Part shown: one piece after another, positions 1 through 51,490 of the stretch | Layout of the letters: the number at the start of each line of letters is the position of its first letter | Numbering within the stretch: the first letter of the stretch is position 1 | NCBI GenBank assembly: GCA_045807845.1 | Contig: JBJMGQ010000085.1 | Location: forward strand, 1-51,490 | Reading direction: 5' to 3' | DNA: 51,490 bases | Origin: Pyrinomonadaceae bacterium | Lineage (GTDB): Bacteria > Acidobacteriota > Blastocatellia > Pyrinomonadales > Pyrinomonadaceae | Notes under the pieces: model-generated | Seen by the model: only the letters and a program-made list of their open reading frames with translations | Told to the model about the DNA's origin: nothing | The model's database searches: none | Position numbers and translations under genes: made by a program

Positions 1-189
1 CACACGACCATGAAGAAGTAAACGTCCATGCGAACCTCGCCGCCGGTAGTTCAAGCGGCCTTACCCGCCCAGCACGAGAATTATGTAGGCGATGCCATCG
101 AACGCGTCCATTCTCGCCGAAGCAAGCATGGCGCGCATTTATATAACGGGAGCGCCGAAATTCGTGTAGAGAAAATTTCGCCGCAGTCC

Positions 190-894
190 TCAAGGGTTGA
201 CCGCCGCGTGAAGCGAGCGCCAAGACTGTCGGAGAAGTTCGTCTATCTTCCGCCAGTCCTCTTCGTTGACGCCGCCCTCGTCGGCTTTCGTGTCGCGAAT
301 CTCCATCGCCTCGGCGCGGAGGCGCGCGTGCTCTGCGAGCCGTTCGGCGGGGACGTGGAAGAGTTCTGACTGAAGTTCTGCGAGAGCGCGCGGGAGGTCT
401 TCGGGGGCGTGCGCGCGGCGCTCGCGGTGGACGATCCACCATTCGAGTTCGAGGCGCGCGGCGCGCTCCACGTCGAAGTCTGTGTCTGAGACGGCGCGGA
501 CGGACTGATAGAAGCTGACGAGGTCGGGCAGCGCGCGTTCGTAGTCGGCGCGGCTGTGGCCGTCCTTGAAGATGAAGGCGGCCTTCGCGGCGCGGTAGGC
601 GACGAGGTTCGAGCGCAGGAGCGGGAGGCGATACTGCGTGCGCAGAAGCTCCGACATCTCGCGGAAGAGCTTGACGCGCTGGCGCGAGTAGTAGGAGCGC
701 CACATCGCCGTCTCAAGCCGCGCCACCTCGTCGGCGTCGAACTCGCGCAGAGACGTGCGGCGCGGCCCGTAGAGGTCGTAGGCCGTCCACGCGAGCAGGA
801 GGATGACGGGAACCGCGCTGTACTTAATCCAACGCCTGCGGCGGCGCGGGCGCGCGGTCGAGACTTGGGGGACGGTGGTCGTAGAAGTCGTCAT
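190..894 (-). CDS. hypothetical membrane-anchored protein
   Basis: 234-aa ORF. The N-terminus RPRRRRRWIKYSAVPVILLLAWTAY looks like a signal anchor, followed by a helical soluble domain. No family recognised. Confidence 0.55.
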   Translation of the reverse strand: MTTSTTTVPQVSTARPRRRRRWIKYSAVPVILLLAWTAYDLYGPRRTSLREFDADEVARLETAMWRSYYSRQRVKLFREMSELLRTQYRLPLLRSNLVAYRAAKAAFIFKDGHSRADYERALPDLVSFYQSVRAVSDTDFDVERAARLELEWWIVHRERRAHAPEDLPRALAELQSELFHVPAERLAEHARLRAEAMEIRDTKADEGGVNEEDWRKIDELLRQSWRSLHAAVNP

Positions 895-916
895 CTTCTT
901 CTATCCTTGATAAGTA

Positions 917-995
917 ACGATGAAGGAGGAACGCTGAACGATGAACTGCAAGAGAGATGTTTTCAGTTCATCGTTCAGCGTTCGTCCTTCATCGT
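917..995. repeat. family A heptad-hairpin element, copy A1
   Basis: Arms ACGATGAAGGAGGAACGCTGAACGATGAACTG (917-948) and its complement (964-995), 31/32 paired. The right arm overlaps the cyclase stop codon. Confidence 0.9.
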
Positions 996-2935
996 TTTTT
1001 CACGCGCCAGAGTTCGAAGCATTCGTTGTCGAAGCCTTTGAGCATCGCTTCGGAGGGCTCGGCCATGAGGCCGCTTGAGGGGTCTGCGAGTAGCTCCAAG
1101 ACCTCGGGGTCGCGGCGCACGTCGTTGGTGATGACGCAGTCTTCGCCGGTCGAGAGCGGTTCGAGGCGCGCGGCGATGTTGACGTTCGAGCCGAAGTAGT
1201 CGAGCCGTTCGTTGAGCGTGACGGCGATGCAGGGGCCCGCGTGCAGGCCGGCCTTGACCGTGAGCGGGCGCATGCCCTCGGGCGGCGATGCGAGCGCCGC
1301 CTGCGCGCCCATGATGGCGCGCAGCGCAGGCGCGGGGCGCGGGAAGACGGCCATGATGGCGTCGCCCAAAGTCTTCACGATGGAGCCGCCCTCGGCCGCA
1401 ATCGCTTCGCGCAGCACGTCGAAGTGGCTCATCACGGCGCCGAAGGCCACGGCGTCGCCGATCTCTCGATAGAGGCGCGTCGAGTTGCGCAGGTCTGTGA
1501 AGAGGATGGTCATCTGGCCGACGTTGATGCGGTCGCCGGGGCGGAGCGCCTCCGCGGCGAAGAGGTCGCGGAAGAGTTGGAGCGCGGTGACCTCCGCGGC
1601 GGTCGCCGCCTGCCCGCCCCACGCCTCGCGCTCGATGCGGAAGAGACGTTCTTCGCCGGTGTCGTTCTGAAGCTTGATCGAAGGGTGCGTCGAGGCCGTC
1701 AACTCTTCTTCAACGTCGTCGGCGCAGAGCGTCAGCTCTTCCGAGCCGTTGGCCGAGACGAGGAGCGTGCGTGCGTCGTCGTTCGCGCCGGTGCGAAGTT
1801 GGTGGCGTCCCTCTTCGAGCAGCGGCGCGACCGTGCGCGTCTCGCCCGCGGGGACGAGTTGCTGGACGACGATGTGCGGCGTGACCTGCGGGCCGCCGAC
1901 GCAGAAGTCGCGCGCCTCGATGCGGCGGACGGATGGACTGGGGCGGAAGACGACCTCGACCGAGAGGTCGAAGGCGACGTTGAAGTCTATCTGGCAGGAG
2001 TCGCAGTGTTGTTCGGCGCGCACGTCTCGGAGGGCGGTGGCCGACTGCTGCGCGCCGCGGCAGATGGGGCAGAGCAGCTCCCAGCGCAAGTCGAGCAGCC
2101 CCGCGCGCGTCGCCCTCAGACACAGTTCGAGCACTTCGCGGCGCGACGCGCCCCACGCGTCTGCGAGCGCGTAAGGACGCAGGCGCGCGAGCGTCAATTC
2201 GTCGGCGGACTCGACCGTCTTGCAGAGTCGCGCGGCGAGCATGGCGTCGGCACCGTCGGCGACGAGCCTGCCAAGCAGCACGCCGAGCAGCGCGCGTGCG
2301 CTCGCGCCGAGTCTGTTTGCGCGGCCCGCTTCAACGGGCTGAGTCTGTTCGTCAAGGGCGAGCTGGTCGTAGCGGCGAAAGACTTCGGCGAACTTGCGCG
2401 CGCTGATGCGGCCGACCTGAAGGGGAATGACCGCGCGGCCGAGCGCGCCGCGTGGACGAACGCGCACGTCGTAGACGAGGCGCGTGCCGCCGCCCTCGCG
2501 CTCGGAGAGTTCGGCGGCGACGCGCATCTCCGAGACGGGCCCCGTCCGGTAGCGTCGCAACACGCCGAAGCGGAAAGGGCGCACCCACTCGAACGGCTCC
2601 TCCTCCCACTCGATGCCGACGCCGAGCTTCGAGAGCTTGAGACGACGGCGACCGAGGCCGTCGTTAACTTCGGTCGGGGCTTGCGTGGAGACATCGGGCA
2701 GGCCGGCGTCGCGGTTGAAGCGGTTCGTGTCGGAGACGAACGGCCAGAGCGCCCGCGGGCTCGCGCGCAGGTCGTACTCCCAGCGATAGTGGAACTCTCT
2801 CTTGCTCACGCCGCCCCGTCTCATGAATGGAAGATGTCGCGCCGCGCGATAGAAGGAGAGCCCCGGGACGCGCGCGCCCGACGGCGCAACATTCTTGACG
2901 CCGCGGCGCGGCGAGTCAACAAGTTTCTCGGTCAC
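989..2935 (-). CDS. class III adenylate/guanylate cyclase with an N-terminal SRPBCC-like domain and a Cys-rich middle region
   Basis: 648-aa ORF. The C-terminal domain has canonical class III motifs: ILFTDLRNST, VKTLGDAIMAVF, GLHAGPC, FGSNVNIAARLE. The middle region has CPICRG..CDSC. Confidence 0.85.
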   Translation of the reverse strand: MTEKLVDSPRRGVKNVAPSGARVPGLSFYRAARHLPFMRRGGVSKREFHYRWEYDLRASPRALWPFVSDTNRFNRDAGLPDVSTQAPTEVNDGLGRRRLKLSKLGVGIEWEEEPFEWVRPFRFGVLRRYRTGPVSEMRVAAELSEREGGGTRLVYDVRVRPRGALGRAVIPLQVGRISARKFAEVFRRYDQLALDEQTQPVEAGRANRLGASARALLGVLLGRLVADGADAMLAARLCKTVESADELTLARLRPYALADAWGASRREVLELCLRATRAGLLDLRWELLCPICRGAQQSATALRDVRAEQHCDSCQIDFNVAFDLSVEVVFRPSPSVRRIEARDFCVGGPQVTPHIVVQQLVPAGETRTVAPLLEEGRHQLRTGANDDARTLLVSANGSEELTLCADDVEEELTASTHPSIKLQNDTGEERLFRIEREAWGGQAATAAEVTALQLFRDLFAAEALRPGDRINVGQMTILFTDLRNSTRLYREIGDAVAFGAVMSHFDVLREAIAAEGGSIVKTLGDAIMAVFPRPAPALRAIMGAQAALASPPEGMRPLTVKAGLHAGPCIAVTLNERLDYFGSNVNIAARLEPLSTGEDCVITNDVRRDPEVLELLADPSSGLMAEPSEAMLKGFDNECFELWRVKKR

Positions 2936-3070
2936 GCGTTAAATTACGCGGCGCCGCGTGTGCGCGGATTTTTGGATTGAATAAGCGAGAAAAGTTGATG
3001 ACATCGGCGGCGCCATTTGCTACAAGTGTGGAAGCTGTACCAACGACCAAGCGAATAAGGAGAAAAGGGA

Positions 3071-3574
3071 ATGGCTTCCAAAAAGTCCTCGAAGAAGTCG
3101 TCAAAGAAGGACGACAAGGAGACCGCGAAGAAGGGTGGCGCCAAGGGCGGCGCGAAGAAGTCGGCCGGTAAGAAGTCGGGCGGCGGCGGTGGCGCGAAGA
3201 AGGCCGCGTCAAAGGGCGGCGCGAAGAAAGGCGGCGCTAAGAAAGGCGGCGCGAAGGGCGGAGCGTCCAAGGGCGGAGCCAAGAAGGGCGGCGGCGCCAA
3301 GAAAGGCGGAGCCAAGAAAGGCGGGGGCGCGAAGAAGGGTGGAGCAAAGAAGGGCGGGGCCAAGAAGGGTGGAGCGAAGAAAGGCGGCTCGAAGAAGGGC
3401 GGCGGCAAGTCGCTCGTCAGTAAAGCCAAGGAGATCGTGGGCGACGTGCTCGTCGGCGCGGGCGTCGGCGCGTTGCTTGGCGCGGTTAAGGGCGGCGTGG
3501 AACAGATTAATGAGAAGGCCGAAGACGCCGAGACTGAGCTTAAGGGAGACGACGATCAGGGCGGAAAGAAGTAA
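3071..3574 (+). CDS. Lys/Gly/Ala-repeat (KKGGA)n basic protein with a C-terminal glycine-zipper-like hydrophobic segment and an acidic tail
   Basis: 167-aa ORF preceded by AAGGAG 9-14 nt upstream. About 110 aa of (A)KKGG(A) repeats are followed by the non-repetitive IVGDVLVGAGVGALLGAVKGGV and then EKAEDAETELKGDDD. Confidence 0.7.
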   Translation: MASKKSSKKSSKKDDKETAKKGGAKGGAKKSAGKKSGGGGGAKKAASKGGAKKGGAKKGGAKGGASKGGAKKGGGAKKGGAKKGGGAKKGGAKKGGAKKGGAKKGGSKKGGGKSLVSKAKEIVGDVLVGAGVGALLGAVKGGVEQINEKAEDAETELKGDDDQGGKK

Positions 3575-3622
3575 AGGCGGAAGCCCGACCTTGAGGGAGG
3601 GCGCAAGGGAAGTAGGAAGTAG

Positions 3623-3677
3623 GAACGCGGAACGATGAGCTGAAAGCCCGAAGCCTTCAGTTCATCGTTCCGCGTTC
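3623..3677. repeat. family A heptad-hairpin element, copy A2
   Basis: GAACGCGGAACGATGAGCTGAA (3623-3644) pairs with TTCAGTTCATCGTTCCGCGTTC (3656-3677), 21/22. Preceded by GGAAGTA GGAAGTA heptads. Confidence 0.9.
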
Positions 3678-3691
3678 TGCGTTCATCGTTC

Positions 3692-3725
3692 GGCGGAAGC
3701 CCGACCGCGAGGGAGGGCTTCCGCC
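3692..3725. terminator. GC-rich hairpin between convergent genes
   Basis: GGCGGAAGCC (3692-3701) pairs with GGCTTCCGCC (3716-3725). Confidence 0.55.
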
Positions 3726-3735
3726 GGTGCCTTCC

Positions 3736-4125
3736 TTAGTCCTTCCGTCGTTTGAAGAAGAGAGCGGTGAGGGCGGAGCCGGGGGCGTTGGGGCGCGGGT
3801 CGGGACGGATGTCGAGCGGGCCTTCGCCGACCATCTCCCAGCCGTCGGCGCCGAGCTTCGCGATGGCCTTCGCGTAGGAGTTGCCGCCGAGTCCGGCCTC
3901 GATGGTCTCGGTCTTCACCCCCTCGTCTTTAAAGTATGTGATCCAAGCGAAGAGACGGGGCGTCGGGATGGCCTGCGACTTGATGACCGCGCAGTACTCC
4001 CATTGCAAATCGCGCCGGGGCTCGGCGGCGGCGGCGCGGGCCGCGAGCGAGCCGTAGAGGGCGTGCCCCGCGAGCACGGATGCGAGCGACAGGGCGACCG
4101 TCAAAAGGTAGTGCCTTCTGTTCAT
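3736..4125 (-). CDS. secreted small protein, possibly DUF4177-like
   Basis: 129-aa ORF with a signal-like N-terminus (LLTVALSLASVLAGHALYG). The WEY..KLGADGWEMVG pattern resembles DUF4177; this is from memory only. Confidence 0.55.
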   Translation of the reverse strand: MNRRHYLLTVALSLASVLAGHALYGSLAARAAAAEPRRDLQWEYCAVIKSQAIPTPRLFAWITYFKDEGVKTETIEAGLGGNSYAKAIAKLGADGWEMVGEGPLDIRPDPRPNAPGSALTALFFKRRKD

Positions 4126-4216
4126 GTCAACTCTCCTCGAAGAAAGTTACTGCGGGTTGGTATGCGTGTGTCGAAGTCGCGTGAGGCGAGCAGGCGGTGA
4201 AGGGAACGGGCGCGTT

Positions 4217-4648
4217 TCAGAGGCGCGAGGTGTTGCCCTTGTCTCGCGCGAGCAGCTTGGAGATGAGATTGCGCAGGCGGTCGAAGTCGATGGGCTTGGT
4301 CAGATAGCCGTTGAAGCCCGCGTCGAAGGCCGCCTGCCGGAAGCCGTCGGTGTCGAAGGCCGTGAGCGCGACGACGGGTACGTCCTTTAGCTCCGACTCC
4401 TCGCGGATGCGGCGCGTGGCGGCGAGCCCGTCCTGCTGCGGCATGGCGATGTCCATCAGGATGAGGTCGGGGTGCGCGAGCTTCGCCACGTTGAAAGCGT
4501 CGGCCCCGTTCGACGCGGTGACGACGCGGTAGCCCATGTCCTGAAGCGAGAGGCTGATGAGGATGATGTTGTCGCTCATATCATCCACGACCAGAATGGT
4601 CTCGCCGGTCTCGTTCTGCTGAGGCGCTTCAACGGTCATGTCGAGCAT
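4217..4648 (-). CDS. single-domain response regulator (CheY-like receiver)
   Basis: Motifs ILVVDDMSDN, DLILMDIAMPQQDG, ALTAF, YLTKP. Start trimmed to the ATG at 4648, which has GGAG about 10 nt upstream. The ATG at 4639 is also possible. Confidence 0.85.
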   Translation of the reverse strand: MLDMTVEAPQQNETGETILVVDDMSDNIILISLSLQDMGYRVVTASNGADAFNVAKLAHPDLILMDIAMPQQDGLAATRRIREESELKDVPVVALTAFDTDGFRQAAFDAGFNGYLTKPIDFDRLRNLISKLLARDKGNTSRL

Positions 4649-4696
4649 TATCCCCCACTCCTCTCGAAACACCCAAACCCTTAAACGACCGGCGCA

Positions 4697-4742
4697 CAAA
4701 AAAGCTGAGGCCCGGCTGCGCTCTCCCCTTCACAGCCGGGCC
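4697..4742 (-). terminator. rho-independent terminator (minus strand)
   Basis: On the minus strand, GGCCCGGCTG..CAGCCGGGCC is followed by TCAGCTTTTTTG. Confidence 0.75.
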
Positions 4743-4959
4743 CCGACTTTGTGGTTGCCGGCGCATCGGCACCGTAACCAGTCCCTTGCGAGACGCTATT
4801 AAGCTAAACAACCTGCGTGCCACGTCGGCGGCGGGTGATTGTATTTGAAGGGAGCAGGGTTTCCGGCCTTTTTCCTTCAGTCAGGCAGGGGCCTTCGGGC
4901 TCTGTGTCGTAAAGGGGTGACGAAATGGTTGACGGCCTTAACCAAATCGGGAGTGAGGG

Positions 4960-5886
4960 TCAGAGCATGTATGTCCAGCTCTGCTCGCCGTTCATGAGGA
5001 CGACGATGCGGACGCCCGCGGCCTTGAGCGCGCCGCGCAGGCGGCCGTTGCCGAGGAGTTGGTTGCCTGCCTCGCGCGTCAGCGTCGCGCCCGTGAGCGA
5101 GAGCGTCGCGCTCTGCGAGTCGCCGCTCAGTGCCGCGTGAACTCTGTACCCACGCGCCGCGAGGTCGCGGGTCACCTCTGCGACCGCATCGGTGCGCGAC
5201 GGCGCGGGCGCGTTCGGGAGTTGCGGCGCGGGCGGCTCGTTCGTCTGCGGGGGGACGGCGGTCGAAGGCTGCGCGTTGCCGCCGTCGGGCTGCGGCGCGG
5301 GCTGCCAGCTCGACGCGGAGTTGCCCGGGGGCGCGGGCACGGCGGCGGGCTGACCCGTCTGACCCGAGATGTTGCCGAGCAGCGCCGAGTGCGCCTGCGT
5401 CGAGGTGTTGCCCTGCGACTGCTCCGCCGGCCGTGTCTCCGTGGACTGCTTCTCAGATGGAGTGTTCGTCGGGAGGAGCGACTTGGGCTGTGCGGACTCG
5501 TTCGCCGTCTGTCGCGCCAGCTCGGGCGGGGCCTTTGCGCTCCGCTCGGTGCGGTAGGATTCGTACGTGATGCCGCCGACCATCCAGAGGCAGAGGAAGG
5601 TGGCGATTCCTGCCAGCGCCCAGACGGTCGAGACGTGCAGGCGCCCGACGACCGGGATGTCGTAAAAGACACGCACGGCATGCCCGCGCGCAGGCCCGCG
5701 TCCACGCGCGCGCCTGCGGTCGGCGACATAGATAAAGACCAGCACCCCGAGGATGCCCAAAGGGCCGCAGACCGCCCCCAGAAGGAGTCCCGGGAGGAAG
5801 CTCCGCCCGCGCTCCCTGAGCATCCAGCCCGTTATCAGGCCGGGCACCACCGCCCAGAAGAAGATGAGCAGAGCCGTTATCAACAT
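4960..5886 (-). CDS. hypothetical membrane protein with a Pro/Gln/Ala-rich linker
   Basis: 308-aa ORF with N-terminal TM helices, a long PAPQP-type low-complexity region and a small C-terminal globular part. No family recognised. Confidence 0.55.
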   Translation of the reverse strand: MLITALLIFFWAVVPGLITGWMLRERGRSFLPGLLLGAVCGPLGILGVLVFIYVADRRRARGRGPARGHAVRVFYDIPVVGRLHVSTVWALAGIATFLCLWMVGGITYESYRTERSAKAPPELARQTANESAQPKSLLPTNTPSEKQSTETRPAEQSQGNTSTQAHSALLGNISGQTGQPAAVPAPPGNSASSWQPAPQPDGGNAQPSTAVPPQTNEPPAPQLPNAPAPSRTDAVAEVTRDLAARGYRVHAALSGDSQSATLSLTGATLTREAGNQLLGNGRLRGALKAAGVRIVVLMNGEQSWTYML

Positions 5887-6036
5887 GTTCGCCCCGGGAA
5901 TCCCGCCTGTTCCTCCGAAAAAAGACTTAACAGTCCTCTTTTATCACAAACTCGCGCCATTTTTTGAGCCGATTTCATAACCAGAGGTTCGCCCGTCCAA
6001 TTTTCAACCGCGCTCGCAGGTAGTTCTGACCTGTTT

Positions 6037-6301
6037 CTCAAACGTTCGGGCTTTTTTCTCGAACGTTCGAGCTTTGAGCCTCGACTTTCCGACTTTTTTC
6101 CGAACGTTTGGGCTCCGAGACGGAAACTCCGAGCTTTTTTCTCCAACCTCCGAGAAAAAAGCTGAAAAGTCGAGTCTCAAAGCTCGAACGTTGAGGCTCA
6201 GAGTCGAAACGTCGGGGCTCCGAGCCTCAACTTTCCGTCTCCGAGCCTCAACGTCGGGGCTCGAATCTCGGTTTTCGACCTTCGAGCGGGTAGTTCGGGG
6301 A
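6037..6301. repeat. tract of about 12 degenerate 21-bp tandem repeats containing palindromic CTCGAACGTTCGAG-type cores; also folds as a long imperfect palindrome
   Basis: Clean register at 6176-6280: CTCAAAGCTCGAACGTTGAGG / CTCAGAGTCGAAACGTCGGGG / CTCCGAGCCTCAACTTTCCGT / CTCCGAGCCTCAACGTCGGGG / CTCGAATCTCGGTTTTCGACC. Arms 6058-6090 and 6164-6197 are complementary, with an inner hairpin at 6131-6164. Confidence 0.85.
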
Positions 6302-6670
6302 ACCGAGGGGCGGCGAAAGTGTCTGGTTTATCAGGGAAAACGGCCAATCTACGCCGGAGGCTGGAATATATGTGTAAATTATGCTATTTCTTCGGTTAGA
6401 GGGCTTCGGAATGGAGCGGCGCTAACAACCGGCGCGTAGTCTAACGCATCTCAGGGGCGTGTCCGTGTTTGAACCTCCCTTTAGAGCTTTCGCCGGACGG
6501 CGGCCGAGAGTACAACTGGAATACAACGTCAGACATCTAATGTCTCTCGCATCAATGGGTTAGTTGTATGCGGGTGGGGCGGCCGACGGCGTATGTTTAG
6601 AAACTTAAGTGTCCGAAGCCACGTATGAGACGCTTTCCGCGGCATAAGCGTCTGGACGGGGGGGCGAGAT

Positions 6671-8383
6671 TTGAGCGAGAAGATGAAGAAGCAGGGGTTG
6701 GATCTGTTGGAGACGGGCGGCGAAAAATTCTATGAGGGCTACGGCGAGGTTGTCTCGGGCGACCCGGTCTCCGAGCGCGACATCGACGACGTGCTCCAAA
6801 AACTCGAAGCAGCGACCATCGGTGCGGTCGAATCTGACGAGGAACTGATCTCGGAGGTCGCCTCCCTCGCCACCGACGTGGAAGAGGAAGGCACGCTCGA
6901 CGAGGTTGACGACCTCGACCTCTCGGCGGGAGAGGACGAGAAGTCGGCCGACCCCGTCCGCGTCTACCTGCGCCAGATGGGCACCGTGCCGCTTCTGACG
7001 CGCGAGCAGGAAGTCTCCATCTCGCAGCGCATCGAGCGCGGCCAGATCAAGACGCACAAGGCCATCTCGCGCTCGCCCATCGCGGTCAAGGAACTCATCC
7101 GCATCGGCGACGAGTTGCAGACGGGCGACTTGAGCATCCGCGACATCGTCAACTTCTCCGATCAGGCCGACGTGTCCGAGGCCGAGGACAAGGCCGACGA
7201 GTATTTGCAGTGGACGCTCGAAGGCGTCGAGAACATCCGCAAGCACTTCAAAGAGGGCTTGAAGGAGTGGGAGCGGCTCTCCGCCGAGCAGAAGCTGACG
7301 CGCGGCAAGCCGACGAAGAAGCTCCTGCGCCTCAAGCGCAAGGTCGCGCGCACGCGCCTCGAAATCTCGCAGGAGATTAAGAACCTTAACCTGAAGGAGT
7401 CGGCGCGGCTGCGTCTGATCGACGCCATCGGGCGAGCGCACAAAGAGGTGCGCTCAGCCGAGCGCGAGATCAAGAAGCTCTCCGACAAGCTCGAAAACAA
7501 GCGCATCAAGCCCGACGCCGAGAAGGAGTACAAGCGTCAACTCCTCGCGGCCAAGCGCCGCTTGAAGAAGGTCGAAGAGGAGCACAGCATCTCGTTCGTC
7601 GAGATTAAGCGCACCTACCAGTCCATCGTTGCGGGCGAGGCCGAGACGCAGGAGGCCAAGCGCGAGCTGACCGAAGCGAACCTTCGTCTCGTCGTCTCGA
7701 TTGCGAAGAAGTACACGAACCGCGGGCTTCAGTTCCTCGACCTGATTCAGGAAGGCAACATCGGTCTGATGAAGGCGGTGGACAAGTTCGAGTGGCGGCG
7801 CGGCTACAAGTTCTCGACCTATGCGACGTGGTGGATTCGGCAGGCCGTGACGCGCGCGATTGCGGATCAGGCGCGCACCATCCGCATCCCCGTCCACATG
7901 ATCGAGACCATCAACAAGCTCATCCGCACCTCCCGCGCGCTCGTGCAGGAGTTGGGGCGCGAGCCGACGACCGAAGAGATTGCGGCGAAGGTGGACATGC
8001 CGGTGCCGAAGGTGCGCAGCGTCTTCAAGCTCGCGCAGCAGCCCATCTCTTTGGAGACGCCGATTGGTGAGGAGGAGGACTCGCACCTCGGCGACTTCAT
8101 CGAGGACAAGTCGCGTGTGAGCCCCGCGGACTCGGTCGTCACGACCAACCTGCGGCAGGTGACGGACGCGGTGCTGGCGACTTTGAGCCCGCGCGAAGAG
8201 GTCGTCATCAAACTCCGCTATGGGCTCGGGCCCGCGGGCGAGGAGCACACGCTCGAAGAGGTCGGCAAGAACTTCGACGTGACGCGCGAGCGCATCCGGC
8301 AGATTGAGGCGAAGGCGCTCCGCAAGCTCCGCCACCCGTCGCGCGCGCGCCTGCTCAAGGCGTTCACCGACAGCTTGCAGTAA
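6671..8383 (+). CDS. rpoD: RNA polymerase primary sigma factor (sigma-70)
   Basis: 570 aa with regions 1.2 through 4.2: [68 protein letters not shown]. The start is TTG 6671 or ATG 6683. Confidence 0.95.
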
Positions 8384-8405
8384 GCTGCTCACTTAAACGA
8401 CAAAC

Positions 8406-8460
8406 AGAGGCTTGCTCACTCCCTCTACTTGAGAGGAACCGGAGCAAGCCTCTTAACCTT
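8406..8460 (+). terminator. terminator-like hairpin after rpoD
   Basis: AGAGGCTTGCTC (8406-8417) pairs with GAGCAAGCCTCT (8442-8453), followed by TAACCTTTTG. Confidence 0.6.
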
Positions 8461-8540
8461 TTGCGGGCGAACTTGACGGGGGCGGGAGAAACGTACATCC
8501 TTCCACGGTCATCTCAATCAATTCAGGTTAACTCGGCAGA

Positions 8541-9362
8541 ATGGAAGACAGGATAGAGTCCATGTCGGCGTTCGAGCGTGTGAAGCTGGCGCGCCACCTC
8601 GAACGCCCCTACACGCTCGACTTCGTCGAGCGCCTCTTCGAGGAGTTCGTCGAGGTCAAAGGCGACCGGCGCTACGCCGAAGACCCGGCCATCGTCTGCG
8701 GCTTCGCGCGTTACCGAGGCGTCTCGGTCGCCGTCGTCGGCCAGCAGAAGGGGCGCGACGCCAAGCAGCGCCGCTTCCGCAACTTCGGGATGACCAAGCC
8801 CGAGGGCTACCGCAAGGCCCTGCGGCTGATGCAGCTCGCAGACAAGTTCGGCCGCCCCATCATCACCTTCATCGACACGCAGGGCGCCTACCCCGGCATC
8901 GACGCGGAGGAGCGCGGGCAGGCCGAGGCCATCGCGCGCAACCTCTTCGAGATGTCGCGCCTGCGCGTCCCCGTCGTCGGCGTCGTCATCGGCGAGGGCG
9001 GCTCGGGCGGCGCGCTCGCCATCGGCGTCGCCGACCAAGTCTTGATGCTTGAGAACGCCGTCTACTCCGTCATCACCCCCGAAGGCTGCGCCGCGATTCT
9101 GTTTAAGGACAGCGCGCAGGCGCCTCGCGCCGCGGAGTTTCTGCGCCTGACCGCGCCCGAGCTGTACCGCGCAGGCATCGTTGACCTAGTCGTCCCGGAG
9201 CCCGCGGGCGGCGCGCAGAACGACCACGACGAGACGGCCCGCCTGCTCGACACGGCGCTGTGGGAGAGCCTGCGGCAGACCTCCGCGCTCCCCGAGGCCG
9301 AGCGTCTCGCGCGCCGCTACAAGAAGCTCCGCGCGCTGGGCCGTTGGGAGACGTTGAAGTGA
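8541..9362 (+). CDS. accA: acetyl-CoA carboxylase carboxyltransferase subunit alpha
   Basis: 273 aa with FIDTQGAYPGIDAEERGQAEAIARNL and GEGGSGGALAIG. Somewhat shorter at the N-terminus than typical AccA. Confidence 0.88.
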   Translation: MEDRIESMSAFERVKLARHLERPYTLDFVERLFEEFVEVKGDRRYAEDPAIVCGFARYRGVSVAVVGQQKGRDAKQRRFRNFGMTKPEGYRKALRLMQLADKFGRPIITFIDTQGAYPGIDAEERGQAEAIARNLFEMSRLRVPVVGVVIGEGGSGGALAIGVADQVLMLENAVYSVITPEGCAAILFKDSAQAPRAAEFLRLTAPELYRAGIVDLVVPEPAGGAQNDHDETARLLDTALWESLRQTSALPEAERLARRYKKLRALGRWETLK

Positions 9363-9364
9363 AC

Positions 9365-9439
9365 GCAGAAGTAGGAACGCTGAACGATGAACTGTAAGCC
9401 TGTTATCTTCACTTCATCGTTCAGCGTTCCTACTTCCGC
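9365..9439. repeat. family A heptad-hairpin element, copy A3
   Basis: GCAGAAGTAGGAACGCTGAACGATGAA (9365-9391) pairs with TTCATCGTTCAGCGTTCCTACTTCCGC (9413-9439), 26/27. Starts 3 nt after the accA stop. Confidence 0.9.
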
Positions 9440-9515
9440 CTTCCGGCGCGGCTGTTTCCCATTTGCGAAGAATTAAGGGATAATTGAGGAAAATTTTAAA
9501 AGGAATGATAAAGAA

Positions 9516-10094
9516 GTGACTGTAGCAGAGGTAGATAGACCGCAGGAGTCCGATTTCGAGCTGGCGAAGAAGGCCGCGGGCGGCGATGGGAAAGCGTTTG
9601 AGGAGTTGTACCGCCGGCACTACCGGCGCGTCTACGCGCTCACCCTGCGCATGATGGGTAATCCGACCGAGGCCGAGGACATGACGCAGGATGTTTTCCT
9701 GCAACTCTACAACAAGATAGGGATGTTCCGCGGCGAGTCGGCCTTCACCACCTGGCTCCACCGCATGACGGTTAATCAAGTGCTGATGCACTTTCGCAAG
9801 AAGAGCACGCGCTCGGAACTCCTCACCGACGAGGGCGAGACTCCGATCCAGATCGTCAAGGGAACTGAGAACCCGGGCACGATGCCCGTCATCGACCGCA
9901 TCTCGCTGGAGAAGGCGCTCCAGCAACTCCCGCCCGGCTACCGCACCGTCTTCGTCCTCCACGATGTCGAAGGCTACGAGCACTACGAGATTTCCGGAAT
10001 GCTCGGCATCGCCGAGGGCACCTCGAAATCGCAATTACACAAGGCGAGGCTCAAGCTGAGGCAATTAATCCGGGAGCAAGCGGCATCTAAATAA
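9516..10094 (+). CDS. ECF-type RNA polymerase sigma factor (sigma-24 family)
   Basis: 192 aa with region 2 ([35 protein letters not shown]) and region 4 ([26 protein letters not shown]). GTG start. Confidence 0.9.
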
Positions 10095-10152
10095 TCTTCC
10101 GGGGCCCACCCGGGAGGCCGAAGTCTAGTCCACCCCAAAGGAACGGCCTGAA

Positions 10153-10389
10153 ATGGATTGCGCCAGAAGTATCGAACTGCTCAGTGAATTCGACGCCGGA
10201 TTGCTCGGCGATGACGACAAGCTCCTGGTGATTACTCACCTGAGCACCTGCCTCGACTGCGACGGCGTCTTCAGGGACTTGAAGCTCATCGTCCAGACCG
10301 CCCTCTCTATGCGCACAGAGAATGGCATCGCCTACCCGGATGAGGAAGCACTCTGGCAGCGCCTGAGCGCCAACCGCATCGTTCACTAA
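10153..10389 (+). CDS. short soluble anti-sigma factor (zf-HC2 type)
   Basis: 78 aa, directly downstream of the ECF sigma gene. H-x3-C-x2-C motif in THLSTCLDC. No TM segment. Confidence 0.7.
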   Translation: MDCARSIELLSEFDAGLLGDDDKLLVITHLSTCLDCDGVFRDLKLIVQTALSMRTENGIAYPDEEALWQRLSANRIVH

Positions 10390-10429
10390 AGGCCGACCGC
10401 TCCGACTCCGCCGCGGGCGCCGAGGGACT

Positions 10430-10882
10430 TCAACCCCCGGCGCTCGCCGCGAGCATTTCCCGTGCTTCGACCAAAGCCTTTCGCTCACCCTTAAAAGCCA
10501 ACATCTCTTCGGCCGCTTCGATTTCAACCCAGCGCGCCTCGTTTACCTCGTCGTCGTGCTCCGACACGTCGCCCGAGACGAAGCGCATCAGGTAGAAGTG
10601 CACGAACTTGTGGAAGCGCACGCGCCGCGCGCCGCCCTTCGAGAAGTACCAGTACTCGACCCGCTCAAGCTCCGCGACGACTTCGCACCGAAGCCCGGTC
10701 TCCTCCTCGACCTCGCGCAGCGCGGCCTCCAACGGCGTCTCGCCGCGCCCGACCAGACCTTTCGGCAACTGCCAGCGCGCGGCCTCGCCGACCGAGATTA
10801 ACGCCACCTCCATCACCTCGCCGCTTCGACGGTAGACGACGCCGCCCGCGGAGACCTGCTCCTTCGTCTCGAAAGTGCTCAT
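10430..10882 (-). CDS. NUDIX hydrolase
   Basis: Nudix box GLVGRGETPLEAALREVEEETGL (G-x5-E-x7-REUxEExGU). Confidence 0.85.
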   Translation of the reverse strand: MSTFETKEQVSAGGVVYRRSGEVMEVALISVGEAARWQLPKGLVGRGETPLEAALREVEEETGLRCEVVAELERVEYWYFSKGGARRVRFHKFVHFYLMRFVSGDVSEHDDEVNEARWVEIEAAEEMLAFKGERKALVEAREMLAASAGG

Positions 10883-10997
10883 GGTTGCGATAGAGCTTAA
10901 GGTAAAAACACGAAGGCGCGAAGTGTTCGGGAAGCAAAGTTCCCGGACTCCTTCGCGCCCGCGTGGCTTGAGGGGTGAGGATAAAGGTCTAAAAGCG

Positions 10998-11189
10998 TCA
11001 GGCCGCCTTGCGGCGCGGTGCGCGCAAGGCGGCGGGCTTCAGTCCCAGACGCTCGCGCAGGCCGGCGCAAGCGTCCAGCTCGGCCGCCGGGATGCATCGG
11101 ACGCAGACCAACTTGCCATCCGAGTTGCGCATGTGCAGCGTCTCGGACGCCGTGCGGCAGGCTTCACACTTGAAACTCTTGCTGCTCAT
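10998..11189 (-). CDS. small zinc-ribbon-like protein
   Basis: 63-aa ORF with CxxC (CEAC) and CxxC (CVRC) pairs and a basic tail. Co-oriented 25 nt downstream of the SWIM gene. Confidence 0.4.
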   Translation of the reverse strand: MSSKSFKCEACRTASETLHMRNSDGKLVCVRCIPAAELDACAGLRERLGLKPAALRAPRRKAA

Positions 11190-11213
11190 CTTCTCTTCAA
11201 CTCCGAAAATTTT

Positions 11214-11552
11214 TTAAGCGACGCGCGACATCTGGCGCCGCGGGTCGTACTCGAACTTAAGATACTGCCGCGCGATGAACTTCAACACGGCGGCGACGTG
11301 TTTGCACTCGTAACCGGGCTCGGCGTTGCCGCGGAAGATGAAGTCGGCGCAGGTGCAGGCCAGCGCGCGCGTGTCCGGGTCGCGGAAGAGGTGGTAGCCG
11401 CGCTCGACGCCCGACTCCGACTGCGCGATCCAGCCGTAGGGCTCGGCCTCGAAGACCTTCACCCGCGCCGCCCGCGCCGAACGCTGCTCGGCCGGCGTGA
11501 ACTGCTCGACCTTCCCGCCCCGCTTTTTCTCCGTCGTTTTCATGAAAACCAT
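11214..11552 (-). CDS. SWIM zinc-finger protein (stand-alone)
   Basis: CxC-x(n)-CxH signature in ACTCADFIFRGNAEPGYECKHV. The ORF was trimmed from 11822 to the ATG at 11552 (MVFMKTTEKK). The ATG at 11543 is also possible. Confidence 0.65.
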   Translation of the reverse strand: MVFMKTTEKKRGGKVEQFTPAEQRSARAARVKVFEAEPYGWIAQSESGVERGYHLFRDPDTRALACTCADFIFRGNAEPGYECKHVAAVLKFIARQYLKFEYDPRRQMSRVA

Positions 11553-11675
11553 TCTACCATAAAATCCGCGAGAGTGAAACGCTGTTTCGCGTATGAAACA
11601 AACTAATTTTAGAGGTCGAGAGCTGAACCGTCCCGCTTGACCATTGTCGGAAGGGTTCTCTAGGATGAGTGGAAT

Positions 11676-12635
11676 ATGAGTAATGAGCCGAGTGGAGCTG
11701 GGGTGGCCGAGCCGCCCGTGGAGGCAGAGGGCGGGCGCGTGCGCGCGCGCGCGACGGGGCGTGACGGCGGCGACGGCGCGGGCGCGCGTGCGGAGGTGCA
11801 GAGGACGCCGGGGCCGCCGCACAGCGTTCTACGTGAGTACTTCGAGTCGCTGGTGGTGACGGCCGTGATGGCCCTCTTCGGCATGACGTTCGTCGTGCAG
11901 GCGGTGAAGGTGCCTACGGGGTCGATGCAGAACACCATCAACATCGGCGACCACCTGCTCGTCAACAAGTTCATCTTCGCGCCGGGGCCGCCGCTGCCGT
12001 TCCTGCCGCAGCGCGAGATACGACGCGGCGACATCATCGTCTTCAAGTACCCGGGCAAGTATCAGGGCGAGGCGCGATTCCGTGACAGCACCCAAGTGAA
12101 CGACGAACGTTCCGACAACATTCCTTACAAGACGAACTACGTCAAGCGCGTCATCGGCCTACCGGGCGACGTGGTCGAAGTGCGTGACTCGAAGGTCTTC
12201 ATCAACGGGCAGCCGCTCGACGAGCACATCATCACGGCGGAGAACCCGCCCGACGACGACGAGAACACGCCGGAGAACGAGGGCGGCGCCCCCCTTGCCA
12301 TTAAGAACGTCCCCACGCCCCCGGCCGACAAGGAGTACGAGGTCTACCTTGACCCCGAGCGGCACCGGCGCCAACTGGACGGGACGTTCAGCGGCGACGG
12401 CAAGTTCATCGTTCCGGAGAATCACTACTTCGCGATGGGCGACAACCGCGACAACAGCCTCGACAGTCGCTTCTGGGGCTACGTCCCGCGCAACGCCATC
12501 ATCGGCCGCGCAATGTTCGTCTACTGGTCTTTCGACGAGAGCGCCCCGCGCAGCGACGCTCCCACGCCCGTCAACTACCTCATCGACTTCTTCCACAACA
12601 CGCGCTGGAGCCGGACGGGCACCTTCGTCAAATAG
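11676..12635 (+). CDS. lepB: signal peptidase I
   Basis: Motifs GSMQNT (catalytic Ser), YVKRVIGLPGD (catalytic Lys box) and GDNRDNSLDSRFWG. Has a long Ala/Gly/Arg-rich N-terminal extension. Confidence 0.9.
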   Translation: MSNEPSGAGVAEPPVEAEGGRVRARATGRDGGDGAGARAEVQRTPGPPHSVLREYFESLVVTAVMALFGMTFVVQAVKVPTGSMQNTINIGDHLLVNKFIFAPGPPLPFLPQREIRRGDIIVFKYPGKYQGEARFRDSTQVNDERSDNIPYKTNYVKRVIGLPGDVVEVRDSKVFINGQPLDEHIITAENPPDDDENTPENEGGAPLAIKNVPTPPADKEYEVYLDPERHRRQLDGTFSGDGKFIVPENHYFAMGDNRDNSLDSRFWGYVPRNAIIGRAMFVYWSFDESAPRSDAPTPVNYLIDFFHNTRWSRTGTFVK

Positions 12636-12646
12636 ATTTCCCGCCG

Positions 12647-12710
12647 TCTAAAAACCGGCGACCGTTGACAGGCAGGCATGTTCGCCTCTCAACGGTCGCC
12701 GGTTTTTAGA
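12647..12710. terminator. bidirectional terminator hairpin between convergent lepB and the secreted-protein gene
   Basis: 22-bp perfect stem TCTAAAAACCGGCGACCGTTGA / TCAACGGTCGCCGGTTTTTAGA. The stem ends are A/T runs, so each strand reads a U-tract. Confidence 0.8.
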
Positions 12711-12730
12711 CCACTGGTAAAGTGTGCCTG

Positions 12731-13381
12731 CTACGGTGAGACGCGGATGTCGCCCGCGCCGTTGTCGGCATCGACGAAGCCGTAGGCGGCGAGGGGGTAG
12801 GTCTGCGCGTTCATGCTCTCGTCGCGCGGCATCTGGTAGCCCACGTCGCCGCGCTGCTCGTAGTCGGTCGCCCACCACCTCAGGCCGACGCCCGGGTCTT
12901 CCTTCCACTCGGCGTCCGAGGGCACCCAGTCCCTCTTAATCTGCTTGTAGATGCCCCACGTCAGCCCGTCGGGCACCTTCGTATTGTCGCCGTTGTCTAT
13001 GACCGTGAGCAGCACGCGCTGCCCGACGAAGTCAGGGTTGCTGGAGGTACGGATGATGCCGCTCAGGACGGCCTTGTTTTCGGTGACGACCAGACCGTCC
13101 ACGTCGGCCTTGAGGTTATAGCCCGCGAACCTGCCACCCTTATCGCCGGTGCCGTCCACGTCCTGAATGGTGATGACGGCCTCGTCGGTGAAGTAGATGG
13201 AGCCGGTCGCGGTGCCGTCCGGCTGCGTGCTCGCGTCGAACTCGACGTACTTCAGATACTTGTCGCCCGTCAGCGTGAACTGGTAGCTGCCGGCGGCGGC
13301 CGAGGCCGCACGAGTGGTCTGCGCCGCCGCGAAGATAAACAGGAGCAGCGCCAACAGCGAGGTGATGCGTAAAGTCCTCAT
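12731..13381 (-). CDS. secreted hypothetical protein
   Basis: 216 aa with a clear signal peptide (LLALLLFIFAAAQTTRAAS) and AAGGAG upstream. No family recognised. Confidence 0.65.
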   Translation of the reverse strand: MRTLRITSLLALLLFIFAAAQTTRAASAAAGSYQFTLTGDKYLKYVEFDASTQPDGTATGSIYFTDEAVITIQDVDGTGDKGGRFAGYNLKADVDGLVVTENKAVLSGIIRTSSNPDFVGQRVLLTVIDNGDNTKVPDGLTWGIYKQIKRDWVPSDAEWKEDPGVGLRWWATDYEQRGDVGYQMPRDESMNAQTYPLAAYGFVDADNGAGDIRVSP

Positions 13382-13947
13382 CGAAAAAACTCCTTCTTAG
13401 TCAAACAAGAAATTTCGAGGGGGAAGGCCGCCCGGGCCTCCCTTCTTCTTAAGTGCCGTCCTCGACCCCGTCGTGCACTCTACAGAGTACGTACGCCGCA
13501 GTCCCGAGGGTTTAGTAAAGCTTTGGTAAGGGGGTTTGCGAAAGGGGCGTAGGGCGTAAGCGACGCGCCCCGGCCGGGAAGGTTGTCCGGCCGCGCAGTC
13601 TTGGGCCGCGGGCGACGACGCAAAGGGAACAAAGCTCACGGAAAAGCTCCTTCTTCAATCAATAGAAGGTGCGGAGAGGCTGGGGAAAGCGCCGCGTACT
13701 TTACCCTTAAATCCCTTCGGCGTCCAGTCTTCCTGTGCGACCGCCCCTGACGCTCGCGCAAGATACTCCACGCGGCCGGGGAAATCTTTAGGGTTTCCTG
13801 AATTTCTCCTGAAAGAGTTCTGAAGGCGCGCATGCACCGCGTTTCGACGTGTGCGCTCGTAGACAACTCTTGATGAAATCGTGACGCTTTCGTCTTCGGG
13901 CGCGGTAACACTACGTCAAAACTTTCGGGAGCAGAGGAGCGCAACGC

Positions 13948-15096
13948 ATGTTCAAGTCAATGAGCCTCGCCGGCCTGAGCTGGAAGGAGTTGGGGAAGCG
14001 CGTCTACGGGGAGGTCATGGACGACGACGTGCTGGGTCGCTCGGCGCAGCTCTCCTACTACTTTCTGCTCGCGCTCTTCCCGGCGATGCTCTTCATCACG
14101 TCGCTGCTCGGTTATCTGGCGGGCGAGGACAGCCAGCTTCGGCAGGGGCTCTTCAGCTCGCTCGCCGCGGTGCTGCCGGGCGACGCCTCGCAGCTCGTCT
14201 CGAAGACCGTGACGGACGTGACGCAGTCGAGCGGCGGCGGCAAGCTCTCGTTCGGTATCTTAGCGACCTTCTGGGCGGCGTCGAACGGGATGGGCGCCAT
14301 CAGCGATTCGCTGAACGCGGCCTATGATTTGAAAGAGACGCGGCCGTGGTGGAAGGTGCGTCTGACGGCCGTGGGGTTGACGCTGTCGCTGACGCTGCTC
14401 ATCGTGACGGCGCTGGTGCTCGTGCTCTACGGGCACGACATCGCGGATGCCGTCTCCATCAAGCTCGGGCTGGGCGCGGCGTTCGCTACGGGGTGGAAGA
14501 TTTTGCAGTGGCCGCTCGTGCTCATCTTCGTGCTGGTGGCCTTCGCGCTCATCTACTACTTCGCGCCCGACTCGCACCAACAGGACTGGAAGTGGATCAC
14601 GCCGGGTGCGATCATCGGCGTTGTGCTCTGGCTGCTCATCTCGTTCGCCTTCAAGGCGTACCTCAGCTTCTTCAACTCCTACAGCGCGACCTACGGCTCT
14701 CTGGGCGCGGTCATCATCCTCATGCTCTGGTTCTACTTCACGGGCATCGCCATCCTCGTTGGCGGCGAGATCAATTCCGAGATAGAGAACGAGATGGCCC
14801 GGCAGGGCGCGCCCGACGCGAAGGAGAAGGGCGAGAAGACCCCCGACCAGAAGGAGCGGGGCGGCGCCGCGCGTGTGACGGAAGGGCGCCGCGGCGAGGC
14901 CAAAGCGGTTGAGGGGAAACGAGCCGCGTCTGCCTCAACGTCATCCGAAGAGCGCCCGCGCGTCCGCGCCGCGCACGGCCGCGTCACGCGCGTCAACGAT
15001 GACGAAGGGTTCAGTCTCGGCAAGGTCGCGGTCGTCGCCACCGCTTGGGCGCTAGCTAAGGTCGGCATCCGCACAACCGACAAGACAAACCGATAG
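13948..15096 (+). CDS. YihY/BrkB family inner membrane protein with a basic/acidic C-terminal tail
   Basis: N-terminal LSYYFLLALFPAMLFI plus a multi-TM core typical of the YihY family. About 100-aa charged C-terminal extension. Confidence 0.85.
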   Translation: MFKSMSLAGLSWKELGKRVYGEVMDDDVLGRSAQLSYYFLLALFPAMLFITSLLGYLAGEDSQLRQGLFSSLAAVLPGDASQLVSKTVTDVTQSSGGGKLSFGILATFWAASNGMGAISDSLNAAYDLKETRPWWKVRLTAVGLTLSLTLLIVTALVLVLYGHDIADAVSIKLGLGAAFATGWKILQWPLVLIFVLVAFALIYYFAPDSHQQDWKWITPGAIIGVVLWLLISFAFKAYLSFFNSYSATYGSLGAVIILMLWFYFTGIAILVGGEINSEIENEMARQGAPDAKEKGEKTPDQKERGGAARVTEGRRGEAKAVEGKRAASASTSSEERPRVRAAHGRVTRVNDDEGFSLGKVAVVATAWALAKVGIRTTDKTNR

Positions 15097-15110
15097 GTCG
15101 TGCTCAATGC

Positions 15111-15164
15111 GAATGAGGGCGGACGAGAGTCAGTGTGACTCTCGTCCGCCCTCATTCTGTTTTC
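15111..15164. terminator. bidirectional terminator hairpin between convergent yihY-like and M20 peptidase genes
   Basis: 22-bp perfect stem GAATGAGGGCGGACGAGAGTCA / TGACTCTCGTCCGCCCTCATTC, followed by TGTTTTC. Confidence 0.8.
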
Positions 15165-15171
15165 GATATTC

Positions 15172-16461
15172 CTAAACTCCTGCCGTCGCGGCGAGGAGGA
15201 GGATGACCTTCTGGATGCCTTTGTAGAGCGGGTCGATCTCGCAGTACTCGGTGAGCGCGTGCGAGTTGCTGCAAGGGCCGGCTCCGGTCGAGATGGCGGG
15301 GATGCCCGCGAGCAGCGCGACGTTGCCGTTGTTCGAGCCCGAGAGTGTAATCGACGGCTTGAAACCCATCGCGTAGTGCACGGCCTCGGTCGTCTTCACC
15401 AGCAGCGAATCGCGGTGGCCCGGTATCTGCGCCGCGGGCGTCGAAGAGAGCAGCTCCGTCCGCACCGTCATGCGCTCGCGCTCGGCCTCCTCCTTAACGA
15501 TGGCGGCAATCTTCTTCTCAAGGTCACCGATGACCTCGTTGCTCGTCGAGCGCAGGTCAACGGTGAACCAAGCGTCGGCGGCCTTGGCGTTGACCACGTC
15601 CGAGCCGCCGAGCATGCCGATGTTGAGGTTGGAGGAGACGCCCTGCGGAAGTTGTAACTGGTAGATGCGCTCGATGGCGCGCGCCGCAGGCAGCGTGGCC
15701 GAGTAGGGCGGCGTCGAGGAGCGCGTGTGGCCGCCCGGGCCGATGAAGTGGTGCTTGTACCAGTTGATGCCGATGCCGCCGTAGGTGAAGCTGTCGTAGC
15801 CGCCGTCGAGCGCGATGTACTGGTCGATGCGACCCTTGTTCGCCTTGACGAACTCCTCGACGCCGCGAAAGCTCGTCTCCTCCTCGACGGTGAAGAGAAA
15901 GATGATGTCGCCCTTCGTCTTCACATTCGCCGCGTCGAGCGCGCGCACGGCGGCGAGCAGCGCCTCGACGTTGCGCGTGTCGTCGCCGACCCCGGGCGCG
16001 TAGATTTTCCCGTCGCGCACCTCTGCCTTAATCTGCAAACCCTCTTGGAAGACCGTGTCCATGTGCGCGTCGATGACGACTGTGGGGCCGCCGCCCGAAC
16101 CTTTGCGCGTGGCGACGATGTTGCCCGCCGAGTCGCGGCTCACCTGAAGCGACTTGTAGCCGTGCAGCAGTTTCTCGATGAAGGCGGCGCGCTCGGCCTC
16201 CTTGCCGGAGGGCGCGTTGATCTCCGTGATGGCAATCCACTCTTTGAGGATGGCTTCACGGTTGCGCTCGACGTGTGCGAAGGCCGCGCGCACGTCGGGG
16301 CGCGCGAGCAGGCCACGGACGCGGTCGTCGTAGGGCTGACCCGCGCCGTTCTGCAACGTCCGCGCCGGGGCGCCACCGGTCTGCGCCGGAGAGGCCGCGA
16401 CGCAGCAGACGAGCAGGCAGAGCGCGAGCAGGGAAGCGTTGAGTGAGTTTTTCGTCCTCAT
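15172..16461 (-). CDS. M20 family metallopeptidase, secreted
   Basis: Signal peptide, then IDAHMDTVF, GVGDDTRNV and FTVEEETS motifs of the M20 (ArgE/DapE/CPG2-like) family. Confidence 0.85.
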   Translation of the reverse strand: MRTKNSLNASLLALCLLVCCVAASPAQTGGAPARTLQNGAGQPYDDRVRGLLARPDVRAAFAHVERNREAILKEWIAITEINAPSGKEAERAAFIEKLLHGYKSLQVSRDSAGNIVATRKGSGGGPTVVIDAHMDTVFQEGLQIKAEVRDGKIYAPGVGDDTRNVEALLAAVRALDAANVKTKGDIIFLFTVEEETSFRGVEEFVKANKGRIDQYIALDGGYDSFTYGGIGINWYKHHFIGPGGHTRSSTPPYSATLPAARAIERIYQLQLPQGVSSNLNIGMLGGSDVVNAKAADAWFTVDLRSTSNEVIGDLEKKIAAIVKEEAERERMTVRTELLSSTPAAQIPGHRDSLLVKTTEAVHYAMGFKPSITLSGSNNGNVALLAGIPAISTGAGPCSNSHALTEYCEIDPLYKGIQKVILLLAATAGV

Positions 16462-16919
16462 AAATTTTGGTCGCGTCGGAGCTGCTTGATCTTGGGGGCG
16501 AGCATGTGGAAGGGGACGTGCTCGGCCTGACGGCCTGTGCGGCGGAGCAGCTCGACCATGCGGAGCGCGCCGTCGGCGTTGCGCGTGTGGACGATGATGG
16601 TCGCGACGGCGAGCCGCGCCGGAGTCTCTGCGAGCCAGCGCGCGACGGCGTAGCCGCTCCGCTCGTCGTCGAACTCCTCTGCGTAGTAGTGCTCAGGCAG
16701 CAGGTCGTGGTCGAGAAAGATAACGTCGTAGTGGTTGGCCGAGAGCAGCTCGATGGCGCGCGCCGCCGTCTCGGCCACGTCGAGCCGCTCCCCCTTGAAC
16801 TGTTTGGCAAACCACTCGTGACGCAGTATATCGTCGTCGAGGAGAAAGACGCGTAAGGGGGGGCGGCCGTGCGACGCGCCCAGCCCAATCTTGTTCAAAA
16901 GCCCTTGCAGAATACTCAT
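16458..16919 (-). CDS. receiver (REC)-fold-like small protein, non-canonical
   Basis: RVFLLDDD and DVIFLDHDL resemble the acidic pocket of receiver domains, but the conserved Lys context is absent. Its stop overlaps the M20 start (ATGA). Start trimmed to the ATG at 16919. Confidence 0.5.
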   Translation of the reverse strand: MSILQGLLNKIGLGASHGRPPLRVFLLDDDILRHEWFAKQFKGERLDVAETAARAIELLSANHYDVIFLDHDLLPEHYYAEEFDDERSGYAVARWLAETPARLAVATIIVHTRNADGALRMVELLRRTGRQAEHVPFHMLAPKIKQLRRDQNL

Positions 16920-17013
16920 ACCCGAACGCAAATATATCACAGGCCCCGCGCCGGGACTTGAACGCGGGGGCTGAGTCGTGGCATGTTGTACACCGCCCGA
17001 CATTGAGCGACTG

Positions 17014-17193
17014 ATGGCAAAATGTCCCTACTGCGCCAGACCCCTTCGGATGGGGGGCCTCAAGTGTCACGCCTGTCGCCGCTTCGTGCTGCGGCGCGCG
17101 CATATCCTCTTTCTCATCGTCATCGCTTTCGTCGCCGTCGTCGGCCTGCTCGAACTCGCCGAGCGCCTGACGCCCCCCCCTTTATCAAAATAG
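17014..17193 (+). CDS. possible small zinc-ribbon plus TM protein
   Basis: MAKCPYCARPLRMGGLKCHACRRF followed by the hydrophobic helix ILFLIVIAFVAVVGLL. Short and weakly supported. Confidence 0.3.
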   Translation: MAKCPYCARPLRMGGLKCHACRRFVLRRAHILFLIVIAFVAVVGLLELAERLTPPPLSK

Positions 17194-17221
17194 TCAACGT
17201 GGATGGAAAGGCTTCCCGACG

Positions 17222-18100
17222 ATGAAGACAAGTACCCGACTGCCTGTCTTTACCCTCTCATTACTCGTCTGCGCATACGCGGCTGCCGGTGCGCGGCAGA
17301 AGCCCACGGGCGCGGCGCAGGGCGGCGGCGGCACGGTCGTCTTCGCCGTCTCGAAGTACGAGTCGAGCGTGACGGCGGAGCCGGTCGTCCTCTACAAGGG
17401 CGGCGCGTATGTTGACCCGCTCGACGGAGACGAGGCCGGGGGTGACTCTTTCGCGCGCGTGTACTTTCGCACGGGGCGGAAGTATCGCATCCTCTCGGGC
17501 GGGGGCGAGGCGGGCACTTTGACCGTGAACAAGTCTCTGGAGCAGGGCTGCGTCGGGCTTGTCGCGGAGGCCACGGCTGAGACGCAGGCGCACATCGGCG
17601 GGCGCTTGAAGGCGCTCGCGACCGACTCGCAGACGCTCGGCCGAGGGGTCGTCTCACGCCGCGCGCCGGCCGAGGCGGAACGCGCGCGTGCGGTCGAGCT
17701 GGCACGCGCGGCCTATGCGAAGAACGGCGTCAACGCTTCGCTCGCGGCGAAGATGGAGGTGGTGAACCTGACGGCGACCGACCTCGACCGCGACGGAAAG
17801 TTCGAGTTGATCGGCAGCTTCCTCGTCAAGAAGGAGGGAGCGGCGCCCGACAACTACACGCTCTTCCTCATCATGGAGCCGGCAGAGGGCGGGTTCAAGA
17901 CGGCTTGGGAGTGGTTCCACAAAGGCAACGAGGACGCCTATGAGGACAGACTCTTCGTCGATCAGTTGGACTTCGACGGCGACGGCGTGGCCGAAGTCAT
18001 CGCCGAAGGCACCTACTACGAGAGCAACGACTACGTGATTTATAAGAGGCAGCAGGGGCGTTGGCGCCCCGTCTACAAGGGCGGCGGCGGGGGCTGTTGA
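17222..18100 (+). CDS. secreted protein with FG-GAP/VCBS-like DxDxDG repeats
   Basis: Signal peptide (LSLLVCAYAAAGA), plus DLDRDGKFELI and DFDGDGVAEVI motifs. Confidence 0.6.
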   Translation: MKTSTRLPVFTLSLLVCAYAAAGARQKPTGAAQGGGGTVVFAVSKYESSVTAEPVVLYKGGAYVDPLDGDEAGGDSFARVYFRTGRKYRILSGGGEAGTLTVNKSLEQGCVGLVAEATAETQAHIGGRLKALATDSQTLGRGVVSRRAPAEAERARAVELARAAYAKNGVNASLAAKMEVVNLTATDLDRDGKFELIGSFLVKKEGAAPDNYTLFLIMEPAEGGFKTAWEWFHKGNEDAYEDRLFVDQLDFDGDGVAEVIAEGTYYESNDYVIYKRQQGRWRPVYKGGGGGC

Positions 18101-18111
18101 GGGCACGCACG

Positions 18112-18131
18112 TTTTCCACACTTGTGGAAAA
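18112..18131. promoter_or_regulatory. perfect 9-bp inverted repeat (operator-like or small hairpin)
   Basis: TTTTCCACA ct TGTGGAAAA, 22 nt upstream of the putative -35 element. Confidence 0.4.
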
Positions 18132-18152
18132 TCTCGAACGCATAAGAGCGTC

Positions 18153-18180
18153 TTGCAAACGAAACTTAGAGTGCTATAAT
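18153..18180 (+). promoter_or_regulatory. sigma-70-like promoter upstream of the DnaC/IstB-like gene
   Basis: TTGCAA (18153-18158), 16-nt spacer, TATAAT (18175-18180). About 120 nt upstream of the ATG at 18302. Confidence 0.5.
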
Positions 18181-18301
18181 CCGCCCGGCCTCGGCCGCAG
18201 AGGTCGCGAATTTTTTTGCCCCGGAGAGCGGTCGCGTCGCGCAAGCCTTTGCTAACCAACGCGCGGCTTGAACATCAAGTACAGAACATTTCGTCTCCCG
18301 A

Positions 18302-19144
18302 ATGCCTTCGGACAATCGCAAAAAATTCCCGACCCTGTTCCCCGTCCCTGAAATGGAGGCGGACGCCGACGCTCCTTCTCAAGAGGAGTCGAAGCCTGCG
18401 CGCAGGAAGCGGGTCGAGTCTCCGGCGGTCTGTCAACGCTGCTTCGGCACAGGCATGGAAGTTATTCCCGGCCGCGGCGCGCGCCGCTGCGAGTGCCGCA
18501 CGCAGGACACGCGCTCGAAGCTCCTTGAGCAGGCGCGCATCCCGCGCCGCTACCGCGAGCCCGCGCCGCCGCGCCGCGAATCCTGCACGCTTCAGAACTA
18601 CTACCCCGCGCCCAACAACGGCTCGCAGCTCAAAGCCTTCAACTACGCCTTCCGCCTCGTGCGCGAGTACCCGGCGGTCGAGCGCGGCCTGCTGCTGATG
18701 GGGCCCGTCGGCGTCGGCAAGACGCACCTCGCCGTCGCTATCATCCACGGGCTGTTGGAGAAGGGCGTGCCCTGCCTCTTCTACGAGTTCGGCGCGCTCC
18801 TCAAAGAGATTCAAGACTCTTACAACAAGGTCTCGAACACGTCCGAGATGAGCGTGCTCGCGCCGGTCTATCAGGCCGAGGTCTTGGTCTTGGACGAGCT
18901 AGGCGCGTCGAAGCCGACCGACTGGGTGCGCGACACGATGATGAACATCATCGGCAAGCGCTACAACGACAAGCGTCTCACCATCTTCACCACCAACTAC
19001 ATGGACGCCCGCCGCGGGCCCGCGGAAGAGACCCTCGAAGACCGCGTCGGCGTCCGCCTCCGCTCCCGCCTCTACGAGATGTGCCGCACCGTCGAGCTCG
19101 ACGGCGACGACTACCGCCGCCAACTCGACGGCTCTAAGGTCTAA
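18302..19144 (+). CDS. DnaC/IstB-like AAA+ ATPase with an N-terminal Cys-rich segment
   Basis: Walker [18 protein letters not shown], Walker B VLVLDELG, and KRLTIFTTN as in DnaC/IstB. N-terminal [13 protein letters not shown]. No adjacent transposase. Confidence 0.8.
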
Positions 19145-19280
19145 CCTCCCGGCGCCTCTCCCCCAGCCCTACTTTATCCTTCGTTCAATCGGGCACAGGC
19201 AATGCCGATGTGTGTCTTGAGGTCGTTTGGTTTTCAAGGCGCCCCTCAACATCAACCCTTCCCCTTGCAGGCGGGGGGAC

Positions 19281-19871
19281 TCAGGCTTCGGTTGGAGCGT
19301 CGAAGCTGACGCCCGCGTAGATTTCAGTCAGAGGCAGTTCGCAGCCGAGTGAGCCGAGCGTCAGGGTCGCTTCCAACTCGTTAGCCTCGGTGTGAATCCA
19401 CGTTCCGTCGTCCTGCCTGAACAGGCGCGTGACGTGCGGGCGGTGCTGCGCGACGAGCAGGTACTCGCGCAGCGTCGGGACTGATTTATAGTGCGTGAAC
19501 TTCTCGCCGCGGTCATAAGCTTCCGTTGAGGGTGAGAGGACTTCAATGATGAGTTGCGGGTTTACAAGGGTGTCAACGCCCCCTATCTCCTCTGACTCGG
19601 CCTTTCCGCAGACTACGGACAAGTCGGCGTACCGATACGGCGGCGCGCTCGGCACTTTTATTCGCATGTTAGCCAGGAAGACACGACACCCGCCTTCTCG
19701 AATCTGTGCCCTCAAGAAGGCGTATATGTTTCCTTCAATCGCGTCATGCTCGTCGCTGACGCCGCTCATGCAGAAGACTTCGCCGTCCCAGAACTCGAAG
19801 CGTTCTTCGGAAGTTCTTTCAAGTTCGAAATACTCCTCCAGCGTGTAGCGTCGCTCGGGGTTCGCGGCCAT
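19281..19871 (-). CDS. Uma2 family (DUF820) restriction-endonuclease-fold protein
   Basis: YTLEEYFELE..FEFWDGEV, D-x(n)-EVLSPS-type core (PQLIIEVLSPST) and REYLLV are typical of Uma2. The start is ATG 19871 or 19898. Confidence 0.8.
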   Translation of the reverse strand: MAANPERRYTLEEYFELERTSEERFEFWDGEVFCMSGVSDEHDAIEGNIYAFLRAQIREGGCRVFLANMRIKVPSAPPYRYADLSVVCGKAESEEIGGVDTLVNPQLIIEVLSPSTEAYDRGEKFTHYKSVPTLREYLLVAQHRPHVTRLFRQDDGTWIHTEANELEATLTLGSLGCELPLTEIYAGVSFDAPTEA

Positions 19872-19963
19872 GTTGATGTCCCTTTCCACGGCGCTCATAA
19901 ACTACGCCGATTGCTCGCGGTTTTCAAACGTTGCGGCGGGCGTGTCGGCGCGCGTCCGGTGGG

Positions 19964-19993
19964 TTCGTGGCGGGTCGGCGGGGCGTGTATAAT
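19964..19993 (+). promoter_or_regulatory. possible promoter of carB
   Basis: Perfect TATAAT at 19988-19993, but only a weak -35 (TTCGTG, 18-nt spacer). 60 nt upstream of the carB ATG. Confidence 0.3.
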
Positions 19994-20053
19994 GCCACGA
20001 ATTTCACGCATGCAGGAAGGAACTTTCGCCGGAGTCGCGAAGCCCGTCAGTCA

Positions 20054-23275
<3,222 letters not shown>

Positions 23276-23288
23276 GCCGGCAAAGGGA

Positions 23289-23365
23289 TTAACCACCGCA
23301 GACACAGAGACACGGCTTTGAAGATTTATAACTTCAAGCCGTGTCTCTGTGTCTGCGGTGGTTAA
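23289..23365. repeat. very long hairpin (about 34 bp stem) downstream of carB, family C (AGACACA-type units)
   Basis: TTAACCACCGCAGACACAGAGACACGGCTTTGAAG (23289-23323), loop ATTTATAA, and the complement at 23332-23365 with one bulged T. Followed by CTTTTCGG. Confidence 0.9.
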
Positions 23366-23607
23366 CTTTTCGGTACTGCCCGAGCGGCGTGGGGGGCCCA
23401 GGATGCCGCACACGCCGCCGCCACCCCTGGCTGCGGGCAGAAGTCGCAAAGTCGAACTCTCTTCGAGTAGAATGGCGGCAGAAGTTTCCTCCCGAACGCA
23501 CGCCCCGAAGCACAGCGCGAAGAGTAGCCGAGACTCTTGCGCGCGGTCTTTAGGAGCTTCTGAGATTTTTCTGAAAGAGTTGTGAAAGCGACCGGAGCGC
23601 AAGGCTG

Positions 23608-25425
23608 ATGTCCACGAACAACGGCGGGCGGGCGTATACCTTTGGCCCCTTCGTGTTGGACACGCGCGAGGGAACTCTGCTGCGTGAGGGGCGCCCCGCG
23701 CAGCTCACGCCGAAGGCGTTCGAGACGCTCGTCGCGCTCGTCGAGCAGAGCGGCCGCTGCATCGGCAAAGAGGAGCTGATGCGAAGGGTCTGGCCCGACA
23801 GCTTCGTCGAAGAGAACAACCTCTCGCAGAACATCTCGCAACTGCGCCGCGCCTTGCAGGCCGAGGGCGCCGCACAGTACATCGAGACCGTGCCGCGCCG
23901 CGGCTATCGCTTCAACGCGCCCGTCGTGGTGCAGGAGGTCGCGCCGGCCTTAAGTGAAAACGAAGAGAGTAAGGTTTCGGTCGTCGCGCCTTCAGGCAGG
24001 GTCGAGCTGTTTGCGCGTGCCGCGGAAGTAGAGGGCACGGGCGAGCAGGGAGCGGACGAGTTCCCGCCGGAGTTGATGCGCGTGCCCGAGACGCGCTACG
24101 CCTTGAGCGGCGACGTGAACATCGCCTACCAGACGCTCGGCGACGCGCCGCTCGACCTCGTCTTCGTGATGGGCTGGGTTTCGCACCTCGAATACTTCTG
24201 GCGCGAGCCCTCGGTCGCGCGCTTCCTGCGGCGGCTCGCGACCTTCTCGCGCCTCATCCTCTTCGACAAACGCGGGACGGGGCTTTCAGACCGCGTGCCG
24301 CTCGACCAACTGCCCACGCTCGAACAGCGCATGGACGACGTGCGCGCCGTGCTCGAAGCCGTGGGCTCGGAGCGCGCCGCCATCATCGGCATTTCGGAGG
24401 GCGGGCCGCTCTCTGCGCTCTTCTCCGCGACCTACCCGGAGCGCACGAGCGCGCTCGTCATGATCGGCACCTACGCCAAACGCGTGCGCGACGAAGACTA
24501 CCCGTGGGCGCCGACGTGGGAGCAGCGCGGCGAGTTCCTGCGCGAGATGCGTGAGCATTGGGGCGGCCCCGTCGGCATTGAGGAGCGCGCGCCGTCGAAG
24601 GCGAACGACCCGGCGTTCCGCGAGTGGTGGGCCGAGTACCTGCGGATGGGCGCGAGCCCCGGCGCCGCCGTCGCGCTCACGAAGATGAACGCCGAGATTG
24701 ACGTGCGCCACGTGCTGCCGACCGTGCGCGTGCCGACGCTCGTCATACATAACCGGGGCGACCTCTGCCTCAAGGTCGAAGAGGGTCGCTACGTCGCCTC
24801 GCGCATCCCGGGCGCGCGCTTCGTCGAGCTGCCCGGCTCCGACCACCTGCCCTTCTTCGAGGGACAGGACGCCATCGTCAACGAGATTGAAGAGTTCCTC
24901 ACCGGCGCGCGCCACACACGCGAGCCCGACAGCGTGCTCGCCACGCTGCTCTTCGTCAACATCATTGACCGCGACGTGCGCGCCGCCGAGCGCGGCACTC
25001 GCGGCTGGCGCGATCTTGTCAGACGCTTTCGCGCGCACGTCTCGAAGGAGATAAAGTGGTTCCGCGGTCGCGAGATTGATATGGAAGGCGCGGGGCCGCT
25101 CGCCACCTTCGACGGCCCCGCGCGCGCCATCCGCTGCGCCTGCGCCGTCAGCGAGTACGCGGCGCGGCTCAACATAGAGGTGCGCGCAGGTCTCCACACG
25201 GGCGAGTGCGATCTGCTGGAAGGCGGGCGCGTGGGCGGCCTCGCCGTCGAGGTAGGCCGAGCGGTGCGCGAGCGCGCGGGGCCGGGCGAAGTGCTCGTCT
25301 CGCACACGGTCAAAGACCTCGTCGCCGGCTCCGGCATCACCTTCGAGGAGCGCGGCGCGCACGCCTTTGAGGGGCTGCCCGGCGACTGGCGCCTCTTCCG
25401 CGTCGAGCGCGGCGCGTGCGTGTAA
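23608..25425 (+). CDS. three-domain protein: OmpR/CadC-type winged-helix DNA-binding domain + alpha/beta hydrolase + degenerate class III cyclase-homology domain
   Basis: N-terminus: TFGPFVLDTREGTLLREG..LTPKAFETLVALV..VPRRGYRF. Middle: FDKRGTGLSDR and IGISEGG (nucleophile elbow). C-terminus: LLFVNIID, EGAGPLATFDGPARAIRCA, GLHTGE, GPGEVLVSHTV. Confidence 0.85.
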   Translation: MSTNNGGRAYTFGPFVLDTREGTLLREGRPAQLTPKAFETLVALVEQSGRCIGKEELMRRVWPDSFVEENNLSQNISQLRRALQAEGAAQYIETVPRRGYRFNAPVVVQEVAPALSENEESKVSVVAPSGRVELFARAAEVEGTGEQGADEFPPELMRVPETRYALSGDVNIAYQTLGDAPLDLVFVMGWVSHLEYFWREPSVARFLRRLATFSRLILFDKRGTGLSDRVPLDQLPTLEQRMDDVRAVLEAVGSERAAIIGISEGGPLSALFSATYPERTSALVMIGTYAKRVRDEDYPWAPTWEQRGEFLREMREHWGGPVGIEERAPSKANDPAFREWWAEYLRMGASPGAAVALTKMNAEIDVRHVLPTVRVPTLVIHNRGDLCLKVEEGRYVASRIPGARFVELPGSDHLPFFEGQDAIVNEIEEFLTGARHTREPDSVLATLLFVNIIDRDVRAAERGTRGWRDLVRRFRAHVSKEIKWFRGREIDMEGAGPLATFDGPARAIRCACAVSEYAARLNIEVRAGLHTGECDLLEGGRVGGLAVEVGRAVRERAGPGEVLVSHTVKDLVAGSGITFEERGAHAFEGLPGDWRLFRVERGACV

Positions 25426-25447
25426 GTTAGGGGAGGGAAGTGACTGG

Positions 25448-25948
25448 ATGACGACGACGGTCGAGATTCGCGCAGCCGTGTTGACGGTGAGCGACCGCAG
25501 CGCGCGCGGCGAGCGCGAGGACGAGTCGGGGCCGTTGCTGGCCGAGCTGCTGCGCGCGGCGGGTGCGACGGTCGTCTCGCAGGAGATCGTGTCGGACGAG
25601 TTAGAGCCGCTCGCCGAACGCCTGCGCGCGCTCGCCGAGCGCGAGGATGTCAACCTCGTCGTGACGACCGGCGGGACTGGCTTAGGCCCGCGCGACAACA
25701 CGCCCGAGGCCACGCGCTCTGTTGTCGAGAGGGAAGTGCCCGGCCTCGTCGAGGCGATGCGCGCCGAGACTCTCAAACAAACTCCGACGGCGCTGCTCTC
25801 GCGCGCCGTCTGCGGCACGCGCTCGGGCGCGCTCGTCGTCAACCTCCCCGGCTCGCCGAAGGGCGTGCGCGAATGCTTCGCCGTCCTCCGCCCCGTCCTC
25901 GCACACGCCGTCGCCCAACTCGCCGGCCGCGATCATGAAAGACAGTAG
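25448..25948 (+). CDS. MoaB/MogA-family molybdenum cofactor biosynthesis protein
   Basis: AAVLTVSDRSARGEREDESGP and LVVTTGGTGLGPRDNTPEA are typical of the MoCF_biosynth domain. Start trimmed to the ATG at 25448. Confidence 0.85.
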   Translation: MTTTVEIRAAVLTVSDRSARGEREDESGPLLAELLRAAGATVVSQEIVSDELEPLAERLRALAEREDVNLVVTTGGTGLGPRDNTPEATRSVVEREVPGLVEAMRAETLKQTPTALLSRAVCGTRSGALVVNLPGSPKGVRECFAVLRPVLAHAVAQLAGRDHERQ

Positions 25949-26051
25949 GCAGATGGCAGAGGGCAGTAGGCAGTCGCTTCCGCGTCGCGGACGTTGAAAG
26001 GTCAAATCGGAAGTTTCGATAGCAGGGCTTTCAACTGCCATCTGCCTACTG
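25942..26051. repeat. family D heptad array (GNNGGCA)n with a distal inverted copy, between moaB-like and nuoA
   Basis: GTAGGCA GATGGCA GAGGGCA GTAGGCA (25945-25972). The 17-nt CAGTAGGCAGATGGCAG (25943-25959) is complementary to CTGCCATCTGCCTACTG (26035-26051). Confidence 0.85.
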
Positions 26052-26156
26052 CTTCTCAGAAAGCTTTTGACAACATCGGGGGCGCGGCCTAGAATCCGCA
26101 CAGTTCTTCACTTCGCCAAACGCACGAGCGCACCAACCGAAGGCGAGACCAGAGAG

Positions 26157-26576
26157 ATGCTGAGCGCACTACTACTGCAAGCGAACCCTGCCGCCGCCGC
26201 GGGCGGGCCGCTGACGGCCTACTGGCCCGTGATGATCTTCCTCGCGGTGGCGGCGGTCTTCCCCGTGCTGCCCGTGGTGCTCGGTCGCTTCGTGCGACCG
26301 AACATCTACGGCAAGGCGAAGATGCGCCCCTACGAGTGCGGCATCGACCCCGTGACCGAGGCGCACGACCGCTTTACCGTGCGCTACTACATCGTGGCGA
26401 TGCTCTTCCTCGTCTTCGACGTGGAGACGATCTTCCTGCTGCCTTGGGCCATCATCTTCATGGGCGACGAGTTCTCCTTCACCAAGTTCGCGCTCTTAGA
26501 GATGTTCGTCTTCATCGGCATCCTCGTCGTCGGCTACTACTACGCTTGGCGCAAGGGCGCTTTGGAGTGGGCTTGA
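26157..26576 (+). CDS. nuoA: NADH-quinone oxidoreductase subunit A
   Basis: PYECGIDP, RYYIVAMLFLVFDVETIFLLPWA. Start trimmed to the ATG at 26157. Confidence 0.9.
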   Translation: MLSALLLQANPAAAAGGPLTAYWPVMIFLAVAAVFPVLPVVLGRFVRPNIYGKAKMRPYECGIDPVTEAHDRFTVRYYIVAMLFLVFDVETIFLLPWAIIFMGDEFSFTKFALLEMFVFIGILVVGYYYAWRKGALEWA

Positions 26577-26580
26577 GATA

Positions 26581-26660
26581 GTTTTCAGTTTTTTGTTTTC
26601 AGTTTTCAGCAAGACCAAGCTGCTGACTGAAAACTGAAAACTGAAAACTGAAAACTGACT
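26581..26660 (+). repeat. family B (GTTTTCA)n/(TGAAAAC)n hairpin element, copy B1 (nuoA-nuoB spacer)
   Basis: Left arm of GTTTTCA units (26581-26609), loop AAGACCAAGCTG, right arm of 4 TGAAAAC units ending ..GAAAACTGACT directly before the nuoB ATG at 26661. Confidence 0.92.
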
Positions 26661-27314
26661 ATGGCTGAGCATCAAGAAGGTATCGTACTGACGACGGTCG
26701 ATTCTATCTTCAACGCGCTGCGGCGGAACGTGGCCGCGCCGGTGATGGGGGCGAAGCCCGTGCGGGGCCTCGTCAACTGGGGGCGCAAGTCGGCGCTGTG
26801 GCCGATGACGTTCGGGCTCGCGTGCTGCGCCATCGAGATGATTGCGGCCGGCTCTTCGCGCTTCGACATCGACCGCTTCGGCGCGGGCGTCTTCCGCCCC
26901 TCGCCCCGCCAGAGCGACCTCATCATCGTCGCGGGCACCGTGACTTTGAAGATGGGGCCGGTCGTGCGCCGCGTCTACGACCAGATGCCCGAGCCGAAAT
27001 GGGCCATCGCGATGGGCGCGTGCGCCTCGACGGGCGGCCCCTTCGACTCCTACTCGACGATGCAGGGCGTTGACCGCGTCATCCCCGTGGACGTGTACAT
27101 CCCGGGCTGCCCGCCGCGCCCCGAGGCGCTCCTCTACGGCCTCATGTGCCTGCAAGAGATCATCATGCGCGAGTCGCCCAACGCCTACATCTTCGAGTCC
27201 GACGGCAGCGTCCACCGCCGCCGCGAACTCCCCGAAGACGACGAGGAGCCGCTCGCCGAAATCGCCCCCCTCGATGCCGAAGCCGCCGAAGTCGTCGCCG
27301 ACGCCAGGGGCTGA
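26661..27314 (+). CDS. nuoB: NADH-quinone oxidoreductase subunit B
   Basis: N2 cluster ligand motifs [23 protein letters not shown]. Acidic C-terminal extension. Confidence 0.95.
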
Positions 27315-27348
27315 AGTAGGACGGAAGAGAAAAAGTTAGACGGAGAAA

Positions 27349-27383
27349 GCGAGGCTCTCATCAATAACCGATGAGAGCCTCGC
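27349..27383 (+). terminator. hairpin downstream of nuoB
   Basis: GCGAGGCTCTCATC..GATGAGAGCCTCGC, a perfect 14-bp stem. No clear U-tract. Confidence 0.5.
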
Positions 27384-27413
27384 TGCCTCTTATCCTACTG
27401 CACTTCTCTTTTT

Positions 27414-28190
27414 GGTAGTGGCTCAATCGTAAGAGAGAGCCAGAGAATTATTGTAGTCATGCAGAAAGAGTTGCAAACACAGTTCGTGCATCGCATCCGA
27501 CTTCGAAAAAGACAGACTCTTTCTGACGAAGCGCCCGAGCCGCTGCCGCAAAGTATTGTTCCACCGCTCGACATGCGCCGTGAAGCCGGTCTCTTTGCCC
27601 GCCGTGGTATGTTGCTCGGCAGGGATCACCAAAGAGTAAGCTTCCCAAAAGTCGCTGTAGCAATGAGCCGCTCGATACCTGGCCGGTATCTGCTCCCAGA
27701 GTTTTTGACAGCTCGCCCGGCTCCTGTCGCCGACGACATAAGCCACGACTTGTCGGGTGGCACGACACAGCGCGATCCATATCCAGCGCTTGTTGGCGCG
27801 CTTTAAGACGAATGACCAGAGTTCATCCAATTCCAGGGCGATGGCGGCTGGCAGCGTCGGGTCAATCAGTGTCTCGCTCAACTCGGGCAGCGTCGTCTCT
27901 TTTTTTGAGCCAACCGGTGACGGTGTTTCTGGAGACGCCGAAGGTGCGCGACAGGCCGCGCAAGGAACTGCGCTCGTGGTAAGCACGAAGTATCTGTTCC
28001 CGCTCCTCTTCGGTGTAGCCATTGGCTTGCGGGTCGTCACGGCTCATGCGCCCGCAGTCGGAGCAGAGGTAACGCTGCTTGCCGTTTTGCGTCAAGCCGT
28101 TGCGCACGAGCCTGTCGCCGCCGCAGTGATAGCACTTGAGTTTGACCATGCGAGAGAGTCTACAGCCTCTCCCGCGATTGAACCACTACC
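27414..28190 (-). mobile_element. IS1-family insertion sequence (777 bp)
   Basis: Terminal inverted repeats GGTAGTGGCTCAATCG (27414-27429) and CGATTGAACCACTACC (28175-28190), 15/16 complementary. They enclose insA-like and insB-like frames. Confidence 0.85.
27423..28149 (-). CDS. IS1-family transposase InsAB' (requires a -1 frameshift); upstream frame alone = InsA-like zinc-finger/HTH protein (27862..28149)
   Basis: InsA frame: CYHCGGDRLVRNG..YLCSDCG. A7 slippery run on the coding strand (T7 at 27900-27906 on +). A -1 shift joins ..VTGWLKK to KETTLPELSETL..DELWSF..(DDE-type InsB). Confidence 0.85.
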
Positions 28191-28198
28191 CGGAAAGC

Positions 28199-28244
28199 AA
28201 CAAACGAAAACGAGAAGGCCGCAGCTTTGACTGCGGCCTTCTCG
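28199..28244 (-). terminator. rho-independent terminator of prfA (minus strand)
   Basis: CGAGAAGGCCGCAG..CTGCGGCCTTCTCG, followed on the minus strand by TTTTCGTTTGTT. The IS1 end (28190) abuts it. Confidence 0.8.
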
Positions 28245-28292
28245 TTCTTAAGCGTTGCGCGTCCGGCGCTGCTCACTCGTTACTGCTTTGAG

Positions 28293-29369
28293 CTAGGCGG
28301 CGACCGTTTCGGCCTTGAGCTTCTCGGCTTGGTAGTGTGCGACGAGGGCGTTGATGAATTCGTCGAGGGCGCCCTCCATGACGAGGTCGAGCTGGTGGAT
28401 GGTGAGCCCGATGCGATGGTCTGAGACGCGGTTCTCTTTGAAATTGTAGGTGCGAATCTTCTCGGAGCGGTCGCCGGAGCCGACCATCTGCCGGCGCTCG
28501 CTGGCCTGCGCCTCGTGCTGCTTCTGCTCTTCGAGTTCTTGCAGGCGCGCGCGCAAAACCCGCATCGCCTTCTCGCGGTTCTTGATCTGCGACTTCTCAT
28601 CCTGCATCGAGACGACGGTGTTCGTGGGCAGGTGCGTAATGCGCACGGCCGAGTAGGTGGTGTTGACCGACTGGCCGCCCGGCCCCGACGAGCAGAAGGT
28701 GTCGATGCGCAGATCGTTCTGGTTGATCTTCACGTCAACCTCTTCGGCCTCGGGCAGCACGGCGACGGTGACGGCCGAAGTGTGGATGCGCCCCGAAGTC
28801 TCGGTCTGCGGCACGCGCTGGACGCGGTGGACGCCCGACTCGTGCTTGAGCTTCGAATAGACCTTCTCGCCGGAAATTTCGGCGATGGCCTCTTTGAGGC
28901 CGCCTATCCCTGACTCGGACTGGTCGAGAATCTCCATCTTCCAGCCCTGCCGCTCGGCGTAGCGGCCGTACATGCGCAGCATCTCGGCGGCAAAGAGCGT
29001 CGCCTCGTCGCCGCCCGTGCCGGCGCGAATTTCGAGGATGACGTTCTTCTCGTCGTTCGGGTCGCGCGGGAGCAGGAGGACTCGCAGGTCTTCTTCGACC
29101 TTCTCAAGTTGCTCTTCGAGCGTCGCCGTTTCGACGCGCGCCATCTCGCGCATCTCCTCGTCTTCGCCCAAGTCGTAAAGCTCGCGCGCGTCGGAAAGCT
29201 CCGACTTGAGCTGCTTCAACTCGCGATACTTCGAGACTACTTCGCCTAAGCTGCGGTGCTGCTTGTTGAGCTTCCCGTAGTTCGCGGGGTCGGAGTAGAC
29301 CTCGGGCGACGACAGCTCCTCGGTCAGAGCTTCATAGCGCGCTTCGATCTGTTCGAGTTTGTCTAGCAT
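28293..29369 (-). CDS. prfA: peptide chain release factor 1
   Basis: GGQ motif [11 protein letters not shown] and RF1-type recognition loop [17 protein letters not shown]. Confidence 0.95.
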
Positions 29370-29375
29370 GATTGA

Positions 29376-30593
29376 TTACGACAGAGGCGTTAACGCGGCC
29401 TCCTGCGGCTGCGGCTCAAACTTGAGCGATTCTTTGAGCGCGACGATGGCGACTTCGAGCTGCTGGTCGTCGGGCTCCTTCGTCGTGACGTTCTGGAGCC
29501 AGACGCCGGGGCGCGTGATGAGCTTGAAGACGAGGCCGCCCTCCTTCTTCGCGGAGAGCCGTATGATCTCGTAGCTCAGGCCGGCGACGACCGGGATGAG
29601 CGCGACGCGGACGGCGATGTTGTAAGCGAACGAGCTGAAGGCGATGATCGAGAAGAGCACGATGGAGACGAGCATCACGACCATCAGGAAGCTCGTGCCG
29701 CAACGCGGGTGCTGGCGCGGCTGGATGCGCGCGTTCGCGACCGTGAGCGGCAGCCCCGATTCCCAGTTGAAGACCGTCTTGTGCTCCGCGCCGTGATACT
29801 CGAAGACGCGCCGGATGTCTTTCGAGAGTGAGAAACTTGAAATCATCAGAATGAAAATCGCCATCCGGATCATGCCGTCGATGAGGTTGAAGGCGACGTT
29901 CGGCTTCACGGGCTTCAGATAGCCGCGGACGCCGTTGTACGTGCGCGTGTACCAAGGCGCGTCGGCGGCCGTCGCATCGGCGGGCCGTGCGTCGGTGTTC
30001 GGCGCGGCTTCAGTCGCGGGGCGCTTGATGTCGCCGGCCGCCTGTTGCTGCGCGGCGGGCACTTCGCCCGCGCTACGGTCGGCCCAGCCCATGCCGATGA
30101 AGAGGGCGTTGGTGAGCATGAGCGGCGCGACGACGAAGAGCAGGATGTTGAAGAGCATCGCGAAGGCGATGGAGCCGAAGGCCGCGGCCGAGCCGCGTTT
30201 CAACTCGTCCTCGGGGCGCTTCTGCGTCGGGATGGGGAAGAGGCCGGGGACGCCGCCGGTGATGCCTGCGAAGTCGCCCTCGCCTTCGACGACCGCGGGC
30301 GTGAGTGCGACCGCTTCGGCCGTCTCAGTCTCCTCGACGAAGGCTTCGGCGGCCGAGTAGTTGAGCGCCTTGATGCCGAGCGCCATCGACTGCACGAGCA
30401 CGGCGGCGCCGCGCAGCACGGGGAGCTTGAGCGCGGGATACTTGTCGCTCCACTTCGGCAAGGAAGCACCCGTGTGCGTGATGGTGCCGTCGGGGCGGCG
30501 CACCGCGATGGCGTACGCGGAGGGCGTGCGCATCATCACGCCTTCGATGACGGCTTGGCCGCCGACAATCAGGTCTTTTTCGCTGGCGCTCAC
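29376..30593 (-). CDS. DUF1385-family membrane protein (prfA-associated) with Ala/Gly/Glu-rich insertions
   Basis: N-terminal [12 protein letters not shown] and C-terminal [14 protein letters not shown] motifs are typical of DUF1385. Adjacent to prfA, as is common. Confidence 0.85.
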
Positions 30594-30764
30594 GGGAAAA
30601 TCCTTTCGGGTAAAGTGAAACGCCGACCTTCGGTGCGGCTTTGCTTTCGTTACCCCTTGAGGGTAAGAAAGGCTGGGGCCGCGGGCGCGAAAGGTCGGCG
30701 TCCGGGTTCTGGGTAGCTAATACTGGCGGCGTCGAATCGGTGTCATAGACGCTGGCCGAACGGC

Positions 30765-31004
30765 TCAGGCGTTGGCGCCTTCGGTCGCGGCCGGAGCTTC
30801 GGTCTTCTTGCCGTAGCGCTTGTTGAAGCGGTCAACGCGGCCAGCCGTGTCGATCAGCTTCTGCTTGCCCGTGAAGAACGGGTGACACTCCGAGCAGATT
30901 TCAAGGTGGAGGTCGTCCTTCTTGGTCGAGCGCGTCTGGAAGTTGTTGCCGCAGGCGCAGTGGACGGTGACCTCGTGGTAGTCGGGATGAATTCCTTGCT
31001 TCAT
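30765..31004 (-). CDS. rpmE: 50S ribosomal protein L31 (Zn-ribbon type)
   Basis: [41 protein letters not shown]. Confidence 0.95.
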
Positions 31005-31054
31005 TTCTCTTTCCTCTCTGATAGCGGGCCGCGAGCGGCCTCAAACAAAGCCCC

Positions 31055-31084
31055 ATCTTACCGACGCTTGTCGCGCATCGTCAA
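31055..31084 (-). promoter_or_regulatory. possible promoter of rpmE
   Basis: On the minus strand: TTGACG, 18-nt spacer, TAAGAT. About 50 nt upstream of the rpmE ATG. Confidence 0.35.
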
Positions 31085-31328
31085 GTTGTGCAAGGACTTG
31101 GATGCACGACGCGGCCTCCGGATTGCCCGCGCGTGGGCACAACGAGGGGCGCGGCACTAGTTTGTTGACAGGCGTACAAATCGCGTGTTACAAACGCGCT
31201 GAACACACCTTTGCAGCTTTTCCGTTAGAGTACCTTGAAAGTTATACAAGCCGCACTCATAGACGAGTAGGGACTCAAGTTGTTCCCCGAGCTACGTCCT
31301 TACACGGGAGTTGAACCTTTAGGACGCG

Positions 31329-32579
31329 ATGACGGACGAACCCAAAAACCCTCCGAAATCCGACGCAACCTCACCGCCTGAAAGCGACGAAACACGCCGC
31401 GCGGCAGACACATCCCCGGCAGCAGATGAGGCCGCGGGCGCGCTGCCGCCCCCGCCCGACGCCGAAGAGCCGCGACCCACGCCCGAGAGTCAGGCGGCTC
31501 TGACCGGCAAAGCGCCTTCGGGCAGCTCGACTTCAGGCACGACCGTCCCAGCCTCGACAGAGAGACCCAAACCACCGGCCGCGCCTCCCTCCAACGAGAC
31601 ACCCGAGGAGAAGAAGGCGCGACTCGAACGCATCATCGCCGAGGCGAAGGCGAAGAAGGAGGCCGCCGCCGCTGCCGCCGCGCAGGCCGAGGCCGGAGGG
31701 GGCGGGGAAGCGCCGCCGCCGGGCGGCAAGTCGCCCGAGGTCGGCGACCCTTTGAAGAGTCCTTCGCAGGCAGACCTCGAACGCGCCGCCAAGATCGCAG
31801 AGGCCAAGGCGCGCGCCGCCGCCGCAAAGGAGGAGGCCGCCGCGAAGTCGCCCGCCGCGGCTCCCGGCGCAGGGAAGCCCGCCCCTCCGGCCGCGGCCGG
31901 GGCCGGCATTCCGAAGCCTCCCGTCAAGAAGAAGGACGAAGGGCCGAAGCCGGTCGAGTCGCCCGAACATCCTCTGTTCAAGCGCTTGCGCGACCGCTTC
32001 GGCGACGCTGTTGAGGGCGCTTTCACTTTCGTCAACCAGCTCTCGATTCACGTCAAGGCCGAAGTCGTCATGGAAGTCTGCATGGCTTTGCGCGACGACG
32101 CGGAGACGCCGTTCGACTATCTGTCCGACCTGACCTGCGTCCACTGGCCCGAGCGCGAAGAGGCGCCGTTCGAGGTCGTCTACAACCTCTACTCCATCTC
32201 GAAGAACGAGCGCGTGCGCGTGAAGGCCGCGGCGGGCGAGGCGGGGCTGGACAGCGTCACGGGCGTCTGGCCGACGGCCAACTGGATGGAGCGCGAGGCT
32301 TACGATCTGTTCGGCGTGACCTTCAACAATCATCCAGACCTGCGGCGTCTGCTCCTGCCGAAAGATTGGGACGGCCACCCGCTGAGGAAGGACTACCCGC
32401 TGGAGTTCATGGAGAACGAGTGGACGACGCGCCACCTGCCGGAGTTCACCGAAGTCCAGCGCGAGCAGTTGGCGCAGCGGCGCGCATACGGCCTCGAAAT
32501 CCTCCAGACGCCCGACGAGCGGCGCATCCGCGAAATCTTCCGCGACGGGCGCGACCCGTTGCCGAAGGAGCACAAGTAG
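31329..32579 (+). CDS. nuoC: NADH-quinone oxidoreductase subunit C with a ~210-aa Pro/Ala/Lys/Glu-rich N-terminal extension
   Basis: The conserved NuoC core starts near 31966 (HPLFKRLRDRFG..WPTANWMEREAYDLFGVTFNNHPDLRRLLLP..HPLRKDYPL). The upstream 212 codons are low-complexity but in frame and GC3-rich. Confidence 0.85.
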   Translation: MTDEPKNPPKSDATSPPESDETRRAADTSPAADEAAGALPPPPDAEEPRPTPESQAALTGKAPSGSSTSGTTVPASTERPKPPAAPPSNETPEEKKARLERIIAEAKAKKEAAAAAAAQAEAGGGGEAPPPGGKSPEVGDPLKSPSQADLERAAKIAEAKARAAAAKEEAAAKSPAAAPGAGKPAPPAAAGAGIPKPPVKKKDEGPKPVESPEHPLFKRLRDRFGDAVEGAFTFVNQLSIHVKAEVVMEVCMALRDDAETPFDYLSDLTCVHWPEREEAPFEVVYNLYSISKNERVRVKAAAGEAGLDSVTGVWPTANWMEREAYDLFGVTFNNHPDLRRLLLPKDWDGHPLRKDYPLEFMENEWTTRHLPEFTEVQREQLAQRRAYGLEILQTPDERRIREIFRDGRDPLPKEHK

Positions 32580-32585
32580 ACGCAA

Positions 32586-32834
32586 ATGCACCCGAAAGAC
32601 CTCGCCGCCAAGTACGAAGTGAAGGTCTTCGACAGCCCCTCGGCCGCCGAAGCCGCAGGCTTCCGACTCGGCCAACGCATGAGCCCACGCAACGTCTGGA
32701 ACCGTGACTCCGCGGCCTCCGCCATCCTCTTCGACCTGCTCGGCAAGCGGAAACGCGGCGAAGTCTCCGAGGTCGCCCTCGTGCTTGAGACGGCCAGCGT
32801 CGCGGGAGCCTTCAAGGGAAACGATGAAGTATGA
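32586..32834 (+). CDS. small hypothetical protein embedded between nuoC and nuoD
   Basis: 82-aa ORF with strongly GC3-biased codons, starting 4 nt after the nuoC stop. VFDSPSAAEAAGFRLGQRMSP weakly recalls the Ada N-terminal Zn-binding domain pattern, but without the cysteines (from memory, unverified). Confidence 0.5.
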   Translation: MHPKDLAAKYEVKVFDSPSAAEAAGFRLGQRMSPRNVWNRDSAASAILFDLLGKRKRGEVSEVALVLETASVAGAFKGNDEV

Positions 32835-32888
32835 ACGCTGAATGATGAACTGAAGGCAGCTTGTCTTACAGTTCGACGTTCAGCGTTC
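32833..32888. repeat. family A heptad-hairpin element, copy A4 (more diverged)
   Basis: GAACGCTGAATGATGAACTG (32833-32852) pairs with CAGTTCGACGTTCAGCGTTC (32869-32888), 17/20. Lies between the 82-aa ORF stop and the nuoD start. Confidence 0.8.
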
Positions 32889-32907
32889 CGAGTCCATAGT
32901 TCAAACC

Positions 32908-34041
32908 ATGCATCAAGTAGAAGTCGCCACCACGCAGGAGACCTTACTCGACAACCCCGAGATGGTCTTGAACATGGGGCCGCAGCACCCTTCGACCCAC
33001 GGCGTGCTGCGCGTCATCCTGCGCCTCGACGGCGAGACCGTCATCGACCTCGACTGCGACATCGGCTTCCTCCATCGCGGCATGGAGAAGATTGCCGAGA
33101 ATCGCCTCTACCCGATGATCGCTCCTTACTGGGACAGGCTCGACTACATCGCGGCGGTCTCGAACGGGCTGGTCTGGGTCGAGACCGTCGAGCAGATGAT
33201 GGGGCTCGAAATCCCTCGGCGCGCGCACTACATCCGCACCATCCTCACGGAGCTGAACCGCATCTCTTCGCATCTGCTCTGGCTCGCCACGCACGCGCTC
33301 GACATCGGCGCCTTCACCGTCCTGCTGCACGCCTTGCGCGAGCGCGAGGAGATTCTGAAGATATTCGAGCAGCAGTTCGGCGCGCGCCTCACCTGCCACG
33401 CGTGGCGCATCGGCGGCATGCCGAACGACGCCTACGAAGGCTTTACCGAGGACGTGCAGCAGTTCGTCGATAACTTCCCGAATCGCATCGACCAGTACGA
33501 GACGCTGCTCTCGGAGAATCGCATCTGGCTCGGGCGCACCGTGGGCATCGGCGTCATCTCGGCCGCCGACGCCATCGCCATCGGGCTCTCGGGGCCGTCC
33601 CTGCGCGGCTCGGGCGTCGCGTGGGACATACGCAAAAGCCGTCCGTATGCGGCCTACGGCGAACTCGACTTCGACGTGCCCGTCGGCGAGAACGGCGACA
33701 CGTATGACCGCTACCTCGTCCGCATCGAAGAGATGCGCCAGTCGCGCCGCATCGTCCAGCAGGCTTTGAAGCAGATGCCTGACGGCCCCGTCAACGCCAA
33801 GATTCCGAAGGTGCTCAAGCCCCCGGCCGGCGACTACTATCATTCCATCGAAGGCCCGAAGGGCGAGATCGGTTGTTACTTAGTCAGCGACGGCACGAGC
33901 CGCCCGTATCGCGTCCGCGTCCGCCCGCCGTGCCTCATCAACCTACAGGCGCTGCGGCAGATGTGCGTCGGCCACCTCGTCGCCGACGTGGTCGCCATCA
34001 TCGGCACGCTCGACATCGTGCTCGGAGAGATAGACCGTTAG
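32908..34041 (+). CDS. nuoD: NADH-quinone oxidoreductase subunit D
   Basis: [22 protein letters not shown], and [23 protein letters not shown] at the C-terminus. Confidence 0.95.
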
Positions 34042-34116
34042 TTTTCGGTTTTTAGTTTTCAGTTTTCAGCAAGACCAAGCTGCCGACTGAAAACCGAAAA
34101 CTGAAAACTGAAAACT
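34041..34116 (+). repeat. family B hairpin element, copy B2 (nuoD-cupin spacer)
   Basis: Nearly identical to B1, including the loop GCAAGACCAAGCTGC. Begins at the nuoD stop and ends ..GAAAACT directly before the ATG at 34117. Confidence 0.92.
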
Positions 34117-34587
34117 ATGAATGTCATTCGCCTACCCGTGCAGAAGATGACGCGCGAGGCTTTCGCGCCGTACGGGATCGTGCTCGACCGGCGCGGCTCC
34201 GTGGACGTGGACATTGGGATGGGCGTGCCGAGCATCACGGGCGCGACGGCCGACCCGCGCCCCTTCAAGTTCGACTTCATGGCGCGCCACCGCCACACGA
34301 TGCAGGTCTTCTCGCCGCTCGCGGGCTCGCAGGCCGTCATCTGCGTGGCGCCGCCCAACGGGCTCGACGCGCCCGACGTGGACAGGGTCGTCGCCTTTCT
34401 CGTCGAAGGCCGTCTGCCTTACGCATACTTCCGCGGCACCTGGCACACGCCGCCCTTCGCCACCGGCGAGTGGTACTCCTACCTCGTCGTAGACCGCAAG
34501 GGCACGCTCGACGAAGACCTTGAGCTGGTGGACATCAGGGCCGCGCGCGGCTGCACGTTCGAGATTGACCTGTCAACTGACGGCTGA
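34117..34587 (+). CDS. ureidoglycolate lyase (AllA) family cupin-fold protein embedded between nuoD and nuoH
   Basis: 156 aa. REAFAPYGIV, ARHRHTMQVFSPL, AVICVAP, AFLVEG..YFRGTWHTPPF and YLVVDRKG follow the AllA/PF04115 pattern (E. coli AllA: EAFSAYGDVI, ERHPLGTQAFIPM, NVWHHPLF, TIDRGG). Confidence 0.72.
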   Translation: MNVIRLPVQKMTREAFAPYGIVLDRRGSVDVDIGMGVPSITGATADPRPFKFDFMARHRHTMQVFSPLAGSQAVICVAPPNGLDAPDVDRVVAFLVEGRLPYAYFRGTWHTPPFATGEWYSYLVVDRKGTLDEDLELVDIRAARGCTFEIDLSTDG

Positions 34588-34599
34588 ACGCTTGAAACC

Positions 34600-35949
34600 A
34601 TGTTCGCACTCTTCGCACCGCCCAACTTCCTCGACGACCTCCTGCTGAGATTCTTCGGCGAGGAGACGGTCAACTACGTCGTCTGGCCCTTCATACAGAT
34701 CGGCGCGGTCATCACGCTGATCGCCGTGTGGGCGCTCTACGCGAGTTATCTGGAGCGGAAGATTTCCGCGTTCATGCAGGCGCGGCTGGGGCCGATGCGC
34801 GTCGGCAAGTGGGGGCTGTTGCAGCCCATCGCCGACGCCGTCAAGCTCCTCACCAAAGAAGACCTCGTGCCGGAGAAGGCCGACCCTTACATCTTCCGTT
34901 ACGCGCCCTACATCTCGGTTGCGGCCACGTTCATCACCTTCGCGGTCGTGCCGTTCGCGCCGAACTGGGGCGTGATTACGGACGTGAACATCGGCCTGCT
35001 CTTCGTCCTCTCGATCTCTTCGGTGGGCGTCCTCGCCCTCATCCTCGCCGGTTGGTCTTCGAACTCGAAGTACGCGCTGCTCGGGGGCTTGCGCTCGTCG
35101 GCGCAGATGGTCTCGTACGAAGTCTCGATGGGGCTCTCGCTCATCGGCGCGCTGATGTTCGCGCGGACGCTTAGCTTGTCTGGCATCACCGTCGCGCAGG
35201 CGTCCGACTCGGTCTTCCCCGGCTTCATCATCTACCAGCCGCTCGCCTTCGTCGTCTTCCTCATCAGCGGCATCGCCGAGAACAACCGCGCGCCCTTCGA
35301 TCTGCCCGAGGCCGAGTCGGAACTCGTCGCAGGCTTTCACACTGAGTACTCGGGGATGCGCTGGTCGCTCTTCTTCATGGCCGAGTATGCGGCGATGGTG
35401 GTGGTCGCGGCCGTGGCGACGACCGTCTTTCTCGGTGGCTGGTACTTCCCCGGCGTGCTCCGGCTCGCGGGCGGCTACGGCAACCTGTACATCTTCCTGA
35501 GCCTCGTCGTCTTCATCGTCAAGCTGGCGCTGCTGCTCTATCTCTACTTCTGGCTGCGGTGGACGTTCCCGCGCTACCGCTATGACCAGTTGATGGACTT
35601 GGGTTGGAAGTGGATGATTCCGGCCGCGCTGCTGAACATCGTGTGGACGGGCGTGACGGTCTTCACCTTGCAGGCGCTCGACGGCTGGCAGGGTTTAGAC
35701 ACGATTGAGCCGCGCCGGCGGGGCGGCCCGCTGCTCGAAGCCGGGCTTAACCTGACGGGGACGGGGAAAGTCGTCGCCATCGTCTTCGGGCTGTTGGGGC
35801 TGCTCATCGCGGGGCTCTTCCTCGGCTACCTCAACCGCCACTCGCGCGACTTCAATCTCAAGAAGCAGCGGCGCCAGATACGGCTCGTGGACGTGCCGAA
35901 GGGCGCGCCCGCGGTTGCGACGACCGCAGCGGCGGCCGACAACGCATAA
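34600..35949 (+). CDS. nuoH: NADH-quinone oxidoreductase subunit H with a ~90-aa C-terminal extension containing an extra TM helix
   Basis: ERKISAFMQARLGPMRVG, LQPIADAVKLLTKED, APFDLPEAESELVAGFHTEYSGMRW. The extension runs from about 35680. Confidence 0.93.
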   Translation: MFALFAPPNFLDDLLLRFFGEETVNYVVWPFIQIGAVITLIAVWALYASYLERKISAFMQARLGPMRVGKWGLLQPIADAVKLLTKEDLVPEKADPYIFRYAPYISVAATFITFAVVPFAPNWGVITDVNIGLLFVLSISSVGVLALILAGWSSNSKYALLGGLRSSAQMVSYEVSMGLSLIGALMFARTLSLSGITVAQASDSVFPGFIIYQPLAFVVFLISGIAENNRAPFDLPEAESELVAGFHTEYSGMRWSLFFMAEYAAMVVVAAVATTVFLGGWYFPGVLRLAGGYGNLYIFLSLVVFIVKLALLLYLYFWLRWTFPRYRYDQLMDLGWKWMIPAALLNIVWTGVTVFTLQALDGWQGLDTIEPRRRGGPLLEAGLNLTGTGKVVAIVFGLLGLLIAGLFLGYLNRHSRDFNLKKQRRQIRLVDVPKGAPAVATTAAAADNA

Positions 35950-35977
35950 GTCACCGAAGGGTTGTAAGAGAGGTCGT

Positions 35978-36511
35978 ATGTCTTTAGTCAAAGTTCCGCG
36001 GGCCGGTTGGGGAGAGAGGCTGAAGCGCTTCTTTCTGGCGGACGTGTTCAAGGGGATGTGGCTGACGTTGAAGTATAACGTCGGCGCGTTGACGGACAAG
36101 AATTCCGTCAGCGGCTACGGCATCTACACCGAGCAGTATCCTTCCGTCAGGCCGCAGGTGGCGCCGCGCTTCCACGGCGCGCCGCGGCTGAACATGGATC
36201 CCGAGACGCACGAGTCTCTGTGCATCGCCTGCAACCTCTGTGCGCTGGCCTGCCCCGAGGACTGCATCGACGTGATCGCGATGGACATCGAGATGACGGT
36301 CGGCGGCAAGCCGCGCAAGAAGAAGGTGCTCGACGAGTTCATCTTCGACACTTCGCGCTGCATGTTCTGCGCGCTCTGTCAGGAGGCGTGCCCCACGGCC
36401 TGCCTTGAGCTGACGCAGGAGTTCGAGCTCGCCACCTACTCGCGCGCGGGCTTCGTCTGGAACCGCGAGATGCTTGAGCAGGGGCGCGAGTCGCGCAAGT
36501 TTGAAGCTTGA
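35978..36511 (+). CDS. nuoI: NADH-quinone oxidoreductase subunit I
   Basis: Two 4Fe-4S motifs, CIACNLCALACP and CMFCALCQEACP. Start trimmed to the ATG at 35978 with GAGAGG upstream. Confidence 0.93.
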   Translation: MSLVKVPRAGWGERLKRFFLADVFKGMWLTLKYNVGALTDKNSVSGYGIYTEQYPSVRPQVAPRFHGAPRLNMDPETHESLCIACNLCALACPEDCIDVIAMDIEMTVGGKPRKKKVLDEFIFDTSRCMFCALCQEACPTACLELTQEFELATYSRAGFVWNREMLEQGRESRKFEA

Positions 36512-36515
36512 AGCG

Positions 36516-36617
36516 GTTTTCAGTTTTCAGTTTTTAGTTTTCAGTAAGAGCGGCAGTTACGCGAACGCTCCGAGAGGAAACGACAGGCTGAAAACTGAAA
36601 ACTGAAAACTGAAAACT
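36516..36617 (+). repeat. family B hairpin element, copy B3 (nuoI-nuoJ spacer)
   Basis: GTTTTCAGTTTTCAGTTTTTAGTTTTCAG (36516-36544), a 43-nt loop, then CTGAAAACTGAAAACTGAAAACTGAAAACT (36588-36617) directly before the nuoJ ATG. Confidence 0.92.
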
Positions 36618-37316
36618 ATGGTTCTGCAAGGCTGGGAAAGCGTCTTCTTCTGGGTCTTCGCGCTCTCCGCGCTGGTGGCGGGGCTGCTGACGGTGATGGC
36701 GCGCAACGCCGTCCACTCGGCGTTGTTCCTCATCTCGACGCTCGTGTCGGTGGCGGCGCTCTTCGTGCTCCTCGGCGCGGAGTTCATCGCGGGCGTGCAG
36801 ATACTCGTCTACGTCGGCGGCGTGATGGTGCTCTTCCTGTTCGTCATCATGCTCGTCAACGTTGCGGCCGAAGAGCGTGGGGGCGAAGAGCTGTTCAATC
36901 GCACGGGGCAGGTAACGGCGGCCGTCTGCTTCGTCGCGCTCCTCGTCCTTGGATTCTTCTACGCCATCAACCAGTCGGCGGGGCACTTCGTGCCCTCCAA
37001 CAACGAACAGACCATCATGCAGCGCGACACGGAGAGCGCGCGCATGCACAACGCCGCCACGGGCGTCTCGAAGATTTCGGAGGACACGCAGCGCGTGGGC
37101 GCGAGCCTCTATCGCTACGGCGCGCTGCCGTTCGAGATTGCGAGCGTGCTGCTGCTGGTCGCCATCGTCGGCTCTGTGCTGCTGGCGCGCACGTCGAAGC
37201 AGGAGCTGGCCGCCGACGACGTTGACCCGCAGGTCATCACGGAGCTGAGCGCCGTGGGCGAACTGACCCCGGCCGAGATAGAGGCCGCCACGCGCGCACA
37301 CGCCGCCGAGGTCTGA
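36618..37316 (+). CDS. nuoJ: NADH-quinone oxidoreductase subunit J
   Basis: VMARNAVHSALFLISTLVSVAALFVLLGAEFIAGVQILVYVGGVMVLFLFVIML is typical of NuoJ. Confidence 0.87.
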   Translation: MVLQGWESVFFWVFALSALVAGLLTVMARNAVHSALFLISTLVSVAALFVLLGAEFIAGVQILVYVGGVMVLFLFVIMLVNVAAEERGGEELFNRTGQVTAAVCFVALLVLGFFYAINQSAGHFVPSNNEQTIMQRDTESARMHNAATGVSKISEDTQRVGASLYRYGALPFEIASVLLLVAIVGSVLLARTSKQELAADDVDPQVITELSAVGELTPAEIEAATRAHAAEV

Positions 37317-37327
37317 AGATTCAGAGC

Positions 37328-37729
37328 ATGACTATGAACAGCCTTTTCACACCGGCGCTCGCGCTCTTGCAGGGGGGCGCCCTCGACAACGTGAAGCAGG
37401 GGATTCAGCACCCCGACCTCTCGAAGTTCCTCATCATCGGGGCGCTGCTCTTCAGCATCGGCGTCGCGGGCGTGCTGACGCGACGCAACATCATCATCAT
37501 CTTCATGTCCGTCGAGCTGATACTGAACGCGGCGAATCTGAACTTCATCGTCTTCTCGCGCTACTTTCAGGAGACCGGAGGCATCAACGCCGTCGCCGGA
37601 CAGGTCTTCACGGTCTTCATCATCGTCGTCGCCGCCGCCGAAGCGGCCATCGGCCTCGGCCTCGTCATCGCGCTCTACCGCAACCGCGAGACGATCTTCG
37701 TGGACAAGATTGACCTCTTGAAGTGGTGA
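37328..37729 (+). CDS. nuoK: NADH-quinone oxidoreductase subunit K (with a ~30-aa N-terminal extension)
   Basis: FSIGVAGVLTRRNIIIIFMSVELILNAANLNFI..AAAEAAIGLGLVIALYRN. Confidence 0.9.
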   Translation: MTMNSLFTPALALLQGGALDNVKQGIQHPDLSKFLIIGALLFSIGVAGVLTRRNIIIIFMSVELILNAANLNFIVFSRYFQETGGINAVAGQVFTVFIIVVAAAEAAIGLGLVIALYRNRETIFVDKIDLLKW

Positions 37730-37735
37730 GGGACA

Positions 37736-37821
37736 GTTTTCAGTTTTCAGTTCTCAGTGTTCAGCTAAGACAAGGAGCTGAATTCTGCGGACTGAAAACT
37801 GAAAACTGAAAACTGAAAACT
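37736..37821 (+). repeat. family B hairpin element, copy B4 (nuoK-nuoL spacer)
   Basis: GTTTTCAGTTTTCAGTTCTCAGTGTTCAG (37736-37764), loop with TAAGACAAGGAGCTG, and four TGAAAAC units ending ..GAAAACT directly before the nuoL ATG at 37822. Confidence 0.92.
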
Positions 37822-40527
37822 ATGCATCGGTACATCTGGCTCGTCCCACTCCTGCCGCTGTTGGGCGCGGCCGTCAACGGGCTGTTGGGTCGCCGGTTCC
37901 GTTTTTCGGAGCGTGTGGTCGGCTCGATAGGCGTCGGCTCGGTGGCGCTCGCGTTCCTCATCAGCCTCGCGGCGGTCATCTCGTACGGCGCGAACGTGTG
38001 GCCCAATCCTTACGTGACGAGCGAGGACGGCGCGTTCTCCTACACGTGGATTCCGGGCGGCGCGGTCGAGCTGACCGAGGGACTGGAAGCGCGCGCCGAC
38101 GTTGAGGCCGGCAGGCTTGCGGACGAAGAGGCTGCGCGCAAGGGGAAAGAGGAGGGCATCGCGTCGGGCGGTTACGTGCTCGTCGCCAAGCCCCATGTGC
38201 CGGAGCGGCGCGGCGTCGGCGCCGTGCTCGATGTGGAGTGGAGTTATCAGCTCGACGCGCTCTCTTCCATCTTCATGCTCGTCGTGACGGGTGTGGGCTT
38301 GTGCATCTTCATCTTCGCGACGGGGTACATGCACGGCGACAAGGGTTTCTATCGCTTCTTCGCCTACCTCGGCCTCTTCATGTTCTCGATGCTCATCCTC
38401 GTGATGGGCTCGAACTTCATGATGATGTTCGTCGGGTGGGAGGGCGTGGGGCTCTGCTCCTACCTGCTCATCGGTTACTACTTCGACCGACGGGAGGCGG
38501 GCGACGCGTCGCGCAAGGCGTTCATCACGAATCGCATCGGCGACTTCGGCTTCGCGCTCGCCGTCTTCGGCGTCATCGCCACCTTCGGCTCGACGCAGTA
38601 CACCGCCGTCTTCGAGCAGGCGCGCGCCTTTCCCATCGAGACGCTGGCGGGCCCCGTCACTTGGGGCGTGATGTCCTGGATTGCGCTCGGCCTCTTCATC
38701 GGCGCATGCGGCAAGTCGGCGCAGATTCCTTTGTACGTCTGGCTGCCCGACGCGATGGCGGGCCCGACGCCTGTCTCTGCGCTCATCCACGCGGCGACGA
38801 TGGTGACGGCCGGGCTCTACATGTTGACGCGCTGCAACGTCATCTTTCAGCACTCGCAGGGAATGATGACAATCGTCGCGGTCGTCGGCGCCCTCACCGC
38901 TCTGTTCGCCGCGACCATCGGCATCACGCAGAACGACATCAAGAAGGTTCTCGCTTACTCGACCGTCTCGCAGCTCGGCTTCATGTTCCTCGCGTGCGGC
39001 GTGGGCGCGTTCGTCGTCGGCATCTTCCACGTGATGACGCACGCCTTCTTCAAGGCGCTGATGTTCCTCGGCGCGGGCTCGGTCATCCACGCGATGCATC
39101 ACGAGCAGGACATGCGCCGGATGGGCGGCCTGCGAAAGTACATGCCGAAGACCTATTGGACGTTCTTCGCGGGCTGGCTCGCCATCTGCGGCATCTTCCC
39201 GTTCGCGGGCTTCTGGTCGAAGGACGAGATACTTTGGAACGCGGCCTCGACCAGCTACGTCCCTTCGGGCTGGCTGCTCTGGCTCATCGCGACCATCTCC
39301 GCCACCTGCACGGCCTTCTACATGACGCGGCTGATGGCTTTGACCTTCTGGGGCAAGGAGCGCTTCCTCGAAGTGCCTGCGGGCGGGCAGGCCGACGAGG
39401 CGCACGCTTTAGCGTATGCCGAAGGTGAGACGACGCACGCGGCCTCGACGCCTTCGGTCGGCGACCGGCCGCACCACGGCCCCGAGGAGAGGGTCGGCGC
39501 GGCGCACGCGTTAGAGTCGGCCGCGGCCGGAGAGCCCGAAGGCGCCGACGCGCGCGGCCACGACGTACACGACCATCACGACCCCGGCGAACCCGCGGGC
39601 CACGGCCAACACCCGCACGGCTCTGTTCTGCCGCACGAGTCGCCGCCGTCGATGTGGGTGCCGCTGGCGGTGCTGGCGGTGCTGGCGACTATCGGCGGCT
39701 TCGTCGGCATCAGCCCCGCCTTCGCGGGCGGCGCGCACGTCGGCGGCAAGCTGAATATTGTTAACTGGCTCGACCCAATCATCTGGAATCCTTTGACGGG
39801 TCAGTTCGGCAAGGAGTCGCACGCAGAGACCTCCGCGCTCGAAGCGCACGACAAGGAGACGGCCGGGCGCGAGGCCGTCAAGCAGGAGGGCAGCCACGCC
39901 GCGCCGCTCCCGACGCGCACCGACGTAATACACGACGCCTCAATCGAGCACGGCGCGCATCTCGCGCCCTACGGCGACGAGGGACGCTTCAATCTCGCGC
40001 ACGCCGTGCAGAACGTGCTCGGGACTCACGAGCGGGCCGAGTGGTTCTTCATCATCTTCTCGCTCGTCGTCGCGGGCTTCGGCATCTGGCTCGGCTTCCT
40101 CTTCTACGTCTGGCGGCCGGAGCTGCCGGGGCTGTGGGCGCAGAGGCTCGCGCCGCTCTATCGCGCGAGCTTCAACAAGTACTGGGTTGACGAGTTGTAC
40201 GGCATGCTCTTCACGCGGCGGACGATGGACGCGGCGCGCGGCGTCTACGCGACCGACTCGCGCATCATCGACGGCGCGGTCAACGGCGTGGCTTGGCTCA
40301 CGCGCCAGCTCAGCCGGTTCACGGGCAACACCGACCGGCTTGTCGTAGACGGCGCGGTCAATGGCGTCGCGGGCTTCATCAAGCTCTTGATGTCGCCGCT
40401 GCTGCGCGCCGCGCAGACGGGCGTGACGGCCAACTACGCGCTCGCCATGTTGCTCGGGCTCGTCGCGGCCATCGGCCTCTTCTTCGGGCCGGATATTTGG
40501 GCCAGTCTGACGAGCGCCTTCAGATAG
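37822..40527 (+). CDS. nuoL: NADH-quinone oxidoreductase subunit L, unusually long (901 aa) with three inserted segments
   Basis: Core motifs: FVGWEGVGLCSYLLIGYYF, GKSAQIPLYVWLPDAMAGPTPVSALIHAATMVTAG, SQLGFMF. Insertions at about 38075-38245, 39370-39645 (His-rich) and 39810-39985. Confidence 0.93.
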   Translation: MHRYIWLVPLLPLLGAAVNGLLGRRFRFSERVVGSIGVGSVALAFLISLAAVISYGANVWPNPYVTSEDGAFSYTWIPGGAVELTEGLEARADVEAGRLADEEAARKGKEEGIASGGYVLVAKPHVPERRGVGAVLDVEWSYQLDALSSIFMLVVTGVGLCIFIFATGYMHGDKGFYRFFAYLGLFMFSMLILVMGSNFMMMFVGWEGVGLCSYLLIGYYFDRREAGDASRKAFITNRIGDFGFALAVFGVIATFGSTQYTAVFEQARAFPIETLAGPVTWGVMSWIALGLFIGACGKSAQIPLYVWLPDAMAGPTPVSALIHAATMVTAGLYMLTRCNVIFQHSQGMMTIVAVVGALTALFAATIGITQNDIKKVLAYSTVSQLGFMFLACGVGAFVVGIFHVMTHAFFKALMFLGAGSVIHAMHHEQDMRRMGGLRKYMPKTYWTFFAGWLAICGIFPFAGFWSKDEILWNAASTSYVPSGWLLWLIATISATCTAFYMTRLMALTFWGKERFLEVPAGGQADEAHALAYAEGETTHAASTPSVGDRPHHGPEERVGAAHALESAAAGEPEGADARGHDVHDHHDPGEPAGHGQHPHGSVLPHESPPSMWVPLAVLAVLATIGGFVGISPAFAGGAHVGGKLNIVNWLDPIIWNPLTGQFGKESHAETSALEAHDKETAGREAVKQEGSHAAPLPTRTDVIHDASIEHGAHLAPYGDEGRFNLAHAVQNVLGTHERAEWFFIIFSLVVAGFGIWLGFLFYVWRPELPGLWAQRLAPLYRASFNKYWVDELYGMLFTRRTMDAARGVYATDSRIIDGAVNGVAWLTRQLSRFTGNTDRLVVDGAVNGVAGFIKLLMSPLLRAAQTGVTANYALAMLLGLVAAIGLFFGPDIWASLTSAFR

Positions 40528-40586
40528 CTTCTTCGCCTTCGCCTTCTAAGTTCGCGGCGGGCCGAGTCTCGCCTTCGGGGTGCACA

Positions 40587-42290
40587 GTGAAAATTCCCTA
40601 TCTCCTTTCAATCATCACGTGGCTGCCGGCGGTCGGCGCGATTATCGTCCTGTTCCTTTTTAAGAAGGGGCAGGAGGGCGCCATCAAGCGTTTCGCGACC
40701 GCGTGGTTCGCGCTCGACTTCGTGGTCTCGCTCGCGCTTCTCGGTTATGACCGCGGCCTCGGCGGGTTTCAGTTCCTCGAAGACGCGCAGTGGATTCCGG
40801 TCATCGGGGCGCGCTACCAGATGGCGGCCGACGGCGTGGCCGTGCTGCTGCTACTGCTGACGACGCTGCTGGGCTGGATCGCGTCGCTCTCTTCGTGGGA
40901 GTACATCCAGAAGCGCGAGAAGGAGTACTACGTTCTGCTGCTGCTGTTGCAGACCTCGGTGCTCGGCGTCTTCTGCTCGGCCGACCTCTTCCTCTTCTTC
41001 CTCTTCTTCGAAGTCTCGCTCGTGCCGATGTACTTCCTCATCGGCATCTGGGGCGGCGAGCGCCGTCTCTATGCGGCCATCAAGTTCTTTCTCTACACGC
41101 TGGCGGGCTCGGTGGGGCTCCTGCTCGGCATGATTAAGATGTACTTTCTGACGCAGGACGCGTCACTCGTCGGCGCCATCGCGCCCGCGACGAAGGCGCT
41201 CGTGGCGGGCAACGATGCCGCGCTGGCGATGCTCAACAACAGCTTCGCCGCGGCGCAGAGCACGGGCACCGGCACCTTCAACATCATGTTCATGCAGTCG
41301 CTCGGCTCCGCTATCCCGATGGGGACGATGCAGGTGCTTCTCTTCTTCGCCTTCGCCATCGGCTTCGCCATCAAGGTGCCGATGTGGCCCTTCCACACGT
41401 GGCTCCCCGATGCGCACGTCGAGGCGCCGACGGCAGGCTCCGTCATCCTCGCAGGCATTCTGCTCAAGCTCGGCACATACGGTTTCTACCGCTTCAACCT
41501 GCCCTTCTTTCCGAAGGCCGCCATCGACCAGAGCTACTTCTGGAACGGTGCGTTCGGCGTGCGTAACGTGATGGTCGTCCTCGCCATCATCAGCATCATC
41601 TACGGCGCGCTGGCCGCGATGTACTTCGTCGTCAAGCGCGACGGCGACGTGAAGAAGCTGGTGGCCTACTCGTCGGTCTCTTCGATGGGCGTGGTGATGC
41701 TCGGGCTCTTCTCTTTGAACCCGAACGGCCTGAACGGCGCCGTGCTCCACATGATCAACCACGGCATCTACTCGGGCGCGCTCTTCCTACTTGTAGGCAT
41801 CATCTACGAGCGGCGGCACACGCGCGCCGTCAACGAGTTCGGCGGGCTCTCGCACGTGATGCCCGGTTACGCGGCGGTCTTTCTCGCGATGGCGATGACG
41901 GCCATCGGGCTGCCGCTGCTCTGCGTCTTCATCTCGGAGTTCCTCTCCATGCGGGGCGCGTTCGAGGCGAATCCGCAGTGGGCGGGCTGGGCGGCGCTGG
42001 GGATTATTCTGAACGCGGGTTACATGCTCTGGCTCTATCAACGGATGTTCTTCGGCAACATCGAGAACCCGAAGAACGAGAAGCTCCACGACCTGAAGGG
42101 GCGCGAGTGGGCCTACATGATTCCGCTCTTAATCATGTCGCTCTGGATCGGCGTCTATCCCAAGCCCTTCATCGACTTCATTCAGAAGCCCGTCGCCGCC
42201 CTCGTCAAACACGTCCGCCCCGACTATCCCGTCTCGCCCGCCGCGCCCATGCGCGCGCCGCAGACGGCGGAGCGGCAGGTCAACAAGTAA
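40587..42290 (+). CDS. nuoM: NADH-quinone oxidoreductase subunit M
   Basis: FFEVSLVPMYFLIGIWGG, PFHTWLPDAHVEAPTAGSVILAGILLKLG. Start set to the in-frame GTG at 40587 (VKIPYLLSIITWLP); the upstream part of the ORF is Arg-rich noise. Confidence 0.9.
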   Translation: MKIPYLLSIITWLPAVGAIIVLFLFKKGQEGAIKRFATAWFALDFVVSLALLGYDRGLGGFQFLEDAQWIPVIGARYQMAADGVAVLLLLLTTLLGWIASLSSWEYIQKREKEYYVLLLLLQTSVLGVFCSADLFLFFLFFEVSLVPMYFLIGIWGGERRLYAAIKFFLYTLAGSVGLLLGMIKMYFLTQDASLVGAIAPATKALVAGNDAALAMLNNSFAAAQSTGTGTFNIMFMQSLGSAIPMGTMQVLLFFAFAIGFAIKVPMWPFHTWLPDAHVEAPTAGSVILAGILLKLGTYGFYRFNLPFFPKAAIDQSYFWNGAFGVRNVMVVLAIISIIYGALAAMYFVVKRDGDVKKLVAYSSVSSMGVVMLGLFSLNPNGLNGAVLHMINHGIYSGALFLLVGIIYERRHTRAVNEFGGLSHVMPGYAAVFLAMAMTAIGLPLLCVFISEFLSMRGAFEANPQWAGWAALGIILNAGYMLWLYQRMFFGNIENPKNEKLHDLKGREWAYMIPLLIMSLWIGVYPKPFIDFIQKPVAALVKHVRPDYPVSPAAPMRAPQTAERQVNK

Positions 42291-42306
42291 AAGAAAGGAG
42301 ACTCGT

Positions 42307-42681
42307 ATGACTTTGCGAATGAGACTTCCGGCCGCCGCGCTGGCGACGCTGATGCTTCTGACGGCATTCGGCACGCCGGCCGCGAACGCGGCTGAGACGC
42401 GCCTGCGCTTCTCGCACGGGCACGCGAGCAAGGTGGTGCGCGGCACCGGCGGTGCGGATTACGTGTTTCGCGCCAACACCGGCCAGAAACTGGTCGTGAT
42501 TCTGACGGCCCCGCGCGACACGATCTTCAGCCTGCAATCCCCCAACGGAACGAACATGGCGGGCGAAGGCGGAAACGGGCGCGCCGAGTTCCAGTTAGAG
42601 GAGACGGGCGACTACCATCTCTCCGTCTTCAGTCGCAGCGGCAAGCGCCGGCACTACACGCTCTCCGTCAGCATTCTCTGA
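42307..42681 (+). CDS. secreted small beta-sandwich protein (pre-peptidase C-terminal/PPC-like pattern) embedded between nuoM and nuoN
   Basis: 124 aa with strong AGGAG 7 nt upstream and a signal peptide (LATLMLLTAFGTPAANAAE). ADYVFRANTGQKLVVIL..DTIFSLQSPNG..GDYHLSVFS..YTLSVSI fits the PPC-domain pattern (from memory). Confidence 0.65.
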   Translation: MTLRMRLPAAALATLMLLTAFGTPAANAAETRLRFSHGHASKVVRGTGGADYVFRANTGQKLVVILTAPRDTIFSLQSPNGTNMAGEGGNGRAEFQLEETGDYHLSVFSRSGKRRHYTLSVSIL

Positions 42682-42724
42682 GCGGGTGGGGCGCGCGCCC
42701 CGCCCCGAAAGAAGCACGAATCCA

Positions 42725-44347
<1,623 letters not shown>

Positions 44348-44398
44348 GCCGCCCGTCGTCCACAGACACATACAGACAAGGACAAGAGGGAAGCAACA

Positions 44399-45172
44399 AT
44401 GGCAGGCGAGTTGGAAGGAAGGGTCGCCCTCGTCACGGGCGCGACTTCGGGGATAGGGCACGCGACGGCGCTCAAGTTCGCCGCCGAGGGCGCGCAGGTC
44501 GCACTCGTCGGTCGCGACGCGGAGACTCTGAGCGCGGTCGCGGAGGAGATTCGCGCGGGCGGCGGCGAGGCCGTCGAGATTCAGGCCGACGTGACCGTCG
44601 AAGCGCACGCGCGCCGCGCCGTCGAGACGGCCGTGGAAGCGCTTGGCGGTATAGACGTGCTCGTCAACGCGGCCGGCATCATCTCGAACGGCACCGTCGA
44701 GACGACGCAGCTCTCCGACTGGGACGCGATGATGAACGTCAACCTGCGCTCGGTCTTTCATCTCATGCAGCTCGCCGCGCCGTACCTCGAACGCAGACCC
44801 GGCAACGTCGTCAACGTGTCGAGCGTGACGGGCTTGCGCGCCTTCCCCGGCGTGCTCGCCTACTGCGTCTCGAAGGCGGGAGTAGACCAGCTCACGCGCT
44901 GCGCCGCTCTGGAGCTGGCGCCGAAGGGCGTCCGCGTCAACGCCGTCAACCCCGGCGTCGTCGTCACGCAGATTCACCGGCGCGGCGGCATGGCCGAGGA
45001 GAAGTACGCGGACTTCCTCGAACACTCGAAGACGACGCACCCCTTGGGGCGCGTCGGCGCGGCCGAAGAGGTCGCCGAGCTGATTCTGTTCCTCGCCTCT
45101 GACCGCGCCGCGTGGATAACCGGCGCGACTTACTCACTCGACGGCGGCCGCGCGCAAACCTGCGCCCGCTGA
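44399..45172 (+). CDS. SDR family oxidoreductase (FabG-like)
   Basis: TGATSGIGHATA (TGxxxGIG), NAAG, and YCVSKAG (YxxxK). Confidence 0.9.
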   Translation: MAGELEGRVALVTGATSGIGHATALKFAAEGAQVALVGRDAETLSAVAEEIRAGGGEAVEIQADVTVEAHARRAVETAVEALGGIDVLVNAAGIISNGTVETTQLSDWDAMMNVNLRSVFHLMQLAAPYLERRPGNVVNVSSVTGLRAFPGVLAYCVSKAGVDQLTRCAALELAPKGVRVNAVNPGVVVTQIHRRGGMAEEKYADFLEHSKTTHPLGRVGAAEEVAELILFLASDRAAWITGATYSLDGGRAQTCAR

Positions 45173-46383
45173 TGCTCGCCTTCTACATCCTCGCCGCGCT
45201 GGTCGTATTGCAAAGCCTCGCATCGCTGCGCGGCGGCGTGCGTTATCTCAACTTCTTCCGGCGCGAGTTGGAGGCGCCGCGCGCTCTCTACATGCCCTGC
45301 GCCTCGGTCTTCGTCCCGTGCCGCGGGATGGATCAAGGGCTGCGTCTGAACCTGCTGGCGCTCTTCCGTCAACACTACCCGGCCTATGAGCTGGTCTTCG
45401 TCTCCGACCGCGCGGAAGACCCCGCGCTCGAAATCGCGCGACAACTGGCGCGAGAGTTGGAGGGCGAGACGGTCGCGCGCACGCGCTTCGTCGTCGCGGG
45501 GCCTGCGAACGACAGCGGGCAGAAGGTTCACAACCTGCGCGCGGCTGTCGCGGAGGCCGACCCGTCGAGCGAGGTCTTCGTCTTCGTGGACACGGACGCG
45601 CGGGCGCGTGCCGACTGGCTGCGCGCGCTGGTCGCGCCGCTTGCAGACGAGGGCGTGGGCGCCGCGACCGGCTACCGCTGGTTCCTGCCCGCAGGCGGCG
45701 GCCTCGCTTCGCAACTGCGCTCGGTGTGGAACGCGTCCATTGCCTCGGCGCTCGGCGCGAACGTGCGCGGAAACTTCTGCTGGGGCGGCTCGACGGCCGT
45801 CCGGCGCGAGACGTTCGAGCGGCTGGGGATGAGCGACCGCTGGCGCGGCACCGTCTCGGACGACTACGCGCTGACGCGCGCGCTGCAAGCGGCGCGTCTT
45901 CCTATCCGCTTCGTGCCCGCATGCCTGAACGCGTCGGTCGAAGACTGCACCTTCCCCGAGCTGTTCGAGTTCACCACGCGGCAGTTGAAAATCACGCGGG
46001 TCTACGCGCCGCAACTGTGGGCGTTCGTCCTCGTCTCGAATCTGCTCTTCGTCTCGGTCTTCTTCGGCGGCCTCGCGCTGGCGGCGTGGCGCGGGGCGGC
46101 CGGGCTCTCGTTCGTCTGGCCGCTCGTGCTCGTGTCGGTCATCTTTCTACTGGGACTGTGGAAAGCCTTCTTCCGCCTGCGCGCCGTGGCGCTCGTGCTC
46201 GAAGAGCATCACGGGCGCCTGCGCAGTGGCGTCTGGGCGCATCTGCTGCTGTGGCCTTTGACGGCCGCGCTCTTCCTCTACAACGCGACCGCCGCCGCGC
46301 TCTCGCGCCGCATCGTCTGGCGCGGCATCGGGTACGAATTGAAATCGCCGACGGAAACTGAGATTATCGAGCCGGATGCTTAA
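45172..46383 (+). CDS. membrane glycosyltransferase, GT2/GT21-like (ceramide glucosyltransferase / HpnI-like architecture)
   Basis: N-terminal TM, PCRGMD, VFVDTDA (DxD), GGSTAVRRE, SDDYALT, TTRQLKITRVY ((Q/R)xxRW-like position), and C-terminal TM helices. The ATG overlaps the SDR stop (TGATG). Confidence 0.78.
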   Translation: MLAFYILAALVVLQSLASLRGGVRYLNFFRRELEAPRALYMPCASVFVPCRGMDQGLRLNLLALFRQHYPAYELVFVSDRAEDPALEIARQLARELEGETVARTRFVVAGPANDSGQKVHNLRAAVAEADPSSEVFVFVDTDARARADWLRALVAPLADEGVGAATGYRWFLPAGGGLASQLRSVWNASIASALGANVRGNFCWGGSTAVRRETFERLGMSDRWRGTVSDDYALTRALQAARLPIRFVPACLNASVEDCTFPELFEFTTRQLKITRVYAPQLWAFVLVSNLLFVSVFFGGLALAAWRGAAGLSFVWPLVLVSVIFLLGLWKAFFRLRAVALVLEEHHGRLRSGVWAHLLLWPLTAALFLYNATAAALSRRIVWRGIGYELKSPTETEIIEPDA

Positions 46384-47497
46384 CAAGGTCACACAACTCG
46401 TCCAGCTCCTCCGCTCGACTGAGCGCGAGCGACGCCTCGGCACGCTCATCTTCTTCGTCACGTCGCGCTGCAACGCGAAGTGCGAGACCTGCTTCTATCA
46501 CGAGGAGCTGAACCAACCGGGCGACCTGACCTTCGAGCAGATCGAGCGCATCTCGCAAACGATGCCCTCGATCACAGACCTCTGGCTCTCGGGCGGCGAG
46601 CCGACGCTGCGCCAAGACATGGACGACGTGATTCGTCTCTTCGTCGAGAACAACGGCGTGCGCCGCGTTATCATCCCGACGAACGGTCTGCTCAAGTCGC
46701 GCACCTACTCGCTCGTCGATAACGCGCTCTCGCTGAAACCAGAACTGCACCTCTACCTCAACGTCGCGCTCGACGGCTACGGCGAGACGCACGACCGCGT
46801 GCGCGGCGTGCCCGGCAACTGGGGGCGCACGCTCGACTGCATACGCGCTCTCTACCCCTTGAAGGGGAAGTACGGCGAGCGCTTTCGCCTCAACGTCAAC
46901 ACCGTCGTCTGCGCCGAGAACTACGCGGAGGTCGGCCGCCTCGCCGACTTCATGTGGGATAACTTTCAGCTCGACGGCCACTACTTCAACGTCGTCCGCG
47001 GCGAGACGAAGGCGGGCGCGTGGGTTAAGCAGATTCCGGCCGAGGTGCTGCCCCGCATGTACGCGCGCGTCTCCGCGCTGACCGAGCGCTACGGCGGTCG
47101 TATGTTCGCCGGAGACGACGCCGCGACCCGCTTCGTCAAATCGGTCGCCTACGTCGGCGCCATCACGACGCACTACCGCACACAGCACGCGAACTTCGGC
47201 GGCGCGTCGGCGTGGCCCTTCCCCTGCACGGCGGGCGAGACGACCGCCGTCATCGACTACAACGGCGACGTGCGCGCCTGCGAGCTGCGTGGAAAGTTCG
47301 CCAGCCTCTCTGACTTCGACTACGACTTCGGGAAGCTGTGGGAGTCCGAAGGGAGGCAGGCCGAGCTGAGTCAAATTGAGGGCGGCCGTGCCTGCTGGTG
47401 CACGCACGTCTGCTTCATACACGACTCGATGCGCCACTCGCGCCGCGCGCAGTTGTGGGAGGTGCCGCGGAACTACCTGACCCGGAGCCGCTGGTAA
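46376..47497 (+). CDS. radical SAM protein with a SPASM/twitch-like C-terminal Cys cluster
   Basis: CNAKCETC (CxxxCxxC), GGEPTL, and a C-terminal C..C-x(n)-C..CWC..C segment (CTAGETTAVIDYNGDVRACE..ACWCTHVCF). Overlaps the GT gene by 8 nt. Confidence 0.85.
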   Translation: MLNKVTQLVQLLRSTERERRLGTLIFFVTSRCNAKCETCFYHEELNQPGDLTFEQIERISQTMPSITDLWLSGGEPTLRQDMDDVIRLFVENNGVRRVIIPTNGLLKSRTYSLVDNALSLKPELHLYLNVALDGYGETHDRVRGVPGNWGRTLDCIRALYPLKGKYGERFRLNVNTVVCAENYAEVGRLADFMWDNFQLDGHYFNVVRGETKAGAWVKQIPAEVLPRMYARVSALTERYGGRMFAGDDAATRFVKSVAYVGAITTHYRTQHANFGGASAWPFPCTAGETTAVIDYNGDVRACELRGKFASLSDFDYDFGKLWESEGRQAELSQIEGGRACWCTHVCFIHDSMRHSRRAQLWEVPRNYLTRSRW

Positions 47498-47590
47498 AGA
47501 GAAAGACTGCGAACGCTTTCGGTCGCAAGAGCGTTTATGCTGGCAGAGGGAAGCAAACGAAACTCTATCAGCCCGCGGAGGTTTTAAAGT

Positions 47591-47863
47591 ATGAAGCTCT
47601 TCAAACTCCTGTTCATTCTACTCGCGCTCGTCTTCGTCGTCTGGGGCGGGTTCTGGCTCTTCGGCGTGGTGGCCGGCCTTTTATACTTTCTAGTCAAATG
47701 GGTCGTCATCATCAGCGTCATCGCGCTCGCAGGGGCCGGCGCCTACAAGCTGTTCGCGGGCCCCGACAAAGATGCGCAGGCCGCGCTCTCGCCGGCCGAG
47801 GCAGAGATGTTGAAGGCCGAGCGGCTGCTCGCAGACCTGCGGCGCAAGGAGTTGACCAAGTAG
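47591..47863 (+). CDS. small two-TM membrane protein with a charged C-terminal helix
   Basis: 90-aa ORF with GGAGG 9 nt upstream. Hydrophobic N-terminal two-thirds. Confidence 0.5.
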   Translation: MKLFKLLFILLALVFVVWGGFWLFGVVAGLLYFLVKWVVIISVIALAGAGAYKLFAGPDKDAQAALSPAEAEMLKAERLLADLRRKELTK

Positions 47864-47876
47864 ACGGGGGAGGGGG

Positions 47877-48113
47877 ATGGCCGAGGGCGAGCCGGATAAA
47901 GGTGACGGTCAGGAGCGCGAGGCGGCGCGCGGCAGCGGCATCGCGTACGCGGCGGGGCTCTCCATCTTCTTCTCGGTGCTCACGTGCATGGGGCTGGGCT
48001 GGGCGCTCGACCGTTATTTCGGCACCGGTTGGCTGATGGTCGCAGGCATCCTCCTTGGCGCGGCCGTCGGCTTCTACCAGTTCATACGCATCATGTCCCG
48101 GCTCGACAAGTAA
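47877..48113 (+). CDS. atpZ: AtpZ/ATPase_gene1-like small membrane protein
   Basis: 78 aa, two TM helices with GLGWALDRYFGTG..LLGAAVGFYQFIR, positioned upstream of atpI/atpB. Confidence 0.62.
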   Translation: MAEGEPDKGDGQEREAARGSGIAYAAGLSIFFSVLTCMGLGWALDRYFGTGWLMVAGILLGAAVGFYQFIRIMSRLDK

Positions 48114-48161
48114 GGGCGCGCTCGACAGGCGCGTGCGGGGGCATGTAAAATCTTCCGTTCC

Positions 48162-48614
48162 GTGATGAGCGAAGGCGCAGACAATGGGCGCCCGGCCGAG
48201 CCCGAGGACGCAGGCCCCGTAGGCGAAGCACCGCGCGAAGCCGTGAGGCGCATCTTCAGGGGAACGTTCGTCGCCGCGCTCATCGCCGTCGCCGCGAGCG
48301 TCTTCTTCGCCCCGTGGCGTGTGACGACGGGGCTGGCACTGGGCGGTGTGCTCGCGCTCTTCAACCAGCACTGGCTCCGCACTTCGGTCGAAGCGGTCTT
48401 CGAGGACGCTACTTCAGTTCAGCCGCCTAAATGGAGGGCCGCGCGCTACGTCCTGCGCTATCTGGTCGTCGCGGTCGTAGTCTTCCTAGCCTTCCAAGCG
48501 GGTCTGGTCTCACTCGTCGCGACGCTCGCGGGGATGTGCGCCGTCGTTGCGGGGCTTTTAGCGGAAGGGTTCAGGCAGTTCTACTTCGCCATCGTCAGTC
48601 GGGAGGAAACCTAG
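48162..48614 (+). CDS. atpI: ATP synthase protein I-like membrane protein
   Basis: 150 aa with four hydrophobic segments, immediately upstream of atpB. Assigned by position and topology. Confidence 0.55.
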   Translation: MMSEGADNGRPAEPEDAGPVGEAPREAVRRIFRGTFVAALIAVAASVFFAPWRVTTGLALGGVLALFNQHWLRTSVEAVFEDATSVQPPKWRAARYVLRYLVVAVVVFLAFQAGLVSLVATLAGMCAVVAGLLAEGFRQFYFAIVSREET

Positions 48615-48617
48615 TCG

Positions 48618-49616
48618 ATGTTCTTTCAGCACGCCGAGCAAGGGGCCACACAGGCGGCCGAGCACGCTGCGCCCGCGGCCGACCACGGCGCCGCCGCGAC
48701 CGAGCACGCCGCGGCCGGGGCGGAGCACCACGTCCCCCTCATCGTCGAGAAGCTCAACCAACTCGTCGGCGAGCCGGTGCATCAGTTTCAGGTTCACTAC
48801 ACGAAGCCGCTCTGGGATAAGTTCTTCCACTTCTTCGGCACGACGGCCGAGTCGGTCTTCGGCCCTTACACGCCCGAGAACGCGGTGCCGTGGTACACGG
48901 TGATGTTCGTGCTGGCGGCGCTCTTCACGGTGCTGCTCGTCCTCCTCTTGAAGCCTCGCAAACTGTCGGTTGAGGAGCCGGGCTTTGCACAGTTGACGCT
49001 GGAGACGGGCGTGCTGGCCGTGCGCGACCTGCTGGTCGATAACGTCGGGCCGCACGGCATGAAGTATCTCCCCGTCATCGGCACCTTCGGCATTCTCATT
49101 CTCATCTCGAATTTGATGGGGCTCATTCCCGGGCTGATGTCACCGACGGCCTCGACCTCCGTGACGTTCGCGCTCGGCATCTCTTCGTTCGTCTACTACA
49201 ACGCCATCGGCATCAGGGAGAATGGGCTGGTCGGACACCTCAAACACTTCATGGGGCCGATCATCTGGCTCGCGCCGTTGATGTTTATCATCGAGCTGAT
49301 CAGTAATCTCGTCCGCCCGATGTCGCTCGGCATTCGTCTGTTCGGCAACCTCTTCGGCGACGAGCAGATTCTCGGCACCATCTCGAATCTCGCGCCGTGG
49401 ACGAAGTGGGGGCTGCCGGTCTTAATCATGCCGCTCAGTCTCTTCGTCGCCTTCATGCAGACCTTCATCTTCGTGCTGCTGTCGATTCTCTACATCAGCG
49501 AAGTCTCGCACCACCACGACGAGCACGAGCACGGCCACGAGACGGGCGGCCACGATCACTCGCATGACTTGACGACCGACGCGGGCGGCGTGATGACGCT
49601 GCCGTCGCACACATAA
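48618..49616 (+). CDS. atpB: F0F1 ATP synthase subunit a, with N-terminal Ala-rich and C-terminal His-rich extensions
   Basis: Essential Arg motif LGIRLFGNLFGDE. The C-terminal tail is HHHDEHEHGHETGGHDHSHD. Confidence 0.92.
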   Translation: MFFQHAEQGATQAAEHAAPAADHGAAATEHAAAGAEHHVPLIVEKLNQLVGEPVHQFQVHYTKPLWDKFFHFFGTTAESVFGPYTPENAVPWYTVMFVLAALFTVLLVLLLKPRKLSVEEPGFAQLTLETGVLAVRDLLVDNVGPHGMKYLPVIGTFGILILISNLMGLIPGLMSPTASTSVTFALGISSFVYYNAIGIRENGLVGHLKHFMGPIIWLAPLMFIIELISNLVRPMSLGIRLFGNLFGDEQILGTISNLAPWTKWGLPVLIMPLSLFVAFMQTFIFVLLSILYISEVSHHHDEHEHGHETGGHDHSHDLTTDAGGVMTLPSHT

Positions 49617-49941
49617 GATTTTGCGGCTTTATCTTTCGGCTTAACAAAGCAGGCGTCCGTTGGGGCGGCGAGCGCGTTCGAGCGCACGCACGTCGGGGCG
49701 CGAAGATTAAATAGACGGCTCGGGGAAGAGCTGAAGTCGAGAACGTTCGAGGGTGGCGCGAGGTTGTCGGGCTCGTCAGAGTTTGTGAGAGCCCGGGGCG
49801 TGCCAAGATCGCTGGAGCGCCGTTGTAAGAGGGGCGGCGGATACCGGATTGAGGCGAAATTATAGAAGCGCGCCGCGCCGAGACGTTCTCCTCGACCTTA
49901 AAGCTCCAAAGGCCCGGGCCCGCAGTCACAGGAGAAAACAG

Positions 49942-50256
49942 ATGCAGAAACTGAGAATGGTCTTCTTCGCCGTCGTGGGCGTGCTCGCAATGGCGGCGCC
50001 GACTTTGGCGCAGACCGCGGCGGCCGACAATGTCGAGTCGGTCAACAAGTATAAGGCGATAGCGGCGGGGCTCGGCTTCGCGCTGGCGGCAGCGCTTGCG
50101 GCCATCGGCCAGTCGCGCGTCGCGGCGGCGGCGGCCGAGGGCGTAGCTCGTAACCCGGGCGCCGGTGCGCGCATCCAGACGTTGATGATTCTCGGCCTCG
50201 TCTTCATCGAGACGCTGGTGCTCTTCACGCTCGTCATCGTCTTCGCCAAGCTGTAA
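49942..50256 (+). CDS. atpE: F0F1 ATP synthase subunit c with a signal-peptide-like N-terminal extension
   Basis: AGGAG 7 nt upstream of the ATG at 49942. Core: AIGQSRVAAAAAEGVARNPGA..LGLVFIETLVLFTLVIVF (loop RNP, carboxylate E). About 30 extra N-terminal residues, MQKLRMVFFAVVGVLAMAAPTLAQTAAA. Confidence 0.88.
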   Translation: MQKLRMVFFAVVGVLAMAAPTLAQTAAADNVESVNKYKAIAAGLGFALAAALAAIGQSRVAAAAAEGVARNPGAGARIQTLMILGLVFIETLVLFTLVIVFAKL

Positions 50257-50279
50257 CCCGCGGACACGATGCAGACACA

Positions 50280-50328
50280 GAGAGCGGGCGCGCCTCTTAA
50301 ACGAGTGCGCGCCCGCTCTCCTTTTTTC
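50280..50328 (+). terminator. rho-independent terminator after atpE
   Basis: GAGAGCGGGCGCGC (50280-50293) pairs with GCGCGCCCGCTCTC (50307-50320), followed by CTTTTTTC. Confidence 0.85.
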
Positions 50329-50335
50329 AACTCCT

Positions 50336-51490
50336 TCAACTCTTCTTCCGCGCGGCGTGTGCTGCACGAATGATAGGGTCGATGGTCGGCGCGAAGGGCG
50401 GAGCATAGGCGAGGTCGAGTCGTTCCACCTCGTCAACTTTGAGCCCTGCATGGAGCGCGGCGGCGAAGACGTTGATGCGCTGCGCGACGCCCTCGCGCCC
50501 GACCATGTGCGCGCCGAGCAGACGGCCTCGGGCGTCCACGACGACCCGCGTCTGAATCCGCGACCCGCCGGGGTAGTAGCCCGCGCGCGTGTGTGACTCG
50601 CTCTCGACTTCCGACGCATCGAAGCCCGCGTCAAGAGCCTCTTCCAATGAAAGTCCCGTGCGCGCGACTTCCAGACCGAAGACCTTGACGGCGTTCGTGC
50701 CGACGATGCCCGCGTAACGCGCCTCGGGGGAAGAGTCGCGCCCAGCGGCGTTGGCGCCCGCAACCCAGCCCTGTCTGACGGCGGGCTGACCCAGAGGGTG
50801 CCACACGCGCTTGCCCGAGACGATGTTGAGCACCTCGCAGCAGTCGCCCGCGGCGTAGACGCCGGGTGCAGTCGTCCGCTGCCGCTCGTCCGTAAGGACG
50901 GCGCCGCTCTCTCCGACCTCAAGCCCTGCCGCCAAGGCCAACGCAACCTCCGGCCGCACGCCGACGCCGATTGAGACCACGTCCGCTTCCAACGCACGCC
51001 CCGACTCCGTCAACACACGCTCGACGCGACCCCGCGCACCCTCGAAGGCACCCGCGCGCTCTCCGAACAGGACTTCGACACCGCACGCGCGCAGCTCGTC
51101 CGCGACCGCGTCGCGCACGCCCCCCGACAGCACGCCCATCACCTTGTCCGAAGCTTCGACGAGCGTCGTGCTCAAGCCGCGCGCACGAAACGCCTCGGCC
51201 ATCTCAAGCCCGATGTAGCCCGCGCCGACGACTACGCCCCGGCGCGGCCGTGCCTCTTCGAAGTAGCGCAGCATGCGCCGCCCGTCGCGCATGTGGCGCA
51301 GCACGAAGATGCCTTCGAGGTCGTGCCCCGGAAGCGGCGGGCAGACGGCGGCTGCGCCGGTCGCCAGCACGAGCGAGTCGTAACCGACCTCGCGCACGCC
51401 CTCACGTTCGCGCACACGCACGACGGACTTCGAGGGAAGCAGCTCGACGGCCTCGCAGTTGAGTCTGACTTCAATCGAGTGTTGCTCGCG
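50336..51490 (-). CDS. FAD-dependent pyridine nucleotide-disulfide oxidoreductase (NADH oxidase / CoA-disulfide reductase-like), 5'-truncated by the window edge
   Basis: YDSLVLATGA, VVVGAGYIGLEMAE (NAD GxGxxG), GVYAAGDC. The frame stays open upstream of the listed start to position 51490 (..REQHSIEVRLNCEAVELLPSKSVV..). Confidence 0.85.
   Translation of the reverse strand, partial: REQHSIEVRLNCEAVELLPSKSVVRVREREGVREVGYDSLVLATGAAAVCPPLPGHDLEGIFVLRHMRDGRRMLRYFEEARPRRGVVVGAGYIGLEMAEAFRARGLSTTLVEASDKVMGVLSGGVRDAVADELRACGVEVLFGERAGAFEGARGRVERVLTESGRALEADVVSIGVGVRPEVALALAAGLEVGESGAVLTDERQRTTAPGVYAAGDCCEVLNIVSGKRVWHPLGQPAVRQGWVAGANAAGRDSSPEARYAGIVGTNAVKVFGLEVARTGLSLEEALDAGFDASEVESESHTRAGYYPGGSRIQTRVVVDARGRLLGAHMVGREGVAQRINVFAAALHAGLKVDEVERLDLAYAPPFAPTIDPIIRAAHAARKKS

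Follow-up and report, generated by a model that had tools for sequence, protein, structure and literature searches.

VNTR loci, as used in MLVA typing, are head-to-tail arrays of units of 10–100 bp that occupy a fixed position in the genome and differ between close strains by whole units. REP sequences and BIMEs are imperfect palindromes of 15–40 bp, extragenic, regularly spaced in alternating orientation, species-specific and fast-evolving, and a role in DNA architecture or supercoiling has been proposed for them (PMC2817692, PMC3733652). REPs are scattered through the genome in more than 100 copies (PMC2817692), carry GTAG or CGTC tags and are partnered by a RAYT. The BrickBuilt elements of Porphyromonas gingivalis consist of spacer-free repeats of ~21–23 nt, are found in intergenic DNA near gene starts and have distinct 'leader' and 'tail' units at their edges; they are present in 19 copies per genome, have inverted-repeat ends and possess a demonstrated promoter activity (PMC4596501). 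The tract described here lies between rpoD and a divergent membrane-protein gene on a contig of a Pyrinomonadaceae bacterium, and the whole stretch of DNA that was analysed, 51,490 nucleotides in length, is referred to as the window. As a described object the tract is new, yet it matches a known kind: an intergenic minisatellite, in this case with a palindromic unit.

The closest counterparts of the tract are VNTR loci with regard to behaviour, and tandem REP clusters (PMC2817692, PMC3733652) or BrickBuilt (PMC4596501) with regard to anatomy. All the traits of a VNTR are present across the window and six related species, namely a 21-bp head-to-tail array, changes in copy number by whole units, and a fixed locus with conserved flanks. 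Unlike VNTR loci, however, the tract has a palindromic unit that is found in both orientations and so gives rise to long inverted repeats, it has a 7-nt sub-period, and the array lasts across a whole genus while the sequence of the unit is replaced. With REP and BIME it shares imperfect palindromes (~15–20 bp within each 21-bp unit), regular spacing, alternating orientation, extragenic location, species specificity and fast evolution, but its period is far shorter than that of the BIME modules, none of its units ends in GTAG or CGTC, and no RAYT was detected among the 19 ORFs of the window that were scanned. With BrickBuilt it shares the spacer-free repeat of similar length, the intergenic position near gene starts and the distinct edge units, whilst inverted-repeat ends and promoter activity are established for BrickBuilt. 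In the sequence available the tract lacks the dispersal that characterises both REP and BrickBuilt, being confined to one locus in 51 kb.

The periodicity of the tract is clear from three approaches. Autocorrelation over positions 6037–6290 gave values of 0.53 for lag 21 and 0.49 for lag 42, whereas 500 shuffled controls did not exceed 0.38 over lags 10–60; weaker secondary peaks at lags 7, 14, 28 and 35 correspond to the 7-bp sub-period. TRF called period-21 arrays at 6034–6075 and 6158–6220 and, under laxer settings, covered the entire tract. When stacked, the tract of ~250 bp resolves into 12 decayed units, one of which is 20 nt long instead of 21, and these match the consensus T-GAGCCCCAAC-GTTCGGGCTC at a mean of 14 of 21 positions (~67%). 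An earlier note, made from the sequence of the window, had described degenerate 21-bp tandem repeats in front of rpoD; by all three measures these are real, and they are better bounded at ~6033–6290 than at 6037–6301, with 6290–6325 assigned to a conserved flank (Table 1).

Table 1. Coordinates of the array, its inverted repeats and its surroundings in the window
Feature	Position	Strand	Basis and remarks
Membrane-protein gene, 308 aa	4960–5886	-	ORF list, translation; divergent from rpoD
Conserved left flank (..CTTTTATCACAAACTCRCGCCATTTTTTGAGCSGATTTCA..GGTTCGCCCGT..)	5887–5999		Near-identical in L161, L162, L163, L166, L167 and L169
Window-specific stretch (AATTTTCAACCGCGCTCGCAGGTAGTTCTGACC)	6000–6032		Read from the sequence
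Array	6033–6290		Autocorrelation, TRF, stacked units
Long imperfect palindrome	6062–6192		Arms 6062–6100 and 6154–6192, 90% complementary; repeat search and MFE structures
Second long palindrome	6181–6261		Arms 6181–6220 and 6222–6261, 78% complementary, 1 nt between
Last well-formed unit (CTCAACGTCGGGGC..)	6247–6267		Closes the array in L161, L162, L163, L166, L167 and L169 too
Conserved right flank	6287–6325		Small hairpin (GGGTAGTTC-GGG-GAACC), then GGCGGCGAAAG; kept in L162, L163, L166, L167 and L169
rpoD leader	6326–6682	+	84–91% identical across the clade (blastn, alignment), array-less relative included
rpoD, primary sigma-70	6671–8383	+	Pfam Sigma70 r1.2, r2, r3, r4

Each unit is laid out as a centre base and two arms of 10 nt, which are mutually complementary in the consensus, and the consensus is nearly identical to its own reverse complement. 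The units abut head to tail (21 bp = 3 × 7) and both orientations are represented; the left half of the array is composed of a T-tract type (CTCGAACGTTCGAGC followed by TTTTTT) and the right half of a type with a CTCCGAG spacer. The palindromic AACGTT cores of the earlier description hold in part, since exact AACGTT occurs four times in the tract, but the full CGAACGTTCG is present once only, at 6060–6069. A CRISPR array was rejected because the units abut and the apparent 'spacers' of 5–6 nt are themselves repeated. A coding repeat was likewise rejected, as no frame is open across all species; two related arrays contain stops in all six frames, and the two ORFs that cross the tract in the window are not conserved, in line with their initial dismissal as repeat noise.

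The array occupies part of an intergenic region of 784 bp (5887–6670). The divergent gene on its left encodes a protein whose N-terminal part contains hydrophobic segments and is followed by a Pro/Gln-rich linker and a small C-terminal domain; the protein matches no Pfam or NCBIfam family, and no DNA-binding domain or helix-turn-helix was found in it. We found 288 homologues of this protein, and the gene order (cyclase, H1-like protein, 130-aa ORF, response regulator, membrane protein, divergent rpoD, accA, ECF sigma factor) is unchanged in all the relatives fetched. The promoter and 5′ UTR that belong to the membrane-protein gene are presumed to lie in the conserved left flank; a search for sigma-70-type promoters gave no match. 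Between this flank and the array, the window-specific stretch repeats part of the right-flank motif GGTAGTTC in direct orientation. The stretch is missing from L161, L162 and L169, where the first unit directly follows GGTTCGCCCGTYCGACCTGAAACCCGAAC. On the other side, the rpoD leader has no Rfam match and contains blocks at 100% identity, with too little variation for covariation analysis. The assignment of rpoD as the neighbour of the membrane-protein gene is borne out by Pfam regions 1.2, 2, 3 and 4 of the sigma factor; its start, placed at 6671 (TTG) by the earlier note, may instead be the ATG at 6683 (MKKQ...), where gene callers put it in the relatives.

The inverted repeats follow from the organisation of the array. 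A palindromic unit repeated in tandem creates a dyad axis every 10.5 bp, which accounts for the many long imperfect inverted repeats and also for the very stable folds of both strands, each far better than shuffled sequences (z = -6.3 for the plus strand and -8.0 for the minus strand). The longest-spanning of the two palindromes in Table 1 exists because units sit in both orientations; the reverse complementarity between the left and right parts of the tract noted previously was recovered here in its arms, together with the inner hairpin (~6131–6164). In all seven arrays, those of the window and the six species, the complementarity between the two arms of one unit (~5 of 10 positions) is the same as that between arms of different units. 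What is palindromic is thus the consensus of the whole array and not the single hairpin, and selection on individual hairpins is ruled out by this comparison. The consensus units of different species do show mirrored, seemingly compensatory differences. From established mechanisms we infer that concerted evolution which includes inverted units, or quasi-palindrome template switching, would yield palindromy of this sort in the absence of selection.

Close relatives were found with the fast-evolving membrane protein as query and not with RpoD, for which scans of genome and metagenome contig collections gave, among the matches listed, distant relatives at ≤70–85% identity; the best of the RpoD matches listed from a species-level genome collection belong to Pyrinomonadaceae (Acidobacteriota, Blastocatellia). 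Related loci from six species were compared (L161, L162, L163–165, L166, L167/168 and L169/170). RpoD is 97–99% identical to that of the window in the four species where it can be read (L162, L163, L167 and L169), the comparison leaving aside L166, with its broken rpoD frame, and L161, where the locus ends before rpoD. Fourfold-degenerate rpoD sites in the same four are 80–84% identical, and taken together these values define a clade within the Pyrinomonadaceae at the level of a genus. All six species sampled have a 21-bp-periodic array at the same place and between the same conserved flanks, with 9–20 units per array and a distance between flank anchors of 318–676 bp. In a more distant pair (L171/L172, RpoD 93% identical) both genes and the leader are present and the array is absent from an intergenic region of 528 bp, although this relative is too diverged to act as an empty site. 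These comparisons show that the array arose in one genus-level clade and stayed at one locus.

Across the arrays, units match their own consensus at 14–16 of 21 positions. The first unit is recognisably shared by several species and the last (CTCAAYGTCGGGGC) by all of them, and the T-tract units of the left half are likewise recognisable between species. The interiors, by contrast, are species-specific expansions with different arms that cannot be aligned: GGAGGAACGTTCCTCC-type units in L163, GAGACGGAACGTTGGCTCTC units in L169, and units of GCTCGGAGGTCCGAGC followed by TTTTT in L167. As the last unit is orthologous in all the relatives, the edges of the array are stable and it is the interior that turns over. 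Most consensus units have the triplets GAG..GAA-TTC..CTC in common and differ at the mirrored inner positions.

Turnover can be observed directly between close strains. L169 and L170, from different samples, are 99.6% identical over 6.4 kb and the sole gap between them is one 21-bp unit. A soil contig (X5) whose flank is 99% identical to that of the window lacks 167 bp of the array (~7–8 units) and has gained 21 bp, and in others (X1, X30; flanks 97–99% identical) interior segments have been inserted, inverted or replaced. At most 13% of the 31-mers of the tract are present in any public run. The interior has thus been expanded, contracted and rearranged repeatedly by whole units, so that every species and many strains carry a version of their own. 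A short divergence does not always bring a change in the array, since L163 and L164 (99.3% identical) have identical arrays. Stable edges combined with whole-unit turnover of the interior are minisatellite behaviour, and the satellite-like repeat that the earlier note listed as its third option is supported by these pairs and contigs: copy number is hypervariable among close strains, which the note had named as a sign of a neutral satellite.

We consider it probable (about 0.6) that the tract is a lineage-specific palindromic minisatellite of the VNTR type, which turns over through slippage, unequal exchange and inversion and which influences the genes on either side, if at all, by way of DNA architecture. 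Units would be gained and lost by replication slippage or by unequal recombination between units, and inversion or template switching would also take place between units in opposite orientation. This would spread variants to both arms and keep the consensus palindromic with no selection on single hairpins. If the array has an effect on rpoD or its neighbour, this would be exerted through the architecture of the DNA upstream of the presumed promoters. One candidate is an AT-enriched spacer of variable length: the GC content of the arrays is 52–55%, against ~64% for the whole window. Another is an intrinsic bend caused by helically phased T-tracts, and a third is a set of cruciform-prone palindromes at a site where divergent transcription would create negative supercoiling.

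Tracts of A4+/T4+ are helically phased in six of the seven arrays (R = 0.76–0.99), with P ≤ 0.025 in five of these six and P = 0.096 in L162, which has two tracts only; this phasing is a consequence of the 21-bp period. The bend predicted from the sequence is strongest in L167, with 18 phased T-tracts. Runs of T are also strongly biased, 30 being in the rpoD sense and 3 on the opposite strand, and the units of L167 contain 16 terminator-like motifs facing rpoD where 2.9 are expected, whilst the units of the window score none. The L167 motifs hint at a possible directional role, and together with the phasing and the T-run bias they are compatible with an architectural or insulating effect on the genes on both sides. 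The retention of the array, its 21-bp period and the recurring triplets may be due to constraint and not to concerted evolution.

To a specific role in protein binding or as RNA, the two combined, we assign about a quarter of the probability. Helically phased palindromic sites had suggested an iteron-like array or one for a cooperative regulator, and it is conceivable that the palindromic units, two helical turns apart, are occupied by a dimeric regulator or by a nucleoid-associated protein. The resulting filament or loop would tune one or both of rpoD and the divergent gene, with copy number as a rheostat. The 21-bp period would place all such sites on one face of the helix, the shared triplets and the presence of the array in six of six species speak in favour of this reading, and a gene for a histone H1-like Lys/Ala-rich protein is located at a distance of 2.5 kb within the conserved gene order. 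We nevertheless judge this rather unlikely, for the arrays of L166 and L167 contain no exact AACGTT, the fit of units to their own consensus is loose, the interior differs among near-identical strains and a close relative (L171) manages without any array. Nor is the motif enriched beyond the tract, where the earlier note had proposed to search for the core: the consensus pattern GAGNNNRAANNTTYNNNCTC is at chance level in the rest of the 51-kb window. The absence of the core from two orthologous arrays and this lack of enrichment speak against an operator array for a sequence-specific regulator. Among the nearby genes, Pfam searches found no sequence-specific DNA-binding domain, and in the response regulator they recognised nothing but a receiver domain. 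The two flanks do not maintain a fixed helical phase relative to each other: modulo 10.5, the distances between the anchors come to 10, 4, 3, 9.5, 1, 4 and 1, and they are not constant modulo 21 either. We infer that the array has no sequence-specific partner. Replication iterons, bound by an initiator protein, resemble the tract in unit length and phasing, as plasmid and phage iterons are repeats of ~20 bp phased by two helical turns, but they are sequence-conserved direct repeats with an adjacent Rep gene and an AT-rich unwinding element, none of which is found here. The units of the tract are palindromic, variable, in both orientations, at ~67% to consensus, replaced between species and absent in one relative; the genes around the array (rpoD, accA, response regulator, membrane protein) include no initiator, with neither rep nor dnaA nearby; and a blastn search against 72,556 plasmids returned nothing. 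The iteron reading is accordingly extremely improbable, and an origin of replication was excluded by the absence of a DnaA-box cluster, of an origin-type GC-skew switch and of an initiator gene.

The structured ncRNA that was the other suggestion of the earlier note is not supported either, and we think it unlikely that the tract is a transcribed array of hairpins, whether within an exceptionally long rpoD leader or as an RNA of its own, with stem-loops that serve as terminators or for insulation, stabilisation or processing. The stable folding of both strands, the strand bias of the T-runs and the 16 hairpin-plus-U-run motifs of L167, all in the rpoD sense, are compatible with such a role; in one more distant relative a single low-depth metatranscriptome contig extends 175 nt upstream of 6326, and elsewhere in the genome hairpins built of heptamers sit between the cistrons of one apparent operon and are thus presumably transcribed. 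In seven metatranscriptomes, however, contigs run from 6326–6446 through the rpoD leader into the coding sequence and none lies on the tract, which, given the very low depth and the strain-specific nature of the tract, is weak evidence. Rfam gave no match at gathering scores and, at E values up to 10, only sub-threshold noise from generic (miRNA) hairpins. The better-folding strand differs between species with neither consistently ahead, so the G-U signature of an RNA is lacking, and unit-specific compensation is absent as well. The units of the window itself are not scored as terminators, and because the upstream gene is divergent there is no read-through to stop. Equally improbable is a cluster derived from a mobile element, that is, an amplified REP- or BIME-like palindrome or a MITE-borne minisatellite that should occupy many genomic loci. 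Imperfect palindromes of REP size in both orientations fit this idea, tandemly reiterated REP clusters are known (PMC3733652, PMC2817692) as is a 23-nt minisatellite inside a MITE (PMC4596501), a REP-like GTAG..CTAC hairpin adjoins the L167 array, and the short direct repeat GGTAGTTC flanks the array of the window on both sides. Set against this are the absence of a second array from the 51-kb window and the one array in each related 8-kb locus, the untagged units, the lack of evident terminal inverted repeats, and a locus that is orthologous in all species and not scattered.

A palindromic minisatellite upstream of a housekeeping sigma factor invites comparison with the tracts of contingency loci, such as the 7-bp repeats in front of hmw1A in Haemophilus influenzae (PMC8262952, PMC12721329). 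Both are strain-variable upstream arrays that could grade expression, but contingency tracts are simple direct repeats of 1–7 nt with a demonstrated effect on expression, in contrast to the 21-bp palindromic unit beside rpoD. If copy number did alter the expression of rpoD, this would be a hypervariable control of a housekeeping sigma factor, which would be unusual. In any case the tract is a well-documented case of such a minisatellite from uncultured soil Acidobacteria, and it could be used as a strain-typing marker. The array also accounts for the breaks that assemblies of this clade show in front of rpoD. Despite its variable copy number, it is retained in every member of the clade sampled, so that a role in DNA architecture is conceivable.

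Many other hairpins, with arms built of heptamers in tandem, are found in the window. One of the families, (AGTTTTC)n ... (ACTGAAA)n, is located between cistrons of the NADH dehydrogenase operon, with the right arm ending at the start codon, and another (GAACGMT) is found at gene ends; relatives have hairpins in the same intergenic places made of other heptamers. A further Blastocatellia contig (L138) also has a palindromic array of 21-bp units, unrelated to the present one and situated at another intergenic position, downstream of rpoD. Palindromic repeats with a period of 7 or 21 thus characterise the group in general, and this makes a mutational or structural origin of the tract more likely than an rpoD-specific role. 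A bolder reading is that palindromic repeats in multiples of 7 make up a family-wide Pyrinomonadaceae system with its own machinery for generating or binding them, comprising the heptamer hairpins that stand between cistrons and at the ends of many genes as well as the 21-bp palindromic arrays, in which the array upstream of rpoD would serve as a copy-number rheostat, or as supercoil-sensing cruciforms, tuning the primary sigma factor and creating heterogeneity of expression among strains. We regard this as a long shot, although a mechanism shared by the heptamer- and 21-periodic palindromes would, if true, raise the importance of the locus.

Heptamer repeat families are known in other phyla (PMC4679880, PMC2700814), and the recurrence of heptamer-based repeats in bacterial phyla far apart from one another is a standing puzzle (PMC4679880, PMC4692102); our literature search found no description of such families in Acidobacteria. 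The TAACTGA repeats (PMC4679880) and the four- and five-fold heptanucleotide elements of Geobacter metallireducens (PMC2700814) are like the 7-nt sub-period of the array, but the tract differs from these families in its main period of 21 and in its position before two genes rather than between cistrons. Among the heptamer-built hairpins of the window, one family, (AAACTGA)4, which is found just before start codons, bears a close resemblance to the TAACTGA repeats (PMC4679880).

The leader of rpoD, which lies between the 21-bp array and the gene, is well conserved. Identity is 84–91% over the clade, the array-less relative included, with long blocks of 100% identity such as GCATCTCAGGGGCGTGTCCGTGTTTGAACCTCCCT and GAAGCCACGTATGAGACGCTTTCCGCGGC, and metatranscriptome contigs give continuous coverage from the leader into the coding sequence. 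A search of Rfam returned nothing matching the leader, and the variation across it is too small for covariation. A hairpin within it (~6505–6571) is replaced in some relatives. For rpoD itself there are two candidate starts, the TTG at 6671 of the listed ORF versus the ATG at 6683 used in the gene calls of the relatives (MKKQGLDLL...); the 12 nt separating them are identical across all relatives.

Features of the window, with coordinates
Feature	Coordinates	Details
rpoD leader	6326-6682	~350 nt
nuo-operon hairpins (n=4)	26580-26658, 34039-34117, 36516-36617, 37734-37821	left arm (AGTTTTC)4, right arm (ACTGAAA)4
Second family of tandem-heptamer hairpins	916-996, 3608-3700, 9361-9443, 32820-32901	arms 25-36 nt, 76-94% complementary
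Perfect hairpin	23289-23365	30-nt arms, 100% complementary
Perfect hairpin	15111-15157	22-nt arms, 100% complementary
Lys/Ala-rich ORF	3071-3574	coding repeats 3191-3404

Heptamers are the building blocks of two families of hairpins in the window. Members of one family are intercistronic in the NADH dehydrogenase operon, at nuoA|nuoB, after nuoD, at nuoI|nuoJ and before nuoL, and in each case the ATG of the next gene lies 0–3 nt past the end of the right arm. TAACTGA repeats situated directly 5′ of start codons have been described in Beggiatoaceae, cyanobacteria and Bacteroidetes (PMC4679880), and the AAACTGA heptamer of the nuo hairpins differs from these by one base. Upstream of nuoA, the intergenic stretch 25943–25974 holds a direct heptamer repeat, CAGTAGG × 4.6, which is without an inverted partner. 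Hairpins of the second family, built from GAACGAT, GAACGCT, GAAGGAG and other heptamers, are placed at the 3′ ends of genes or between cistrons. The same intergenic sites carry hairpins in the relatives too, constructed there from different heptamers: CGTGAAC/CGTAAAC in the array bearers L167 and L169, and GGCTAGA together with AAAAGGC in the array-less L171. The two perfect hairpins have arms without heptamer make-up and may be terminators.

Repeats of 21 bp were also observed elsewhere. In L167 the array (L167:2835–3290, reverse strand) has expanded to ~20 T-tract units, which score as 16 terminator-like motifs, all directed toward rpoD. An insertion separating this array from the left flank consists of a further large hairpin (L167:3277–3369) that resembles REP elements in its GTAG..CTAC ends. 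Another Blastocatellia contig, L138, whose RpoD C-terminus is 85% identical, carries downstream of the rpoD terminator hairpin a 21-bp palindromic array (L138:945–1150) unrelated to that of the window; its units occur in both orientations and consist of GAGATGCTTCATCTC and a further 6 nt. The sole other stretch of 21-bp period in the window, GCGGCCGAGCACGCCGCGGCC × 3.6 at 48630–48748, is probably a coding repeat of seven residues, since it lies inside an ORF (48618–49616). Coding repeats, of 15 and 30 bp, also make up the Lys/Ala-rich ORF, whose position in the gene order is kept in all relatives. Its similarity to DNA-binding proteins of the histone H1-like and Hc2 types is weak (E ~1e-5, under the curated cut-offs).

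Follow-up and report, generated by a model that had tools for sequence, protein, structure and literature searches.

The gene nuoA of this Pyrinomonadaceae bacterium lies between two hairpins built from tandem heptanucleotides, element D upstream of the gene and element B1 between nuoA and nuoB, raising the question of whether these structures belong to the regulation of the nuo genes or were inserted beside them. An earlier note had favoured the former, taking the dense punctuation of the locus as a sign of selection for structure. The window, that is, the whole stretch of 51,490 nucleotides analysed here, was therefore compared with orthologous nuo loci and with similar arrays elsewhere (features are listed in Table 1). 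With moderate confidence, we conclude that both D and B1 derive from small mobile cassettes resembling intervening sequences (IVS), of which they are copies devoid of an ORF, and that they are not a conserved regulatory structure of nuoA.

Table 1. Genes, promoter and heptad elements in the window
Feature	Position	Strand	Details
A1 heptad hairpin	916..996	.	between two minus-strand genes, outside nuo
A2 heptad hairpin	3607..3695	.	convergent gene junction, outside nuo
Composite multi-hairpin block of heptad units	6034..6260	.	in a 784-nt divergent intergenic region; TRF period 21
A3 heptad hairpin	9361..9443	.	outside nuo; starts at stop codon of gene 8541-9362
moaB/mogA-like gene (MoCF_biosynth)	25367..25948	+	Pfam PF00994, E = 4.7e-35
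D, whole element	25936..26058	+	stem 25943-25959 / 26035-26051, loop 25960-26034
D, left heptad array	25945..25972	+	GTAGGCA GATGGCA GAGGGCA GTAGGCA; TRF period 7
Sigma-70-type promoter for nuoA	26067..26095	+	TTGACA-N17-TAGAAT; 11/12 matches, 0.2 expected per shuffle
nuoA	26157..26576	+	139 aa; Pfam PF00507, E = 3.7e-34
B1 hairpin	26577..26660	+	fills entire nuoA/nuoB spacer; left arm (AGTTTTC)n 26580-26609, loop 26610-26626, right arm (CTGAAAA)4 26627-26658, gact, ATG; paired arms 26580-26609 and 26627-26656
nuoB	26661..27314	+	Pfam PF01058
A4 hairpin	32820..32901	+	82-aa ORF / nuoD junction; GAACGNT-type units; stop codon of the 82-aa ORF within left arm
B2 hairpin	34039..34117	+	nuoD / 156-aa ORF junction; nuoD stop TAG part of first unit; right arm ends 2 nt before ATG
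B3 hairpin	36516..36616	+	nuoI / nuoJ junction; 43-nt loop
B4 hairpin	37734..37821	+	nuoK / nuoL junction

Heptad hairpins on either side of nuoA

Records of Pyrinomonadaceae and Acidobacteriota list homologues of the nuoA product under the name NADH-quinone oxidoreductase subunit A; a look-up of the exact NuoB protein returned no record. The cluster had been described as a single respiratory operon, a description that has to be abandoned, since about 4 kb of minus-strand genes stand between nuoAB (26157-27314) and nuoC-N (31329 onward), namely an IS1 copy, prfA, a gene for a DUF1385 protein and a small ORF in the position of rpmE; the same split is present in relatives. Ten arrays of period 7 were found in the window, compared to 0-3 for periods 5, 6, 8, 9 and 10. 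All six nuo-region junctions previously said to carry heptad hairpins were recovered (D, B1, A4, B2, B3 and B4), and the families are not confined to nuo, as the window has A1, A2 and A3 outside it, and another genome (L023) has a B4-like copy, its loop that of B4, located 3' of a different gene.

Tandem heptads at the moaB-like stop codon, followed by a 17-nt perfect complement across a 75-nt loop, were confirmed for D, although the pairing starts 2 nt ahead of the first heptad and not with the first 17 nt of the array. The stem can be extended to 24-nt arms with 88% complementarity. By chance, the window should contain about 4.5e-4 inverted repeats of this kind (17 nt, spaced within 150 nt). 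The predicted RNA fold of D (-57.7 kcal/mol, z = -5.4) was equalled by none of 200 shuffles, and its loop contains no ORF. The first heptad supplies the stop codon TAG (25946-25948) of the moaB-like gene; in relatives with an empty D site, this ORF reads on into the promoter region.

The 3' end of D falls about 10 nt short of the -35 box that belongs to the nuoA promoter, from which transcription is predicted to start at about 26102-26104. This promoter is kept in every close relative, about 86-102 nt 5' of the ATG and irrespective of which gene precedes it, and in a more distantly related locus (L153) at 120 nt. Since D is situated 5' of a conserved sigma-70 promoter, it probably lies outside the nuoA 5' UTR, and judged by sequence it is most likely part of the moaB 3' region. 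The previous placement of D as a structure of the nuoA 5' region is thus not upheld, as far as a transcription start predicted from the promoter can tell. A position from the moaB stop codon to just before the -35 box would also suit an intrinsic terminator of a carB-moaB unit. We find this very unlikely, as a scan of 25300-27400 for a G+C-rich stem followed by a T run returned no site, the loop of D is 75 nt long, and close relatives manage without D. No Rfam family matched anywhere in the window at gathering thresholds.

Between nuoA and nuoB, two co-directional genes, B1 folds into a stem of 30 bp in which (AGTTTTC)n pairs with (GAAAACT)n and 28 of 30 positions are complementary (-48.5 kcal/mol, z = -6.4). 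Its loop of 17 nt holds no ORF and is identical in sequence to the loop of B2. In metatranscriptome contigs of empty-site relatives, nuoA is joined to nuoB. The soil metatranscriptome contigs all stem from relatives and yielded no usable ends for a transcription start or for cleavage, and among sequencing runs none contained the source genome, the best share of words being 0.27-0.30.

Occupancy and turnover at orthologous nuo junctions

For the nuoA/nuoB junction, 69 distinct orthologous junctions from Pyrinomonadaceae-like metagenome contigs were compared. A heptad hairpin was present at about 56 of them (~81%), and these hairpins fall into at least 19 unrelated sequence families sharing no common 9-mers. 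Ten of the 69 junctions were empty, with a spacer of 1-12 nt, including L121 and L130 at 94% NuoA identity. Three further nuo junctions were occupied in 3/8, about 4/8 and 3/4 of cases, compared to a background of roughly 0.03-0.06 hairpins per kb elsewhere (520 kb). Hence, the enrichment at nuo junctions is real, with 50-80% of junctions occupied versus roughly 3-6% elsewhere. It becomes convincing only once the orthologous loci are added, because in the window alone hairpins at 5 of 12 nuo junctions versus 3 of 25 others do not differ significantly (p = 0.083). The elements mostly span the whole spacer, from the stop codon to the next start codon or promoter, with median distances of 4 nt from stop codon to stem and 7 nt from stem to ATG.

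The D site is filled by homologous elements in the window and in L131, L133, L128, L130 and L132, and empty in L123, L126 and L129. Among the filled sites the heptads differ between relatives with matching changes in both arms, and the orientation of the D loop is flipped in the window compared to L131. Both flanks of D carry GAAAG (25938-25942 and 26060-26064), which may mark a putative target duplication; the empty sites L123 and L126 have 5 extra nt and do not provide a clean before-and-after pair. Arms of the D type were found in at least seven flanking contexts in soil RNA assemblies.

At both the D and the B1 position, relatives with 94-97% nuoA identity were either empty or carried an unrelated heptad family, although for a conserved gene such identities may cover long divergence times. 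Element family showed almost no phylogenetic signal, and occupied and empty states were discordant in 26 of 88 close pairs. Relatives lacking the elements at these positions, one of the findings that the earlier note had named as jointly speaking against its proposal, therefore exist, and the pattern is a signature of gain, loss and replacement and not of a conserved regulatory structure.

These data bear directly on the proposal that the hairpins are RNA structures selected by the host for tuning the processing, stability or translation of nuo mRNA and thereby setting subunit stoichiometry. It is backed by the occupancy of ~81% at nuoA/nuoB and ~50% at the three other nuo junctions, by the tendency within the window, by arms that remain ~90% Watson-Crick paired while the heptad sequence changes, and by the right arms of B2-B4, which stop 2 nt short of the ATG and have no Shine-Dalgarno sequence in the gap. 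Yet close relatives have empty sites, the sequence families are unrelated to one another, ORF-bearing forms are found at the same nuoA/nuoB site, members of these families are also present outside nuo, and D falls outside the promoter-defined nuoA transcript. In addition, stem mismatches on the transcribed strand were G.U in 39 cases and A.C in 29 (p = 0.27), so that the sense strand has no G.U excess. We therefore regard host selection as unlikely to be the reason for which these elements are kept. What persists of the earlier argument is that the punctuation is real family-wide and that arm pairing is maintained; selection for structure as its cause is at odds with the empty and replaced sites, the copies outside nuo and the lack of a G.U excess.

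PF05635 genes between heptad arms

At seven nuoA/nuoB junctions, heptad arms surround a PF05635 gene that is full-length, frameshifted, internally deleted or truncated by the contig. The ORF lies between the arms in L123/124/127, L150, L195 and L147, while decayed or partial cassettes were seen in L188 (frameshifted), L204 (internally deleted) and L197 (cut by the contig end). The cassette ORFs that were tested scored 54-132 bits on PF05635 (gathering cut-off 33.8). This family is named '23S rRNA intervening-sequence protein', and its members are four-helix bundles of about 120 aa. It is abundant, has solved structures and is familiar chiefly from intervening sequences of 23S rRNA and as a relative of the Avd protein of diversity-generating retroelements; to our knowledge, no function or catalytic role has been established for it. 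No PF05635 gene was found in the window. D and B1 are accordingly filed as ORF-less derivatives and not as IVS proper, because they contain no ORF, yet sister elements carry PF05635.

The association extends beyond this family of bacteria. PF05635 ORFs adjoin (CTGAAAA)n arrays in contigs of Acidobacteriota, Neisseriaceae and Muribaculum, and in a sample of plasmid PF05635 genes picked regardless of repeats, heptad arrays flank about 10 of 12 genes on cyanobacterial, Riemerella and Azospirillum plasmids, with arrays alongside the genes on plasmids of Nostoc, Calothrix and Anabaena. The arrays of one plasmid cassette (L213) are direct and not inverted. We also considered whether the elements are always sense-oriented; each of the 11 cases from acidobacterial and other contigs agreed with this, as did only about 7 of 10 plasmid cases, 3 of about 10 being antisense to their neighbours, and the generalization was dropped. 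In cyanobacteria, such cassettes were observed within cas operons. No transposase or other mobility enzyme could be tied to the elements, PF05635 being the sole ORF found between arms.

Local simple-sequence expansion by replication slippage, with long SSRs arising independently of any mobile element, would fit the divergence in place of the D-site heptads among relatives, and heptanucleotides are the commonest unit of prokaryotic long SSRs in the account of Mrazek (2007) given in PMC4679880. However, slippage leaves unexplained the inverted second arm, the identical loops at different junctions (B1 and B2), the same family at non-orthologous sites of different genomes and the PF05635 ORF between the arms, and we consider it extremely unlikely.

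Under the preferred reading as mobile cassettes, the ends of an element are inverted arrays of 3-5 tandem heptanucleotides, and full members hold the PF05635 gene of about 120 aa. The comparisons show gain, loss, replacement and copying of elements at gene junctions, and a central segment that can flip. They may persist because a stem of 25-35 bp folds the insert away, which would make an insertion between stop and start codons tolerable. At the DNA level, the arms may permit arm-to-arm conversion, inversion and clean loss, and at the RNA level the stem would place the preceding stop codon, together with the Shine-Dalgarno sequence, beside the downstream ATG again. By analogy with the PF05635 intervening sequences of 23S rRNA, the long double-stranded stem is probably a target of RNase III, and cuts in B1, B2, B3 and B4 would separate nuo transcripts between cistrons; D, if active at all, would more likely act as a moaB 3'-end structure. 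An effect on subunit stoichiometry, if any, would then be a by-product and not the reason for which the elements exist, although the high occupancy of nuo junctions could reflect a host benefit from a hairpin there.

Relation to known repeats and intervening sequences

One close parallel is the 23S rRNA IVS encoding PF05635 ('S23p') in Leptospira and Coxiella burnetii, which has complementary ends and is excised by RNase III (PMC4990558). Its stem is 28 bp in Coxiella, its PF05635 ORF of about 120 aa is prone to decay, and its presence is sporadic in close relatives (PMC4990558). D and B1 similarly have complementary ends and long stable stems, the elements flanking nuoA are likewise sporadic in close relatives, and the full-length nuoA/nuoB cassettes have the architecture of the IVS, a small selfish insert in a transcribed unit with a PF05635 ORF. 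They differ in that the host site is an intercistronic spacer of mRNA instead of helix 45 of 23S rRNA, in that tandem heptads of varied sequence make up the arms, and in that D and B1 lack the ORF, with RNase III excision being an expectation here.

A second parallel is formed by TAACTGA heptamers, which precede start codons as direct repeats in Beggiatoaceae, Cyanobacteria and Bacteroidetes (MacGregor, 2015; PMC4679880) and for which one inverted case among 170 is given; the paper reports no connection with PF05635. Both kinds are tandem heptad arrays, mostly intergenic and forward, located one to a few nt before an ATG with no Shine-Dalgarno sequence, and patchy across unrelated phyla. Unlike in the TAACTGA sets, an inverted partner arm accompanies every element here, the heptads are of many unrelated kinds, and the D unit is GNNGGCA. 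Following this precedent, the forward array before the ATG might itself be functional as a leader for translation independent of a Shine-Dalgarno sequence. Forward arrays stand 4 nt (B1) and 2 nt (B2-B4) from the ATG with no Shine-Dalgarno sequence; B2, B3 and B4 all read (CTGAAAA)4CT-ATG and have right arms purer than their left arms, many (CTGAAAA)n arrays abut an ATG in other phyla, and in the TAACTGA register the B unit is AAACTGA, one base off. On the other hand, over 41 junction hairpins the right arm was not purer than the left (14 versus 17, p = 0.6), right-arm sequences are very diverse, A1, A2 and A3 are not adjacent to a start codon, nor is D, after which the promoter comes next, and the published TAACTGA sets are nearly all direct. 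We consider a leader function quite unlikely to account for the elements.

Short tandemly repeated repetitive (STRR) heptamers of heterocystous cyanobacteria, which have consensus units, and heptanucleotide long SSRs share with our elements the 7-nt tandem units, the intergenic location, an abundance above chance and the occurrence of several families per genome. They differ in host and in units, the present host belonging to Pyrinomonadaceae-like Acidobacteriota, and inverted-arm hairpins with a cassette ORF fall outside the STRR definition. MITE-like repeats such as the Correia (NEMIS) elements of Neisseria, which are RNase III targets, and REP/BIME are also short, multi-copy intergenic inverted repeats that lie in operons and fold in mRNA, and like MITEs the elements described here have terminal inverted repeats and several copies (B1-B4 and A1-A4 within 51 kb). 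In contrast to MITE and REP systems, neither a transposase-encoding parent nor a RAYT gene was seen and the target duplication is only putative, while heptad-periodic arms are not a feature of Correia/NEMIS or REP/BIME.

The origin and function of heptanucleotide repeats have long been puzzling, for STRR since 1990 and for TAACTGA arrays since 2015, and the joint occurrence of heptad arrays and PF05635 leads to a specific hypothesis, open to testing, for the repeats as well as for the protein family. Its basis is threefold: intact, decayed and ORF-less stages at one orthologous junction, recurrence in unrelated phyla, and very high occupancy of complex I junctions. We tentatively propose that inverted heptad arrays with a PF05635 gene constitute a family of mobile 'intervening' cassettes across Acidobacteriota, Cyanobacteria, Bacteroidota and Proteobacteria. 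Such a family is undescribed in the papers searched, none of which tied PF05635 or S23p to heptamer repeats, an absence that is not proof. Its ORF-less hairpins may explain much of the heptamer content of genomes (STRR and TAACTGA-type) and may prefer stop-start junctions of operons such as nuo, with heptad structure, and not sequence, possibly being what the mechanism of mobility or maintenance recognises. It follows as a caution that a PF05635 gene within a cyanobacterial cas operon could be mistaken for a component of that system, and that heptad hairpins should not be read as operon-specific regulators.

Hairpins at the entry to the nuo genes

The earlier note had described tandem heptads starting at the stop codon of the moaB-like gene together with a 17-nt perfect complement across a 75-nt loop, and the sequence confirmed this hairpin, D. 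Positions 25943-25959 pair perfectly with 26035-26051, and the arms reach 24 nt each when extended (88% complementarity), while the chance expectation for such 17-nt repeats in the window, which has 64% G+C, is about 4.5e-4. The RNA fold of the region has -57.7 kcal/mol (z = -5.4). The 84-nt spacer between nuoA and nuoB is taken up over its whole length by hairpin B1 (-48.5 kcal/mol, z = -6.4), and the heptad hairpins A4 (before nuoD), B2, B3 and B4 were found at the nuo-region junctions claimed for them.

Coordinates of heptad elements, other repeats and neighbouring genes in the window
Feature	Position	Strand	Remark
moaB/mogA-like gene	end 25948		stop TAG 25946-25948, inside first D heptad
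D left array	25945-25972		GTAGGCA GATGGCA GAGGGCA GTAGGCA, four tandem heptads
nuoA	26157-26576
B1 arms	26580-26609; 26627-26658		(AGTTTTC)n and (CTGAAAA)4; 28/30 positions paired
IS1-family copy	27423-28149	minus	directly downstream of nuoB
IS1 ORFs	27862-28149; 27423-28040		InsA zinc-ribbon/HTH, overlapped by InsB DDE_Tnp_IS1
Genes between nuoAB and nuoC		minus	IS1 copy, prfA, DUF1385 gene, small ORF where relatives have rpmE
Heptad hairpins outside nuo	916-996; 3607-3695; 9361-9443
Composite heptad block	6034-6260		about 230 nt, TRF period 21, in 784-nt divergent intergenic region
Stop codons overlapped by heptad elements	25946-25948; 32832-34041; 9360-9362
Inverted repeats of another kind	23289-23365; 15111-15157; 12646-12711		arms 30, 22 and 28 nt
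Tandem repeat in ORF 3071-3574	3191-3404		in frame, 15/30 nt, unit AAGGGCGGCGCGAAG, about 12.7 copies

The complex I gene set (26157-44347) is of the 11-subunit type without nuoEFG. It does not form the single respiratory operon that had been assumed, since minus-strand genes set nuoAB apart from nuoC-N and nuoC begins only at 31329, a split also found in relatives. Relatives carry a His_Phos_1 gene at the place of the IS1 copy, whose codon GC3 is below that of neighbouring genes. The nuo region also contains small ORFs before nuoD (82 aa) and before the last antiporter-like subunit (124 aa), an ORF of 156 aa resembling ureidoglycolate lyase between nuoD and nuoH, three Proton_antipo_M genes and a NuoL ORF that is unusually long as listed (901 aa).

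D lies upstream of the predicted nuoA promoter, its end being about 10 nt from the -35 box. This promoter (TTGACA-N17-TAGAAT, 26067-26095) matches the consensus at 11 of 12 positions against 0.2 expected per shuffle, and both hexamers are kept in close relatives about 86-102 nt before the nuoA ATG, and 120 nt before it in a more distant locus (L153), with either moaB or an S41 peptidase gene upstream. With a conserved predicted promoter in between, D is probably not in the nuoA leader, and would be part of the moaB 3' region or of a read-through transcript. The soil metatranscriptome contigs recovered all stem from relatives.

Period-7 arrays are far more frequent in the window than arrays with neighbouring periods. 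The units of the composite block allow several alternative long hairpins, and the block resembles a compound heptad element, or a nested one. The three near-perfect inverted repeats of another kind stand at gene ends, lack period-7 structure and are distinct from the heptad class. In many cases the upstream gene has its stop codon provided by a heptad element or overlapping with it (moaB, the 82-aa ORF, nuoD and gene 8541-9362); TGA or TAG is present in the units of families A, B (right arm) and D, which with a period of 7 gives stops in every frame within three units.

Gain, loss and inversion at orthologous junctions

We compared junctions in 85 loci around NuoA homologues, with names from Pyrinomonadaceae and Acidobacteriota records. 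Between moaB and nuoA, the window shares a D-type hairpin with L131 and L133; L128, L130 and L132 have a sister form with CAGTAGA, CAGTAGT and CAGTAGC units, and the site is empty in L123/124/127, L129 and L126, the last with 97% NuoA identity. Both arms are altered together between the two forms, and the loop of D aligns with that of L131 after reverse-complementing (44 of 57 positions; score 20.5 vs -3.6 forward). For L131 and L132 the loops match in the forward sense, and L128 gives a weaker signal in that direction. The joint change of the arms and the inverted loop point to a single old insertion, the centre of which was flipped through recombination between the arms.

The comparison of orthologous nuo loci that the earlier note had proposed showed that most nuoA-nuoB junctions hold heptad hairpins, but of unrelated families and with some sites empty. 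Among 69 distinct junction sequences, 50 obeyed a strict period-7 rule, about six more held heptad elements by eye and 10 had spacers of only 1-12 nt. The elements at occupied junctions belong to at least 19 families without common 9-mers. Loci whose nuoA is 94-97% identical to that of the window at the nucleotide level have heptads of unrelated sequence or lack them, and in 26 of 88 close pairs one site is occupied and the other empty. Heptad elements are gained, lost, copied and flipped. One locus (L183, 4547-4730) has nested elements, the loop of its heptad hairpin enclosing another hairpin that is near-perfect, about 50 bp long and not built of heptads. On the sense strand of the stems in L126-L205, 5' arms are G/T-rich and 3' arms A/C-rich, and mismatches with G on the left opposite A on the right number 26 vs 6 for the reverse.

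PF05635 cassettes between heptad arms

All long nuoA-nuoB spacers (300-478 nt) consist of inverted heptad arms enclosing an ORF of about 120 aa, intact in L123/124/127, L150, L195 and L147, frameshifted in L188, internally deleted in L204 and ending at the contig edge in L197. Those tested match PF05635 (23S_rRNA_IVP) at 54-132 bits (cut-off 33.8) and, weakly, bAvd; the nearest solved structures, 2GSC and 2RLD, are both recorded without function. Since ORF-less junctions sharing heptads with L195, L147 and L204 are common (the largest nuoA-nuoB family), intact, decayed and ORF-less stages coexist at this site. The heptad elements have an architecture in common with PF05635 cassettes.

The association extends beyond this junction. 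PF05635 ORFs lie between (AGTTTTC)n and (GAAAACT)n arrays on two other Acidobacteriota contigs and one Neisseriaceae contig, and between TAACTCT-type arrays on a Muribaculum contig. When PF05635 genes were picked from plasmids by tblastn, with protein similarity as the sole criterion, heptad arrays, mostly inverted, flanked about 10 of 12, in Nostoc, Anabaena, Stanieria, Picosynechococcus, Leptolyngbya, Geminocystis, Pseudanabaena, Riemerella and Azospirillum. Several lie between cas genes; on three cyanobacterial plasmids (L207, L211, L213) heptad-flanked "four helix bundle protein" genes of this family stand between cas6 and cas4 or between cas10 and cmr3, and may be insertions with no part in the CRISPR system. 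The motif (CTGAAAA)3 by itself is present in over 120 stretches from species-representative genomes of Planctomycetota, Acidobacteriota, Poribacteria, Verrucomicrobiota, Bacteroidota and further groups, often forming a hairpin and often adjoined by arrays of other heptads. B1 and B2 share the loop GCAAGACCAAGCTGC(T/C)GA, and the B4 loop recurs behind an unrelated gene in another Acidobacteriota genome (L023).

Enrichment at nuo junctions and its possible causes

Selection for structure had been suggested by the earlier note. Of 1388 positions in 48 junction stems, 1252 (90%) form Watson-Crick pairs, with no excess of G.U over A.C mismatches (39 vs 29, p = 0.27); right arms were not found to be purer than left arms in the junction hairpins, and searches for Rfam matches in the window and for terminator-like sites in 25300-27400 gave none. 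The enrichment itself is real. A strict detector run on 520 kb of orthologous loci, leaving out the nuoA-nuoB site, found 31 heptad hairpins, about half of them at moaB-nuoA or other nuo junctions, where occupancy was 3/8, about 4/8 and 3/4; against this background, nuo junctions are filled about 10 times more often than average junctions. In the window alone, 5 of 12 nuo junctions are occupied vs 3 of 25 others (p = 0.083). Insertion preference, tolerance or host benefit may account for this. Overall, the observation in the earlier note holds up and its interpretation does so in part; we regard host-selected regulation by the hairpins as unlikely. The other explanations were each rated lower still, and not all are mutually exclusive.

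We consider it reasonably probable that the hairpins are, as a whole, ORF-less PF05635-type insertion cassettes, tolerated through their stems and akin to intervening sequences. The typical nuoA-nuoB stem begins 4 nt past the stop codon and stops 7 nt short of the ATG, and relatives with empty sites have GGAG 10 nt ahead of the nuoB ATG. The stem would make an insert between stop and start codons tolerable because it would return the upstream GGAG and stop codon to the side of the ATG. The 23S rRNA intervening sequences encoding PF05635 are excised by RNase III (PMC4990558); by analogy, the 25-35-bp stems are likely substrates of this enzyme, which would cut nuo transcripts into segments.

Among the closest described elements are the intervening sequences carrying PF05635, TAACTGA direct repeats that precede start codons (PMC4679880), the STRR heptamers of cyanobacteria together with heptanucleotide long simple sequence repeats, and MITE-like hairpins such as Correia elements. 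A connection between PF05635 and heptamer repeats was not found in the literature searched, and it is this association of PF05635 cassettes with arrays of heptads that is worth pursuing.

Follow-up and report, generated by a model that had tools for sequence, protein, structure and literature searches.

Extragenic palindromes of the REP/BIME/REPIN type lie between co-directional genes of enterobacteria and pseudomonads, where they can stabilise the upstream mRNA; REPs are 20–40 nt long, GC-rich, mobilised by RAYT transposases, family-specific and subject to quick turnover. Correia/NEMIS and ERIC are MITE-like repeats co-transcribed with their neighbouring genes; within the mRNA, cleavage of the folded Correia/NEMIS element by RNase III has been proposed or shown, as has the exposure of RNase E sites by ERIC (PMC2229807). 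MacGregor (2015, PMC4679880) described direct TAACTGA heptamers near start codons in cyanobacteria, Bacteroidetes and marine Beggiatoaceae, and heptamers near start codons are also found in Nostoc (bioRxiv 10.1101/2022.06.06.494920). The intervening sequence (IVS) in the 23S rRNA of Coxiella forms a 28-bp stem with GACAGAT heptamers whose copy number varies by strain, and this stem is cut by RNase III (PMC4990558). Here we analyze four hairpins, B1–B4, built from TGAAAAC heptads between the nuo genes (respiratory complex I) of a Pyrinomonadaceae bacterium (Acidobacteriota). The stretch of DNA investigated, referred to as the window, comprises 51,490 nt (contig JBJMGQ010000085.1).

The 23S rRNA IVSs that carry an S23p/PF05635 open reading frame (ORF), as in Coxiella burnetii and Leptospira, resemble B1–B4 in having long inverted repeats with heptads in the stem; their ORF is optional and can decay, and the same family occurs in cassettes at the type of site seen in the window. 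Unlike these IVSs, B1–B4 have no ORF, lie in mRNA spacers and not in a 23S rRNA helix, and use TGAAAAC where the Coxiella IVS uses GACAGAT. Cleavage by RNase III is known for the Coxiella IVS and would apply to B1–B4 by analogy. Like the TAACTGA repeats, B1–B4 contain forward tandem 7-mers ending 1–5 nt before an ATG without ribosome-binding site (RBS), and TAACTGA repeats and TGAAAAC arrays are both distributed patchily across phyla. Read in another register, TGAAAAC is AAACTGA, a single base away from TAACTGA, and in BOGUAY only four AAACTGA doublets were reported by MacGregor (PMC4679880). TAACTGA arrays are direct only (1 inverted set in 170 in BOGUAY) and no PF05635 link has been reported for them, whereas the arrays of B1–B4 are all paired into hairpins. 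The closest analogue for the mode of action is offered by Correia/NEMIS and ERIC, which are likewise dispersed non-autonomous palindromes in intergenic or intercistronic DNA; terminal inverted repeats and dispersed copies, as in a Correia-like MITE, are present in B1–B4. Neither sequence nor heptad structure is common to the two groups, though, and Correia elements have defined terminal inverted repeats, a TA duplication and promoter/IHF motifs, while no promoter-like motif was found in B1–B4. The REP/REPIN unit is a short, GC-rich, imperfect palindrome in contrast to the AT-rich tandem-heptad arms of 29–32 nt described here.

The initial annotation of this DNA did not recognise the hairpins as a described family. 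This holds for the paired heptad hairpin in mRNA spacers, which we did not find in the literature searched, and the intercistronic hairpin form across the whole clade appears undescribed; it does not hold for start-proximal heptamers of the TAACTGA type and for heptad-stem IVSs, which have been published.

Heptad hairpins at nuo stop/start junctions

Pfam assigns nuoA, B, C, D, a Ureidogly_lyase-like cupin gene, nuoH, I, J, K, L, M and N in the window. B1–B4 are four near-identical heptad hairpins located exactly between stop and start codons of this operon. They follow the general plan (GTTTTCA)4-loop-(TGAAAAC)4 and occupy whole spacers, with 0–6 nt between the upstream stop and the 5′ foot and 0–5 nt between the 3′ foot and the next ATG. 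The elements are about 76–102 nt long with loops of 17–43 nt, and their arms are AT-rich in a genome of 64% GC. The positions and boundaries given in the initial annotation proved correct, down to the first heptad of B2 on the last base of a stop codon and the junction shared by B2–B4.

B1 (26581–26660, + strand) fills the nuoA–nuoB spacer. Its first heptad at 26581 follows the nuoA stop (26574–26576) after a 4-nt gap; the 5′ arm (26580–26609) consists of four GTTTTCA units, one of which reads GTTTTTT, the loop (26610–26626) is CAAGACCAAGCTGCTGA, and the 3′ arm (26627–26656) consists of four TGAAAAC units followed by a tail up to 26660. The stem contains 28 Watson–Crick pairs out of 30. At the 3′ junction, GAAAACTGACT-ATG, the last TGAAAAC unit stands 5 nt before the nuoB ATG at 26661. 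B2 (34039–34117, + strand; stem 34039–34069/34087–34117) lies between nuoD and the cupin gene and is 95% identical to B1 including the loop, which differs at one base. Its first heptad begins on the G of the nuoD TAG (34039–34041), and the stem can pair this TAG with a CTA whose last base is the first base of the cupin ATG (34117). B3 (36516–36617, + strand; arms 36516–36544/36588–36616, 43-nt loop) starts 4 nt after the nuoI stop and is followed by the nuoJ ATG at 36618. B4 (37733–37823, + strand; arms 37733–37764/37792–37823) lies 6 nt after the nuoK stop and reaches the nuoL ATG at 37822; an inner part of its stem is re-paired as GTTCAGCT/AGCTGAAT. The 3′ junction GAAAACT-ATG, with the last unit 1 nt before the ATG, is identical in B2, B3 and B4.

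A search for TGAAAACTGAAAAC with at most two mismatches yielded 24 matches in the window, every one within B1–B4 (expected number 0.06). The arms have a period of 7 with 4.3–4.7 copies each and a lag-7 identity of 0.83–0.95, and each heptad array faces a complementary 5′ arm. RNA folding gave strong stems between −37 and −50 kcal/mol (−39.8, −37.2, −50.1 and −45.3 kcal/mol for B1, B2, B3 and B4, respectively) with z-scores of −7.0 to −8.8; none of the shuffled sequences folded as well, and 28–29 Watson–Crick pairs were counted per stem of 29–32. A search of the window against Rfam returned no match at the gathering threshold and, below it, only generic eukaryotic miRNA-precursor hairpins. No rRNA is present in the window; the sites of B1–B4 are nuo intercistronic spacers. 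The four genes behind the hairpins lack a Shine–Dalgarno (SD) sequence as first annotated, but this is not a distinctive feature, as nuoD, nuoH and nuoK have none either. In related loci an SD core was found in 1 of 85 hairpin-to-ATG gaps and in 2 of 12 short spacers.

Occupancy, cassettes and turnover in related genomes

For comparison we used 80 related nuo loci, considering spacers of at least 30 nt and hairpins of at least 18 bp. Such a hairpin is present in 136 of the 161 spacers. At lag 7 the identity is 0.64, while other lags give about 0.25, and 98 of the 136 hairpins score best at lag 7. The median gap to the preceding stop is 4 nt and that to the following start is 7.5 nt. Occupancy by junction is 31/41 for nuoC–nuoD, 13/16 for nuoD–nuoH, 53/59 for nuoI–nuoJ, 35/47 for nuoK–nuoL and 0/6 for nuoJ–nuoK. 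Of the two arms, the one next to the start shows the greater regularity: in the window it has one deviating unit as against seven in the 5′ arm, and in the relatives it is favored 53 to 29 (p = 0.01), with eight perfect arrays versus none. The clade-wide occupancy of the same junctions, together with this regularity, hints at a constraint of some kind, not explained if the elements are taken as purely selfish.

In 29 of the 80 loci, the heptad arms in these spacers enclose an ORF of PF05635/TIGR02436, the family of the 23S rRNA intervening-sequence protein (IVP), a small, Avd-like four-helix bundle. The relatives show a decay series from the full cassette of about 500 nt through a truncated copy (locus L143) to a 16-nt scar (L161). 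Cassettes combining GTTTTCA/TGAAAAC heptads with a PF05635 ORF were found in L025, L203 and L217. In the metK–IVP–ahcY layout of Verrucomicrobia and Planctomycetes, the order is stop-(GTTTTCA)4-(TGAAAAC)n-ATG of the IVP gene, followed downstream by (TGAAAAC)n-T-ATG; a hairpin abutting an ATG also precedes the IVP gene itself. The Verrucomicrobia cassettes, with the PF05635 gene between GTTTTCA and TGAAAAC arrays, end in GAAAACT-ATG as do B2–B4. The association of TGAAAAC with IVP comes essentially from one cassette lineage, that of metK–ahcY. An HMM built from 33 cassette ORFs found no PF05635 ORF in the 51-kb window and the loops measure only 17–43 nt, so B1–B4 can only be ORF-less derivatives. 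Because the arms enclose PF05635 in 29 of 80 loci and the Verrucomicrobia cassettes have the same junction, the reading that suits B1–B4 best is that of IVS-type cassette copies lacking the ORF.

The heptads at orthologous junctions are unrelated even where NuoD is 95–98% identical, and some sites are empty. Between nuoD and the cupin gene the unit is GTTTTCA in the window, GTGATAA in L201 (NuoD 98%), ATTTTTG in L121 and GTGAATG in L202. L202 has empty nuoA–nuoB (14 nt) and nuoI–nuoJ (5 nt) junctions, and in L147 and L181 the nuoK–nuoL junction reads TGAaATG and has no hairpin. Compared with L202, positions 36508–36608 around B3 are a clean 101-nt insertion in the window, with only an ambiguous 4-nt TGAA repeat at the boundary; a transposase, target-site duplication or mobility mechanism was not identified for B1–B4. 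Dependence on the A-rich tract before the start, suggested in the initial annotation, found no support: hairpins in orthologous spacers of relatives have a very different composition, for example GGGGCCG/CGGCCCC. Mismatches in the sense orientation are G·T in 157 and A·C in 164 cases (4 and 3 in the window), and since the two are equal this comparison gave no sign that RNA pairing is under selection. A conserved regulatory RNA was not supported, given that the sites are empty or filled with other heptads in close relatives and that G·T is not in excess.

Nor is the element bound to nuo. The hairpin also stands between unrelated co-directional genes elsewhere (at valS, nusB/cheA, asnS/carA and others), and an element in another Pyrinomonadaceae MAG (L005) is 87% identical to B4 over 91 nt, arms and loop included. 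The preference for start codons extends to other genomes, where a long ORF starts within 12 nt of 21 of 36 TGAAAAC hairpins, compared with 16% at random positions (p = 8e-9). Arrays present in direct orientation only are weakly enriched near ORF starts (25/95 versus 16%, p = 0.006), and 56 of these 95 have no ORF start nearby. TGAAAAC arrays next to ATGs recur in several phyla.

The window holds five more heptad hairpins with other units, which were absent from the initial annotation. A family A hairpin with AACGATG/CATCGTT units (32820–32901, + strand) lies in the nuoC–nuoD spacer and ends 6 nt before the nuoD ATG (32908); an orthologous copy is found in L201, and the stem of the window's own copy, 76% complementary, has decayed with no compensating changes. 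Two further members of family A lie between two minus-strand genes (916–996, − strand) and at 9361–9443 (+ strand), the latter beginning on the stop codon of a plus-strand gene ending at 9362. Both contain the 16-mer TCATCGTTCAGCGTTC, which is also present in IVP-carrying cassettes of L135, L138, L144 and L172, where it lies in the 3′ arm. The remaining two are a family A hairpin with GAACGCG GAACGAT units (3623–3677, + strand) and a hairpin of CAGTAGG units with a 75-nt loop (25936–26058, + strand), located just 5′ of a promoter-like site (26067–26095) and nuoA.

Origin and action of the hairpins

On balance, B1–B4 are probably recent solo (ORF-less) copies of a dispersed IVS-type heptad-stem cassette that turns over fast and whose stem may be processed or bridged in the mRNA. 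A full cassette comprises the small four-helix-bundle gene between heptad arrays, the same heptad-stem-plus-PF05635 architecture as in 23S rRNA IVSs, and the solo form would be the arms without the gene. The cassettes take up compact stop/start junctions between genes of the same direction, so that they fill the spacer and abut the ATG, and they are gained, lost and replaced quickly. In a nuo mRNA, presumably co-transcribed, each copy would fold into a stem of about 28–32 bp that sets the upstream stop beside the downstream ATG. By analogy with IVS stems and Correia elements, RNase III may cut this stem and with it the nuo transcript at A/B, D/cupin, I/J and K/L, leaving a short SD-less leader; among the roles suggested in the initial annotation, RNase III-type processing is the best precedented, through the Coxiella 23S rRNA IVS stem. 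Ribosomes terminating at the stem foot could melt the lowest pairs and start again at the ATG beside it. Anatomy, dispersal, the cassette link, turnover and the positional rule are observed; we infer such coupling, as well as any host benefit.

It is possible, though we consider it rather unlikely, that the hairpins are an adaptive device for gating or coupling translation: the downstream start would stay hidden in the stem until a terminating ribosome, a helicase or a chaperone opens it, which would keep the subunits stoichiometric. The tight fit of both feet to stop and ATG, the lack of an available SD, the clade-wide occupancy and the hairpin preceding the IVP gene are in line with a gate, as is the low probability of being unpaired over positions −20 to −1 in B1–B3 (0.02–0.12; 0.43 in B4). 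However, equal numbers of G·T and A·C mismatches, close relatives without a hairpin at nuoA–nuoB, nuoI–nuoJ (L202) or nuoK–nuoL (L147 and L181) and the uncompensated decay of the family A stem before nuoD argue against it.

More doubtful is a heptad array acting as a platform for a single-strand nucleic-acid-binding protein (the IVP protein, S1 or a cold-shock protein), which would either bring in ribosomes or block them, with the 5′ arm as anti-sequence; this corresponds to MacGregor's hypothesis for the TAACTGA repeats (PMC4679880). The unit one base from TAACTGA (a repeat found in arrays that mostly stop 1 nt short of RBS-less starts), the more perfect 3′ arm, the recurrence at ATGs in several phyla and the weak enrichment of direct-only arrays would fit. 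But the heptads at orthologous junctions differ wholly in sequence and composition, so no single sequence-specific factor can serve all of them, and most direct-only arrays stand away from ORF starts.

Less probable still is a local mutational by-product involving no element at all, in which 7-nt slippage expands a junction and template switching makes the palindrome, site by site. In L202 the native nuoI–nuoJ junction, TAAAAAC-T-ATG, amounts to one unit, TTGAAGC is duplicated in tandem at the edge of B3 (36501–36514), heptad copy number differs among Coxiella strains (PMC4990558), and heptanucleotides are, according to Mrazek 2007 as cited in PMC4679880, the commonest long SSR class in many bacterial genomes. 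Slippage at each site does not account for the 95% identity of B1 and B2 across arms and loop at unlinked junctions, for the match of B4 to L005, or for families common to ORF-carrying cassettes. An intrinsic terminator/attenuator or the thermometer-like gate proposed initially is highly improbable: strong hairpins within an operon would suit either, but no U-tract follows any stem ((T)ATG follows, or TGACTATG in B1), a terminator scan was blank for B1, B3 and B4 and for B2 flagged just a trivial 6-bp site within the 5′ arm, the genuine terminator-like hairpins of the window (12646 and 15111, between convergent genes, and 28197) are non-heptad and located at gene 3′ ends, and the stems keep 27–35 bp at 80°C in the energy model, whereas a thermometer has a weak, mismatched stem that melts at physiological temperatures.

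Implications for IVS-type elements and the nuo operon

Where bacterial rRNA IVSs come from and what their S23p/PF05635 protein does has been asked since about 1990, and the meaning of start-adjacent heptamers in cyanobacteria and Beggiatoaceae is likewise a long-standing question. A bolder reading, to which we give little probability, is that heptad-armed PF05635 cassettes are widespread, unrecognised intercistronic mobile elements of which the 23S IVSs are one special case. Each would arrive with a stop/start coupling module of its own, made of a hairpin and a heptad array next to the ATG, and the solo hairpins remaining in core operons such as nuo would be a post-transcriptional regulon answering the cassette protein; this Avd-like four-helix-bundle protein would bind or remodel the arrays, and the Beggiatoaceae and cyanobacterial repeats would be remnants.

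For annotation, heptad hairpins should not be taken for terminators or riboswitch-like regulators. In the window and its relatives one architecture appears as a full cassette, as a decaying cassette and as a solo hairpin, in each case at defined stop/start junctions of an essential operon throughout the family and with gain, loss and replacement at the strain level. The nuo hairpins thereby provide a testable system for the movement of such elements and their neutralisation by RNase III or terminating ribosomes, for the recognition of heptad arrays by Avd-like proteins and for SD-less initiation at the foot of a 30-bp stem.

Heptad hairpins of the window and their genomic setting

The four hairpins built of GTTTTCA/TGAAAAC heptads lie in the spacers nuoA→nuoB (B1, 26581-26660), nuoD→cupin (B2, 34041-34116), nuoI→nuoJ (B3, 36516-36617) and nuoK→nuoL (B4, 37736-37821); rechecking the window coordinates showed these positions, assigned in the initial annotation, to be exact. 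In each copy a loop separates about four GTTTTCA units from the four TGAAAAC units that follow, and the ATG is preceded by T in B2, B3 and B4 and by TGACT in B1. A two-unit motif with up to two mismatches matched the window 24 times, where 0.06 matches are expected by chance, and all 24 fall within B1-B4. Folding of the corresponding RNA yielded energies between -37 and -50 kcal/mol (z-scores -7 to -9), in agreement with the proposed hairpins. Over arms and loop, B1 and B2 share 95% identity, which makes them copies of one element; B4 shares 87% identity over 91 nt with an element at L005, a locus of another Pyrinomonadaceae genome. Rfam returned nothing for the window at the gathering threshold; at an E-value threshold there were only sub-threshold matches resembling miRNA precursors, which we attribute to the generic hairpin shape.

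By Pfam, the gene order is nuoA-nuoB, an inverted block (prfA, DUF1385), nuoC-nuoD, a Ureidogly_lyase-like cupin and nuoH-I-J-K-L-M-N. This layout (26067-44347), with nuoA-B separated from nuoC-N by the inverted block, is unusual for nuo; the cupin gene between nuoD and nuoH is kept in the closest relatives. The nuoC ORF comprises 416 aa and its 30-kDa domain begins at residue 240; the nuoL ORF comprises 901 aa, and a 124-aa ORF with a strong Shine-Dalgarno (SD) sequence and no Pfam match precedes nuoN (42307-42681).

Heptad hairpins of other sequence also occur in the window. A second family, family A, with AACGATG/CATCGTT and also GAACGCT units, is found at junctions of co-directional genes at 916-996, 3623-3677, 9361-9443 and, in nuoC→nuoD, at 32820-32901, where 6 nt separate its end from the nuoD ATG. 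A hairpin of CAGTAGG units with a 75-nt loop (25936-26058) lies upstream of nuoA and is directly followed by a near-consensus promoter-like site at 26067-26095 (TTGACA-17-TAGAAT, 11/12). What is listed as the nuoA ORF start, a TTG at 26067, is probably the -35 box, with the real nuoA start further downstream. Terminator-like hairpins without heptads are located at gene 3′ ends at 12646, 15111 and 28197, the first two between convergent genes.

Several further repeats were observed. The ORF at 3071-3638, followed by a family A hairpin, is packed with 15/30-nt tandem repeats (AAGGGCGGCGCGAAG, 12.7 copies) and encodes a Lys/Ala/Gly-rich, histone-H1-like repeat protein. A tandem repeat complex with a period of 21 nt (3 × 7) at 6034-6261 forms several long inverted repeats with arms of 39-45 nt and may be a heptad element of composite or nested structure. 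Right after a 1114-aa ORF ending at 23275 there is a perfect 30-bp inverted repeat (TTAACCACCGCAGACACAGAGACACGGCTT, 23289-23365); a heptad period is not evident in it, and CACAGAT-type heptads are present at nuoD→nuoH in relatives.

Occupancy and turnover at related nuo junctions

By its NuoD homologues, the window belongs to Pyrinomonadaceae. We compared it with 80 related nuo loci from metagenomes, considering spacers of 30-900 nt. A TGAAAAC repeat of any kind was present at only one of these loci, and hairpins with at least 18 Watson-Crick pairs were found in 136 of 161 spacers. Their arms have a period of 7 nt regardless of sequence: lag-7 identity is 0.64, other lags give ∼0.25, and 98 of the 136 hairpins scored best at lag 7, with units as diverse as ATTTTTG, AATGATG, GGTCTTT, CAGTGGT, ATTGCCG and GGGGCCG. 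The median distance is 4 nt from stop codon to hairpin and 7.5 nt from hairpin to start codon. Occupancy recurs at fixed junctions, namely nuoC→nuoD (31 of 41 examined), nuoD→nuoH (13/16), nuoD→cupin (3/3), nuoI→nuoJ (53/59) and nuoK→nuoL (35/47), whereas nuoJ→nuoK was never occupied (0/6).

As judged from these sequences, turnover of the heptads is fast. At nuoD→cupin the window and three close loci carry four different heptads: GTTTTCA in the window, GTGATAA in L201, ATTTTTG in L121 and GTGAATG in L202, although their NuoD proteins are 98%, 96% and 95% identical to that of the window, respectively. The family A hairpin at nuoC→nuoD, in contrast, is orthologous in the window and L201. Short junctions lacking a hairpin are also seen: in L202 nuoA→nuoB measures 14 nt and nuoI→nuoJ reads TAAAAACTATG, B3 represents a clean 101-nt insertion relative to this locus, and in other relatives nuoK→nuoL is TGAaATG. 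We therefore take the ancestral junctions to have been compact, which alone explains why the inserts contact both stop and start codons. At the end of nuoI we noted a tandem 7-nt duplication (TTGAAGC TTGAAGC, 36501-36514), whose second copy provides the stop codon of nuoI and marks, versus L202, the left edge of the B3 insertion.

Some relatives carry composite hairpins in which the arms of one heptad family surround those of another, for example CTTTGTG outside and CAGTGGT inside; they occur at nuoI→nuoJ of L159 and L186/L187 and at nuoC→nuoD of L143, and suggest that elements inserted into, or replaced, one another at a single site. An extreme case is nuoK→nuoL of L129 (13206-13417), where each arm has ∼10 units of GGTCTTT/AAAGACC variants and the two arms partly mirror each other's variants; the stem comprises 64 Watson-Crick pairs at -116 kcal/mol.

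Relation to PF05635 cassettes and dispersal in other genomes

At 29 of the 80 related loci, mostly at nuoI→nuoJ and sometimes at nuoA→nuoB, heptad arms enclose an ORF of ∼120-140 aa that matches PF05635 (23S_rRNA_IVP) and TIGR02436 (four helix bundle protein). The 3′ arm of one cassette family supplies the nuoJ ATG (…AATCGGCAATG), and the ORF of this cassette ends in an ATGA overlap; in a second family, found on related contigs, the arms share the 16-mer TCATCGTTCAGCGTTC with the family A hairpins of the window. A decay series is seen at nuoI→nuoJ, from the full cassette of ∼500 nt via a truncated ORF with intact arms (L143) to two ATTGCCG units left as a 16-nt scar (L161). The GTTTTCA/TGAAAAC heptads themselves occur in metK-ahcY cassettes of Verrucomicrobia and Planctomycetes, which read stop-(GTTTTCA)4-short loop-(TGAAAAC)3–4-ATG of the intervening-sequence protein (IVP) gene, and end in (TGAAAAC-like)3–4-ATG of ahcY, the IVP stop being a TGA of the array. 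L203, another cassette locus, shares the exact GAAAACT-ATG junction of B2-B4. Were the stretch bounded by the two direct arrays to be lost, what remained would be precisely a B-type hairpin next to the host ATG. The window contains no IVP gene, and among L001-L120 (loci of other genomes) one was found near the TGAAAAC arrays only at L025.

A comparable architecture is known from the 23S rRNA intervening sequence (IVS) found in Coxiella burnetii: a 28-bp inverted-repeat stem with GACAGAT heptamers in strain-variable number encloses the S23p (PF05635) ORF, and RNase III cleaves within the stem (PMC4990558). PF05635 also bears a resemblance to Avd, which acts as accessory protein in diversity-generating retroelements (PMC10053308).

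Scanning 185,579 species genomes for (GAAAACY)3GAAAAC gave at least 120 stretches; the matches listed include Acidobacteriota (many Pyrinomonadaceae, Chloracidobacterium), Planctomycetota, Verrucomicrobiota, Poribacteria, delta-proteobacteria, Bacteroidales and others. A GTTTTCA arm lies upstream in 40 of 135 arrays among the matches listed, the four of the window included. The suggested preference for start codons holds beyond the window: 21 of 36 non-window hairpins have a long ORF start within 12 nt (p = 8e-9), a count that is noisy in GC-rich DNA and is to be read only against the random baseline of 16%. These hairpins separate unrelated, co-directional genes such as an upstream gene and valS, molybdopterin oxidoreductase alpha and beta, nusB and cheA, asnS and carA, or a ribH-like gene and hisH; the L005 element that matches B4 is one of them. 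A nuo-specific function was rejected, as TGAAAAC hairpins also lie between non-nuo genes and the window has heptad hairpins elsewhere. In L113, a MAG labelled delta-proteobacterium, the nuoA→nuoB spacer of that genome contains a (GTTTTCR)4 array at ∼4970-4996, followed downstream by a complementary arm that is only degenerate.

Heptanucleotide SSR abundance and IVS elements are already published, as are start-proximal heptamer repeats (PMC4679880; bioRxiv 10.1101/2022.06.06.494920), so the view of B1-B4 as an undescribed family stands only in part: they belong to no Rfam family, and in the full-text literature, which covers subscription journals thinly, we found neither hairpins of paired arrays in mRNA spacers, nor clade-wide occupancy of fixed junctions with heptad replacement, nor the connection of hairpins and TGAAAAC arrays to PF05635 cassettes.

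Possible roles of the stems

The start-proximal arm is the more regular one in 53 hairpins versus 29 (p = 0.01; perfect arrays 8 versus 0) and in all four window copies. This modest directional signal leaves room for a contribution of the array adjacent to the ATG, along the lines of MacGregor's proposal for TAACTGA repeats (PMC4679880); the window unit, read as AAACTGA, differs by one base.

Selection for RNA pairing predicts that sense-strand G·U-compatible mismatches exceed A·C mismatches. No such excess was observed in the hairpins of related loci (157 versus 164), in de-duplicated heptad-type stems (106 versus 120) or in B1-B4 (4 versus 3), and the orthologous family A stem of the window shows uncompensated decay. 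Complementarity of the arms thus seems to be a property of the DNA, which could stem from recent insertion or possibly from palindrome-correcting template switching.

The absence of SD sequences ahead of the stems was confirmed in relatives, where an SD core occurs in 1 of 85 stem-to-ATG gaps, but is no peculiarity of hairpins: only 2 of 12 short hairpin-free junctions in relatives contain one. The clade thus starts nuo translation largely without SD. A split ribosome-binding site, with folding bringing an SD 5′ of the stem to the ATG, was rejected (7/85 versus 8–9/85 in coding controls). An A-rich leader is not essential, since orthologous sites hold GC-rich heptads. A thermometer-like gate was rejected on grounds of stem stability, and scans of the elements for terminators and promoters ruled out both a terminator and an internal promoter.

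Very probably, B1-B4 are fast-turnover dispersed elements of the IVS-type heptad-stem class. We regard them as solo, ORF-less copies from a cassette family that settles in compact operon junctions; once transcribed, they would form ∼28-32 bp of double-stranded RNA and bring stop and start codons together. RNase III would be the most likely enzyme to handle these stems, and we tentatively propose cleavage by analogy with IVS and Correia elements; additionally or instead, terminating ribosomes may open the foot of the stem and then reinitiate. An adaptive role in nuo regulation appears unlikely.

Follow-up and report, generated by a model that had tools for sequence, protein, structure and literature searches.

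A conserved gene pair encoding a predicted GT21-like membrane glycosyltransferase and a radical SAM enzyme in Blastocatellia

The window, a 51,490-nucleotide stretch of DNA from a soil acidobacterium of the Pyrinomonadaceae (Acidobacteriota, Blastocatellia), carries consecutive genes for an SDR, a glycosyltransferase (GT) and a radical SAM enzyme (rSAM) between the complex I genes (nuoN upstream) and the ATP synthase genes (an atpI-like gene downstream). We find that the functional unit is a two-gene GT-rSAM module and not a trio, since the adjacency of GT and rSAM is constant in relatives and the SDR gene occurs only in the closest clade. The best explanation of the pair is a lipid glycosyltransferase together with an rSAM that edits the sugar; the two would be analogous to HpnI/HpnJ or to calditol synthase and apparently belong to neither. 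We put the chances that this explanation is correct at about even. A previous sequence-only reading of the locus had suggested a membrane-lipid or envelope-glycoconjugate modification module, and this stands as the best reading. No publication on the GT-rSAM pair was found in the literature.

The three open reading frames and both of their overlaps are present as that reading had described them (Table 1). SDR and GT overlap in a TGATG at 45170-45174, where base 45172 is common to the TGA stop and the ATG start, and GT and rSAM overlap by 8 nt at 46376-46383 (ATGCTTAA). The mechanical ORF list begins GT at a GTG at 45112 (423 aa); because close homologues are nearly all 397-411 aa long, the ATG at 45172 (403 aa) was taken as the start. 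Upstream, the nuoN stop codon (44345-44347) is followed by a spacer that is 69% A+C, with A at 37% compared with 17.5% in the window. A terminator scan of this spacer was negative and folding gave no strong hairpin, in agreement with its earlier description as A/C-rich and free of a terminator. The weak hairpin beyond the rSAM stop is unconvincing as a terminator, since a T-run is missing and the terminator scan was silent there. For the small hydrophobic protein encoded next, Pfam and NCBIfam gave no match, and its ORF is restricted to the closest relatives (18 loci within L001-L019, by tblastn).

Table 1 Coordinates of the genes, motifs and context features in the window.
Feature	Position	Strand	Details
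nuoN (context)	42686..44347	+	ORF; final gene of complex I cluster
51-nt spacer, nuoN to SDR	44348..44398	+	A/C-rich; GAGGGA Shine-Dalgarno-like word
SDR gene	44399..45172	+	257 aa; ATG at 44399
GT gene	45172..46383	+	403 aa; ATG start at 45172
GT D140-T-D142 (DxD), nucleotide-sugar/metal motif	45589..45597	+	Invariant in 20 homologues (alignment A3)
GT R270-Q-L-K-I-T-R276, (Q/R)xxRW counterpart, Ile for Trp	45979..45999	+	Alignment A3
rSAM gene	46376..47497	+	373 aa
rSAM C32-x3-C36-x2-C39 cluster motif	46469..46492	+	Invariant in 30 homologues (alignment A1)
rSAM auxiliary-cluster region C284-x12-G297-x4-C302...C340-x-C342-x-H344-x-C346	47225..47413	+	Invariant or nearly invariant columns (alignment A1)
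Weak hairpin 3' of rSAM stop	47512..47536	+	AACGCTTT...AAGAGCGTT; by folding; no T-run
Small hydrophobic membrane-type protein (context)	47591..47863	+	90 aa; ORF; precedes atpI-like gene
atpI-like gene (context)	48162..48614	+	Pfam ATP-synt_I, 2.9e-10

By tblastn, nuoN lies upstream of GT in 67 related loci; GT is directly 3' of nuoN in most relatives, often at a distance of 18-200 nt where SDR is absent. The F0 genes, beginning with the atpI-like gene, come after the GT-rSAM pair in all relatives by synteny. The nuo/atp position reflects inheritance of gene order within the class and provides no evidence for a respiratory function.

GT and rSAM are adjacent in all 74 Blastocatellia loci that hold both genes, with a gap of at most 100 nt in 62 of them and an overlap in 24. 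Beside other neighbours, a GT21-rSAM pair recurs in a deeper Blastocatellia lineage, with 49% identity for rSAM and 42% for the GT C-terminus. A further pair (46% identity for rSAM, 42% for GT) occurs in a lineage with proteins that group, at 90% identity, with Terriglobia-labelled ones. Both the unbroken adjacency and the recurrence beside other neighbours count in favor of a two-gene module, and the co-conservation that the earlier reading had proposed to check is observed for this pair. Compared within the same genomes, identities are 72-75% for rSAM, 64-72% for nuoN and 53-64% for GT, a comparison that is biased by the ranking of the loci by rSAM identity. In the Terriglobia-type locus (L091), GT21 and rSAM are found with a FabF-like KAS, a methyltransferase and a geranylgeranyl-reductase-family flavoprotein; this lipid-flavored context supports a lipid-directed function.

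The SDR gene is present in 19 of the 67 informative loci, every one in the closest clade, and was found neither in the remaining Blastocatellia loci nor in the Terriglobia-type locus. The conserved trio envisaged previously is therefore not borne out, and tight coupling of all three genes holds in the sub-lineage of this window but not in relatives, where the SDR-GT distance, as measured between tblastn alignment ends, ranges from 3 to ~1200 nt. The 120 best SDR homologues are all 82-92% identical, and almost all of those with names carry the label Pyrinomonadaceae or Acidobacteria. SDR is a recent, lineage-specific addition to the locus. Its product is a generic classical SDR (adh_short_C2 PF13561, 7e-67, 225.8 bits; PF00106, 201.7 bits), with TGxxxGxG (13-20), NAAG (90-93), S141/S142, Y155 and K159 in the translation. 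The NCBI pipeline name, glucose 1-dehydrogenase, corresponds to NCBIfam NF005559 (235.7 against a cut-off of 215) and is informative at the subfamily level only. At present, SDR is as likely to be an unrelated neighbor as to be functionally linked to GT-rSAM.

GT matches Pfam Glyco_transf_21 (PF13506) at 59.3 bits, above the gathering cut-off of 21.7, and Glyco_tranf_2_3 at 66.4 bits. Its best NCBIfam match is HpnI (TIGR03472), which covers nearly the whole length (residues 27-412 of the 423-aa GTG-start ORF) at 125.9 bits, where the cut-off is 310; for the Terriglobia-type orthologue the score is 98.2 bits. A GT profile also aligns with ceramide glucosyltransferase from the PDB (E 7.6e-18, query 27-393 to chain 35-385), so that the Pfam score is joined by full-length collinearity with a solved GT21 enzyme. 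The DxD stretch was aligned by HMMER to the nucleotide-binding region of that enzyme, and the R270-R276 segment aligns to its R-M-I-R-W-T-K. Of the D1, D2 (DxD), D3 and (Q/R)xxRW motifs, the Asp residues D83, D140xD142 and D230-D231 are invariant in alignment A3, as are R270, Q271, I274, T275 and R276; the last motif reads R270-Q-L-K-I274, with Ile in the Trp position. The AF2 model (pLDDT 93.5) contains an N-terminal TM helix (H2-34) and about four C-terminal TM helices (H280-377), and in fold it most closely resembles hyaluronan synthase, PcManGT and BcsA. GT is thus a GT21-like (ceramide-glucosyltransferase/HpnI-like) integral membrane glycosyltransferase by family score and alignment, which support the architecture assigned to it beforehand; the terminal helices, the DxD motif and the R-Q-x-x-x-T-R segment of that description are all present.

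The only Pfam matches of rSAM are PF04055 (7.8e-12; 46.1 bits against 29.5) and Fer4_12 (PF13353); no B12-binding domain (PF02310) was found by Pfam. The CxxxCxxC motif, the GGE motif (S72-G-G-E-P76, SAM-binding, invariant in the 30 homologues of alignment A1) and the above-threshold PF04055 score place it in the radical SAM superfamily. The SPASM/twitch subclass is marked by CX9-15GX4C plus further Cys ligands, and a full SPASM domain contains seven Cys. In rSAM, the C-terminal SPASM match is just sub-threshold (PF13186, 19.1 against 21.5; TIGR04085, 18.4 against 27) and the auxiliary region has five conserved Cys and H344, a pattern that appears closer to a twitch-like domain holding a single auxiliary cluster than to full SPASM. 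The description of a short twitch/SPASM-type enzyme lacking a cobalamin domain is supported. Membership in a well-characterized family, which would have spoken against the earlier reading, was not found: every NCBIfam model is far below its cut-off, the best being TIGR04347 at 60 bits against 525. The nearest solved folds of the AF2 model (pLDDT 93.8) are SkfB, BlsE, anSME, DesII, CteB and MoaA, with SuiB also among the matches (TM 0.5-0.6, 13-18% identity). Residues D133, H139, D140, R143, H202, R208 and E303 are invariant in alignment A1, and these polar side chains fit a polar substrate.

Homologues of rSAM number 617 representatives at E<1e-30. The 150 best representatives include eight long homologues, each of which is a GT2- or GT4-rSAM fusion, and such fusions occupy at least five separate places in the tree. 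Gene contexts were examined for three fusions, and all three were located within or next to glycan or sugar-related clusters. Of six unfused homologues outside the GT21-linked group, three adjoin GT2/GT4 genes. These fusions and neighbors tie the family to glycosyltransferases, and we conclude that rSAM is a twitch/SPASM-like member of an uncharacterized GT-associated radical SAM family. Three homologues (41-44% identity) have no GT neighbor, two of which form a well-supported sister group within the same clade.

If GT is a lipid glycosyltransferase and rSAM edits its sugar, the GT-A domain would be cytoplasmic, with one N-terminal and about four C-terminal helices as its membrane anchor, and, as family membership suggests, GT would move a hexose from a nucleotide sugar onto a membrane-lipid hydroxyl. 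Candidate acceptors are a glycerolipid or an iso-diabolic-acid glycerolipid; ceramide would be less likely and a hopanoid unlikely. A cytoplasmic rSAM would then cleave SAM at the CxxxCxxC cluster, take a hydrogen from the sugar and edit it, the most likely substrate being the lipid-linked sugar and the alternative the nucleotide-sugar donor. Possible outcomes are epimerization, oxidation/dehydration, or contraction of the ring to a carbocycle, which has been proposed for HpnJ and calditol synthase, and a putative auxiliary cluster at C284/C302/C340/C342 (plus C346/H344) would handle the electron. We infer the acceptor, donor, step order and reaction type from family membership, linkage and fold. 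The weakest step is that of SDR, inserted between nuoN and GT in the genus-level clade to which the window belongs and translationally coupled to GT: it may reduce or oxidize a keto or hydroxy group of the same product, or merely ride on the transcript.

The end-to-end alignment with ceramide glucosyltransferase and the best match to HpnI count in favor of a lipid acceptor for GT, and the sugar-modifying BlsE and DesII among the nearest folds count in favor of a sugar-editing rSAM. Counting against this explanation are the three rSAM homologues without a GT neighbor and the weakness of the rSAM fold matches (TM 0.5-0.6), which include peptide modifiers. In the cultured relative Pyrinomonas, moreover, the reported major polar lipids are PE and PC and a glycolipid is unmentioned (PMC4644332), which counts against a glycolipid.

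The likeness of the GT fold to polymerizing synthases (hyaluronan synthase, cellulose synthase) makes a glycan rather than a lipid product possible. GT could be a membrane-embedded synthase or polyprenyl-phosphate GT that starts or extends a surface oligo- or polysaccharide, one sugar of which is edited by rSAM; editing of glycan sugars is presumably also what the fused relatives found in glycan export clusters do. This would be consistent with the structures that the GT model matches best (hyaluronan synthase, BcsA and PcManGT, an archaeal membrane mannosyltransferase) and with the clusters of remote rSAM homologues, which contain GT9, Wzx/MurJ-like, Wzy_C, EpsG and polysaccharide deacetylase genes. 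However, by sequence the only solved full-length relative of GT is the non-processive, lipid-accepting ceramide glucosyltransferase, Ile replaces the Trp of (Q/R)xxRW, and no flippase, polymerase or exporter gene was found beside the pair in 80 Blastocatellia loci or in L091. We regard an envelope-glycan function as unlikely, though the most probable of the alternatives. That SDR, GT and rSAM are independent housekeeping genes sharing a nuo or atp transcript is very unlikely: SDR is clearly dispensable for the locus, the nuoN-atpI interval is an insertion hotspot in relatives (gaps up to 2.8 kb) and some rSAM homologues stand alone, but GT-rSAM adjacency outlasts the loss of all other neighbors in no fewer than two lineages that carry different class labels, and independent GT-rSAM fusions occur in the same rSAM family.

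Another target of rSAM might be the hydrocarbon part of a lipid, through coupling of iso-C15 chains to membrane-spanning iso-diabolic acid, methylation or cross-linking, with GT supplying or recognizing the head group. A published survey detected no mss homologues in Acidobacteria and Tes homologues in just 3 of 14 producers of iso-diabolic acid, from which its authors inferred an alternative pathway (PMC13159169). rSAM is also highly conserved in Blastocatellia, adjoins a FabF-like gene in the Terriglobia-labelled lineage and has weak core similarity to Tes/GDGT-MAS. Nevertheless, that similarity is to the shared rSAM core only (query 27-110; NF045702, 46.2 bits against a cut-off of 450), with no match past it, and rSAM is ~150 residues shorter than GDGT-MAS (526 aa), so that it does not classify as a Tes/Mss membrane-spanning lipid synthase. 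Since its invariant residues are mostly polar and the family-wide GT linkage spans phyla and clusters unrelated to such lipids, we consider lipid-tail chemistry highly improbable. The least probable alternative is a peptide or protein maturase of the sactipeptide/anSME type, with GT glycosylating the same peptide or unrelated to it. SkfB, anSME, CteB and SuiB are among the nearest folds and several peptide maturases among the weak NCBIfam matches, but all maturase models are far below cut-off (e.g., StsB, 49 against 625), no N-terminal peptide-recognition domain is present (the core begins at approximately residue 20), and no conserved small ORF was found beside the pair in 80 loci, the downstream 90-aa ORF being hydrophobic and confined to the closest relatives. 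rSAM thus has neither the family score, the recognition domain nor the precursor gene of a RiPP/protein maturase. Its partner, moreover, is an integral membrane enzyme of the GT21 type, a kind not known from glycosylated-peptide pathways.

In the HpnI/HpnK/HpnJ system, bacteriohopanetetrol glucosamine is converted to a cyclitol ether; the GT places on the lipid a sugar that the rSAM is then thought to rearrange (PMC13459092). As with HpnI/HpnJ, the window encodes a GT21-type membrane GT together with a radical SAM enzyme. However, the GT cannot be called HpnI (125.9 bits against 310 for TIGR03472), and the locus has no deacetylase. HpnJ is a B12-binding rSAM with an N-terminal cobalamin-binding domain; the window rSAM is without this domain and so is not HpnJ-type, and the HpnJ model is not among the 25 best NCBIfam matches listed for it. 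In published work, furthermore, subdivision 4 Acidobacteria had no hopanoids or hpn genes except in Chloracidobacterium (C. thermophilum) (PMC5462960). The hpnI/hpnJ parallel drawn previously is no more than an analogy.

Ceramide glucosyltransferase (GT21; 26qf and related entries) shares with GT the N-terminal TM helix, PxxGxD, DxD, (E/D)D(Y/F), an R-x-x-(R/K)-x-T motif and a C-terminal W-R-x-x-x-Y-x-L strand, but identity is low and GT has Ile for the Trp of RxxRW. Ceramide glucosyltransferase is not known to have a radical SAM partner. For an rSAM that stands alone and edits a head group, the nearest functional analogue is the calditol synthase Cds (Saci_1489) of Sulfolobus acidocaldarius, which is proposed to turn a lipid-bound hexose head group into a carbocycle through abstraction of H and contraction of the ring (PMC13459092). 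Cds is archaeal and acts on GDGT lipids, and the 25 best curated family matches listed for the window rSAM do not include it. BlsE and DesII, the second- and fourth-best structural matches, resemble rSAM in combining the radical SAM core with a C-terminal Cys-rich auxiliary-cluster domain. BtrN is a further sugar-modifying twitch/SPASM radical SAM enzyme, and the CX12GX4C...CxC pattern of rSAM resembles the twitch motif. Identity to these enzymes is, however, just 13-18%, with TM 0.5-0.65. Their substrates are soluble nucleoside- or nucleotide-linked sugars or aminocyclitols of antibiotic pathways, and they are not linked to a membrane GT21. The uncharacterized GT2/GT4-rSAM fusions belong to the same rSAM family (31-39% identity over the rSAM domain) and carry the GT linkage covalently; their GT domains differ from the window GT in being of GT2/GT4 types, three of which give weak GT21 matches.

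A broader proposal, speculative and with a small chance of being right, is that the GT21-like enzyme and rSAM equip acidobacterial membrane-spanning and ether lipids with a radically rearranged sugar head group, and that the family acts likewise on lipid-linked sugars elsewhere. Such a head group might be ring-contracted, carbocyclic and hydrolysis-resistant. It would be the bacterial equivalent of archaeal calditol and the hopanoid cyclitol ethers, with another, B12-independent radical SAM family responsible for it, and GT2/GT4-fused members in other phyla would perform such chemistry on lipid-linked sugars generally.

The sequence-only reading had proposed three translationally coupled genes directly behind nuoN, encoding a short-chain dehydrogenase (SDR), a GT21-like membrane glycosyltransferase (GT) and a radical SAM enzyme (rSAM). 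All three ORFs were recovered as that reading had placed them, as were both overlaps and a 51-nt, A/C-rich, terminator-free spacer. SDR and GT overlap at TGATG (45170–45174), and GT and rSAM at ATGCTTAA (46376–46383). The spacer between the nuoN stop codon (44345–44347) and SDR is 69% A+C and carries the ribosome-binding word GAGGGA; a terminator scan and folding of this spacer revealed neither a terminator-like site nor a strong hairpin. On the 3' side of the rSAM stop codon, the sole structure is a weak hairpin lacking a T-run. A mechanical ORF list places the GT start further upstream, at GTG 45112, but the ATG was preferred because close homologues are almost without exception 397–411 aa long, which fits the shorter product. 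The remaining genes of the window are housekeeping genes (adenylate cyclase, RpoD, CarB, RF-1, signal peptidase and the nuo cluster, then atpI, atpB and atpE).

Coordinates of the three overlapping genes downstream of nuoN
Gene	Position	Strand	Product
SDR	44399–45172	+	257 aa ORF
GT	45172–46383	+	403 aa from ATG 45172
rSAM	46376–47497	+	373 aa ORF

Two further small ORFs were seen nearby. One (47591–47863), between rSAM and the atpI-like gene, has a good Shine-Dalgarno site and encodes a 90-aa hydrophobic, membrane-type protein with no match in Pfam and NCBIfam searches; it is detectable in the closest relatives only (18 loci within L001–L019). The other (42307–42681; 124 aa), in the nuoM–nuoN interval, also has no Pfam or NCBIfam match and was found by tblastn in none of the 80 related loci.

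Conservation of the arrangement was assessed in the 80 best related loci (L001–L080), found with an 8-sequence alignment, in which the window proteins were located by tblastn. These loci come from Pyrinomonadaceae or Blastocatellia MAGs or from unclassified Acidobacteriota. Homologues of the three proteins that carry names are nearly all labelled Pyrinomonadaceae or Acidobacteria, and almost every DNA run containing the stretch is a soil-type metagenome. The general gene order is nuoN-[SDR]-GT-rSAM-atpI-atpB-atpE. Among the 74 loci with both GT and rSAM, the two genes overlap in 24, lie within 30 nt in 39 and lie within 100 nt in 62; in one locus (L014), a 2.8-kb insertion separates them by 2767 nt. 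Across L001–L080, the stretch from nuoN to atpI (window 44348–48161) is an insertion hotspot, with gaps ranging from overlaps up to 2.8 kb.

Retention of SDR is a different matter. SDR was detected in 19 of these loci, in every one of which rSAM identity is at least 75%, and is missing from 48 loci that retain nuoN and GT. Where it is missing, nuoN and GT are often only 18–200 nt apart; where it exists, alignment ends place it 3 to about 1200 nt from GT. This distribution and spacing indicate that the ancestral order was nuoN-GT-rSAM and that SDR was inserted in the window's lineage. Thus, the three genes do not form one conserved trio, as had been supposed: SDR is a lineage-specific addition outside the core system, and its TGATG coupling to GT is a local feature. 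The protein itself is a classical short-chain dehydrogenase (Pfam adh_short_C2, 7e-67), with TGxxxGxG, NAAG and Ser-Tyr-Lys motifs readable in the translation. It passes just one broad subfamily model, NF005559 'glucose 1-dehydrogenase' (235.7 vs 215), and its homologues are annotated under the same name by NCBI's pipeline.

The real feature of the locus is instead a conserved GT21-like/radical SAM pair. In the genomes lacking SDR, identity to the window is 72–75% for rSAM, compared with 53–64% for GT, 64–72% for nuoN and 58–67% for atpB; loci L024–L080 give these same ranges, and 48–72% for atpE. Because rSAM identity was also the criterion by which the loci had been ranked, the contrast is partly selection bias. 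Even allowing for this, so narrow a range for rSAM is striking in an accessory enzyme. The expectation that GT and rSAM would be co-conserved in other genomes is borne out, as they are adjacent in related loci and again in two lineages beyond them. The pair is strongly conserved and, in its GT21-like/rSAM form, phylum-specific.

GT passes the Pfam models Glyco_transf_21 and Glyco_tranf_2_3. Its top NCBIfam match is the hopanoid glycosyltransferase HpnI, aligned over nearly the full length, but the score, 125.9 bits, falls far short of the 310-bit cut-off. A profile of 20 GT orthologues matched a single solved family full-length, ceramide glucosyltransferase (E 7.6e-18; residues 27–393 to 35–385), and the proposed ceramide-glucosyltransferase/HpnI-like character of GT is thereby upheld. 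The PxxGxD, DxD, DD(Y/F) and C-terminal W-R-x-x-x-Y-x-L motifs correspond between the two, whereas the RxxRW motif of ceramide glucosyltransferase appears in GT as R-Q-L-K-I, with the Trp lost. The AF2 model (pLDDT 93.5) shows one N-terminal helix, a GT-A domain, a small C-terminal sheet, and interface and TM helices at 261–377. Its closest folds in Foldseek are hyaluronan synthase, PcManGT and BcsA, in a PDB library older than the ceramide glucosyltransferase entries, so that the likeness to that enzyme is one of sequence.

rSAM had been described as short and devoid of a recognisable cobalamin-binding domain, and this description is accurate: it has 373 residues, and a Pfam search finds no B12 domain. 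Its SPASM match is below threshold, and no curated NCBIfam family comes near its cut-off (top match TIGR04347, 60 bits vs 525). C32xxxC36xxC39 and SGGEP (72–76) are invariant, and a C-terminal set, C284-x12-G-x4-C302 ... C340-x-C342-x-H344-x-C346, is invariant or nearly so. D133, H139, D140, R143, H202, R208 and E303 are also invariant, and these polar residues would suit a polar substrate. The AF2 model (pLDDT 93.8) resembles SkfB, BlsE, anSME, DesII, CteB and MoaA only weakly (TM 0.5–0.6, 13–18% identity), while sequence matches among solved structures are restricted to the radical SAM core.

An exhaustive search of cluster representatives yielded 617 rSAM homologues (E<1e-30), and remoter gene contexts were obtained from twelve exact look-ups. 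In two lineages an orthologous GT21-like gene lies directly upstream (rSAM 49% and 46%, GT 42% and 41% identical), among neighbours quite different from those in the window. The first carries the label Blastocatellia, and proteins of the second fall into 90%-identity clusters together with Terriglobia-labelled ones. In the Terriglobia-type locus, genes for a FabF-like ketoacyl synthase, a methyltransferase and a geranylgeranyl-reductase-family flavoprotein lie upstream of the pair, and panC and an MqnA-like gene lie downstream. Three homologues at 41–44% identity have no GT neighbour, and three at 37–38% are flanked by GT2/GT4 genes; two of the latter three clusters contain MurJ/Wzx-like genes, and one of these two also Wzy_C genes. 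Among the best 150 of the 617, all eight long homologues are fusions (GT2-rSAM, rSAM-GT4 or GT4-GT2-rSAM), and each of the three fusion loci examined for context lies within or next to a cluster of glycan or sugar-related genes.

A tree built from 120 members of the family places the window rSAM in a 16-member clade with an SH-aLRT support of 96; this clade contains a GT21-linked group (93) and its sister, whose members lack an adjacent GT (97). Fusions with glycosyltransferases occur in at least five places in this tree, and this scatter suggests independent fusion events. Such recurrent, independent fusion and adjacency is the strongest evidence in the analysis, and indicates that rSAM enzymes of this family share a substrate with a glycosyltransferase partner.

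Several of these remoter loci have features of their own. In L091 (4912–10131; also L092 and L093), the Terriglobia-type pair closes a tight same-strand block that may be a larger lipid pathway; its FabF-like synthase, as called, has an N-terminus about 50 residues longer than the FabF model (cluster mates 425–440 aa), the methyltransferase of the block is PRK06202-like, and its geranylgeranyl-reductase-family flavoprotein is short. In L081 (1674–2846), the deeper Blastocatellia pair is followed by a gene for a 390-aa protein (P0391) that has no Pfam match and appears to carry a signal peptide; a partial copy also follows the pair in L082. L094 (3292–8536; also L095) is a glycan cluster with two radical SAM enzymes, a 38%-identity rSAM homologue and a B12-binding enzyme. 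The block also encodes a 160-aa SPASM-domain protein that stands alone, a MurJ-like flippase, and two GT2 and one GT4 enzymes, and it contains a 74-aa ORF.

The pair is best grouped with systems in which a glycosyltransferase and a radical SAM enzyme tailor the sugars of lipids or glycans. At the cytoplasmic face, GT would take hexose from a nucleotide sugar and attach it to the hydroxyl of a membrane lipid, since this is what ceramide glucosyltransferase and HpnI do, the only characterised proteins related to it full-length. Diacylglycerol is another lipid glycosylated by bacterial GT21 enzymes. rSAM, with one auxiliary cluster presumably held by four of its five C-terminal cysteines, would then take hydrogen from the sugar, either lipid-bound or in the donor, and edit it. 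Candidate reactions are epimerisation, oxidation/dehydration and ring contraction, the last proposed for HpnJ and the calditol synthase Cds (PMC13459092). In the window's clade, SDR may modify the product at a keto or hydroxy group, or ride as a passenger. The suggestion of a membrane-lipid or envelope-glycoconjugate modification module survives for the GT–rSAM pair, although not with SDR as a core member.

We give this combination of a lipid glycosyltransferase and a sugar-editing rSAM roughly an even chance. A variant in which the edited product is an envelope glycan, the setting of the GT2/GT4-flanked homologues, is rather improbable. Lipid-tail chemistry, peptide maturation and unrelated neighbours each have small odds. 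A lipid-tail role for rSAM is an interesting rival of low probability, kept because no enzymes have been assigned to acidobacterial membrane-spanning lipids (PMC13159169); membership of the membrane-spanning lipid synthases Tes/Mss was rejected, as the similarity is confined to the radical SAM core (46 vs 450 for the Tes model). A peptide maturase is unlikely given that the maturase models all score far below their cut-offs, that the radical SAM core is preceded by no peptide-recognition domain, and that no small ORF is conserved beside the pair in the 80 loci.

Two other placements were also discarded. A respiratory role, which the nuo and atp neighbours might suggest, fails as a primary reading because beyond the family the pair adjoins DJ-1 and a secreted protein, or FabF-like and PanC genes. 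HpnI and the hopanoid radical SAM enzyme HpnJ are comparable to the pair in their working, but the hopanoid parallel drawn earlier does not extend to membership: the HpnI cut-off is missed, rSAM has no B12 domain, and pheno- and genotyping of subdivision 4 found no hopanoids or hpn genes, Chloracidobacterium excepted (PMC5462960).

Co-transcription was assessed in RNA-type libraries. Ten such runs, mostly soil metatranscriptomes, contain 5–9% of the query words, and the four of them that were examined, all from soil, yielded short contigs 90–95% identical to conserved parts of rSAM (window 46436–47481). No contig in these four runs spans a gene junction, and the matches come from relatives only. 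By themselves these contigs show just the presence of related rSAM genes in RNA libraries; rSAM copies of relatives seem to be transcribed in soil, although DNA carry-over is possible.

A 2026 review of lipid-modifying radical SAM enzymes covers Tes, Mss, Gms, GrsA/B, Gmm, Cds, HpnH/J/P/R, Jaw5 and ladderane enzymes, and no enzyme resembling the window rSAM is in this set (PMC13459092). A full-text literature search returned no description of twitch/SPASM enzymes linked to a GT, whether in a glycolipid or in a polysaccharide context, and no published experiment on any member of the rSAM family was found. Acidobacteria rank with the most abundant bacteria of soils, and palaeoclimate proxies in wide use are built on their lipids; for much of the biosynthesis of these lipids, including the membrane-spanning lipid enzymes, genes have yet to be assigned (PMC13159169). 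As a strongly conserved, lipid-type glycosyltransferase coupled to a radical SAM enzyme, the pair offers two specific genes to take into heterologous expression and lipidomics. The rSAM family stands next to or fused with glycosyltransferases repeatedly, in many uncultured lineages, so that one solved member would provide an annotation for hundreds of clusters and might uncover a radical reaction of sugars that is new.
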